IMG/VR virus record: IMGVR_UViG_3300011339_000175
Coordinates: 1-33,974 of that record
DNA from: a virus
Lineage: Duplodnaviria > Caudoviricetes
DNA length: 33,974 nt
Direction: 5' to 3' (one strand)
The notes under the pieces are model-generated. The model was not told the DNA's origin, searched no databases, and saw only the letters and a list, made by a program, of their open reading frames with translations. This document shows, piece after piece, positions 1-33,974 of the stretch; position 1 is the first letter of the stretch; every line of letters begins with the position of its first letter. The translations under genes were made by a program, and so were the position numbers.

Positions 1-2
1 TA

Positions 3-311
3 GACGAATTACATAATGTTTATATAACTACACCTTTAAACAATCAAGGTTTAATTTATGAAACTTCAACGCAACTTTGGAAAAATAAAACAATAGATAA
101 AACTTTTGTTGGATTAGGAAATGTTGATAATACTTCAGATGCAAATAAACCAGTTTCAACTGCTCAATCTACTGCTATAAATGCAAAAGTAGCTGATAGT
201 ATAACAGATGGAGTTACAACTATTGCACCAAGTCAAAATGCAGTCTTTGATGCATTGGCTTTAAAACCAGACGAATTACAAGTAGTTCTTTTATCACAAG
301 TATTTTCATAA
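3..311 (+). CDS. C-terminal fragment of tail fibre protein (5'-truncated allele of 30769..31911)
   Basis: Frame 3 reads DELHNVYITTPLNNQGLIYETSTQLWKNKTI...LQVVLLSQVFS*, matching the end of the 380-aa ORF, with 31 extra aa including VGLGNVDNTSDANKPVSTAQ. Confidence 0.85.
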   Translation, partial: DELHNVYITTPLNNQGLIYETSTQLWKNKTIDKTFVGLGNVDNTSDANKPVSTAQSTAINAKVADSITDGVTTIAPSQNAVFDALALKPDELQVVLLSQVFS

Positions 312-329
312 CATAAAAATAAAAAAAAA

Positions 330-689
330 ATGCCAATAAGTAAACAAATATTAAGCGGGTCAACGGGTGGAATGCCTATTAAAGTAGTAGCAACTGCAAC
401 AACTGGAACAACAATACACGCAACTGGAACAAGTGCATCTGTAATTGATGAAGTTTGGCTTTATGCTACTAATACTTCAGCAAGTGCCGTAACATTAACT
501 TTAGAATATGGCTCTACAACTGCACCCGACCAAAATATAATACTTTCAATACCTTCTAAAAGTGGTTTAACAATATGTATAACTGGTTTAATTTTAGTAG
601 GTACTGGTTCAGCAGCAAGAACAATAACTGCTTTTGCAAGTGCTGCCAATGTTATTAATATTGTAGGTTATGTAAATCGTATATCATAA
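330..689 (+). CDS. Small tail-fibre-associated virion protein (allele 1)
   Basis: 119 aa, Thr/Ser/Ala-rich and beta-like, directly after the tail fibre; second allele at 31930. Confidence 0.65.
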   Translation: MPISKQILSGSTGGMPIKVVATATTGTTIHATGTSASVIDEVWLYATNTSASAVTLTLEYGSTTAPDQNIILSIPSKSGLTICITGLILVGTGSAARTITAFASAANVINIVGYVNRIS

Positions 690-1522
690 TGGGTAGATTT
701 GATTTTAAAACAAGAACGGGACAAATATCTACAATTATACAAAGTGGTATTATTGATGCCGATGCACAAGCATTTTTTAATAGAGTAATAGCAGCGGGTG
801 GAACTTTAACAAGTACAGAGCAAATAGCAATTAATGACCTTGTATTAAATATGAAAAGTGCGGGGATTTGGAACTCTATGAAAGCCATTTATCCAATGGT
901 TGGAGCAAGTGCTGCAGCTTGTGCACAGAATTTAAAATCTTCAAGTTTTACTGGTACATTTACAAGCGGTTGGACTTTTGCGAGTACTGGGGTAACGCCT
1001 AATGGAACGAGTGCATATTTTGATACTGGATTTATTCCGAATACAAGTTTAACATTTAATAGCGTAAGTTTTTCTGTTTATTCACGAAATGATTTTACAC
1101 CCTCAACTAACAAAAGTTTTGGTTGTGCTATTGGTGCTTTATCTTTGCCAATTATGGGAGCAACTTTTGAAACAACAAAACGCTATAATAGTTTCATTTA
1201 TAGTTATAATACTCCCGATATTTTAAGTTCAGCAATTAATCAAAATTTTGCAGCTTTGTTTTTAACATCACGAACATCTAATTCTTCTGCTAAATCATTT
1301 AGAAATTCATCAAATATAGCATCTGTAACAACAAATGGTCAAACAACACAGCCAACAAATTCATTTTTATTTGGTGCATTAAGATTACAATCAAGTATAG
1401 TTGAATATCTTGATTTTCAACACGCATTTGCTCATATCGGAGACGGCTTAAACGACACTCAAGCATCTAACTTTTACACAGCAGTACAAGCATTTCAAAC
1501 AACTTTAAGCAGACAAGTATAA
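689..1522 (+). CDS. Putative receptor-binding/tail protein, possible lectin-like (LamG/ConA-like) beta-sandwich
   Basis: 277 aa, Ser/Thr/Asn/Phe-rich, TAATG-coupled within the tail-fibre module; fold is inference. Confidence 0.55.
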   Translation: MGRFDFKTRTGQISTIIQSGIIDADAQAFFNRVIAAGGTLTSTEQIAINDLVLNMKSAGIWNSMKAIYPMVGASAAACAQNLKSSSFTGTFTSGWTFASTGVTPNGTSAYFDTGFIPNTSLTFNSVSFSVYSRNDFTPSTNKSFGCAIGALSLPIMGATFETTKRYNSFIYSYNTPDILSSAINQNFAALFLTSRTSNSSAKSFRNSSNIASVTTNGQTTQPTNSFLFGALRLQSSIVEYLDFQHAFAHIGDGLNDTQASNFYTAVQAFQTTLSRQV

Positions 1523-1743
1523 TGGAAGGATATATTTTAACAATAGAGCAAAAAGAAGAAATACAAGGGGTATTTTATTCAACATACGAGTTTTTTAATT
1601 GTGTGCAAGATATCAACGATATTTGGTTTTTATTTTTATCAGAGCAAGACAAAGAAACAATTATCAATACACAATGGAATTGGTTGTTGAATTTAACAGA
1701 AGGAGAATATGTGCCTAAACCTATAATAATACCAAATGAGTAA
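1522..1743 (+). CDS. Small acidic protein, possible tail fibre chaperone
   Basis: 73 aa, translationally coupled to the 277-aa gene. Confidence 0.55.
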   Translation: MEGYILTIEQKEEIQGVFYSTYEFFNCVQDINDIWFLFLSEQDKETIINTQWNWLLNLTEGEYVPKPIIIPNE

Positions 1744-1918
1744 AGAAACATTAGATAAGTTATTAAGTAAATGGATAAGCCGAAAGCTATTAGTATTTTT
1801 TGTGGCTTGTGTAGGGTTGTTTTTTAGTAATATAACATCAAGTGACTGGGTAATTGTTGCAACTGCTTATATAGGCATTCAAGGTTTTACTGATATAGTC
1901 GCTAAAATAAAAACATAA
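1736..1918 (+). CDS. Putative holin
   Basis: 60 aa with two hydrophobic segments (LLVFFVACVGLFF; WVIVATAYIGIQGF) upstream of the endolysin. Confidence 0.6.
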   Translation: MSKETLDKLLSKWISRKLLVFFVACVGLFFSNITSSDWVIVATAYIGIQGFTDIVAKIKT

Positions 1919-2088
1919 TGATACCTCAATCCCTTAAAATCTACGCCTTGAATACTGCCTCGATGATTATTTCATTCAGTAATATTGAACAGACATTGAA
2001 AATAATACTTTTGACTGTATCAATAGTCTATACTATTATTCAAACTATCAAATTATTAAACAAAAAAGAAAATGACACAAATAAGTAA
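1918..2088 (+). CDS. Small membrane protein, putative holin/antiholin (56 aa, not in ORF track)
   Basis: MIPQSLKIYALNTASMIISFSNIEQTLKIILLTVSIVYTIIQTIKLLNKKENDTNK*; TAATG-coupled and overlaps the endolysin start. Confidence 0.6.
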   Translation: MIPQSLKIYALNTASMIISFSNIEQTLKIILLTVSIVYTIIQTIKLLNKKENDTNK

Positions 2089-2527
2089 ACATTTAACTCT
2101 AGAGGAGTTGACCTATTCTGCAACTGCAATCAAATTAGGCATCGTTAATTCTCCAACTCCTATTCAAATTGATAATCTTAAGAAATTAGCCGAAAAAGTA
2201 TTTGAGCCAGTACGTGAACATTTCGGTGTGCCTATTCATATCTCTTCCGGTTACAGAATAATGAATCTTAACCAAGCATTAAACGGAAGTATCACTAGCC
2301 AACATTGCAGAGGAGAGGCAATCGATATTGATATGAAAGGCGATAAGGTAACTAACGCTCAAATATTCCATTGGATTAAAGATAACTTGAAGTATGACCA
2401 GTTAATTTGGGAGTTTGGAGACAAAAAAAATCCGGATTGGATTCACGTATCTTATTGCAAAGATTACAGACAACAAACTTTAAGAGCAGTAAAGGTTAAC
2501 GGTAAAACACATTACGAGAAGTTTTAA
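2072..2527 (+). CDS. Endolysin, peptidase M15 family (zinc peptidase)
   Basis: ISSGYR, SQHCRGEAID (H-x6-D) and WIHVSY zinc-ligand motifs. Confidence 0.88.
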   Translation: MTQISKHLTLEELTYSATAIKLGIVNSPTPIQIDNLKKLAEKVFEPVREHFGVPIHISSGYRIMNLNQALNGSITSQHCRGEAIDIDMKGDKVTNAQIFHWIKDNLKYDQLIWEFGDKKNPDWIHVSYCKDYRQQTLRAVKVNGKTHYEKF

Positions 2528-2604
2528 GCAATCAAAATACATTTTTGGTATACTTATATAGTTTAAAAATTATCGCCTCTTAAAACGCTTTAAATTGATT
2601 AATT

Positions 2605-2805
2605 ATGATAATAGCATTGTTACTTGTATTAAGTTTATTTGTAGTAGTTAATTTTGCAAACTGCGATATTATTTTTGCACCGATAAAAGGTTTGATGTTC
2701 GGAGCGTTATATAATGACGAAATATTTGACGAAGAGACAGAGCATACTATTCAAGTATTGCTCTTTTTTTTCTCTGTTAATTTCATTTGGAGTACATTTG
2801 AGTAG
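2605..2805 (+). CDS. Hypothetical membrane protein
   Basis: 66 aa with hydrophobic N- and C-termini. Confidence 0.55.
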   Translation: MIIALLLVLSLFVVVNFANCDIIFAPIKGLMFGALYNDEIFDEETEHTIQVLLFFFSVNFIWSTFE

Positions 2806-2834
2806 TAAATTTAGTAAGAATTTTATCACTCTGT

Positions 2835-2861
2835 AAAGTCCTATAAAATAAGGGATTTTTT
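2835..2861 (+). terminator. Possible intrinsic terminator
   Basis: AAAGTCCT-ataaaata-AGGGATTTT followed by a T run; weak stem. Confidence 0.4.
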
Positions 2862-2990
2862 GCTAGTTTAAAGAAAACAAAAAAGTAATGTACTTATACC
2901 TTTATTAAAAAATTGTTGATAAAATACCCTTTAAAATCGATTTTAGCGTTTTTTTTGTATAGATTTACATAAATAACTAAAAATAAAACT

Positions 2991-3827
2991 ATGTCAAAAT
3001 ATCAAGATTTGCACAGTAAAATTTTACCACTAATTAAATATAATTACAATAATACTGACATCGCTAGGAGGTTAATTCCGGATGGAGATTATACAGAAAT
3101 CGAAAATTTACGAAAGTACATAGGCAAAATTAAGACTAAAGATTTAGGAAATTTAGAGCCATATACGCAAGGCAATCCGAACAACATTTTAATTATTGGA
3201 GACTTACACGCTCCATTTAATTTGCCTAATTATTTAGAGTTTTGTCTTGAGCAACAAAAAAAGTTTAAATGTGGGACAGTAGTTTTTATTGGAGACGTTA
3301 TCGATAATCACTATTCAAGTTATCACGAGAGTGACCCAGACGGAATGTCTGCCGGAGACGAATTAGACATCGCAATTTGCGAATTGCAAAAGTATTACAG
3401 AGTATTTCCTAAGGCATCTGTTATTATAGGCAATCACGATAGGTTAGTTTATCGTAAGGCATTTACTGGAGGAGTCTCAAGACGATGGATAAAAGAATAT
3501 AAAGAAGTTTTAAAAGTGCCGAATTGGGATTTTGTAGAAAGTTTAGATTTATTCGATGTTAATATTAATCACGGAGAGGGAGGAACTGCTAGAAGTAAAA
3601 TGAAAAAAGAATTACAGAGTCAAATACAAGGACATTTACATTCAGAGTTATATATTGATTATATAGTAGGAAAGAATTTTAGAATCTTTGGAATGCAAGT
3701 TGGATGCGGGATTGACAATAAAAGTTATGCAATGGCCTATGGCCGCAATTTTAAAAAACCGGCCATAGGTTGTGGAGTACTTTTAAATAAGGGGACTCTG
3801 CCAATAGTTATACCAATGCAGTTATAA
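2991..3827 (+). CDS. Calcineurin-like metallophosphoesterase
   Basis: GDLH, GDVID, GNHD, NHG and GHLH motifs in canonical order. Confidence 0.88.
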   Translation: MSKYQDLHSKILPLIKYNYNNTDIARRLIPDGDYTEIENLRKYIGKIKTKDLGNLEPYTQGNPNNILIIGDLHAPFNLPNYLEFCLEQQKKFKCGTVVFIGDVIDNHYSSYHESDPDGMSAGDELDIAICELQKYYRVFPKASVIIGNHDRLVYRKAFTGGVSRRWIKEYKEVLKVPNWDFVESLDLFDVNINHGEGGTARSKMKKELQSQIQGHLHSELYIDYIVGKNFRIFGMQVGCGIDNKSYAMAYGRNFKKPAIGCGVLLNKGTLPIVIPMQL

Positions 3828-3851
3828 ACATTTTTAGTAAATAAGTTATTT

Positions 3852-3881
3852 ATTGATATATGAATTATATTTCTATCTTTG
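3852..3881 (+). promoter_or_regulatory. Bacteroidota housekeeping-type promoter
   Basis: -7 element TATCTTTG at 3874-3881; ATTG at 3852-3855 as -33. Confidence 0.65.
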
Positions 3882-3885
3882 GCAC

Positions 3886-4211
3886 ATCAATTAGGATGCA
3901 ACCTATTGATTTAGGTTGTTGAATAATTACAGAAACACACCCTATTAAGACTTGCATCCTCTTGATAGGGTTTTTTGTTACCTAAACAAATCGACATAAG
4001 GAATTAAGGGGAAGATTACAACAATTTGACTTATGTTTAAAGCACTAAAATGGGCTTCTAATGGTGCAACTGTGAACGAAACTGCAACGGTCTAACGAAG
4101 TAGAATCAAACAGAGAGTAAAGGTATTAAATGAAAAATATTAATATCTGGATTAAGACTAACGTACTTATTCCCTAAGGCTTCCTCTGTTTACTCACCAG
4201 CTCTAATCTTC
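3886..4211 (+). ncRNA. Putative structured RNA: switch/kissing-loop leader with terminator and downstream stems
   Basis: Hairpin 3886-3910 and terminator hairpin 3940-3976 have complementary loop regions (AGGATGCAA / TTGCATCCT); further stems 3993/4037, 4042/4067, 4108/4191, 4121/4148, 4011/4211. Confidence 0.55.
3940..3976 (+). terminator. Intrinsic terminator/attenuator
   Basis: CCCTATTAAGA-cttgcatcc-TCTTGATAGGG then TTTTTTG. Confidence 0.75.
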
Positions 4212-4267
4212 AAAGTAGTATAATATATTATATACTTAATACTAATTAATAACTAAATAGATAATAT

Positions 4268-4999
4268 ATGAAAGTATGTAGTACTTGTAAAATAGAAAAA
4301 GAATTAACTGAATTTCATAAAAAATTAAATTATTTACAAAGTCTATGTAAAAATTGTCAATCAATTTATTTAAAAAAATATAGATTAAAAAATAAAGAAA
4401 TTTTAAAAGAAAAATCTAAAATATATGTAGAAAACAATAAAGAAATAATTAAACAAAAACAAAAAGAATCTCATAAAAAATATTATTTAGAAAATAAAGA
4501 AATTATAAAAGAAAAAAATAAAATTTATCAAAAAGAAAATAATAGAATAGAATATCATAAACAATATAGATTAAAAAATAAGGAAAAAATAAAAGAATAT
4601 CATAAACAACATAATTTAAACAATAGAGATAAAAAAAATGAATATTATAAAAACAAAAGATTATTAGATAATTTATTTGATTTAAAAATTAGAATAAGAC
4701 AAAGTATAAGAGTTACTTTAAAAAGACAAAATTTTAATAAAAATTCCAAAACATCAGAAATATTAGGATGCTCAATTCAAGAATTTAAAAATTATTTAGA
4801 GTTACAATTTACAAAAGGAATGACTTGGGAAAACGCTGTAGAATGGCATTTAGACCATATTTATCCAGTATCACTTGCAAAGAATGAAGAAGAACTTATA
4901 AGATTAAACCACTATACAAATTTTCAACCTTTATGGGCAAAAGACAATTTACAAAAGAGCAATAAAATAATAGACAATAAACAACTAAAATTAATATGA
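4268..4999 (+). CDS. HNH-type (homing) endonuclease with N-terminal zinc finger
   Basis: CSTC...CKNC, long Lys/Glu helical linker, WHLDHIYP...NHYTNFQPLWAKDNLQKSN; very AT-rich. Confidence 0.8.
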   Translation: MKVCSTCKIEKELTEFHKKLNYLQSLCKNCQSIYLKKYRLKNKEILKEKSKIYVENNKEIIKQKQKESHKKYYLENKEIIKEKNKIYQKENNRIEYHKQYRLKNKEKIKEYHKQHNLNNRDKKNEYYKNKRLLDNLFDLKIRIRQSIRVTLKRQNFNKNSKTSEILGCSIQEFKNYLELQFTKGMTWENAVEWHLDHIYPVSLAKNEEELIRLNHYTNFQPLWAKDNLQKSNKIIDNKQLKLI

Positions 5000-5208
5000 G
5001 TGACATATCAAAATGTTTAGACAGTTTATGTCCAAGTAAAGAGTACTGCCATAGGTATACTGCTCCGGTTGGATTATATCAAAGCTATGGAGGATTTAAC
5101 AGAGAAGAGGATGCCGATAATTGCGATATGTTTTGGCCTAATGGTAAATGTCAGTTTTGTGAATATAGCCAAGAGTCAATTAACGAAATTTTAAAATACG
5201 AAGAATGA
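4996..5208 (+). CDS. Small Cys-rich hypothetical protein
   Basis: DISKC-x4-CP-x4-CHRYTAP; ATGA-coupled on both sides. Confidence 0.65.
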   Translation: MSDISKCLDSLCPSKEYCHRYTAPVGLYQSYGGFNREEDADNCDMFWPNGKCQFCEYSQESINEILKYEE

Positions 5209-5705
5209 AAACAACAGAAAACGACAACGGAAACAACATTATATTAATAGCTCTTATATTAGCTTTATTAGGTGCTATATTTTTAACGTCTTGTGGTAGC
5301 AGAAAGGTCCAGAAGTCAGAAACTAAAGAACAAGAGCAAAAAACGGAAAAAATTACCGTTGAAACTCAAACGAGAGTAACAGACAACACTAAAATAATAG
5401 ACACCTCCTCTACAGATGAGATAGAGATTATTCCGGTAGATAATACTTTGCCTATTACAGTTAATGGAAATAAATATACAAATAGCCGTATTAAGTGGAA
5501 AAAAGTAAAAAACAATATAAGTACAGTAAAAGATGTAAAAGTCCAACACAACGCAGAAAAAAGCGGTTTAAAGACGGTTAAAAGAGACTTAATAATCGAA
5601 AGGAAACTAATAGACAGAAAACAATCTTACTGGTGGTTACTTTGGTTTTTGTTATTAATACCGGCTTACTACGTTTGGAGAAAGTATAAAGGTTTTTTTA
5701 TATGA
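5205..5705 (+). CDS. Lipoprotein with C-terminal TM helix, putative unimolecular spanin
   Basis: Hydrophobic signal ending in lipobox LTSC; C-terminal YWWLLWFLLLIPAYYVWRK. Confidence 0.6.
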   Translation: MKTTENDNGNNIILIALILALLGAIFLTSCGSRKVQKSETKEQEQKTEKITVETQTRVTDNTKIIDTSSTDEIEIIPVDNTLPITVNGNKYTNSRIKWKKVKNNISTVKDVKVQHNAEKSGLKTVKRDLIIERKLIDRKQSYWWLLWFLLLIPAYYVWRKYKGFFI

Positions 5706-6253
5706 AAGATAAGAAGTGTAAAGTCTGTCAAACTAAATTTACTCCGGTCCAGTTCGCACAAGCAGTCTGCGGATATAAATGTGCTATTGAACACTCAAAG
5801 AAACTTAAAGAACTAAAAGAGCAAAGAGAGTGGAAAGCAGAGAAAGCCATTTTAAGAGACAAACTTAAAACTTTGGGGCAATATGAGGCAGAGGCAAAAA
5901 AGTCCTTTCAAAAGTACATTAGAATGCGAGATGCTTCGTTTCCGTGCATATCTTGTGGAGTAGAAAATACAGACCTTTTTGATGGCGGCCATTTTAAAAA
6001 AGCAGAGATATACTCCGGAGTTATATTTGACGAGCATAACTGTCACAAGCAATGCAGAAAATGTAATCGGTTTCTAGGAGGAAATGAATTAAATTACAGA
6101 GCCGGATTGATTCAGAGATACGGAGTTGAATATACAGACCAGATAGAAGAGAAAGCAAACAACACACGAAACTACAAGTTTTCAAAATGCGAACTTATTG
6201 CTAAAAAATTAAAGTACGATATTTTAATAAAAGAGTTTGCAAAGTCAAAATAA
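5702..6253 (+). CDS. ninG: NinG/Rap-like recombination endonuclease
   Basis: KKCKVC...VCGYKCA, FQKYIRMRD, CISCG, DGGHF, NCHKQCRKCN. Confidence 0.88.
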   Translation: MKDKKCKVCQTKFTPVQFAQAVCGYKCAIEHSKKLKELKEQREWKAEKAILRDKLKTLGQYEAEAKKSFQKYIRMRDASFPCISCGVENTDLFDGGHFKKAEIYSGVIFDEHNCHKQCRKCNRFLGGNELNYRAGLIQRYGVEYTDQIEEKANNTRNYKFSKCELIAKKLKYDILIKEFAKSK

Positions 6254-6266
6254 AACACTACATTTG
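6236..6266 (+). promoter_or_regulatory. Bacteroidota-type promoter driving the short RNA
   Basis: TTTG (6236-6239)-N19-TACATTTG (6259-6266), consensus spacing. Confidence 0.75.
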
Positions 6267-6270
6267 GAGT

Positions 6271-6344
6271 GATATTGTTTTCATAATATTATTTTTGTTT
6301 TGGTTAAGAAGTCCCAGTCTTTTATTAGGTTGGGATTTTTTTTT
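6271..6344 (+). ncRNA. Putative ~70-nt antisense small RNA against early-gene translation starts
   Basis: Bounded by promoter and terminator, no ORF; contains ATTGTTTTCAT and TTTTGTTTTGGTT, complementary to 6517-6539 and 9181-9193. Confidence 0.6.
6311..6344 (+). terminator. Intrinsic terminator
   Basis: TCCCAGTCT-tttatt-AGGTTGGGA followed by 9 T. Confidence 0.8.
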
Positions 6345-6387
6345 AAAAATAATTATCAAAATATTTTTTTATTAACAAAATGTTTAT

Positions 6388-6395
6388 TAAGTTTG
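6388..6395 (+). promoter_or_regulatory. Early operon promoter, -7 element
   Basis: TAAGTTTG about 30 nt upstream of the first early ORF (6425). Confidence 0.6.
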
Positions 6396-6424
6396 TCCTC
6401 GTTAAACAATTAAAACAAACTAAT

Positions 6425-6511
6425 ATGAAAACATTTTTATCAAAACAAAAGTACCAAGTTTACGCAATAGGAATTATTGCAGTATATTTTTTAACTAGAT
6501 TTTTTTACTAA
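6425..6511 (+). CDS. 28-aa single-TM peptide (not in ORF track)
   Basis: MKTFLSKQKYQVYAIGIIAVYFLTRFFY*, A-rich leader. Confidence 0.5.
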   Translation: MKTFLSKQKYQVYAIGIIAVYFLTRFFY

Positions 6512-6528
6512 ACTAAAACCAAAACAAA

Positions 6529-6762
6529 ATGAAAACAATTAGCGAACAATTAGGAACGATTATCGGATTAGGAATTGATTTGAATGTATTTTTTAGCGTA
6601 AATGTAACCACAACCGGAGTAACATTAATCGGTAACCATTCAGACGAAGTACAAGCGTATTTAATAACAAACGGATTTAAAGTTTATGAGTATTTATATT
6701 CTGATAATCCGGAGTGGATTGAGTTGATAAAAGACGGTTGTAGAGTAGCATTATCTAAATAA
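6529..6762 (+). CDS. Hypothetical early protein
   Basis: 77 aa, A-rich leader AACCAAAACAAAATG. Confidence 0.7.
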   Translation: MKTISEQLGTIIGLGIDLNVFFSVNVTTTGVTLIGNHSDEVQAYLITNGFKVYEYLYSDNPEWIELIKDGCRVALSK

Positions 6763-6763
6763 G

Positions 6764-6922
6764 ATGAGAAAGTTTTTATTTACATACTGGACAGAAAGGA
6801 ATGACGAAAGCACAGACGTAGAAATAGTCATCTCTGCTAATCACGAGGAAGAGGCATTATTCAGTTTTTTAGAAATGAATATAGTCTATAAAAGAATAGA
6901 ATCAATACAAGAGATATTATGA
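6764..6922 (+). CDS. Hypothetical early protein (52 aa, not in ORF track)
   Basis: MRKFLFTYWTERNDESTDVEIVISANHEEEALFSFLEMNIVYKRIESIQEIL*; tight packing. Confidence 0.6.
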   Translation: MRKFLFTYWTERNDESTDVEIVISANHEEEALFSFLEMNIVYKRIESIQEIL

Positions 6923-7095
6923 GAGTAGAGGATTGGAATTGGATAGAGATATACTGCGAAATGCGTAGAGTATTTGAAAGAGACAAAGAACTAACTCACA
7001 TAGAAGTCACATTCAACATCAAGCCGGTAGAGACAGAAAAAAAGACCGCTATTATAAACATAAAGACTTATGATGAACGAAATAACAGACACTAG
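6919..7095 (+). CDS. Hypothetical early protein (58 aa, not in ORF track)
   Basis: MRVEDWNWIEIYCEMRRVFERDKELTHIEVTFNIKP...; ATGA overlap. Confidence 0.6.
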   Translation: MRVEDWNWIEIYCEMRRVFERDKELTHIEVTFNIKPVETEKKTAIINIKTYDERNNRH

Positions 7096-7246
7096 ATATG
7101 TACTGCTTGAAGAGGGAAAGCCTTATATACTTTTACTAACTGAAAGACAAGCAAAGCAAGAGCAGCGAAAATATAAAGAGATGTATCCACATTTAGACTA
7201 TACAATCTTTTACGATGAATATTACGAGTACAGTGAATATAATTAA
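7070..7246 (+). CDS. Hypothetical early protein (58 aa, not in ORF track)
   Basis: MMNEITDTRYVLLEEGKPYILLLTERQAK...YYEYSEYN*. Confidence 0.55.
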   Translation: MMNEITDTRYVLLEEGKPYILLLTERQAKQEQRKYKEMYPHLDYTIFYDEYYEYSEYN

Positions 7247-7262
7247 CTAAAAACAAAAACAA

Positions 7263-7481
7263 ATGAAAAACTACAAGAATTGGAGTACAAAAGAACTGGT
7301 AAACTATTTAAACCAGAGTAACGAAGCATTAAGAATCGAGAACAAAAGACTAATGGATGAGAACGAAAGACTGACAATGAACATCGAAGTTCATAACGCA
7401 GAAATTTTGAGCGATTATTACAATCAAAGTTTTTATACCTTTACACAATCAAATAGTAACGTAACCTTTAAAACAAATTAA
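7263..7481 (+). CDS. Hypothetical coiled-coil protein
   Basis: 72 aa, heptads NEALRIENKRLMDENERL. Confidence 0.65.
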   Translation: MKNYKNWSTKELVNYLNQSNEALRIENKRLMDENERLTMNIEVHNAEILSDYYNQSFYTFTQSNSNVTFKTN

Positions 7482-7484
7482 AAA

Positions 7485-8186
7485 ATGGAATCATACAATT
7501 ATAATCAGTTTATTTTTAATGAAAAAAATAGAGAAATTAGTCCTAAAAATGTTAGAGACATTAAAAATTCAATTCTAGAAGTTGGATTTATAAAGCAAAG
7601 ACCAATTTTAATAAACGAAGAAAATTTAATTATTGATGGACATCATAGATTTTTAGCTCTAAAAGAATTGCAAATGCCAATTTGTTATGAAGTAGAAAAT
7701 AAAATTTCTCTAAAAGAAATGATACTGTTAAATAGTTCTCAAAGAAGTTGGACATTATCAGATTTTATTTATTTATATGCTAAAGAAAATATAAAAGCAT
7801 ATAAAGAATTAGTTTTAATATCTGAAAAATATAATTTAACAATGTCAAATACAATTATAACAGTTTTAAAAAATGCAACTTCTGGAGCTGGAACATCTAA
7901 AGGAATAAAAAATGGTTATGATTTTGAGATATATGAAAAAAAAGATGAATTAATACAATTAATTTTAACCGCAAAAGAAAATATAGGTTTTTCAATAAAA
8001 AAAGATTTTGTAATATCGTTAAGATTTCTTTTAGAGAGAGCAAATTTTAAACAAATACAAAAAGTAATTGATAATTTTTCATCAATTAGAGAGCAAACTT
8101 CTATTAATAATTATTTAATCACATTTGAAAATATTATAAATAGAAAAATGGGAGACGCAAACAAAATTAATCTTTTAAAACAATAA
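7485..8186 (+). CDS. ParB/Srx-like N-terminal domain protein
   Basis: NREI...PILIN...IIDGHHRFLALKEL; AT-rich. Confidence 0.75.
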   Translation: MESYNYNQFIFNEKNREISPKNVRDIKNSILEVGFIKQRPILINEENLIIDGHHRFLALKELQMPICYEVENKISLKEMILLNSSQRSWTLSDFIYLYAKENIKAYKELVLISEKYNLTMSNTIITVLKNATSGAGTSKGIKNGYDFEIYEKKDELIQLILTAKENIGFSIKKDFVISLRFLLERANFKQIQKVIDNFSSIREQTSINNYLITFENIINRKMGDANKINLLKQ

Positions 8187-8188
8187 AA

Positions 8189-8785
8189 ATGAGCAAAACA
8201 ATTATCAGTTTACCGGCAGACGAAATTCCGTTATGTATCGGAGAGAAACTTTGCAGAATTCAGCAAGAGTTCAAAGCAAAAAAGAGCAGATTTAATTCAT
8301 TCGGAAAGTATAACTTTCGAAGTGCAGAGGATATTCTAGAGGGATTAAAACCAATGAATGAGAAGTACGGAGTTTACTTTACTATTAACGAACAACTAAT
8401 TAACGCTAATCCTCCAGTTATGACTTCGGTTGCAACAATCTGGGACTGCGAGAGTGGAAAGAGTATCGACTGCTCTGCGGTAGTTGGAATAGATTTAAAC
8501 CAGAAAGGAATGCAAACTCCTCAAGCGTTTGGAAGTGCATCAAGTTACGCAAAAAAATACGCTCTAGGCAACTTACTTTTGATTGATGATACTGCCGATG
8601 CCGATGCAACTAATACGCACTCAAAAGAGCCGGTAAAAGCAAAAGAGAATGTATTTTTAGAATTTGACACTCCAGAGTTTGCAAAAGCATTAACTTACAT
8701 AGCCGGTGGAGGAGACATAGAACTAATAGAGAAAAAATATAAATTAACTAACGAAGTAAAACAAGCACTTTTAAACAACAAATAA
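8189..8785 (+). CDS. erf: ERF-family single-strand annealing recombinase
   Basis: FNSFGKYNFRSAEDIL and QAFGSASSYAKKYAL motifs. Confidence 0.85.
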   Translation: MSKTIISLPADEIPLCIGEKLCRIQQEFKAKKSRFNSFGKYNFRSAEDILEGLKPMNEKYGVYFTINEQLINANPPVMTSVATIWDCESGKSIDCSAVVGIDLNQKGMQTPQAFGSASSYAKKYALGNLLLIDDTADADATNTHSKEPVKAKENVFLEFDTPEFAKALTYIAGGGDIELIEKKYKLTNEVKQALLNNK

Positions 8786-8786
8786 A

Positions 8787-9143
8787 ATGGAAGTACAAGG
8801 AGAATTAATCGTAATAGGCGATACAGAAACAATCGGAGCAAAAGGATTCAGAAAGAGACTTGCAGTCATTAAAACAGACGAACAATATCCTCAGACTATT
8901 CCGGTTGAATTTACACAAGACAAAGTTAGTTTATTAGATAACTTTAATACTGGAGACATTGTTAAAATAGGAATCAACTTGAGAGGAACAGAATGGAAAG
9001 GCAAATACTTTGCAAACATTCAAGGTTGGCAAATTAACAAAGGAGAGAAAGAGAAGTCTGCCGGTAGTTTTATGCCAGACAGAGAAGCTATCAATAATAT
9101 GATGGAGTATGCAGAGGAACAACACGATGATTTACCATTCTAA
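8787..9143 (+). CDS. Single-stranded DNA-binding protein (DUF3127-like, Bacteroidota type)
   Basis: GFRKR...EQYPQTIPVEFTQDK...INLRGTEW...YFANIQGWQI; acidic tail DDLPF. Confidence 0.85.
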   Translation: MEVQGELIVIGDTETIGAKGFRKRLAVIKTDEQYPQTIPVEFTQDKVSLLDNFNTGDIVKIGINLRGTEWKGKYFANIQGWQINKGEKEKSAGSFMPDREAINNMMEYAEEQHDDLPF

Positions 9144-9150
9144 TTTTAAA

Positions 9151-9180
9151 GGCCGGATGTAATAGTCCGGCCATTATTTA
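9151..9180 (+). terminator. GC-rich hairpin after SSB (weak terminator or processing site)
   Basis: GGCCGGA-tgtaatag-TCCGGCC then ATTATTT. Confidence 0.55.
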
Positions 9181-9192
9181 AACCAAAACAAA

Positions 9193-10104
9193 ATGCTAAT
9201 AGATTACAATAAACAACTAGATATCCTCCGCCAGATTAGATCTGGTAAACTCAAAGAGGGATTAAAACTAGATATCCCTCAGTTAGACGAATACATACGT
9301 TTTAAGACATCAAACTTCAATATAGTACTTGGACACGCAAACGTAGGTAAAACGACCTCTATTTTGTATTTAATGCTTTGTTACTCTTTAAAGCACGATT
9401 TAAAATGGCTAGTATGTAGCACCGAGAATGATTCTTACTCTTTAATTAGAAAGTTAGTTGAGTTTTTAGATGAGACTCCGATAAATTTAGTCTCTGAAAG
9501 TAACTTTAAAACTCACACCGATTTTATCAATAAACATTTTAAGTTTGTAGATAACGCAACTATGTACGATTATCATTCTGCGATTGATATGTTTAAAGCA
9601 GTAAAGAAAGATTTTAATTTTAACGGAATATTACTTGATCCATACAATGCACTCATAAAAGATAACGATTTAATGAAGACTCTAGGAGGTCACGAGTACG
9701 ATTACCAAGCGTGTACTGAAATGAGAATGTATTGCAAAGAGAATAAAGTTTCACTTTGGTTAAATACTCACGCAAATACAAACGCATTAAGACAAGTTTA
9801 CAGAGCAGACCATCCATTCGCTGGACATCCACTTCCTCCAATGGCAAGTGATGTCGAGGGAGGAGGAAAGTTCGTAAACAGAGCAGATGATTTTATAGTA
9901 GTACACCGGTTAACTTTGCATCCTCAACTATACACAACTACGATGCTGCATATAAGAAAGATAAAAGAGATTGAAACCGGAGGCAGACCTACCAGTATAG
10001 ACAATCCGATTGAAATTGTAGCTTTGCAAAATAACGTAGGATTTAGTATAGACGGAAAATCGATTTTAACGACCATAAAAGAAAGTCAATTAAATTTTTT
10101 ATAA
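9193..10104 (+). CDS. SF4 (DnaB/T7 gp4-like) helicase domain without primase
   Basis: Walker A GHANVGKT, Walker B ILLDPYN, GGGKFVNRADDFIVVHR. Confidence 0.8.
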   Translation: MLIDYNKQLDILRQIRSGKLKEGLKLDIPQLDEYIRFKTSNFNIVLGHANVGKTTSILYLMLCYSLKHDLKWLVCSTENDSYSLIRKLVEFLDETPINLVSESNFKTHTDFINKHFKFVDNATMYDYHSAIDMFKAVKKDFNFNGILLDPYNALIKDNDLMKTLGGHEYDYQACTEMRMYCKENKVSLWLNTHANTNALRQVYRADHPFAGHPLPPMASDVEGGGKFVNRADDFIVVHRLTLHPQLYTTTMLHIRKIKEIETGGRPTSIDNPIEIVALQNNVGFSIDGKSILTTIKESQLNFL

Positions 10105-10105
10105 A

Positions 10106-10645
10106 ATGAATATACTCGATGTCCTATATCTGAAGCATTCCACTTGGTTAAAATACGTAAAATCATTTGGATGCCCAGATGACATCGCAGAGGATTATGT
10201 ACAAGAGATGTATATAAAAATCTACAATTATAGTCAGATAAAAAATAACGATTTAATGTATGACGGAGAAGAGATAAACTTCTTTTTTGTGTACGTGACT
10301 TTAAAAAATATGTTTTACGATGACTTACGTAAGAATAAAAAAAAAATATACGTAAACATAGACGAGATAATTTTAATCGAAGAGCCAAGCGAATACTCAG
10401 AGGAGAAGTTTTATTTTCAAAAAGATTTAGTTAGTAATTGGATTAAAGAGTTAAACAACGAAATAGACTCAATAGAGGACCATACAGAGTACAAAGCAAG
10501 TCTTTGTTATATAAAGTTCATTTATCAAAAAATATTCGTTGAAAGTTACTCAATTACTGATTTAAGCGAAGAGACAAAACTATCGTACTGGAGCATTCGA
10601 AATACAGTTAAAAGAATCAAAGAACAAATAAAAAATGAAACATAA
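10106..10645 (+). CDS. ECF-like RNA polymerase sigma factor
   Basis: AEDYVQEMYIKI (region 2) and C-terminal HTH SITDLSEETKLSYWSIRNTVKRIK. Confidence 0.8.
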   Translation: MNILDVLYLKHSTWLKYVKSFGCPDDIAEDYVQEMYIKIYNYSQIKNNDLMYDGEEINFFFVYVTLKNMFYDDLRKNKKKIYVNIDEIILIEEPSEYSEEKFYFQKDLVSNWIKELNNEIDSIEDHTEYKASLCYIKFIYQKIFVESYSITDLSEETKLSYWSIRNTVKRIKEQIKNET

Positions 10646-10823
10646 TTTAGAGGACCAATTTACAAGCGTTTTAAGAGCCGAATTATTACTGAGTAAGTAT
10701 AAGATACCATATTTAAAAGAAGTTATAAACGGCCTTATTCAAAACGCTAAAAGCAGAGGAGAAATAATAGAGTTAAACTACTGGAATGAAGTAGCACTCG
10801 AAATTAAAAAAAGAATAGTATGA
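10635..10823 (+). CDS. Hypothetical protein (YWNEV C-terminal family)
   Basis: 62 aa; C-terminus YWNEVxxEI shared with 11235..11447. Confidence 0.6.
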   Translation: MKHNLEDQFTSVLRAELLLSKYKIPYLKEVINGLIQNAKSRGEIIELNYWNEVALEIKKRIV

Positions 10824-11020
10824 CACTAAAAGAAAAGTTTTCACTAGTATTAATGGAATTTTGGACAAGTGATTGGGAAGGTAAATGCGAACAAGTAGCA
10901 GATGAATTTGCTATTGGATTTGCAGAGTGGTTATTAATAATATATAACGAAGATATTATTTATGATGCATACTCAAAAGAGCAACTATTAGAAATTTACA
11001 AAAAAGAAAATGAATTATGA
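10820..11020 (+). CDS. Hypothetical protein (ADEFAIGFA family, copy 1)
   Basis: Paralogue of 11017..11238; ATGA coupling. Confidence 0.7.
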   Translation: MTLKEKFSLVLMEFWTSDWEGKCEQVADEFAIGFAEWLLIIYNEDIIYDAYSKEQLLEIYKKENEL

Positions 11021-11238
11021 AAGCAATAAGACAAGCGCAAACAAGAGATATTTTAGATGCTTATAATAGAGAAGATATTTCTTATTCAAGAATGAATGAA
11101 ATGTTTAACGAGTTAGCAGATGAATTTGCTATTGGATTTGCAGATTGGGTTAGAGTTTGTAAATTAAAGCAAAGGCCTTATGATTTTGACAACATAAAAG
11201 AACTATTAGAAATCTATAAAAAAGAAAAAGGATTATGA
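11017..11238 (+). CDS. Hypothetical protein (ADEFAIGFA family, copy 2)
   Basis: 31-bp exact repeat shared with copy 1. Confidence 0.7.
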   Translation: MKAIRQAQTRDILDAYNREDISYSRMNEMFNELADEFAIGFADWVRVCKLKQRPYDFDNIKELLEIYKKEKGL

Positions 11239-11447
11239 CACCAAAAGAAAAAGCAATAGAGTTAATTCACAAATTTGCAAAGCCAATAGATGCAATGCAT
11301 AAATATCCTATGTGTTATGAAACATCAAAACAATGTGCATTAATAGCAGTTAATGAAATTATTGATTCATTACAAATAAAAAATTACTCACAAGCAGACC
11401 AGTACGAATATTGGAATGAAGTTAAAAACGAAATAGAAAAACTATGA
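11235..11447 (+). CDS. Hypothetical protein (MTPKEKA...KQCALIAV...YWNEV family)
   Basis: 70 aa; ATGA coupling. Confidence 0.7.
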   Translation: MTPKEKAIELIHKFAKPIDAMHKYPMCYETSKQCALIAVNEIIDSLQIKNYSQADQYEYWNEVKNEIEKL

Positions 11448-11557
11448 CACCAAGAGAGAAAAAAGAATTAGAGTACGTTTTAAAAACTGCAACGCAAGTA
11501 GCAATAGGAATAGCAGTATTATTTTTTGGATTACTAATTTTAACTACTATACTATGA
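11444..11557 (+). CDS. 37-aa single-TM peptide (not in ORF track)
   Basis: MTPREKKELEYVLKTATQVAIGIAVLFFGLLILTTIL*; ATGA overlaps at both ends. Confidence 0.55.
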   Translation: MTPREKKELEYVLKTATQVAIGIAVLFFGLLILTTIL

Positions 11558-11688
11558 GACTAGGAGATAAACTAGAATGGTTATTCAGAGTAACCGGCAT
11601 CCAATGGCTAGTAAAAAAAATCTATCCGAATTGCAACTGCGATAAAAGAAGAGACAAGTTAAACCAATTTAAAATAAATAGAAAATGA
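11554..11688 (+). CDS. 44-aa CxC protein (not in ORF track)
   Basis: MRLGDKLEWLFRVTGIQWLVKKIYPNCNCDKRRDKLNQFKINRK*. Confidence 0.65.
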   Translation: MRLGDKLEWLFRVTGIQWLVKKIYPNCNCDKRRDKLNQFKINRK

Positions 11689-11894
11689 AACAAACAGCAG
11701 TAGAATGGTTATATAAAAACCTATTAGAAAATCCAATATCAAATCAAGATGTAGAATATAATGAAGCAGTATTTCATAATGCCAAAGCAATGGAAAAGGA
11801 GCAAGTAATAAATGCTTGTGAAAAGTTTGGTAATTTAAACGGAGTAAATCAAGAAGATTATGAACGATACTATAATGATACTTATGGAAAATAG
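11685..11894 (+). CDS. Hypothetical protein (KQTAVEWL family, copy 1)
   Basis: KQTAVEWL...AKAMEKEQ. Confidence 0.7.
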   Translation: MKQTAVEWLYKNLLENPISNQDVEYNEAVFHNAKAMEKEQVINACEKFGNLNGVNQEDYERYYNDTYGK

Positions 11895-12084
11895 CAAACA
11901 AACAGCAGTAGAATGGTTAGCAGAAAAATTAAGAATTGAATTTGGATTTGCATTTAGCAATAACATTTTAGAAGAAGCTAAAGAAATGGAAAAAGAACAA
12001 ATGCGAAGTGCAAGTTGTCCTTATATTGGTGGCTGGGAAGAGGGAGAGTTTGAATATTGGTATAATGAAAAATTTAAAAAATAA
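11884..12084 (+). CDS. Hypothetical protein (KQTAVEWL family, copy 2)
   Basis: Likely start MENSKQTAVEWL at 11884; AKEMEKEQ; 24-bp exact repeat with copy 1. Confidence 0.7.
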   Translation: MENSKQTAVEWLAEKLRIEFGFAFSNNILEEAKEMEKEQMRSASCPYIGGWEEGEFEYWYNEKFKK

Positions 12085-12088
12085 AGTT

Positions 12089-12304
12089 ATGACAAAAGAA
12101 GACTGGATCTGGTGGCAGACATTCAGAGATAATTTAGGGCATACAATTTCAAACGATGAGTATTTAAAAGTAAGTCAGTTACACGCTCATTACTTTAATC
12201 ACAAAGTTAACTATCCTTGCAAGTGCAGTCCTAAAATAATTCAAAGTTATATCGATGATTTGAATGAATTTTACATAAAAAATCCAACACCAAAATTAAG
12301 ATGA
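12089..12304 (+). CDS. Hypothetical CxC protein
   Basis: Likely start MTKEDWIWW at 12089 (avoids long overlap); YPCKCSP. Confidence 0.65.
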   Translation: MTKEDWIWWQTFRDNLGHTISNDEYLKVSQLHAHYFNHKVNYPCKCSPKIIQSYIDDLNEFYIKNPTPKLR

Positions 12305-12714
12305 GCCAAGAGACATCACACCATAAATGGGAGAAAGGAATCATTTTACTTCTTACGTTAGACGGTTGGAATTTAGAATGGACTGGAGGAGAGTTTGAGC
12401 ATTACGATGCCAAAGGAAAAACACCGAAAGGATTTGACTGCGTAATAGAGTTTAAATTAAGACACGCATATTATCCAACTAAAGTACTAGAGAAATACAA
12501 ATATGATAAGTTAATTGAAATGCAAGACTGCTTAAAATTTTACTATGTATTTGACTCTAGAGGCAACTATCTTTATTATTTAGATTCGTTAGAACTACCA
12601 GAGCAAAGTATAATAAACTGCAAAGTAAATGAGAAGTTTGGAAATTCAAATTTAATAAACAAATCTGTTTACTTTTTATCAGAGAGCCAAGCATCATTAA
12701 TAAATAAATACTAA
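12301..12714 (+). CDS. Putative PD-(D/E)XK nuclease
   Basis: E...HYDAKG...VIEFKLR pattern. Confidence 0.55.
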   Translation: MSQETSHHKWEKGIILLLTLDGWNLEWTGGEFEHYDAKGKTPKGFDCVIEFKLRHAYYPTKVLEKYKYDKLIEMQDCLKFYYVFDSRGNYLYYLDSLELPEQSIINCKVNEKFGNSNLINKSVYFLSESQASLINKY

Positions 12715-12717
12715 AAA

Positions 12718-12748
12718 TTTGTTAATAACATAAAAAAGATTATCTTTG
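12718..12748 (+). promoter_or_regulatory. Bacteroidota-type promoter
   Basis: TTTG (12718-12721)-N19-TATCTTTG (12741-12748). Confidence 0.75.
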
Positions 12749-12772
12749 TAAACAAACTAAAACCAAAATAAT

Positions 12773-12889
12773 ATGAATGAATTAATCAAAACAGAAGCTA
12801 TACTCAAAGAGATAATATCAGAGAGAGAAAGAGCAAAAAAAGAACTAGTAGAGCAAATAGAGGAAATAACTAGACTAGTAACGATATGA
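12773..12889 (+). CDS. 38-aa coiled-coil peptide (not in ORF track)
   Basis: MNELIKTEAILKEIISERERAKKELVEQIEEITRLVTI*; ATGA overlap with exonuclease. Confidence 0.55.
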   Translation: MNELIKTEAILKEIISERERAKKELVEQIEEITRLVTI

Positions 12890-13596
12890 TAGTTTTAATA
12901 GACGCAGACAGTTTAATCTGGAGCAGTTGTTATAAGCAAAAAGAAACTCCAGAGGATACCGGTTACCATAACATCGAAGAGGCCAAAGATAAGTACAACG
13001 AAGTAGTAATGAAAATCATTAATACTATCGAACTAGACCACGAAGTTGATAAGGTTATTACTTTTGCTTGTGCTAGAGGAAACTTTCGAAAACAGATAAG
13101 CAAAACATACAAAGCAAACAGAATAGGCAGAGAAGTACCTCCGATACTAAACGAACTTCAAGACTATGTCAAAGAGCAATACGATGCTAAAATAGGATAC
13201 GGAGTAGAGACAGACGATTTAGTAGCAACCTACTGGACTAATTTAACAGAGACATTCGGAAGAGACGAAGTAATAATTGTAAGTATAGACAAAGACTACA
13301 AACAACTTCCTTGCATTATATATGACTATCATTATAAAAAACAATGCTATTATAAAATAACAGAGGGAGCAGCAAAATATAATTTTTATAAGCAAATGAT
13401 AATAGGAGATACTGCAGACAATGTAAACTTCTGCAAAGGATATGGAGCAAAGTGGGTTGAAAACGCATTTAAAGACTGCGTAAGCGATTATAATTATATG
13501 CGAGTAGTATTTAGTCTATTTAAAAAAATACACAAGCAGAAAGCACGAGAGAGATTTATAGAATGTTACTTACTTTTAAAATTAAAAACAAAATAA
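12886..13596 (+). CDS. 5'-3' exonuclease/RNase H (T5/T7-type FEN family)
   Basis: LIDADS, NFRK...YKANR, ETDD, SIDKDYKQ, GDTADNV...KGYG. Confidence 0.88.
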   Translation: MIVLIDADSLIWSSCYKQKETPEDTGYHNIEEAKDKYNEVVMKIINTIELDHEVDKVITFACARGNFRKQISKTYKANRIGREVPPILNELQDYVKEQYDAKIGYGVETDDLVATYWTNLTETFGRDEVIIVSIDKDYKQLPCIIYDYHYKKQCYYKITEGAAKYNFYKQMIIGDTADNVNFCKGYGAKWVENAFKDCVSDYNYMRVVFSLFKKIHKQKARERFIECYLLLKLKTK

Positions 13597-13597
13597 A

Positions 13598-13726
13598 ATG
13601 AAAATAGAAATTGAATTTTTTAAAACACAAGATTTAGGAATAGGAATAGGTTTTAATCGTATTGATAAAAGTATAAGCATTCTATTTTTAATATGGCTTT
13701 TACAAATAAACTTTAAAAAGAAATAA
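13598..13726 (+). CDS. 42-aa hydrophobic peptide (not in ORF track)
   Basis: MKIEIEFFKTQDLGIGIGFNRIDKSISILFLIWLLQINFKKK*; fills the gap exactly. Confidence 0.5.
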   Translation: MKIEIEFFKTQDLGIGIGFNRIDKSISILFLIWLLQINFKKK

Positions 13727-13727
13727 A

Positions 13728-14111
13728 ATGGAATACAAATTAATAGCAAACGAGATAAAAGACAAACTAGGAGTTAACATATATGAGAACTCACGAAAGA
13801 GACCAATAATAGACGCAAGGAGTTTATTCTGTTATATCTTACGCAAAGATTTTAATCTTACGTTACATAGTATAGCAGACATATACAAGAGCAAAGGTAA
13901 AAATTATGACCACGCAACAGTTATTCACTCTGTAAATAATTACGATTTAGCTTGTAGAGACGATAAAAGACTTGAAGAGATAAGAGCCAAAGTTTTAAAA
14001 ACAACTAATCCTCAAGCAGTACTCATAAATAGAATTAGAGACATAAACGACAAAGACAGATTACAAGGACTACACAACTTAATAGATTTTCAAGAGCAAC
14101 AACTAAAATAA
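13728..14111 (+). CDS. DnaA C-terminal (domain IV)-like HTH protein
   Basis: SRKRPIIDARSLFCYILR...TLHSIA...DHATVIHSV signature. Confidence 0.8.
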   Translation: MEYKLIANEIKDKLGVNIYENSRKRPIIDARSLFCYILRKDFNLTLHSIADIYKSKGKNYDHATVIHSVNNYDLACRDDKRLEEIRAKVLKTTNPQAVLINRIRDINDKDRLQGLHNLIDFQEQQLK

Positions 14112-14112
14112 T

Positions 14113-14586
14113 ATGCAAAAGACAGTAAAAATATCAGAGGTAAAAGTCAACCCAAATAATCCAAGGTTAATAAAGGATGACAAGTTTAAAAAATTAGTTC
14201 AATCAGTAAAAGACTTCCCAGAGATGCTAAATATTCGTCCTATCGTAGTAAATAAGGATATGATTATACTCGGTGGCAATATGAGATTCAAAGCTTGTAA
14301 AGAGGCCGGATTAAAAGAAGTACCAATAATTATAACAGACCTAACAGAAGAGCAACAAAAAGAGTTTTTAATTAAAGACAATGTATCTGGAGGAGAGTGG
14401 GATTGGGATATGTTAGCGAATGAATGGAACACAGATGATTTAAAAGAATGGGGATTAGATATTCCGGTTTATTTTGATGATGAAGATATTGACTTTGATA
14501 ATATATCTTCAAATGAAGATAGGAATGCAGACAAACAAAGTAAGGTAGTAACGTGTCCTAAATGTTCACATAAATTTGATGCATAA
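14113..14586 (+). CDS. ParB-like nuclease-domain protein with C-terminal CPKC zinc ribbon
   Basis: NPNNPRLIKD...RPIVV...ILGGNMRFKAC...IKDN; TCPKCSHKF. Confidence 0.8.
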   Translation: MQKTVKISEVKVNPNNPRLIKDDKFKKLVQSVKDFPEMLNIRPIVVNKDMIILGGNMRFKACKEAGLKEVPIIITDLTEEQQKEFLIKDNVSGGEWDWDMLANEWNTDDLKEWGLDIPVYFDDEDIDFDNISSNEDRNADKQSKVVTCPKCSHKFDA

Positions 14587-15491
14587 TGGCAATACCTTAT
14601 ATGGGTTCAAAAAGAAAATCTGCACAAAAGATTTATCAGACTATAATAAATTTTAATCCAAATAAAAAAACCATTGTAGATTTATTCTGCGGTGGTTTTG
14701 CTATTGGAGAATTATTTTATAAAAATGGATTTAATGTTATTGCAAATGATAAAAATAAATATGTTACTGCTTTATTAAACCAAACAATAAACAAAGGTTT
14801 AGATGAGCAAAAATGTTTGGAATTTATTACAAGAGCAAAGTTCGAAGATGTATTAAAAAACCCAAACAATTATGAAGATTGGTATGTAGGTTATGTGATG
14901 TGTATTTGGTCATTTGGTAATAATCAAAAAGGATATATTTTTGGAAAAGAAACAGAGCCATACAAAAGAGCTGGACACGAATTAGTAATAAATAAAGACC
15001 CAAAACTTTTAAAACAATTACTACCAAATATTCCTCAGAAATATATCGATGGAATACTAAAACAAACTGACTGGCATAAGAGAAGAATAGCACTTGGTAA
15101 AGTTGCAAAAGTTTTAAAGAATAGAATTTTAGAACTGCAACAACTGGAACAACTGCAACAACTGGAACAACTGGAACGACTGGAAATTTATAGTAATAGT
15201 TATAATGAAGTAGAAATACCAAAAGATGCAATAATATATTGTGACCCTCCATATCAAGGAACGGCAGAATATAAAGAGGGTGCATTTAATCATAAAGAGT
15301 TTTGGAATTGGGTAAGAGAAATATCGAAGAGCCATAAAATTTATATATCAGAATACAATGCTCCAGATGACTTTGAAATATTACTATCATTCAGTCAAAA
15401 AAGTACTTTACAAGGCGGAGTTCAAAAACATAATAATCAAGCAGACGAAAAATTATTTGTACCAATAGGACAAGAAAAATATATAATATAA
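14586..15491 (+). CDS. N6-adenine DNA methyltransferase, D12/Dam-like class
   Basis: PYMGSKR, motif I DLFCGG, motif IV YCDPPY, ISEY. Confidence 0.88.
   Translation: MAIPYMGSKRKSAQKIYQTIINFNPNKKTIVDLFCGGFAIGELFYKNGFNVIANDKNKYVTALLNQTINKGLDEQKCLEFITRAKFEDVLKNPNNYEDWYVGYVMCIWSFGNNQKGYIFGKETEPYKRAGHELVINKDPKLLKQLLPNIPQKYIDGILKQTDWHKRRIALGKVAKVLKNRILELQQLEQLQQLEQLERLEIYSNSYNEVEIPKDAIIYCDPPYQGTAEYKEGAFNHKEFWNWVREISKSHKIYISEYNAPDDFEILLSFSQKSTLQGGVQKHNNQADEKLFVPIGQEKYII
15132..15185 (+). repeat. In-frame 9-bp tandem repeat x6 (consensus CAACTGGAA) within methyltransferase
   Basis: gaactgcaa caactggaa caactgcaa caactggaa caactggaa cgactggaa = ELQQLEQLQQLEQLERLE. Confidence 0.9.
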
Positions 15492-15868
15492 TGGGAAAGA
15501 GTAAAGAGCAACACGAAAAAGAAATACTAGAAGTAGTAATCAAAAATAAAGTAATGAAAATACAACATATTTTCCAGCATTATACTGACTTAGGGTCTGC
15601 TCAATTTTATAACCTTGAATTAGAAAAATCGGAAAGTATTAAAGAAGCTATTAAACTAAACAAAAGCAAGGCAGTAAGTTATATGCTTAACAAATGGGTA
15701 GGAAGTGACAATGCTACTTTACAAATATCAGCGTTTAAAGTTTTATGCGAGGATGAGGATAGAAAGAAACTATCGATGCAGTTTGTAGAGAGTGAAAACA
15801 AACACGAACTAAAAGAGTTTACAGTAAAAGTAATCGATAACAATCCGGATGGAGATAACAACGAATAA
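15491..15868 (+). CDS. Putative terminase small subunit
   Basis: 125 aa overlapping the TerL start; positional call. Confidence 0.6.
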   Translation: MGKSKEQHEKEILEVVIKNKVMKIQHIFQHYTDLGSAQFYNLELEKSESIKEAIKLNKSKAVSYMLNKWVGSDNATLQISAFKVLCEDEDRKKLSMQFVESENKHELKEFTVKVIDNNPDGDNNE

Positions 15869-17003
15869 AATATTTAAGCACCTTGAAAATTCAACAAAGA
15901 GAATAACGATTGAGCAAGGTGGCTCACGATCTGGAAAGACTTATAATATATTGATGTGGTTAATCTTTGCTTATTCAAATAGGAATAGCGGTAAGACGAT
16001 AACCATTTGCAGAAAAACATTTCCAGCATTGAGAGCCAGTTCGATGAGGGATTTTTTCGATATATTAAAGAAATACGATTTATACAAAGAGGCAAACCAC
16101 AACAAGAGTAATTCTGAGTATCTTTTAAACAACAATCTATTCGAGTTTATATCATTAGACCAGCCACAAAAAGTAAGAGGTCGTAAAAGAGATATGTTAT
16201 ATATAAACGAGGCAAATGAATTATACTTTGAAGACTGGCAGCAGTTAATTTTAAGAACAACAGACAAGGCAATCCTAGACTACAATCCCTCAGATGAGTT
16301 TCATTTTATTTATGAGAAAATAAAACCTAGAGACGATGCAGAATTTTTTATTACTACCTACAAAGACAATCCATTTTTAGATATTGAAACATTAAACGAA
16401 ATAGAGAGGTTAAGATTCGTTGATGAGAACTATTGGAAGATTTACGGACTAGGACAAGTCGGCTCAAGTCAAGCATTAATCTTCCGTATAAACGAATGCA
16501 ATAGTATTCCAGCAGAGGCAAAGTTTTTAAGTTACGGAATGGACTTCGGTTTCACGAATGACCCGACAACTTTAGTGGCAATTTACCAGCAAGGAGATAA
16601 CATTTATTTGAAAGAGTTATTATATCAAACCGGATTAACAAACAGAGATATAAACGAAAAATTAAAGTTACACTCAGTAGATAGAAAGGAAATATTTGCA
16701 GACTCGGCAGAGCCAAAATCAATAGAGGAATTATACCGAATGGGTTGGAATATTAAACCAGCTACTAAAGGACAAGGAAGCGTAAACATCGGAATCGATA
16801 TGATGAAACGTTACCAGATCCACGTTACTAAAGATTCAGTCAATATGATTAAAGAATTTAGAAACTACAAATGGCAAGAGGATAAAAACGGAAACGTATT
16901 GAATACTCCGGTTGATATGTTTAACCATACTATCGATGCAATCCGATATGGCCTATACGATAAACTAGCCAGACCAAACTACGGCAAGTATGCAGTAAAA
17001 TAA
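15849..17003 (+). CDS. terL: Terminase large subunit (PBSX-like)
   Basis: QGGSRSGKT, YINEANE, LDYNP, GMDFGFTNDPT, ADSAEPKSI, NHTIDAIRY. Confidence 0.95.
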   Translation: MEITTNKIFKHLENSTKRITIEQGGSRSGKTYNILMWLIFAYSNRNSGKTITICRKTFPALRASSMRDFFDILKKYDLYKEANHNKSNSEYLLNNNLFEFISLDQPQKVRGRKRDMLYINEANELYFEDWQQLILRTTDKAILDYNPSDEFHFIYEKIKPRDDAEFFITTYKDNPFLDIETLNEIERLRFVDENYWKIYGLGQVGSSQALIFRINECNSIPAEAKFLSYGMDFGFTNDPTTLVAIYQQGDNIYLKELLYQTGLTNRDINEKLKLHSVDRKEIFADSAEPKSIEELYRMGWNIKPATKGQGSVNIGIDMMKRYQIHVTKDSVNMIKEFRNYKWQEDKNGNVLNTPVDMFNHTIDAIRYGLYDKLARPNYGKYAVK

Positions 17004-17009
17004 GACTCA

Positions 17010-17033
17010 CAAATAAATAATATAAACGTTATA
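17010..17033 (+). promoter_or_regulatory. Putative late promoter 1
   Basis: CAAA-N13-CGTTATA, intergenic, before the tail module. Confidence 0.7.
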
Positions 17034-17038
17034 TACAT

Positions 17039-17704
17039 ATGAAATTAATAGTTCCAAGTTCACTAGAGGAAATCAGTCTAAGCAAATACCAGAGATACTT
17101 AAAAGAGTTTGAGTATAGCAAAAGTAAAAAAAACCAAGAGACATATCTAGGTTTGAAAATGCTAGAGATATTCTGCGAAATAACAGAGGACCAAGCAAAG
17201 CAAATTGATTCAGACTCTGCAAACAAAGTAGTAAAGATATTAGTCGATTTACTTTCTCAAGAGCAGAAACTAGTTGAAAGTTTTAATCTGGGAGGGATTC
17301 AGTTCGGTTGGATTCCTAAATTAGATAATTTATCATTTGGAGAGTTTCTAGACGTAAACAATAACATAGACAACTGGGAGGATATTGTTATCGCTATGGG
17401 AGTTTTATATAGACCGGTAACCGGAAGAGCAGCAGACGGAAAATATTTGATTGAGAAATACGAGGGAGACAAGTATCACGAAATATTAAAAGAGATGCCT
17501 CTAAATGTTGTACTCGGAGCAACGGTTTTTTTTTGGAATTTAGGACTGGATTTAGTGACATCTATCCTAAACTCTTTGGAGTCGGAAATGAACAAGATGA
17601 GTTCAGTACAGAGACGCAATTTTCAAGAGAGTGGGGATGGTTTGCTTCTCTCGCTGAACTCGCTAAAAATGACGTTACACGAATTGAAAAGGTTACCAAA
17701 TTAA
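17039..17704 (+). CDS. Putative tail assembly chaperone (zero-frame product)
   Basis: 221 aa with slippery T9 at 17526-17534 (GATVFFW) and an overlapping -1 frame ORF. Confidence 0.65.
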   Translation: MKLIVPSSLEEISLSKYQRYLKEFEYSKSKKNQETYLGLKMLEIFCEITEDQAKQIDSDSANKVVKILVDLLSQEQKLVESFNLGGIQFGWIPKLDNLSFGEFLDVNNNIDNWEDIVIAMGVLYRPVTGRAADGKYLIEKYEGDKYHEILKEMPLNVVLGATVFFWNLGLDLVTSILNSLESEMNKMSSVQRRNFQESGDGLLLSLNSLKMTLHELKRLPN

Positions 17705-17802
17705 ATATGCACTTGTGTTTAAAGTTTTTATCTTATAAGATAGGCAAAGATGAATTAAGAGCAAAGCAATTAGATAAAATAAATAGAAAGTATGGACGAT
17801 AA
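17527..17802 (+). CDS. -1 frameshift extension of tail assembly chaperone
   Basis: T TTT TTT heptamer; -1 frame continues LEFRTGFSDIYPKLFG...EWGWF... to a stop at 17802 that overlaps the next gene start. Confidence 0.7.
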   Translation, partial: FFLEFRTGFSDIYPKLFGVGNEQDEFSTETQFSREWGWFASLAELAKNDVTRIEKVTKLNMHLCLKFLSYKIGKDELRAKQLDKINRKYGR

Positions 17803-18262
17803 AAAAGGAGTAGAGGCATTATACAATATTATAGATTCTTTAAACGAAGAGTTAAGTAGCAATCCATTTGTAAATAAAGTAACAGTAGGAAGACTAACTG
17901 AAATTGATTTGGCTAAAAATACTATATTCCCTTTGAGCCATATAATGTTAAATTCAATTAGACATAACGAGAATACTCTATCATTCAATTTGAGCATATA
18001 TAATCTAGATATCGTAAACATATCAAAGGAAAGCGAAATAGGTGTTTACGGAAACGATAATACTTTTTATATACTATCTAACCAACTCTATGTTATTAAT
18101 CGTTTATTGAGCCGTTTAAAGCAGTCTACAATATACAAAGACGGTTGGGAATTAGAAGGCACTCCAGATAGTGACGTAATCGATAAAGAGATGGAAAATA
18201 TGTTAACCGGATACCAAACAGATATAACTATAAATGTACCTAACGACATCTCAAAATGTTAA
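17792..18262 (+). CDS. Putative tail completion/terminator protein
   Basis: 156 aa acidic, IFPLSHI; position in the tail module. Confidence 0.5.
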   Translation: MDDKKGVEALYNIIDSLNEELSSNPFVNKVTVGRLTEIDLAKNTIFPLSHIMLNSIRHNENTLSFNLSIYNLDIVNISKESEIGVYGNDNTFYILSNQLYVINRLLSRLKQSTIYKDGWELEGTPDSDVIDKEMENMLTGYQTDITINVPNDISKC

Positions 18263-18804
18263 ATATAAAGTTTGAGCATTTAATAGATGCTATGAATGAG
18301 TTTGGCGATAAGGTTGTTGCAGATGCTAAACAAAACTTAAAAGACAAAAAGAAAGTCGACACCGGTAAACTAGAAAAAAGCGTAGTTAATAACGGAGTAA
18401 GATTTATGAAACGGTCATTTAGTTTGAATATTGGAATGTCAGACTACGGAGCATTTGTTGATAAGGGAGTCAGAGGAGTTGGAGGAGTAAGAAAGCAAAC
18501 AAGTACGTTTAAAAGAACAAACAACAAAGGTAAACTTTGGAAGCAAAACGGAGGAGATAGTCCTTATAGTTTTAAAGAGGGAAAAAAACCAAGCGTTAAA
18601 CATTTTATTGACTGGAGTAACAAGAGAGGATTAAGTCCGTTTGCAGTCAGAGAGTCAGTTTATCATCAAGGTATTAAACCTACATACTTTTTGAAAGATG
18701 CAGTAGAGGAAAACATAAAACTTATGCCAAAAGAAATAGCAGAGGCATTCGCTCTAGACGTAAAGTCAACAATAGAATTAATAGCAAAATCAAATTTTAA
18801 ATAA
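18256..18804 (+). CDS. Putative neck/tail-completion protein (HK97 gp10-like)
   Basis: Basic 182 aa; DTGKLEKSV, YGAFVDKG, GIKPTYFL. Confidence 0.55.
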   Translation: MLNIKFEHLIDAMNEFGDKVVADAKQNLKDKKKVDTGKLEKSVVNNGVRFMKRSFSLNIGMSDYGAFVDKGVRGVGGVRKQTSTFKRTNNKGKLWKQNGGDSPYSFKEGKKPSVKHFIDWSNKRGLSPFAVRESVYHQGIKPTYFLKDAVEENIKLMPKEIAEAFALDVKSTIELIAKSNFK

Positions 18805-18805
18805 T

Positions 18806-19891
18806 ATGCCACCACCTACAATAAAAGTTATATTAGCTAGAAGTCCTTATCAAGTTGTAATTAACGAGACTAATCAAGTTAAAACAAAAGTTGAATTAAG
18901 ATTATGGAATAAAGGATTCAGTACAAGACCTACAAATCCAACTTATATAATGAGTGAGGGAATTGCATCAGTAACTCAAAAAGAAACCAATTATAATATA
19001 TCTCCGTTTATTTTAGAGTTTATAGATAAATTTAAATTGAGGTATAATCCAAACTCAATAATTGAAGCCGATTATAATGAATGGTGCGTAGGAGAGTATA
19101 AGACTTTTTATAGTACAGATGGAACTACGTATAATACGCTAGACACAATAGAATTTTGTGCAGTAAATGGCTATTCAAATGTAGAGCAAGGAGTAAATTT
19201 TGATGTAGCAAATGCAAAGCCTTATTTATTATTAGCAAATCCAAATATAAAAGTTTATTGGAATACTACTATACCTTATTTTAATTTTCTTTGTAGAGAA
19301 AGCGGAGTTACATATTTTGCACAATGGGTAGATAAGTCTGACGAAGTTACAAAGACACAGACTTTTTATACCGGAGTAGATGAATTTTTTAATTATGCTA
19401 TTCCTTTAATATTTGGTGCAAGTGTAAGAGTAGAAATATATAACGAGTCTAACGAATTACTTACAAAAGTAGAAACTGAGGAAATCTGTGAGCCAAAATA
19501 TCCTATTCAAGTATTATGGTTTGTAAATAGGTTTGGAGGTTGGAATCATTTTTCATTTTTCAAAGCAAGTTACAATTCAATCGATGTTAAGAATAGCGAT
19601 TATGCTTTAATGCAAAAAAACGTTAATTATAACTATCGTAAAGGCCAGACAAAGCCATTTAATATAAATGGAACAGAAAGTATTAAAGTTAATACCGGAT
19701 GGATTACAGAGGATTATTTTGAGTGGATTGAGGAAATGATGTTAAGCGATACAATTTTACTTTCAAGTAGTCAATTTCCGATTACAATCAAGACTACGAG
19801 TATGCAGAAGAAAACAGAATTAAAAGACAAAAACATCAACTATACTCTAGAGTTTGAATTTGCGAATAAACTAATTAACAACATCGTATAA
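18806..19891 (+). CDS. Tail/baseplate structural protein
   Basis: 361 aa, aromatic/beta-rich, in the tail module. Confidence 0.55.
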   Translation: MPPPTIKVILARSPYQVVINETNQVKTKVELRLWNKGFSTRPTNPTYIMSEGIASVTQKETNYNISPFILEFIDKFKLRYNPNSIIEADYNEWCVGEYKTFYSTDGTTYNTLDTIEFCAVNGYSNVEQGVNFDVANAKPYLLLANPNIKVYWNTTIPYFNFLCRESGVTYFAQWVDKSDEVTKTQTFYTGVDEFFNYAIPLIFGASVRVEIYNESNELLTKVETEEICEPKYPIQVLWFVNRFGGWNHFSFFKASYNSIDVKNSDYALMQKNVNYNYRKGQTKPFNINGTESIKVNTGWITEDYFEWIEEMMLSDTILLSSSQFPITIKTTSMQKKTELKDKNINYTLEFEFANKLINNIV

Positions 19892-22518
19892 TGAAATTAA
19901 GCGTAGAGGTTTATATTAAGAAAAATACTTTAGAGATTAGTGGAGCATCTACTGGCATTAATGCATCTCCATTTTTAAATATTGAAACTAACTTAACAAT
20001 GACTACAAATCAATATGTAGGTTTTTATGTTAAGATTATTAATGGAGATAGTGCCGGATTAATTAGTTGGATTCTTTCAAACACAACGACAAGATTAACT
20101 TTAGAAACTGGAATCCCAATAACTACCGGAGATAAATTCGAAATATACCGAAGCGATTATCAAAGACTAGATTTATTCAAAGACGAAAAAATTAGCATCA
20201 CTTCCCAGATTGGAAATGCAAATGACATAGGTAAATTATATACAGACTACACGCAGTCTTTTACTATTCCAGCATCAAAGAATAACAATCAAATCTTATC
20301 GCATTGGTATGAAAGTTCAGTTGATAATGGATTCGACCACAGAATGCGTTATGATGCTTTTATAGAGGTTAATACGCACAGATTTAGAGACGGAACTATT
20401 CAACTAGAGAAAGCAGACAAAAAAGACGGATTTATTGAAAGCTATTCGGTTACGTTTTATGGTAACTTAGTTCAGTTAAAAGACATTATCAAAGATGATA
20501 AATTAAATACTTTAGACTATACAAGTTTAAATCATACTTATAATAGTGGAGCGGTTATACCTAGAGTTCAATTAACTAATAATCCGAGTACTGGATTGCC
20601 TTATTCCGTTAGATATCCATTAATAGGAAATGCTTATAAATATGAATACCAAACCGGAAGCGTAACAAACGATATTACTTTATCAACCGGAGCAATCAAA
20701 TGGAATGAGTTATTTCCAGCTATTACTTTGGCTTCTATTTTTTCTTTTATTCAAGCAAAATACGGGGTTATTTTTACTGGTAGTTTTTTCAATTTAAACC
20801 AATGGAAAAAATTACACCTTTATTTGAAAAATGCATTGTCTATGTCTGAAATAACTCAGAGGTTAAAAATGGATTATACAAGTATCGTTACTACAAGTCC
20901 TTTCGTAGCGTTTCCCGAATTTAATTTAACAACAGATACTTTGACATCAACTTGGAGTTTTGTACCGGCTAACGCAGTTGGAGACATTTACGTTTTTATT
21001 AATATTACTATTACTCCTTTAAGTGGATTTACAAATATTCCTTATAGTGTATTTTGTTATAGAGACGGAGAACTATACAGAACTTTTACAAACTTAACTG
21101 GAACTAGAACAGTAAGAGGAGAGGAAGTTAGACGAAGTACAGATGGAGCATCACATAAATATACTTTTTCTTTTTCGTCTGCACAAACGATGAATTTTAC
21201 TAGTATTATAGAATACCAAAGATGTTATGCAGTACCGGTAACTTATGTACAAGTAATAACTAGAAGTAGAGCAACAAGTGGAACATTAACAACAGTAAGT
21301 AATATTGATATTGTAAACTATATCCCGGACATCAAAACAATAGATTTTTTAACCGGTATAATTAAGACATTCAATTTAATGATTATTCCAAGACCGAATA
21401 ATACATATGAATTTGCACCACTTGAAATGTTTTATAATGCTGGTAAAACTTTGGACATAACAGAGTATACCTACGAAAATGAAATGAGTATAAATAAACC
21501 TAAATTGTTTAAGAGTATAAATTTTAAATATGAGGAAAGTACTAATGTATTAAACGAGCAGTTCAAAAGTTTATTCGGAAATGCTTACGGAGATTTGATT
21601 TATAATTCAGAGAGGATTACAGAGAACTCAACATACGAAATTAAACTACCATTTGAGAACGTATTATTTGAAGTTCCAACGCAAGGAAAATTATTTCAAA
21701 CTGCTACTCTAGTGGACAAGGATTTAAAGCCATATATACCAAAGCCAATGCTTATTTATATTAATGGAGCAGTAACTGCATTAACTGGTAGCGATAGAAT
21801 ATATATGACTCAATCTAGTGGAGGTCCTACTACAATAGTAAATTATATGCGTTTCTCAAATGAATATGATAATATGCCAACAGATGCAACTCATTCTCAA
21901 TTAATGACAATGAACTTTGGAAATGAGCAGTCAAGTTGGCTAAACGAATTAGCACCTCAAGGACTTTATTATAGACATTATAAAAACTTCGTTGACAATC
22001 TTTACAATATAAAAACTAGATTGATAAAAGTAAAAGCATTACTACCGGCAAGTTTGTTAGGAAGTACAGTAACAAATGGAGCGGGTATTCCTTTAGGTAT
22101 TGCATTAAATGATAGACTAGTAATTCGCAATAAAAGATACTTAATAAATTCATTCACTACGGATTTAACAACCGGAGAAACTGACTTCGAACTATTGACA
22201 GATTACAGAGGAGTAGATGCAGCTAGTACAGTTGGTTATAGATTTGCTGATATGGAGAATATCCAAACAGACAAAGAGGCCCTAGTATTTGACGTAGAAA
22301 TATACTTGAATGATTATGACTCTTTCGATATAAAAGCATCAACTTCCTTCTTATCTTATACTCACACAAGTAATAATAAAAGCGATAAACTTTTAACAGT
22401 TACAGTTCCGGTAAATTCAACCGGATTAGATAGAACTGGAGTAATTATATTAGAATATAAAATAAACGGAGCAACAGTAAAAACAGAATATATATTCGTA
22501 ATCCAAACTGCAATATGA
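19891..22518 (+). CDS. Large tail tip/baseplate hub protein
   Basis: 875 aa upstream of the tape measure; QRLDLFKDE...YTQSFTIPAS. Confidence 0.6.
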   Translation: MKLSVEVYIKKNTLEISGASTGINASPFLNIETNLTMTTNQYVGFYVKIINGDSAGLISWILSNTTTRLTLETGIPITTGDKFEIYRSDYQRLDLFKDEKISITSQIGNANDIGKLYTDYTQSFTIPASKNNNQILSHWYESSVDNGFDHRMRYDAFIEVNTHRFRDGTIQLEKADKKDGFIESYSVTFYGNLVQLKDIIKDDKLNTLDYTSLNHTYNSGAVIPRVQLTNNPSTGLPYSVRYPLIGNAYKYEYQTGSVTNDITLSTGAIKWNELFPAITLASIFSFIQAKYGVIFTGSFFNLNQWKKLHLYLKNALSMSEITQRLKMDYTSIVTTSPFVAFPEFNLTTDTLTSTWSFVPANAVGDIYVFINITITPLSGFTNIPYSVFCYRDGELYRTFTNLTGTRTVRGEEVRRSTDGASHKYTFSFSSAQTMNFTSIIEYQRCYAVPVTYVQVITRSRATSGTLTTVSNIDIVNYIPDIKTIDFLTGIIKTFNLMIIPRPNNTYEFAPLEMFYNAGKTLDITEYTYENEMSINKPKLFKSINFKYEESTNVLNEQFKSLFGNAYGDLIYNSERITENSTYEIKLPFENVLFEVPTQGKLFQTATLVDKDLKPYIPKPMLIYINGAVTALTGSDRIYMTQSSGGPTTIVNYMRFSNEYDNMPTDATHSQLMTMNFGNEQSSWLNELAPQGLYYRHYKNFVDNLYNIKTRLIKVKALLPASLLGSTVTNGAGIPLGIALNDRLVIRNKRYLINSFTTDLTTGETDFELLTDYRGVDAASTVGYRFADMENIQTDKEALVFDVEIYLNDYDSFDIKASTSFLSYTHTSNNKSDKLLTVTVPVNSTGLDRTGVIILEYKINGATVKTEYIFVIQTAI

Positions 22519-22667
22519 TAGAGCAAATATTAACATTATTGAAAGAGTCAAATCACTACGGACAGAGTGAATTGATAGAAATAGCAAAGGGAAAAAACAA
22601 ACATCCAGAAACTTGGATAGAAGCATTTAAACAACATAAAAGACTATTGAAATGGCACAAGAAATAG
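22515..22667 (+). CDS. 50-aa hypothetical protein (not in ORF track)
   Basis: MIEQILTLLKESNHYGQSELIEIAKGKNKHPETWIEAFKQHKRLLKWHKK*; overlaps both neighbours. Confidence 0.6.
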   Translation: MIEQILTLLKESNHYGQSELIEIAKGKNKHPETWIEAFKQHKRLLKWHKK

Positions 22668-24544
22668 ACATTAATTTAAACGTAAATGCAGAACAAGCAG
22701 ACAAGTCTCTCGGTAGTTTAAAGAGTCAGTTAAGAGAAGCACAACAAGACGTACAAAAGTTAGCCGATAAGTTCGGTGCAACATCACAAGAGGCCGTAAA
22801 TGCAGCTAAAAAAGCAGCAGAACTAAAAGACAGAATAGGCGATGCTAAAACTTTAACAGAAGCGTTTAATCCAGATGCAAAATTCAAGGCATTAAGTGCA
22901 TCACTTTCTGGAGTGGCCGGAGGATTTGCAGCCTATCAAGGTGCTATGGGATTGGTTGGAGTTGAGTCTAAAGATTTAGAGAAACAACTTTTAAAAGTTC
23001 AGTCTGCAATGGCTATCGCACAAGGTTTCCAAGCACTAGGAGAGGCAAGAGATAGCTTTAAGCAATTAAAGGCCGTAGCTATTGATGCATTTAACGGAAT
23101 AAAAACTGCAATCGGTAGTACTGGAATAGGTTTATTAGTTGTTGCTGCCGGTGCTTTGTATGCTTATTGGGACGATATCAAAGAGGCAGTAAGTGGAGTA
23201 AGCGAAGAGCAAAAGAAACTTAATGCTCAGAGTCAAAAAAACGTTGACTTAGAGAATGAGAAACTTAAAACGATAGGAAGCCAAGATAATATATTAAAAC
23301 TTCAAGGCAAGTCAGAGAAAGAGATTTTAGATATTAAAATCAAACAGACAGATGAGGCAATCGCTGCAAATAAAATAAACCAAGAAAATCAAATACTAAA
23401 CACCAAACTAGCAACAGAAGCAGCACAAAGAAATTATGAGATGTTAAAATCGTTTATTGATTTTATCTCTATTCCTCAAAGAATATTATTTGAAACTGGT
23501 GCAAAAGCTATTAATAAAATAATTGATTTAATAAATAAAATCCCCGGCATTGACCTTAAATATAAAATCGATGAGAAGTTTGCAGAGCAATCAGTTGACT
23601 ATTTAACAAAATTAGCATTCGATCCAGAGAAAGTAAAAAAGGACGGAGAGGCAACTGTAAAAGCATCACAAGACACAATCAATAAACTTTTAAATGACAG
23701 AGCCGGTTATCAATTAGGTAAAATGGCTATTGATAAAAAAACCGAATTAACAGACGAGGAGAGACTAAAAAAGTTAAAAGAGTTAAACGATAATTACAAT
23801 AAAAAATTAGCAGAAGAGGAAACGTCTTTTGATTTAACAGATTTACAAAATAAACAAGACAAACTTAATGCCGATGCAAAATTTAAGGAAGACCAAATAG
23901 CAGCAGAAGAAGCCTATCAATATAAAATAACACAACTTCAATACGATAGCCAATACGAAAGAGAACAAAGAGAGGAAGAAGATAGACAAAGAAAAATACA
24001 ATCATTCCAAGACACAACAGATGCAATAGGAAGTATTGCTCAAAGTGGAGAGCAACTACTTTCATCACTTCAAGCTACTGGATTAGCAAGAGGCAAAGCC
24101 GGTCAAGCAGCTATGAAAGCACTTGCGTTAATTCAAATAGGTGCTGATAGTGCTATTGCATTTTCTAAAATGATGCAAGGTACAGAGATAAGTGCAGCCG
24201 GAGCAGCAACCGGAGTACCACCACCGGCAGCACCAGCTACATATCTAGCAACTAAGATAGCATTTTACGCTAGTGGTAGTGCAACTATATTAGCAAATTT
24301 AGCAAGAGCAAAAGCGTTACTCTCTGGAGGAGGAGGAGGCGGAGGAGGAGCAACAGTCGGAGGCGGAGCAGTACCGGCAGCAGCACCAAGTTTCAACGTA
24401 GTAGGACCAAGTGGAGCGAATCAAATAGCAGAAAGTATAGCCGGTAAAGAAAGCCAACCTATGAGAGCATTCGTTGTGGGGGGAGATGTAAGTACACAAC
24501 AAAGCTTAAATCGTTCAATCGTACAAAATGCAACATTAGGATAA
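22652..24544 (+). CDS. Tape measure protein
   Basis: 630 aa, Ala/Lys/Gln-rich helical with hydrophobic Gly/Ala segments and a Gly run near the C-terminus. Confidence 0.8.
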   Translation: MAQEIDINLNVNAEQADKSLGSLKSQLREAQQDVQKLADKFGATSQEAVNAAKKAAELKDRIGDAKTLTEAFNPDAKFKALSASLSGVAGGFAAYQGAMGLVGVESKDLEKQLLKVQSAMAIAQGFQALGEARDSFKQLKAVAIDAFNGIKTAIGSTGIGLLVVAAGALYAYWDDIKEAVSGVSEEQKKLNAQSQKNVDLENEKLKTIGSQDNILKLQGKSEKEILDIKIKQTDEAIAANKINQENQILNTKLATEAAQRNYEMLKSFIDFISIPQRILFETGAKAINKIIDLINKIPGIDLKYKIDEKFAEQSVDYLTKLAFDPEKVKKDGEATVKASQDTINKLLNDRAGYQLGKMAIDKKTELTDEERLKKLKELNDNYNKKLAEEETSFDLTDLQNKQDKLNADAKFKEDQIAAEEAYQYKITQLQYDSQYEREQREEEDRQRKIQSFQDTTDAIGSIAQSGEQLLSSLQATGLARGKAGQAAMKALALIQIGADSAIAFSKMMQGTEISAAGAATGVPPPAAPATYLATKIAFYASGSATILANLARAKALLSGGGGGGGGATVGGGAVPAAAPSFNVVGPSGANQIAESIAGKESQPMRAFVVGGDVSTQQSLNRSIVQNATLG

Positions 24545-24551
24545 AAAAAAA

Positions 24552-24576
24552 CAAAAATTATAAAAAAAACGTTATA
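24552..24576 (+). promoter_or_regulatory. Putative late promoter 2
   Basis: CAAA-N14-CGTTATA. Confidence 0.7.
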
Positions 24577-24581
24577 AGATT

Positions 24582-25196
24582 ATGAAAGTAATAGAACTAA
24601 TAATTGACGAAACAATGGAACTTTCTGGAATAGACGCATATAGTTTAGTAGAAAGTCCAGCCACTGAAGAAACGTGGGTTGCTTTAAAAGAACAACCAAA
24701 GGAATTTAAATTTGCCGAAGTAGATACGGAGAAAAAAATCATTATGGGTGCAATGTTAGTACCAGATAAACCTATTTACAGAAGAGACGAAAACGAGGGA
24801 GAGTACTATATTTATTTTAGTAAAGATACAATCCGAAAATGTATGGAGTTATTCTTTCAAAATGGCAATCAGTCAAACGCTACATTTGAGCATATGGAAT
24901 CTATTACCGGATTAACTATGGTTGAGTCTTGGATAGTAGAGGACACAGACAAAGACAAATCTAAACTTTACGAATTGAATGTCCCGGTAGGAACTTGGAT
25001 GGGAACTATTAAAGTAAACAACGATAAGATTTGGAATGACTTTATTAAAACCGGTAAGGTTAAAGGATTTTCTATTGAGGGATATTTTGCGGACAAAGCA
25101 AAGACTCCACTTTCAAAAGTTGATGAGACAGAAGAGGAAATACTAGCCGGATTAGATTTATTAGAACTTCAAACACTATTGAATTATGGCAAATAA
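24582..25196 (+). CDS. Prohead protease (XkdF-like)
   Basis: EKKIIMGAMLVPDKPIYR, ATFEH, VESWI, GTW, KGFSIEG. Confidence 0.8.
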   Translation: MKVIELIIDETMELSGIDAYSLVESPATEETWVALKEQPKEFKFAEVDTEKKIIMGAMLVPDKPIYRRDENEGEYYIYFSKDTIRKCMELFFQNGNQSNATFEHMESITGLTMVESWIVEDTDKDKSKLYELNVPVGTWMGTIKVNNDKIWNDFIKTGKVKGFSIEGYFADKAKTPLSKVDETEEEILAGLDLLELQTLLNYGK

Positions 25197-25338
25197 AGAT
25201 TTTAAAACACCGAGTAGAACAAGTCCTAAAAATGACAAAAGAGGTTGTTTATGTCCAGACAATAAATACTCTAGAAAATGTTGTGACGGAAGTTTACAAG
25301 CACAAGGCATCGGAACTATTTACAGAAAGGCAGAATAA
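25186..25338 (+). CDS. 50-aa Cys-rich protein (not in ORF track)
   Basis: MANKDFKTPSRTSPKNDKRGCLCPDNKYSRKCCDGSLQAQGIGTIYRKAE*. Confidence 0.65.
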   Translation: MANKDFKTPSRTSPKNDKRGCLCPDNKYSRKCCDGSLQAQGIGTIYRKAE

Positions 25339-25343
25339 AAATG

Positions 25344-25368
25344 CAAAAAAAAATAGTACTTCGTTATA
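25344..25368 (+). promoter_or_regulatory. Putative late promoter 3
   Basis: CAAA-N14-CGTTATA upstream of scaffold/capsid. Confidence 0.7.
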
Positions 25369-25394
25369 TGGGTAAGAATTAATAATTTATAAAT

Positions 25395-25991
25395 ATGAAA
25401 AACACAGAAATTTTATCACGCATTAATGCGTTACTTCGCAGAAATGTGAAGTTAGAGCAGCAGACTCTAGATAACGGGACTGTTATTGAAGCCGATAGCT
25501 TTGAGGTAGGGATGCCAGTATTTGCTATTGACGGAGAAAACAAAACACCGTTAGAAATTGGGAGTTATTTATTAGCTGACGGTACAACTTTGGAGGTTTA
25601 CGAAATTGGAATGATTGGCGAATTAGCATCACCGGCTGCGGAAGTTGGAGAGACTGAAATGTCGGCAGAGCCAGAAGAGAAAACAGAAGAAGAAGCACCA
25701 GCAGAAGAGGCAACACCAGAATCAGAAGTTGAACTTGAAGCAGTACCAGCTACGTTAGAGGAAATCCTTACTAAAGTAATGGAATCACTACAACCTAAAA
25801 TGGATGAACTACAAGCTAAAATCGATGCTTGTATGGGAGGACAAATGGAAATGAAAGAAACTCTATCAAGCGTATCTAAAAAAGCAACAGTACACAAACC
25901 AGCAGACTCAAAATTAAATTTAGGGAAAGCAAACACCGGAAAGAATATCTCTTCCACAGAATCTAGAATAATGGCAGCATTATCAAACTAA
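25395..25991 (+). CDS. Putative capsid scaffolding protein
   Basis: 198 aa, very acidic, coiled coil, directly before the capsid gene. Confidence 0.65.
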   Translation: MKNTEILSRINALLRRNVKLEQQTLDNGTVIEADSFEVGMPVFAIDGENKTPLEIGSYLLADGTTLEVYEIGMIGELASPAAEVGETEMSAEPEEKTEEEAPAEEATPESEVELEAVPATLEEILTKVMESLQPKMDELQAKIDACMGGQMEMKETLSSVSKKATVHKPADSKLNLGKANTGKNISSTESRIMAALSN

Positions 25992-26034
25992 CAAATTAAA
26001 TAAATAAAAAATAAACTTAAAAAAATAAAAGAAA

Positions 26035-26946
26035 ATGCCTAATCAACCAACAATTACATCAAATTATGCCGGTGAATTTGCCGGTAAATATATCGCAGCT
26101 GCGGTATTAAGTGCGAACACAATCGCAAACAATGCAGTTACTGTAATTCCAAACGTGAAATACAAAGCAACAGTTAAGAAAGCAGTTATCTCTGGCCTAG
26201 TAGCAGATGCAACTTGCGATTTTACAGATGCTGGAACAGTTACTTTGTCTGACAAAGTTTTAACAGTAGCAGAAAAACAAGTAAATTTACAATTATGTAA
26301 GACTCCATTCGAGCAAGATTGGGAAGCACAAAGTATGGGCTTTAGTTCATTCGATGTTATGCCGTCAACTTTCTCTGATTTCTTTATTGCTAAAGTTTTA
26401 AAAGATATCGCTATCGATACTGAAACTTTCTTATGGAATGCTACTAACGGACTTGGTAAATTATTAAGAACAGACGGAGCAACAGTTATCGCTACTCCTT
26501 TGACAATTACCTCTGCAAACGTAATCACAGAAATGGGCCGCGTAATTGACGGAATACCGGCTGCACTCTATGGCTCAGAAGACCTAAGATTATATGTATC
26601 TCAAAACGTAGCAAAAGCATACGTAAGAGCATTGGGAGGTTTCTCAGTAGCTGCTACTTCAAATGCGGGTGTTAACGCTTCCGGTACAACTTGGTACAAT
26701 GGTGGAGAGTTAACTTTTGACGGAGTTACAATCTTTGTTGCAAATGGTTTACCAGCTAACACAATGGTAGCTACTCAAATCTCTAATTTATTCGTAGGAT
26801 TTGGATTGGCTGACGATGCAAATGTTGTTAAGACGATTGATATGGCCGATATTGACGGAAGCAAAAATGTAAGATTTATTGCTCGTTTCTCTAGAGGTAT
26901 CCAAGTAGGTATCGGTGCAGACGCAGTTACTTACGGAATAGCATAA
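26035..26946 (+). CDS. Major capsid protein
   Basis: 303 aa after protease and scaffold; long A-rich leader; YAGEFAGKYIAAA, QVNLQLCK. Confidence 0.8.
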   Translation: MPNQPTITSNYAGEFAGKYIAAAVLSANTIANNAVTVIPNVKYKATVKKAVISGLVADATCDFTDAGTVTLSDKVLTVAEKQVNLQLCKTPFEQDWEAQSMGFSSFDVMPSTFSDFFIAKVLKDIAIDTETFLWNATNGLGKLLRTDGATVIATPLTITSANVITEMGRVIDGIPAALYGSEDLRLYVSQNVAKAYVRALGGFSVAATSNAGVNASGTTWYNGGELTFDGVTIFVANGLPANTMVATQISNLFVGFGLADDANVVKTIDMADIDGSKNVRFIARFSRGIQVGIGADAVTYGIA

Positions 26947-26957
26947 ATTAAATTAAA

Positions 26958-26988
26958 TGCCTCTCTGTAACAAGGGAGGCAATTTATT
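26958..26988 (+). terminator. Hairpin after capsid gene (probably leaky terminator)
   Basis: TGCCTCTCT-gtaaca-AGGGAGGCA then ATTTATT. Confidence 0.65.
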
Positions 26989-27009
26989 AACTTTTAAAAT
27001 AAAAAAAAT

Positions 27010-27534
27010 ATGAGTACTTGCTTAATGGCTACCGGTCGAAAGTTACCTTGCAAAGACGTAGTAGGAGGAATTAAAACAGTTTATTTCGCTGACTATGGAA
27101 CGTTAGGAACTTTGACAATAACTGCCGGTACATTAACTGCGGTTAGTGGTGCTGGAACAAACTGGTATAAATACGAAGTAAAGGGAGGAAATAATTTAGA
27201 GCAGACTATCACTTCAAGTGACGAGAATGGAACTACTTTTTATGCTCAGACAGTTACTGCGGTATTGACAAAAATGGATGTTGCTACGAATGTAGAATTA
27301 CAGAAAATGATTTCACAAAGACCTCACGTATTTGTTGAAGACAATAACGGAAATTTCTTTGCAGTAGGTTTAACTAGAGGTTGTAATATAAATGGTACAG
27401 TTACCAGCGGCACAAATTTGGGCGATATGAATGGGTACACACTTACCATAACGGCCGAAGAGCCTATCCTTGCGCCATTTGTGACTAGTACAGTTGTAAC
27501 TTCTCATTCTTCTGCTACACAGATAACACCATAA
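27010..27534 (+). CDS. Major tail (tube) protein
   Basis: 174 aa Thr/Gly-rich; CKDVVGGIK, ENGTTFY, GDMNGYTLT. Confidence 0.7.
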   Translation: MSTCLMATGRKLPCKDVVGGIKTVYFADYGTLGTLTITAGTLTAVSGAGTNWYKYEVKGGNNLEQTITSSDENGTTFYAQTVTAVLTKMDVATNVELQKMISQRPHVFVEDNNGNFFAVGLTRGCNINGTVTSGTNLGDMNGYTLTITAEEPILAPFVTSTVVTSHSSATQITP

Positions 27535-27567
27535 GAAAAAGCGTAATCGATAGGTTTTCTATGGTAT

Positions 27568-27598
27568 AAAGGGAGTGATTAGTTTCACTCCTTTTTTT
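27568..27598 (+). terminator. Intrinsic terminator
   Basis: GGAGTGA-ttagtt-TCACTCC followed by T7. Confidence 0.8.
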
Positions 27599-27603
27599 AT
27601 TTA

Positions 27604-27628
27604 CAAAAAAAAATAAATTTACGTTATA
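27604..27628 (+). promoter_or_regulatory. Putative late promoter 4
   Basis: CAAA-N14-CGTTATA immediately after the terminator. Confidence 0.7.
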
Positions 27629-27633
27629 TAACT

Positions 27634-27987
27634 ATGACAGTAGTAAACCAAGATAATACGACTCAAAGATTTATAACAATCCCTAGAAACTATATAGAGG
27701 GAGAAAGTCTAACAATAAAAGTCAGAGACGAACAAAAGAATACAGTTTTTACTTTTATACCCACAAATGTTTACCCAAATGTTTATGATTTAGTGTATAT
27801 AGACTGTAACTTGACTTGCCTATATGAGGGCGGATTCTTTGAATTAAGCGTCTTAAATGCTTCAAGTAATGTCTTATATAAGGACAGATTATTTTCGACT
27901 AACCAGAGTGCTGAAAACTACTCTATAAACAATGGTAATTTTATTACCTTGAATACAAATAACAACGATTATATCGTAATCCAATAA
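27634..27987 (+). CDS. Hypothetical virion protein
   Basis: 117 aa, beta-rich, before the portal. Confidence 0.55.
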   Translation: MTVVNQDNTTQRFITIPRNYIEGESLTIKVRDEQKNTVFTFIPTNVYPNVYDLVYIDCNLTCLYEGGFFELSVLNASSNVLYKDRLFSTNQSAENYSINNGNFITLNTNNNDYIVIQ

Positions 27988-27988
27988 T

Positions 27989-29836
27989 ATGAGAAAGAAA
28001 GCAGAAGTTAAACCTAAAAATACCGGAATTGGAATTGTCAATTTAGCGACATATACAAGTCCTAGAATTATCGAAGTAAGGAATCAAGAGTGGGTATCTT
28101 ATGGAGACGATAATAATTACTTTGGATACATTCAAGACCGTATAAATGGAAGTCCTACAAACAACGCAATAGTAAACGGAATCAGTCAAATGATATTCGG
28201 TCAAGGATTAGATGCAACCGATGCACAAATCAAGCCGGAAGACTACGCACAAGCGATGTTATTATTTGATGACGATACAGTCGAGAGACTTTGTTATGAT
28301 TTAAAAGCTATGGGCCAGTGTGCTATTCAAGTAGTTTATTCAATAGACAGAACTAGAATAGTTGAATGTAATCATTGGCCGGTTGAAACTTTGCGTAGTG
28401 GTAAATGTAATGAGGACGGAGAGGTTGAATTTTATTTTTATGCTGACGATTGGACGAAAGTAACTAGACAGAATCCGGCAACTCCAATACCGGCATTTGG
28501 TACAAGTCAAGAGAGCGAAGAGATACTTTACATTAAACCATATAAAACCGGATTCTATTATTACTCTCCTCCAGATTGGCAAGGAGGTTTACAATACTGC
28601 GAACTAGAGGAGGAAATAAGCAACTATCATTTAAACAATATAATGAATGGCCTTGCTCCAAGTATGTTAATCAATTTCAATAATGGAACTCCAACAGAGG
28701 ACGAGCAAAGAGATATAGAAAGAGCAATAACTCAAAAATTCTCGGGTACTTCAAACGCTGGAAGATTCATTTTATCTTTTAATGATTCAAATGATTACGG
28801 AGCAACTATTACTCCGGTGCAGTTAAGTGATGCACACAATCAATATCAATTCCTTTCGGATGAGAGTATGCGTAAAATAATGGTATCTCACAGAGTAATC
28901 AGTCCTTTACTTTTAGGTATTAAAGATAACACCGGATTTGGTAACAATGCAGACGAATTGCAGACTGCGACTATATTAATGCAGAATACAGTTATAAAAC
29001 CATTCCAAAACTTAATAATAAAAGAACTAAATAACATACTAGCGTATAATGGAATCACTTTAGATTTATACTTTAAAACTTTACAACCGCTAGACGCAGT
29101 AAATGACTTAACTATAACAGAAAAATCAAACACTATTATAGACGGAATTAACTCTTTAAGTCCTCTGGTAGCTAATAAAGTACTTGAGTCGATGACTGCT
29201 GACGAGATACGCTCTCTAGTAGGTTTAAAATCAGCAATTCCACAAGTAGCACCTCAACAGACTTTGTCTGCTATTGATTTGTCAGAGTTTGGAGAGGAGA
29301 TAGACCTAGAACAATACGAACTTATTGACTCTAGAGCAGTAGATTATGAGCAAGAGGAAAAACTAGACAGTCAATTAAGCGTACATTTAAGCACCGGGAG
29401 TGCATATGGTAACGCAAAAAGTATAGAAGACAGTCCGATTTATAAAGTTCGTTACAGATATGGAGGCAACCCTAACCCGGAAAGAAAGTTTTGCAGAGAA
29501 ATGATGTCGGCAAATAAAATATATCGTAAAGAGGATATAAATAGAATGAGTACAATGAATGTTAATCCGGGATTCGGTATGAGACCAGAGCCTAATGATC
29601 CTTATGACATATTTTTATGGAAAGGTGGAGGCTTACTTTCTGAGGAATTTCCTAACGGAACTTGCAAACATTTTTGGATTCGTGAAACTTACGCAAGTAA
29701 AGACAGAAGTACAAAAGTAGACGTATACAGTCCGAATGCTGAAATAGTTAGTCCTACAAAATCTATTGCAGAGAATGGATTTATACCAACAGTTAACGAC
29801 CAAAGAGCATATATCGCTCCACACGATATGAAATAA
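27989..29836 (+). CDS. Portal protein with C-terminal extension
   Basis: YGDDNNY, SPTNNAI, YYSPPDW, NGLAPS, FSGTSNAG, HRVISPLLLGI; extra ~180-aa Cys/His domain. Confidence 0.8.
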   Translation: MRKKAEVKPKNTGIGIVNLATYTSPRIIEVRNQEWVSYGDDNNYFGYIQDRINGSPTNNAIVNGISQMIFGQGLDATDAQIKPEDYAQAMLLFDDDTVERLCYDLKAMGQCAIQVVYSIDRTRIVECNHWPVETLRSGKCNEDGEVEFYFYADDWTKVTRQNPATPIPAFGTSQESEEILYIKPYKTGFYYYSPPDWQGGLQYCELEEEISNYHLNNIMNGLAPSMLINFNNGTPTEDEQRDIERAITQKFSGTSNAGRFILSFNDSNDYGATITPVQLSDAHNQYQFLSDESMRKIMVSHRVISPLLLGIKDNTGFGNNADELQTATILMQNTVIKPFQNLIIKELNNILAYNGITLDLYFKTLQPLDAVNDLTITEKSNTIIDGINSLSPLVANKVLESMTADEIRSLVGLKSAIPQVAPQQTLSAIDLSEFGEEIDLEQYELIDSRAVDYEQEEKLDSQLSVHLSTGSAYGNAKSIEDSPIYKVRYRYGGNPNPERKFCREMMSANKIYRKEDINRMSTMNVNPGFGMRPEPNDPYDIFLWKGGGLLSEEFPNGTCKHFWIRETYASKDRSTKVDVYSPNAEIVSPTKSIAENGFIPTVNDQRAYIAPHDMK

Positions 29837-29838
29837 TT

Positions 29839-30342
29839 ATGGCTACAACTTTATTCATAACACAGACAGACCTAAAAGCAAATACTATCCTTAACGGAAA
29901 CGTTGATGCTGATTTGTTTATGCAGTTTATTAAGATTGCACAACAGATGCACGTACAAAACTATTTAGGTACTCAATTATACAATACTATCACAACTAAA
30001 ATAAATACTTCGACATTAACCGGAGATTATTTAGATTTAGTTAAAGACTTTGTACAACCGATGCTTATTCATTTTGCTATGATTGATTATTTGCCATTTG
30101 CAAACTACCAAATCCGTAACGGAGGAGTATTTAAACATCGTAGTGAGAACTCAGAAACTCCAAGCAAAGAAGAGTTAGATATATTAGTTCAAAAGCATAG
30201 AACTTTTGCAGACTTTTACGCTACTAGATTTATTGATTATATGGGTATAAATGCAGCCTCTAAATTCCCAGAGTATTGGACCAATAGAGACAGTGATATG
30301 TATCCGGACCAAAAAGCTAATCCTTGCAACTGGGTATTATGA
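29839..30342 (+). CDS. Putative head-tail adaptor
   Basis: 167 aa after portal; NVDADL...IAQQMHVQNYLGTQLY. Confidence 0.6.
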   Translation: MATTLFITQTDLKANTILNGNVDADLFMQFIKIAQQMHVQNYLGTQLYNTITTKINTSTLTGDYLDLVKDFVQPMLIHFAMIDYLPFANYQIRNGGVFKHRSENSETPSKEELDILVQKHRTFADFYATRFIDYMGINAASKFPEYWTNRDSDMYPDQKANPCNWVL

Positions 30343-30437
30343 AAGAGTCAAAAAATAAATTTATCGCTTATAAGATTAAAAAAGAAAACTTACAAAAAGT
30401 TAAGCAATATTTAAGCAAACAAATCAAAACGAAATGA
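30339..30437 (+). CDS. 32-aa basic peptide (not in ORF track)
   Basis: MKESKNKFIAYKIKKENLQKVKQYLSKQIKTK*; ATGA overlaps on both sides. Confidence 0.5.
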   Translation: MKESKNKFIAYKIKKENLQKVKQYLSKQIKTK

Positions 30438-30769
30438 GTTATAATTTTACACATATAAAGGGAGATACATTTGAAGCGGTTAATTTTGCTTTGATTAAAA
30501 ATAGTGTAGTAGTTAATTTAACCGGTGCAACAATTAGAATGCAGTTGAGAAGCGAATGCGGAGGACTGATTGCATTATCTTTGACTTCGGTAGCAAGTGC
30601 TGGTATAACAATTACAAACGCTGCTGGAGGCTTATTTAGAATAAACAAACAAATTATAAATATAGCATCCGGTAATTACTTATATGATTTAGAAATCTTA
30701 TTTGCAGACGGAACTATAAAAACTTGGTTAAGTGGAGAATTTTTAATTGAATGTGATATAACTAGATAA
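30434..30769 (+). CDS. BppU-N-like tail fibre attachment protein
   Basis: KGDTF...NLTGATIRMQLR...GNYLYDLEI. Confidence 0.6.
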   Translation: MSYNFTHIKGDTFEAVNFALIKNSVVVNLTGATIRMQLRSECGGLIALSLTSVASAGITITNAAGGLFRINKQIINIASGNYLYDLEILFADGTIKTWLSGEFLIECDITR

Positions 30770-31911
30770 TGAGCGATATAATAGACATAAATATAAGTCC
30801 AGTAATAGAAACGGTTGACTTAACTATTGAGCCGAATCTAACTACTATAAACGTTAACACAGTTACCGGAGGAGGAGGAGCAGTTGATTCAGTTAACGGA
30901 CAGATTGGAGTTGTAGTTTTAGACCAAGACGATATCCTTGACGGAACTACTTACAAGCAATATTCACTTACTGAAAAAAATAAACTTTCGGGAATTGAAG
31001 CCGGAGCAGAAGTAAATGTTAATGCTGATTGGAATGCTACAAGTGGTGATGCTCAAATATTAAATAAGCCAACTATTCCAAGCGTTACAAATTTAGTTCC
31101 TTATACCGGTGCAACTACTGATGTTGATTTAGGAGAGTTTGAATTAAAAGCTGGACAAGTTGAATTTGACCAAACACCAACGGGAACTGCTGGAGTAGGA
31201 GTAATGCGATGGAATGATACAGATGGAACTGTTGATTTAGGTTTAAAAGGTGGAAACGTTACATTACAAATAGGTCAAGAGGAAGTTGTCAGAGTTGTAA
31301 ATAAAACTGCAACAAATATAAATTTATTACAAGCAAATTACCAAGCAGTAAGAGTAACTGGCGCACAAGGTCAACGTTTAAAAGTAGATTTAGCACAAGC
31401 TACAAATGATAATTTAAGTGCTGAAACAATAGGATTAGTTACTGAAACAATAAACAACAATCAAGAAGGATTTATTACAACAAATGGATTAGTAAGAAAC
31501 ATAAATACTACTGGTTCTTTACAAGGTGAAACTTGGGTTGATGGTGATATAGTTTATTTAAGTGCAACTACTGCTGGAAGAATTACAAATGTTAAACCAC
31601 TTGCACCAAATCATTTAGTTATTATTGGTTATGTAGTTTCTGCTCACATCACACAAGGCTCTATATTTGTTAAGATTAATGTAGGTTATGAATTAGACGA
31701 GCTACACAATGTTTCTATATCTACACCTTTAAACAATCAAGCATTAACTTATGAAACTTCAACGCAACTTTGGAAAAATAAAACTATAATTGAAGATAGT
31801 ATAGCAGATGGAGTAACAGACAAAGCACCAAGTCAAAACGCAGTCTTTGATGCATTGGCTTTGAAACCAGACGAATTACAAGTAGTATTATTAAGTCAAG
31901 TATATTCATAA
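30769..31911 (+). CDS. Tail fibre protein
   Basis: VDSVNGQIGVVVL, KLSGIEAGAEVNVNADWNATSGDAQILNKP, VPYTGAT, LDELHNV fibre motifs. Confidence 0.8.
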   Translation: MSDIIDINISPVIETVDLTIEPNLTTINVNTVTGGGGAVDSVNGQIGVVVLDQDDILDGTTYKQYSLTEKNKLSGIEAGAEVNVNADWNATSGDAQILNKPTIPSVTNLVPYTGATTDVDLGEFELKAGQVEFDQTPTGTAGVGVMRWNDTDGTVDLGLKGGNVTLQIGQEEVVRVVNKTATNINLLQANYQAVRVTGAQGQRLKVDLAQATNDNLSAETIGLVTETINNNQEGFITTNGLVRNINTTGSLQGETWVDGDIVYLSATTAGRITNVKPLAPNHLVIIGYVVSAHITQGSIFVKINVGYELDELHNVSISTPLNNQALTYETSTQLWKNKTIIEDSIADGVTDKAPSQNAVFDALALKPDELQVVLLSQVYS

Positions 31912-31929
31912 CATAAAAATAAAAAACAT

Positions 31930-32289
31930 ATGCCAATAAGTAAACAAATATTAAGCGGTTCAACGGGTGGAATGCCTATTAAAGTAGTAGCAACTGCAAC
32001 AACTGGAACAACTATCCACGCAACTGGAACAAGTGCATCTGTAATTGATGAAGTTTGGCTTTATGCAACTAATACTTCAGCAAGTACTGCAACATTAACT
32101 ATTGAATATGGCTCTACAACTGCACCCGACCAAAATATAATACTTTCAATTCCAGCTAAAAGTGGTTTAACTATTTGTGTTGCGGGTACAATTTTAGTAG
32201 GTACTGGTTCAGCAGCAAGAACAATTACTGCTTTTGCAAGTACTGCCAATGTTATTAATATAGTAGGTTATGTAAATCGTATATCATAA
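31930..32289 (+). CDS. Small tail-fibre-associated virion protein (allele 2)
   Basis: 111/119 aa identical to 330..689. Confidence 0.65.
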   Translation: MPISKQILSGSTGGMPIKVVATATTGTTIHATGTSASVIDEVWLYATNTSASTATLTIEYGSTTAPDQNIILSIPAKSGLTICVAGTILVGTGSAARTITAFASTANVINIVGYVNRIS

Positions 32290-33122
32290 TGGGAAGATTT
32301 GACTTTAAAACAAGAACGGGACAAATATCTACAATTATACAAAGTGGTATTATTGATGCCGATGCACAAGCATTTTTTAATAGAGTAATAGCAGCGGGTG
32401 GAACTTTAACAAGTACAGAGCAAATAGCAATTAATGACCTTGTATTAAATATGAAAAGTGCGGGGATTTGGAACTCTATGAAAGCCATTTATCCAATGGT
32501 TGGAGCAAGTGCTGCAGCTTGTGCACAGAATTTAAAATCTTCAAGTTTTACTGGTACATTTACAAGCGGTTGGACTTTTGCGAGTACTGGGGTAACGCCT
32601 AATGGAACGAGTGCATATTTTGATACTGGATTTATTCCGAATACAAGTTTAACATTTAATAGCGTAAGTTTTTCTGTTTATTCACGAAATGATTTTACAC
32701 CCTCAACTAACAAAAGTTTTGGTTGTGCTATTGGTGCTTTATCTTTGCCAATTATGGGAGCAACTTTTGAAACAACAAAACGCTATAATAGTTTCATTTA
32801 TAGTTATAATACTCCCGATATTTTAAGTTCAGCAATTAATCAAAATTTTGCAGCTTTGTTTTTAACATCACGAACATCTAATTCTTCTGCTAAATCATTT
32901 AGAAATTCATCAAATATAGCATCTGTAACAACAAATGGTCAAACAACACAGCCAACAAATTCATTTTTATTTGGTGCATTAAGATTACAATCAAGTATAG
33001 TTGAATATCTTGATTTTCAACACGCATTTGCTCATATCGGAGACGGCTTAAACGACACTCAAGCATCTAACTTTTACACAGCAGTACAAGCATTTCAAAC
33101 AACTTTAAGCAGACAAGTATAA
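32289..33122 (+). CDS. Putative receptor-binding/tail protein (same protein as 689..1522)
   Basis: Identical 277-aa translation. Confidence 0.55.
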   Translation: MGRFDFKTRTGQISTIIQSGIIDADAQAFFNRVIAAGGTLTSTEQIAINDLVLNMKSAGIWNSMKAIYPMVGASAAACAQNLKSSSFTGTFTSGWTFASTGVTPNGTSAYFDTGFIPNTSLTFNSVSFSVYSRNDFTPSTNKSFGCAIGALSLPIMGATFETTKRYNSFIYSYNTPDILSSAINQNFAALFLTSRTSNSSAKSFRNSSNIASVTTNGQTTQPTNSFLFGALRLQSSIVEYLDFQHAFAHIGDGLNDTQASNFYTAVQAFQTTLSRQV

Positions 33123-33337
33123 TGGAAGGATATATTTTAACAATAGAGCAAAAAGAAGAAATACAAGGGGTATTTTATTCAACATACGAGTTTTTTAATT
33201 GTGTGCAAGATATCAACGATATTTGGTTTTTATTTTTATCAGAGCAAGACAAAGAAACAATTATCAATACACAATGGAATTGGTTATTGGATTTAACGCA
33301 AGGAGAATACGTGCCTAAACCAATAATAATAAATTAA
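33122..33337 (+). CDS. Small acidic protein (allele 2)
   Basis: Identical to 1522..1743 until the last ~15 codons. Confidence 0.55.
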   Translation: MEGYILTIEQKEEIQGVFYSTYEFFNCVQDINDIWFLFLSEQDKETIINTQWNWLLDLTQGEYVPKPIIIN

Positions 33338-33341
33338 ATAA

Positions 33342-33755
33342 ATGAATTGGTTTTTAGAAAATTGGATGGCAATAGTCAGTACATTATCAATACCTGTTGC
33401 TTGGGTTTTTGGTGGTAAACAAGCTAAAAAAGTAGAATTAAAAAATAGTAATGGTGACTTTTTAACAAAAGTACAAAATATTTATGATGCTTTAGTTGAA
33501 GATTTAAAAACTGATAGAGATGAATTAAGGGCTTGTAATGTTGAACAAAGTAAAGATATTTCAGAATTAAGAAACGATGTAAGAAGTTTACAAAAGCAGT
33601 TTAATGATTTGTATTTAGCATACGCAAAAGAAGTAGAAGCAAGTAAATATTGGAAAGATAAATTTGATGCTTTAGAGTTAAAATACATTGTTTTAGAGAA
33701 AGACCACGAAGCATTAAAAAAGCAATTTGAAAGCTATAAAAAATCAAACAAATGA
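33342..33755 (+). CDS. N-terminal TM plus coiled-coil protein, putative holin/lysis accessory
   Basis: WMAIVSTLSIPVAWVFGG then long heptad repeats; ATGA-coupled to the lysozyme. Confidence 0.55.
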   Translation: MNWFLENWMAIVSTLSIPVAWVFGGKQAKKVELKNSNGDFLTKVQNIYDALVEDLKTDRDELRACNVEQSKDISELRNDVRSLQKQFNDLYLAYAKEVEASKYWKDKFDALELKYIVLEKDHEALKKQFESYKKSNK

Positions 33756-33974
33756 TATTAGATAATAAAGGTTATTTATTAATAACTAAATTTGAAGGAT
33801 TAAAATTAAAACCATATTTGTGTAGTGCTAAAATTCCAACAATAGGTTATGGAAATACATATTATCCTAATGGTAAAAGAGTAACTTTATTAGACAAAGA
33901 TATTACTAAACAAGAAGCATTTGATATGTTTAAAGAAGTTGCTAATAGATTTGCAAAAAGAGTAAATGAATTAG
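33752..33974 (+). CDS. Endolysin, GH24 phage lysozyme (3'-truncated, not in ORF track)
   Basis: MILDNKGYLLITKFEGLKLKPYLCSAKIPTIGYGNTYYPNG...; E-x8-C-x5-T catalytic pattern. Confidence 0.88.
   Translation, partial: MILDNKGYLLITKFEGLKLKPYLCSAKIPTIGYGNTYYPNGKRVTLLDKDITKQEAFDMFKEVANRFAKRVNEL

What the first reader, a model, noticed from the sequence alone, without database searches (positions are those of the whole stretch)
3874..3980. Promoter-proximal RNA switch: hairpin loop complementary to the loop of a downstream terminator
Seen: after TATCTTTG, hairpin 1 (ATCAATTAGG-ATGCAA-CCTATTGAT, 3886-3910) contains AGGATGCAA (3893-3901), the exact reverse complement of TTGCATCCT (3952-3960) in the loop of the terminator hairpin (3940-3976). 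A mutually exclusive hairpin CAACCTA/TAGGTTG (3899-3918) would disrupt hairpin 1. Knowledge: loop-loop pairing controls termination in the P4 CI and P1 C4 systems and in plasmid copy control. Inference: a kissing-loop or pseudoknot attenuator, or a ~90-nt regulatory RNA, controlling read-through.
Basis: partly seen in the sequence, partly recalled or inferred. Interest (0 to 1): 0.72.

Follow-up and report, generated by a model that had tools for sequence, protein, structure and literature searches.

The report
Loop-coded terminator gating a structured RNA
In this freshwater-type phage a 91-base stretch carries a short 'password' near its start that matches the tip of its own predicted transcription-stop hairpin, related phages keep the match with different letters, and the pairing likely decides whether transcription runs on into a 240-base non-coding, conserved-fold segment that likely helps start DNA replication where some other phages have a replication-starter gene.

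Summary
Observation confirmed. All stated coordinates are right. The seed/terminator-loop match covaries: 15 different 7-nt seeds in 34 leaders. In a set collected without looking at the leader, 20 of 21 loci have a perfect match of 7-9 nt. No Rfam family fits. The scan has reported this leader class before on other DNA (28 unreviewed findings; those shown sit before replication genes). What is new here: this subfamily gates either an initiator operon (3 of 35 loci) or a 240-330-nt non-coding block (30 of 35), with several interchangeable block types. The window's block has 14 of 36 pairs with compensatory changes and ends at the genome's densest TA/AT tract. Best model: seed pairing acts as an antiterminator, the terminated RNA feeds back in trans, and read-through RNA assists origin opening, like the lactococcal c2 origin. 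Against the origin step: four complete relatives lack leader, block and initiator alike, so the cassette is optional. No expression or functional data. Verdict: real, uncatalogued attenuator-plus-RNA cassette; interest 0.72.

The parts
3874..3881 (+). Bacteroidota -7 promoter element TAnnTTTG; its G is position -5, which puts the predicted start at 3886
   Evidence: sequence; consensus and numbering from PMC6847099 passages; a TAnnTTTG-type element (one variant, L472) precedes the leader in all 21 block-anchored loci
3886..3910 (+). Hairpin 1, early fold that shows the 3' part of the seed in its loop
   Evidence: predicted fold at 25-31 nt, -5.7 kcal/mol; same early hairpin predicted in 19 of 19 distinct block-anchored 5' domains, with UCAA/UUGA changed to GCAA/UUGC in L446 and L477
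3893..3901 (+). Seed X (AGGAUGCAA)
   Evidence: 15 distinct 7-nt seeds in 34 leaders, four variable columns Watson-Crick in 34 of 34
3889..3928 (+). Later 5' fold: inner hairpin 3898-3905/3912-3919 and outer stem 3889-3893/3924-3928, partly hiding the seed
   Evidence: predicted fold from 33-44 nt, -12.6 kcal/mol; same two-stem fold in the block-anchored set
3939..3976 (+). Predicted intrinsic terminator: 12-bp stem, 9-nt loop 3951-3959, U tract to 3976; holds X' (3952-3960)
   Evidence: -14.9 kcal/mol, z = -4.7; hairpin plus U tract in all 34 leaders
3984..4217 (+). Non-coding structured block (type 1), the read-through product
   Evidence: stops in all six frames; 14 of 36 pairs compensatory, 98.6% of cells paired, slid controls 37-51%; no Rfam match at E up to 10 beyond three chance-level hits
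4219..4260 (.). A/T tract, densest TA/AT run of the genome; candidate DNA-unwinding element (inferred)
   Evidence: 24 TA/AT steps per 40 nt, next best 21
4268..4999 (+). HNH / endonuclease VII-like gene, optional passenger after the block
   Evidence: phrog_1035 E 2.7e-18; most block loci have another gene here
4996..6253 (+). Rest of the likely read-through operon: small Cys-rich ORF, lipoprotein-like ORF, NinG; terminator-like hairpin at about 6310-6343
   Evidence: NinG PF05766 E 5e-38; ORFs and hairpin from sequence; co-transcription inferred

Best explanation
A 91-nt leader whose 5' seed and terminator loop are complementary and change together across phages likely acts as a transcription attenuator that gates a conserved-fold non-coding RNA, which likely assists opening of the adjacent A/T tract as a replication origin. 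Steps: (1) shown in sequence: promoter, two mutually exclusive 5' folds, terminator, seed match. (2) Inferred, about 0.75: as the terminator loop leaves RNA polymerase, the seed pairs with it before the 3' arm is out and hinders the terminator, giving read-through. (3) Inferred, about 0.5: terminated RNAs display the loop and hide their own seed, so they would bind the seed of nascent leaders in trans, block step 2 and damp read-through as they accumulate; the seed letters then work as a self/non-self code. (4) Inferred, about 0.4: the read-through RNA would act like the c2 PE1 transcript or ColE1 RNA II, as primer or R-loop at the A/T tract, in the slot where other phages with this leader carry an initiator and helicase.
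For: Covariation. Predicted folding path hairpin 1 -> inner/outer stems -> seed helix (73-80 nt) -> terminator (85 nt and over); seed helix probability above 0.5 in 32 of 34 nascent RNAs; in the finished RNA the loop complement is 0.91 unpaired, the seed 0.42. Seeds change far faster than the block: among 10 pairs with blocks at least 95% identical, 8 differ in seed; non-cognate seed/loop matches reach 7 nt in 2 of 210. The three gene-bearing members head replication operons: L281 DUF6291 -> Toprim/DnaB -> NinG, L184 HNH -> DUF6291 -> AAA (weak), L182 DUF7833 (weak) -> AAA (weak); in the window the block lies between leader and NinG instead. All 21 real type-1 blocks have a leader directly upstream. 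No initiator-family hit in the window or seven block genomes. A/T tract directly after the block; weaker in cassette-bearing loci (median 23, n = 12) than in cassette-free ones (32, n = 18). Precedent for interchangeable non-coding origin types: PMC7150918 passages.
Against: Four relatives rated 100% complete have no leader, no block of the seven types tried and no initiator homologue, so lack of an initiator is a family trait and the cassette is dispensable; this weakens step 4. The tract comparison is not phylogenetically independent (5 label changes, 2 forced by well-supported branches). GC skew is positive throughout and marks no origin. ViennaRNA does not model pseudoknots, so a kiss in the finished RNA is excluded by construction, and equilibrium folds are not kinetics. 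Two leaders (L284, L307) are not predicted to form the seed helix at the +1 stage. Fast seed change could reflect recombination of small modules without any trans action. No transcript ends were observed.
Confidence: 0.45

Rival explanations
1. Cis-only valve: the seed helix sets a fixed or protein/ligand-tuned read-through, as in the guanidine-IV riboswitch, with no role for the terminated RNA.
For: Same topology as guanidine-IV (kiss to the terminator loop promotes read-through; PMC11611296 Introduction). The predicted nascent seed helix needs no partner. Invariant bases outside the seed could bind a factor.
Against: Paired loop positions take up to four pair types, whereas guanidine-IV needs highly conserved loop bases (PMC7736828 passages). 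A cis helix alone does not explain seeds changing in 8 of 10 near-identical pairs.
Confidence: 0.27
2. The attenuator is real but the block is not an origin RNA: it is an accessory non-coding RNA (polymerase-modifying antiterminator, anti-defence or exclusion RNA) or a regulatory leader for the HNH-to-NinG operon.
For: Cassette absent from four complete relatives, patchy on the helicase tree and swapped between phages with identical helicases (L577 type 1, L574 type 3). In G008 it sits between terminase and portal. Other leader subfamilies precede homing endonucleases.
Against: Same leader subfamily heads initiator-helicase operons in 3 of 3 gene-bearing cases; the window's block ends at its top A/T tract; genes after the block vary freely.
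Confidence: 0.35
3. The 91-nt terminated RNA is the product: a small RNA stabilised by an internal kiss, acting on other RNAs; termination is constitutive.
For: Strong terminator in all 34 leaders; IsrK shows that such short forms act in trans (PMC4825925 passages).
Against: No promoter-like TAnnTTTG between the terminator and 4268 on the + strand, so the covarying block and the initiator genes of relatives need read-through. No conserved second seed site: 3 of 7 genomes tested have only the two leader sites.
Confidence: 0.1
4. Chance complementarity.
For: A second TTGCATCC lies at 9916 inside the helicase gene; 0.6 expected by composition.
Against: 0 of 100,000 permutations reach the cognate match length; 20 of 21 leader-blind loci match; 0 descriptor hits in shuffles.
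Confidence: 0.01

Closest known systems
Guanidine-IV (GGAM-1/mepA) riboswitch (PMC11611296 abstract and Introduction; PMC7736828 passages)
   Same: 5' loop pairs with the loop of an intrinsic terminator; pairing proposed to cause read-through; about 90-95 nt.
   Different: Loop bases here are hypervariable, not conserved; no guanidine-export gene downstream; no Rfam match; extra two-state 5' domain.
Lactococcal Ceduovirus (c2, bIL67, 923) origins (PMC7150918 passages)
   Same: Promoter-driven non-coding stretch; several non-homologous, interchangeable types in one phage group; no initiator needed.
   Different: No upstream attenuator is described in the passages read; origin activity is proven there and untested here; here the module is optional.
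pT181 / pIP501 antisense attenuators (PMC5703833 passages); ColE1 RNA I/RNA II (recalled)
   Same: RNA-RNA pairing decides termination before a replication function; variable loops give self/non-self specificity.
   Different: Their regulator is transcribed from the opposite strand; here an antisense TAnnTTTG occurs in only 1 of 34 leaders, so any regulator must be the same-strand terminated RNA.
Gifsy-1 IsrK, P4 seqA/CI/seqC (PMC4825925 passages); P1 C4 (recalled)
   Same: Short same-strand RNA acts in trans on its own longer transcript.
   Different: IsrK mainly activates translation by pairing downstream of the terminator; CI is processed from inside the transcript and has two targets. No Rfam match and no downstream target here.

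Membership tests
Guanidine-IV riboswitch | Rfam model match | tested here: not met
Guanidine-IV riboswitch | 5' loop complementary to terminator loop | tested here: met
Guanidine-IV riboswitch | Highly conserved ligand-binding loop bases | tested here: not met
   15 seeds; four columns with 2-4 pair types; only the GG/CC pair is near-invariant
Guanidine-IV riboswitch | Upstream of guanidine export genes | tested here: not met
   downstream contexts
pT181/pIP501/ColE1 antisense control | Counter-transcribed antisense RNA | tested here: not met
   antisense TAnnTTTG in 1 of 34 leaders, none in the window; motif test only, no RNA data
pT181/pIP501/ColE1 antisense control | Terminator upstream of a replication function | tested here: inconclusive
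   met for L182, L184, L281; inferred for the window
P4 CI / P1 C4 / IsrK | Rfam match to C4-type RNA or its target motifs | tested here: not met
P4 CI / P1 C4 / IsrK | Second complementary target downstream (seqC-like) | tested here: not met
   no conserved extra seed site in 7 genomes
P4 CI / P1 C4 / IsrK | Short same-strand RNA acts in trans | not testable with these tools
   only indirect: seed orthogonality and loop exposure
c2-type transcript-dependent origin | Promoter followed by an ORF-free stretch, in several interchangeable types | tested here: met
c2-type transcript-dependent origin | Supports replication without a phage initiator | not testable with these tools
   no initiator found, but relatives without the block also lack one
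c2-type transcript-dependent origin | Sequence similarity to known phage or plasmid origins | tested here: not met
   blastn of four block types against cultured phages and of the window block against plasmids gave nothing beyond short chance hits

The most novel reading that the evidence does not exclude
A portable, protein-free phage replicon made of two RNAs from one promoter: a terminated leader that counts its own copies through a 7-9-nt loop code and shuts off read-through, and an interchangeable structured RNA that primes or opens the origin. It would be ColE1-like copy control and incompatibility without an antisense promoter, with the same gate reused in front of protein initiators.
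Probability: 0.27. Interest if true: 0.9.

Novelty: new variant of a known kind. Interest (0 to 1): 0.72.

Why it matters
It shows a widespread, uncatalogued phage attenuator whose specificity sits in a swappable loop code, and it reveals a second uncatalogued RNA class behind it. If the block is an origin RNA, it would explain how some small Bacteroidota phages start replication without an initiator, primase or polymerase, and a 400-bp fragment could be tested at once as a replicon. Orthogonal seed pairs (2 of 210 cross-matches) would also be ready-made parts for gene control in Flavobacterium.

Tried and rejected
Seed-only pattern scan of viral contigs: the part of the output seen was chance. 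Short-pattern scan of genome contigs: 120 stretches shown of about 340; none passed the filter, so no host or prophage was identified. RNA runs: all contigs; X15 covers the whole stretch evenly and may hold DNA, the others hold short pieces of the most conserved part; no start, end or level can be read. GC skew: uninformative. A coding role for the block: stops in all frames; the 20-codon frame at about 4035 loses its ATG in L009. A 5'-end extension of the seed helix into the terminator's 3' arm (AUCAA/UUGAU) is predicted for the window but is weakened where that arm reads UUGUU, so not treated as defining. Extra seed targets in the genome: not conserved. 'Block replaces the initiator' as a strict rule: rejected by G011-G014. 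Weak Rfam hits ToxI, CRISPR-DR19, AaHKsRNA82 (E 1.7-6.6): chance. PDB search of the G008 306-aa ORF: none. Literature searches with no relevant hit.

Full report
Setting. The window is a Bacteroidota-type tailed phage with every called gene on the + strand: endolysin, metallophosphoesterase, HNH, NinG, Erf, SSB, DnaB-like helicase, 5'-3' exonuclease, terminase, portal. No integrase, repressor, polymerase, stand-alone primase or initiator family was hit among the 51 ORFs scanned with PHROGs and the 26 with Pfam. The element lies in the 440-nt gap between the phosphoesterase (ends 3827) and the HNH gene (starts 4268). The host group is inferred from the TAnnTTTG promoter type (PMC6847099 passages), whose numbering puts +1 at 3886, exactly where conservation begins.

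Observation. Every coordinate is right. The 95-nt stretch folds with z = -6.1. Rfam gives nothing at gathering score in the whole window and three chance-level hits at E up to 10 in 3800-4300; 32 related loci gave only tRNAs.

Covariation. A protein-anchored search (51 loci) first showed the leader with changed seeds in 9 of the loci visible (output cut after L023). Pattern scans gave 209 matches, 162 distinct; 34 were kept for full promoter, terminator tail and a complement of at least 6 nt. That filter is partly circular; in the rows I could see, one promoter-plus-terminator row (L289, unrelated sequence) failed it, two were cut by contig ends, and the output was cut in the genome part. With L295 dropped as identical to the window and the window added, 34 leaders carry 15 distinct 7-nt seeds; the four variable columns are Watson-Crick in 34 of 34 with up to four pair types; cognate matches average 7.8 nt against 3.4 for non-cognate (2 of 210 reach 7), and 0 of 100,000 permutations reach the observed value. 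The non-circular test is the block-anchored scan: 21 of 103 hits were real blocks, all 21 have a leader upstream, 20 with a perfect 7-9-nt match and one (L472) with 5 nt plus a G-U extension.

Folding. Predicted path for the window: hairpin 1 at 25-31 nt, inner hairpin from 33, inner plus outer stem by 44, seed helix at 73-80, terminator from 85. Across 34 leaders the seed is 0.71 unpaired at the hairpin-1 stage and 0.42 later; the seed helix has probability above 0.5 in 32 of 34 nascent RNAs; the loop complement is 0.91 unpaired in the finished RNA. Pseudoknots are not modelled. Hairpin 1 was fixed by my first pattern, but it is also predicted in 19 of 19 distinct block-anchored 5' domains, individually weak (0-33 of 200 shuffles as good), with compensatory GCAA/UUGC in L446 and L477. 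Both exclusive folds therefore look selected.

What is gated. Of 35 rows (34 kept leaders plus the window), 30 are followed by a non-coding stretch with no ORF of 55 aa in at least the first 227 nt, 2 are cut off but start like the window's block, and 3 have a gene within 40 nt. Those three head replication operons: DUF6291 -> Toprim/DnaB -> NinG (L281), HNH -> DUF6291 -> weak AAA (L184), weak DUF7833 -> weak AAA (L182). That DUF6291, DUF7833, Lin1244_N, HTH_36 and DUF1376 proteins are initiators is recalled and inferred from position. Other leader subfamilies precede such genes, a primase, antirepressors or homing endonucleases (45 of 66 downstream ORFs scanned). The blocks fall into types with little mutual similarity; L544 links types 1 and 4. 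Type 1 (32 sequences) has 14 of 36 pairs compensatory, 98.6% of cells paired, 0 of 500 shuffles, slid controls 37-51% (relatedness inflates the shuffle test); one-sided changes go to G-U on the + strand. Type 2 (7 sequences) has 11 of 67. Seeds and blocks are shuffled against each other, and seeds differ in 8 of 10 pairs whose blocks are at least 95% identical (pairs not independent).

Origin idea, for and against. The window's densest TA/AT tract begins right after the block, and in 27 of 29 helicase-family loci with a late-gene marker the top tract lies between late module and helicase. No initiator hit appeared in seven block genomes (G001-G004, G006-G008; 78 and 59 of 105 unshared ORFs of eight genomes scanned by Pfam and PHROGs), and ten putative initiators hit only their own source by tblastn. 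Ceduovirus origins are a precedent: promoter-driven non-coding stretches of three unrelated types that support plasmid replication without phage proteins (PMC7150918 passages). Against: G011-G014, rated complete, have no leader, block or initiator homologue (no Pfam scan was run on them), so the cassette is optional. Their tracts are stronger (median 32 versus 23), which fits an RNA-assisted origin but rests on about five gains or losses. GC skew and RNA contigs were uninformative.

Known systems. It works like guanidine-IV in topology (PMC11611296 abstract and Introduction; PMC7736828 passages), like pT181/pIP501 in logic (PMC5703833 passages; ColE1 recalled), and like IsrK or P4 CI in using a same-strand short RNA (PMC4825925 passages), and fails a defining feature of each. 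Searches found no paper on this element (PMC2864571 seen as a listing only); PMC10690425 (passages; 6 supplementary files searched without a hit, files 1, 2 and 4 not searchable) may hold parts of it among its unnamed candidates. The scan's own notes list 28 unreviewed findings of the leader class; the 8 shown are all before replication genes, and a word search for a gated non-coding RNA found none.

Verdict. The switch anatomy is real and well supported; attenuation is likely, trans feedback is about even, the origin role of the block is the bold and testable step. New variant of a known kind; interest 0.72.

Noticed in passing
L587:5229-5285; similar ends in L579, L581, L583, L585, L594: Cassette-free relatives carry a different ~250-nt non-coding stretch after the early promoter that ends in a type III hammerhead-like core just before a start codon (RF00008, 39.3 bits, E 2.9e-07, below the gathering score).
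   Followed up: partly
L593:3712-3940, L604 (about 6520-6750): A further block type behind the same leader: a tiny ORF, then a G6 run followed by a long pyrimidine tract, reminiscent (recalled) of R-loop-stabilising G runs.
   Followed up: no
L602, L603, L553, L185, L282: Second leaders of other subfamilies with different seeds sit directly before NUMOD4-HNH, GIY-YIG-like or ParB-methyltransferase genes, sometimes in the same genome as a block-gating leader.
   Followed up: partly
L555:4620-5000 (G008): An unrelated 53-kb phage (1 of 72 ORFs shared with the window) carries leader plus type-1 block between terminase and portal; a 133-aa ORF before its helicase looks (recalled motif) like only the C-terminal part of an initiator.
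   Followed up: partly
L284:819-1250: Leader plus type-4 block directly after a gene whose end resembles a tyrosine recombinase (recalled), with no ORF behind it; possibly a satellite or integrative element.
   Followed up: no
window 330-1743 versus 31930-33337: The window ends repeat the same three genes but not identically (the 119-aa and ~72-aa proteins differ), suggesting a circular ~31.6-kb genome assembled from mixed strains.
   Followed up: no
window 13728-14111: Small protein with a DnaA C-terminal HTH domain (PF08299, E 6.4e-08), shared across the family; a candidate origin-binding or regulatory protein.
   Followed up: no
alignment A2 columns 70-75 and 199-204: A direct repeat GGCTT in the block changes to GGCAT at both places in L544, hinting at paired binding sites.
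   Followed up: no

Follow-up and report, generated by a model that had tools for sequence, protein, structure and literature searches.

A probable small RNA, predicted to pair with the translation starts of early and replication genes, in a family of presumed Flavobacteria phages

The window, by which we mean the whole stretch of DNA analysed here (33,974 nt), is one virus record, and every gene called in it lies on the + strand. The lysis genes are followed by ninG (5702-6253), the predicted RNA unit described below, small early genes, the Erf and SSB genes, and a DnaB-like helicase gene starting at 9193, after which come a weakly sigma-like gene, a methyltransferase gene, the terminase and the structural genes. 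Since SSB matches exclusively Flavobacteriaceae phages, and the portal protein solely the Nonlabens phages P12024L and P12024S (35%), which are the nearest cultured phages by portal, we infer that the host of the window phage is a flavobacterium. No cultured phage with a helicase of the window type was found (best identity 29%), and no match to the sigma-like gene was found among cultured phages. None of the 53 window ORFs scanned matched an integrase or repressor PHROG. An imperfect repeat links the two ends of the window (195-1731 and about 31795-33331; 96.8% over 1537 nt, offset 31.6 kb); probably two strain variants, with a circularly permuted genome of ~31.6 kb, were joined in the assembly. 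The sigma-70-like gene (10106-10645, + strand) lies directly after the helicase gene and occurs in 52 copies across 53 lineages. Weak matches to Sigma70_r2 were obtained for 8 of 27 members of its family, and to r4_2 for 3 of 27 (E<=0.01); the protein of the window itself was under the Pfam cut-off and had no PDB match. We regard this divergent gene as a candidate late-gene activator.

The unit between ninG and the early genes begins with a predicted promoter of the Bacteroidota primary-sigma type (6236..6266, + strand), in which TTTG (6236-6239) is followed after 19 nt by TACATTTG (6259-6266), giving TTTG-N19-TACATTTG. Its -33 box lies inside the 3' end of ninG, the stop of which is at 6253. 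According to the available text of PMC7366714, the Bacteroidota promoter consensus is TAnnTTTG with TTTG at -33. The predicted small RNA (6269..6344, + strand) is ~75 nt long if transcription starts 2-4 nt past the -7 box, and this segment holds no ORF of at least 45 aa. Seed 1 (6274..6292, + strand) complements a start codon region (ATGAAAACAAT plus the upstream TAATATT) and is partly enclosed, as judged by folding, in a weak 5' hairpin with a UUUU loop; its portion ATTGTTTTCAT (6274-6284) is the exact reverse complement of 6529-6539. Seed 2 (6293..6305, + strand), mostly unpaired, is the complement of a lineage-specific 'address' (anti-AACCAAAACAAAA), and its sequence TTTTGTTTTGGTT is the reverse complement of 6517-6529 and of 9181-9193, these three places being the sole occurrences of the 13-mer in the window. 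The RNA ends in a predicted intrinsic terminator (6306..6344, + strand), a long hairpin followed by a U run, which was also found in related units. It was absent from the output of a strict scan, one of the E. coli type for promoters and terminators and ill suited here; the fold of the whole RNA reaches -18 kcal/mol (z -4.25). The upstream lysis-ninG transcript is predicted to end at this terminator too. The -7 box of a predicted early promoter, TAAGTTTG, follows at 6388..6395 (+ strand). The promoter, the seeds, the terminator and an early promoter behind it, together with partial matches at 6425, 7251-7270 and 12761-12777, had been reported in a preliminary description of the locus, and the positions of its promoter, seeds, terminator and partial matches were confirmed base for base. 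A comparison with Rfam 15 found nothing in the vicinity of the unit (E<=5), and nothing in seven relatives at gathering score. Contigs from an RNA library, the only one found (run X1, 30% of words), carry neither strand nor ends; they cover all 30 bins of 2900-14000 and also all 30 bins of 5950-6850, late and intergenic parts included, and so speak neither for nor against the small RNA.

Matches to the seeds at the translation starts of the window were compared with those of 5000 dinucleotide shuffles of the seed region. The 13-mer match was found at 2 of 58 start regions versus 0.08 expected (P 0.005) and 9-mer matches at 15 of 58 versus 5.4 (P 0.002), while 11-mer matches (2 of 58 versus 0.7, P 0.17) were not significant. 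The predicted target that pairs with both seeds is the start of the 77-aa early gene (6505..6542, + strand). The duplex at this start (6529) has an energy of -22.5 kcal/mol versus -9.6 +/- 2.6 kcal/mol for shuffles, none of 1000 of which equalled it, and is 13.0 kcal/mol better than with non-cognate RNAs. At the start of the DnaB-like helicase gene (9193-10104; target 9169..9206, + strand), upstream of which a terminator is predicted (9151-9172), the duplex energy is -15.8 versus -9.4 +/- 2.4 kcal/mol, and 16 of 1000 shuffles were equal or better. The start of the first early gene (6401..6438, + strand) is also a predicted target, with a duplex of -17.3 kcal/mol (7.3 better than with non-cognate RNAs). 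This gene (6425-6511) encodes a 28-aa hydrophobic peptide without PHROG or Pfam match, of which the close clade keeps 25-29-aa versions, and which by its shape alone recalls a membrane-acting exclusion or host-arrest peptide. A further predicted target is the start (7239..7276, + strand) of a gene for a 72-aa coiled-coil protein (7263-7481), which, like the helicase gene, is a predicted target family-wide; the protein has generic coiled-coil matches only, with no family assigned. In distant clades the coiled-coil gene is often the first early gene. Downstream, a predicted second early promoter, TTTG-N19-TATCTTTG, is combined with a target start of a 38-aa ORF at 12773 (12718..12786, + strand; -20.0 kcal/mol, 10.6 better than non-cognate). 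Another candidate, missed by the preliminary description, is the start of a 73-aa ORF at 11017 (10993..11030, + strand), the duplex of which (-23.7 kcal/mol, 13.0 better than non-cognate) depends on G-U pairs and is less certain. The complementarity exceeds that of non-cognate controls and of composition-matched shuffles, the latter being a comparison on which the preliminary description had staked its reading. Within the window it is real but modest in a single AT-rich genome, and the comparative evidence is stronger.

Among 24 NinG loci, the 16 closest show the same layout after ninG (two end inside it), and in the eight distant ones (L017-L024; 32-53% identity) the unit is absent from the position after ninG. 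When three helicase scans (the best 80 of 587 helicase-bearing stretches, the best 80 of 498, and all 20) were pooled with the window and the NinG loci, 177 loci with a helicase gene resulted, some contigs being represented twice. In a search for prophages, the GTDB scan gave three loci, all on short MAG contigs of 7-30 kb. A relaxed detector asking for a promoter box, at least 40% U, and a hairpin with a U run found the unit in 140 of the 177 loci, with the U content and the -7-like box being criteria of the search and start codons coming from a simple rule. Six more units were rescued from a stricter first pass, and two unit promoters were set by hand. Of the 31 loci without a scripted unit, 29 have less than 4 kb upstream of the helicase, and most are truncated. 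Where a locus extends 4 kb or more on the upstream side of the helicase, the unit is invariably present in the same position (93 of 93 loci, which are redundant; the script called 91, and L135 and L161 were recognised by eye). No clear unit was found in Flavobacterium phage morran9-1. In 35 lineages the RNA is 51-97 nt long (median 73); its -7 box reads TATATTTG, TATCTTTG or TACATTTG in 21 of them, TTG is present within the -33 window in 20, and in 30 a promoter box lies no more than 130 nt past the terminator. A non-coding insert of 100-200 nt, probably structured, lies right after the terminator in L035, L040, L042, L044, L046, L055 and L056, where the order is early promoter, leader and first early gene.

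The preliminary description had suggested a check for covariation of the RNA and its target leaders across related phages, and such covariation is what we observed: the seed is not conserved between lineages, yet it matches the translation starts of its own genome. Examples of seed and leader are TTTTAGTGA with TCACTAAAA, TTTCTCTGT with ACAGAGAAA, TATTGTCCT with AGGACAATA, ATTGTCTTTTAA with TTAAAAGACAAT, and TTGTTATCA with TGATAACAA. In relatives with the TTAGTG seed (14 early regions), CACTAAAA occurs 53 times and AACCAAAA 6 times, and in those with the TTTGGTT seed (5 early regions), AACCAAAA occurs 14 times and CACTAAAA not once. The seed switches even between phages whose helicases are 93-96% identical, and the leaders switch along with it.

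To quantify this, all-versus-all duplex energies were double-centred for 35 lineages with less than 80% helicase identity. At the helicase start, the cognate RNA gave -15.1 versus -8.9 kcal/mol for non-cognate RNAs (z -12.8) and was within the best tenth in 29 of 35 lineages; at the first early start z was -9.4, with the cognate RNA within the best tenth in 25 of 35, and at the second early start -5.8 (n 30). When the test was confined to 15 lineages below 70%, z was -7.4 for the helicase and -5.7 for the first early start. As controls, the start of the gene that follows the helicase gene, in the window the sigma-like one (z +0.9, n 23), the terminase (+1.1, n 14) and three helicase coding windows (-1.5, -1.7 and +0.1) showed no such preference. 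Genes before the RNA gave z -2.0 and -2.4, or -3.6 by longest match. The starts of structural, packaging and lysis genes were neutral (pooled mean 0.01 kcal/mol, n 162), and no avoidance of pairing by structural genes was seen. Exact 9-mers told the same: 57 cognate matches versus 12.0 for non-cognate RNAs at early starts, 95 versus 29.4 at starts downstream of the helicase, and 22 versus 15.7 at starts upstream of the RNA, but 22 versus 21.7 in the early region away from starts and 2 versus 2.3 in the opposite orientation. The pairing excess is restricted to starts and to the antisense-to-mRNA orientation.

By gene family, in 53 lineages, the helicase (n 53, t -8.3) and the coiled-coil family (40-72 aa; 48 genes; 4.75 kcal/mol better than non-cognate, t -8.5) appeared as two universal targets, and a few small genes as clade-specific ones. 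In disjoint sister pairs on the helicase tree, the cognate RNA was better at the helicase start in 26 and worse in 8 of 35 pairs (p 0.0007), and at the coiled-coil start better in 22 and worse in 6 of 31 (p 0.0007); the first early start was marginal (23:11, sign p 0.058). The start of the ninG family, intended as a negative control, leaned to the cognate RNA in sister pairs (23:9, p 0.006, uncorrected, with 25 families tested) and weakly in the all-versus-all test (genes before the RNA, above), and had no cognate preference at the family level (t -0.9); the lean may reflect multiple testing or a weak real link. Some lineages have no helicase match, among them L097, L131 and L133 with their very short leaders. 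Pairing was best at promoter-proximal starts from the RNA to 4.5 kb past the helicase, where cognate RNAs surpassed non-cognate ones by 5.3 (early region, n 71) and 4.5 kcal/mol, and starts far from a promoter were 2.6 kcal/mol better than with non-cognate RNAs (n 214). Promoter-proximal starts upstream of the RNA were not targeted (0.1 kcal/mol difference, n 82). The coverage by pairing is highest at -12 to -5 relative to the start.

The minus strand of the unit reads MKTISLQM, and the preliminary description had conceded that the unit might be a decayed inverted gene start. This candidate was rejected: the minus-strand peptides are unrelated and not conserved, CAT is present in the unit in 14 of 35 lineages and absent from 21, and a minus-strand promoter box was found in 4 of 35. 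Taken together, the shuffles, the non-cognate controls and the minus-strand checks support the core claim of a stand-alone RNA predicted to be antisense to multiple translation starts.

Could the matches be maintained in DNA rather than in RNA, either because a phage protein binds there or because template switching or gene conversion keeps the two arms of a neutral quasi-palindrome alike? In the close relative L026 the leader of the 77-aa gene, a few hundred bases away from the unit, is complementary to both seeds along ~31 nt, interrupted by a single 2-nt bulge (the L027 leader is the same), many targets are promoter-proximal, and G-U pairs did not outnumber A-C mismatches in cognate duplexes (52:28) more than in non-cognate ones (708:496; p 0.29), all of which would fit such a repeat. 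However, the extra matches are in a single orientation and at start codons only, they include promoter-distant starts and the helicase start 0.7-5 kb away, and the copy always sits between a promoter box and a terminator. In addition, the seed of the TTAGTG group is carried on a hairpin with compensatory and G-U pairs. The pair beyond G-C, examined in 16 of 19 sequences, was U-A in six, G-C in four, A-U in three, and C-G, U-G and a mismatch in one each; the U-G/U-A alternation fits the + strand only. The 19 sequences were picked by seed, and the covariation count is partly a one-base register shift; the seed hairpin is missing in the lineage of the window itself. Because of the one-way orientation, the anchoring at start codons, the enclosure between promoter and terminator, and the hairpin pairs of the TTAGTG group, we favour an RNA and consider the DNA-level explanation unlikely. 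As the L026 leader is a near-perfect inverted copy, inverted copying of a leader is a likely source of new seeds, and it was not taken as a sign of junk, since the minus-strand ORF is not conserved.

Slightly less probable, in our view, is that the unit acts in cis as a silencer, in which case its seeds, carried on transcripts reading through from the lysis genes and ninG, would fold onto the nearest early leaders and block their late translation. The unit does lie directly upstream of the first early genes, and in the minimum-energy fold of 6270-6545 both seeds pair with 6517-6539 and the terminator hairpin is kept. In such an arrangement, however, a dedicated promoter would be superfluous, and the strongest covariation would not be expected at the helicase start, which is kilobases away behind another terminator and often has its own promoter box (20 of 35 versus a 14.5% background); starts downstream of the helicase are enriched too (95 versus 29.4).

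The pairing data place the RNA at 5'-proximal leaders and do not give the sign of its effect, so it might instead aid these leaders, by protecting the 5' end from decay or recruiting a factor, or serve as a decoy for a host protein binding U-rich RNA; GibS, according to the accessible part of its description, may activate one target (PMC7366714). We hold this to be still more doubtful, as the targets are unstructured A-rich leaders, the pairing covers adenines needed for initiation, and a decoy would not need genome-specific covariation. Least probable of all is that host mRNAs with similar A-rich leaders are the main targets (host shut-off) and the phage matches secondary: seed 1 of the window clade does complement the generic start context ATTATGAAA, at the 9-mer level in 15 of 58 window starts, but the seed follows the phage leaders lineage by lineage, even among phages with 93-96% identical helicases, and the unit has no CAT in 21 of 35 lineages.

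The unit is real, conserved and specific. The comparison shows its promoter-seed-terminator layout, its fixed place before the early promoter, and the lineage-wise matching of seed to starts. We therefore consider it likely, though judged from sequence, that it encodes a trans-acting antisense RNA repressing the translation of several of the phage's own early and replication genes. In the mechanism that we propose, the host RNA polymerase would make the RNA from its predicted host-sigma promoter, and the RNA would pair with the A-rich region in which ribosomes land on several early mRNAs, so that their translation is blocked. As the RNA and its targets share host-sigma promoters, all of them would fire at infection. 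Protected by its terminator, the RNA would accumulate and mask the stretch from -12 to -5, which contains the adenines driving initiation in Flavobacterium. In F. johnsoniae, according to the available text of PMC6847099, initiation is favoured by A-3, A-6, A-12 and A-13 and by low structure. Since the best targets are the first genes of promoter-proximal units, repression could reach downstream genes, and polarity from the helicase could hit the sigma-like gene. The arrangement would amount to an incoherent feed-forward loop, in which the early mRNAs and their antagonist are products of the same host polymerase: the RNA would then damp the mRNAs, and early as well as replication proteins would be made in a pulse. 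If a second phage of the same address arrived later, it would be silenced as well.

Among possible jobs of this RNA, we give about half of the weight to the timing of early and replication proteins and the limiting of their dose, as an inherent part of lytic growth. The exclusion of later phages with the same address, a natural by-product, is the next most likely, and the holding of a dormant state is third; these phages may have a dormant state that is non-integrated. The suggestion of the preliminary description that the RNA could serve as an 'RNA-only' shut-off, immunity or carrier-state switch is weaker than its core claim. A tyrosine integrase and an HTH_3 repressor are absent from 31 of 32 near-complete relatives, and the one exception, record G003, consists of two joined phages, with the integrase and an XRE-type repressor belonging to the second phage. 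This second phage has the same morphogenesis module and, just past its integrase (G003:C1:46683-46760, in L197), a look-alike promoter-seed-terminator unit that matches two starts of this phage over 10 and 11 nt. The occurrence of the look-alike in a temperate relative with a protein repressor weakens the 'RNA-only' reading and means that the RNA need not replace such a repressor. It is a tentative idea, which we think possible but would not bet on, that one RNA and a private start-site address run the whole early programme in widespread, apparently non-integrating Flavobacteria phages, and are re-keyed between lineages to make RNA-defined exclusion groups. If so, an infected or dormant cell would silence any incoming phage of the same address without a protein repressor.

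Bacteroidota lack Hfq and do not use Shine-Dalgarno sequences. As in the class of trans-encoded base-pairing sRNAs, the unit is, at the sequence level, an independent non-coding one with its own promoter and terminator, and its short imperfect complementarity is evolutionarily maintained, with the ninG control being partly positive. According to the available text of PMC11697453, FopS of Bacteroides blocks the translation of first cistrons by pairing at their start sites, and the phage RNA is likewise predicted to pair beside first-cistron start codons. FopS and GibS are bound by RbpB and act on PUL and metabolic mRNAs. As far as the accessible parts of their descriptions tell, both are encoded in the host chromosome, keep a conserved seed and target genes for glycan uptake and metabolism (PMC11697453, PMC7366714), and one FopS-like sequence was noted in a phage (PMC11697453). 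Unlike them, the RNA studied here is phage-borne and single-copy, is aimed at the early genes and helicase of its own genome, and has a seed that turns over between lineages; in place of the conserved R1/R1' seed there is a lineage-specific one, and no Rfam match was found.

The antisense RNA c4 has a P1/P7 specificity switch and a conserved multi-stem fold; it is processed from the transcript that it controls, acts by premature termination and serves lysogeny. In the portions of PMC8201110 and PMC4825925 available to us, c4 (P1/P7) and CI RNA (P4), like the RNA proposed here, pair with separate short sites in the phage's own lytic transcript and restrain lytic functions. According to the same portions, CI RNA stops the expression of replication genes, and it is processed from the transcript it controls, causes premature termination at flanking sites and serves lysogeny (PMC8201110, PMC4825925). 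In contrast to c4 and CI, the unit is delimited by a promoter and a terminator of its own and followed by a separate early promoter; apart from the terminator it shows no conserved fold, and its predicted targets lie in several transcription units kilobases away. Rfam 15 models of c4 and CI gave no match near the unit (E<=5), and no icd/ant or kil-type PHROG was matched among the 53 window ORFs. The RNA would work like FopS and GibS and follow a logic like that of c4 and CI, yet it fails membership of both groups.

The sar RNA of P22 overlaps its target. As described in the accessible parts of PMC12197685 and PMC7067206, sar blocks translation initiation, OOP of lambda steers the lysis-lysogeny decision, and STnc6030 of BTP1 excludes superinfection; each aims at one gene or operon, and OOP and STnc6030 are transcribed opposite their target. 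In the available text of a phage sRNA review, sar is tabulated as trans (PMC12197685). Unlike these three, the unit shares its strand with its targets but lies apart from them in the genome, without overlap, which separates it from cis-encoded antisense RNAs of the OOP type with their full complementarity to a target on the opposite strand, and it combines short imperfect seeds with many targets. We found no published account of such an RNA in the literature, where subscription journals were thinly covered, and a motif outside Rfam could exist. The accessible part of the 2025 phage sRNA review contains neither 'Bacteroid' nor 'Flavobacter' (PMC12197685).

The unit offers a concrete candidate answer to how host-promoter-driven early genes are shut off in a large phage family. 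To our knowledge, such shut-off has been explained for few small phages in which neither a repressor nor an early regulator can be recognised, least of all in Bacteroidota. In the seed-address pairs, nature supplies compensatory mutants that are ready for use; the same pairs may underlie superinfection groups and could be employed in Flavobacteria as translational switches orthogonal to one another. Moreover, the address flags early-regulon genes among hypothetical ORFs and singles out the uncharacterised coiled-coil protein, which would be controlled as tightly as the helicase.

In Nonlabens phage P12024L (L106; NC_018272.1), a similar unit lies after the holin gene (9826-9900), and the same holds for P12024S (L195). 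Two promoter-proximal leaders are matched by it exactly, over 12 and 11 nt; by duplex energy they rank just 8th and 15th of 60 starts, and matches of comparable length are also present within coding DNA; that it is the same kind of RNA is suggestive only. P12024L is the sole bench-ready candidate, with a pairing that is weak by energy.

The window contains a second ORF-less promoter-terminator unit of ~95 nt (3877-3980, + strand), located before the endonuclease gene and without Rfam match. A 6-8-nt stretch of its 5' hairpin complements the loop of its own terminator hairpin, and the two stretches covary in 16 distinct related units (caught by pattern, with 5-8 nt exact in each), suggesting that this is likely a kissing-loop or pseudoknot RNA. 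It is followed in many relatives by a conserved non-coding stretch (3980-4260 in the window) that ends in an AT-rich tract and begins with ACCTAAA, the complement of TTTAGGT within the second RNA, and that is possibly a replication origin or a partner of this RNA.
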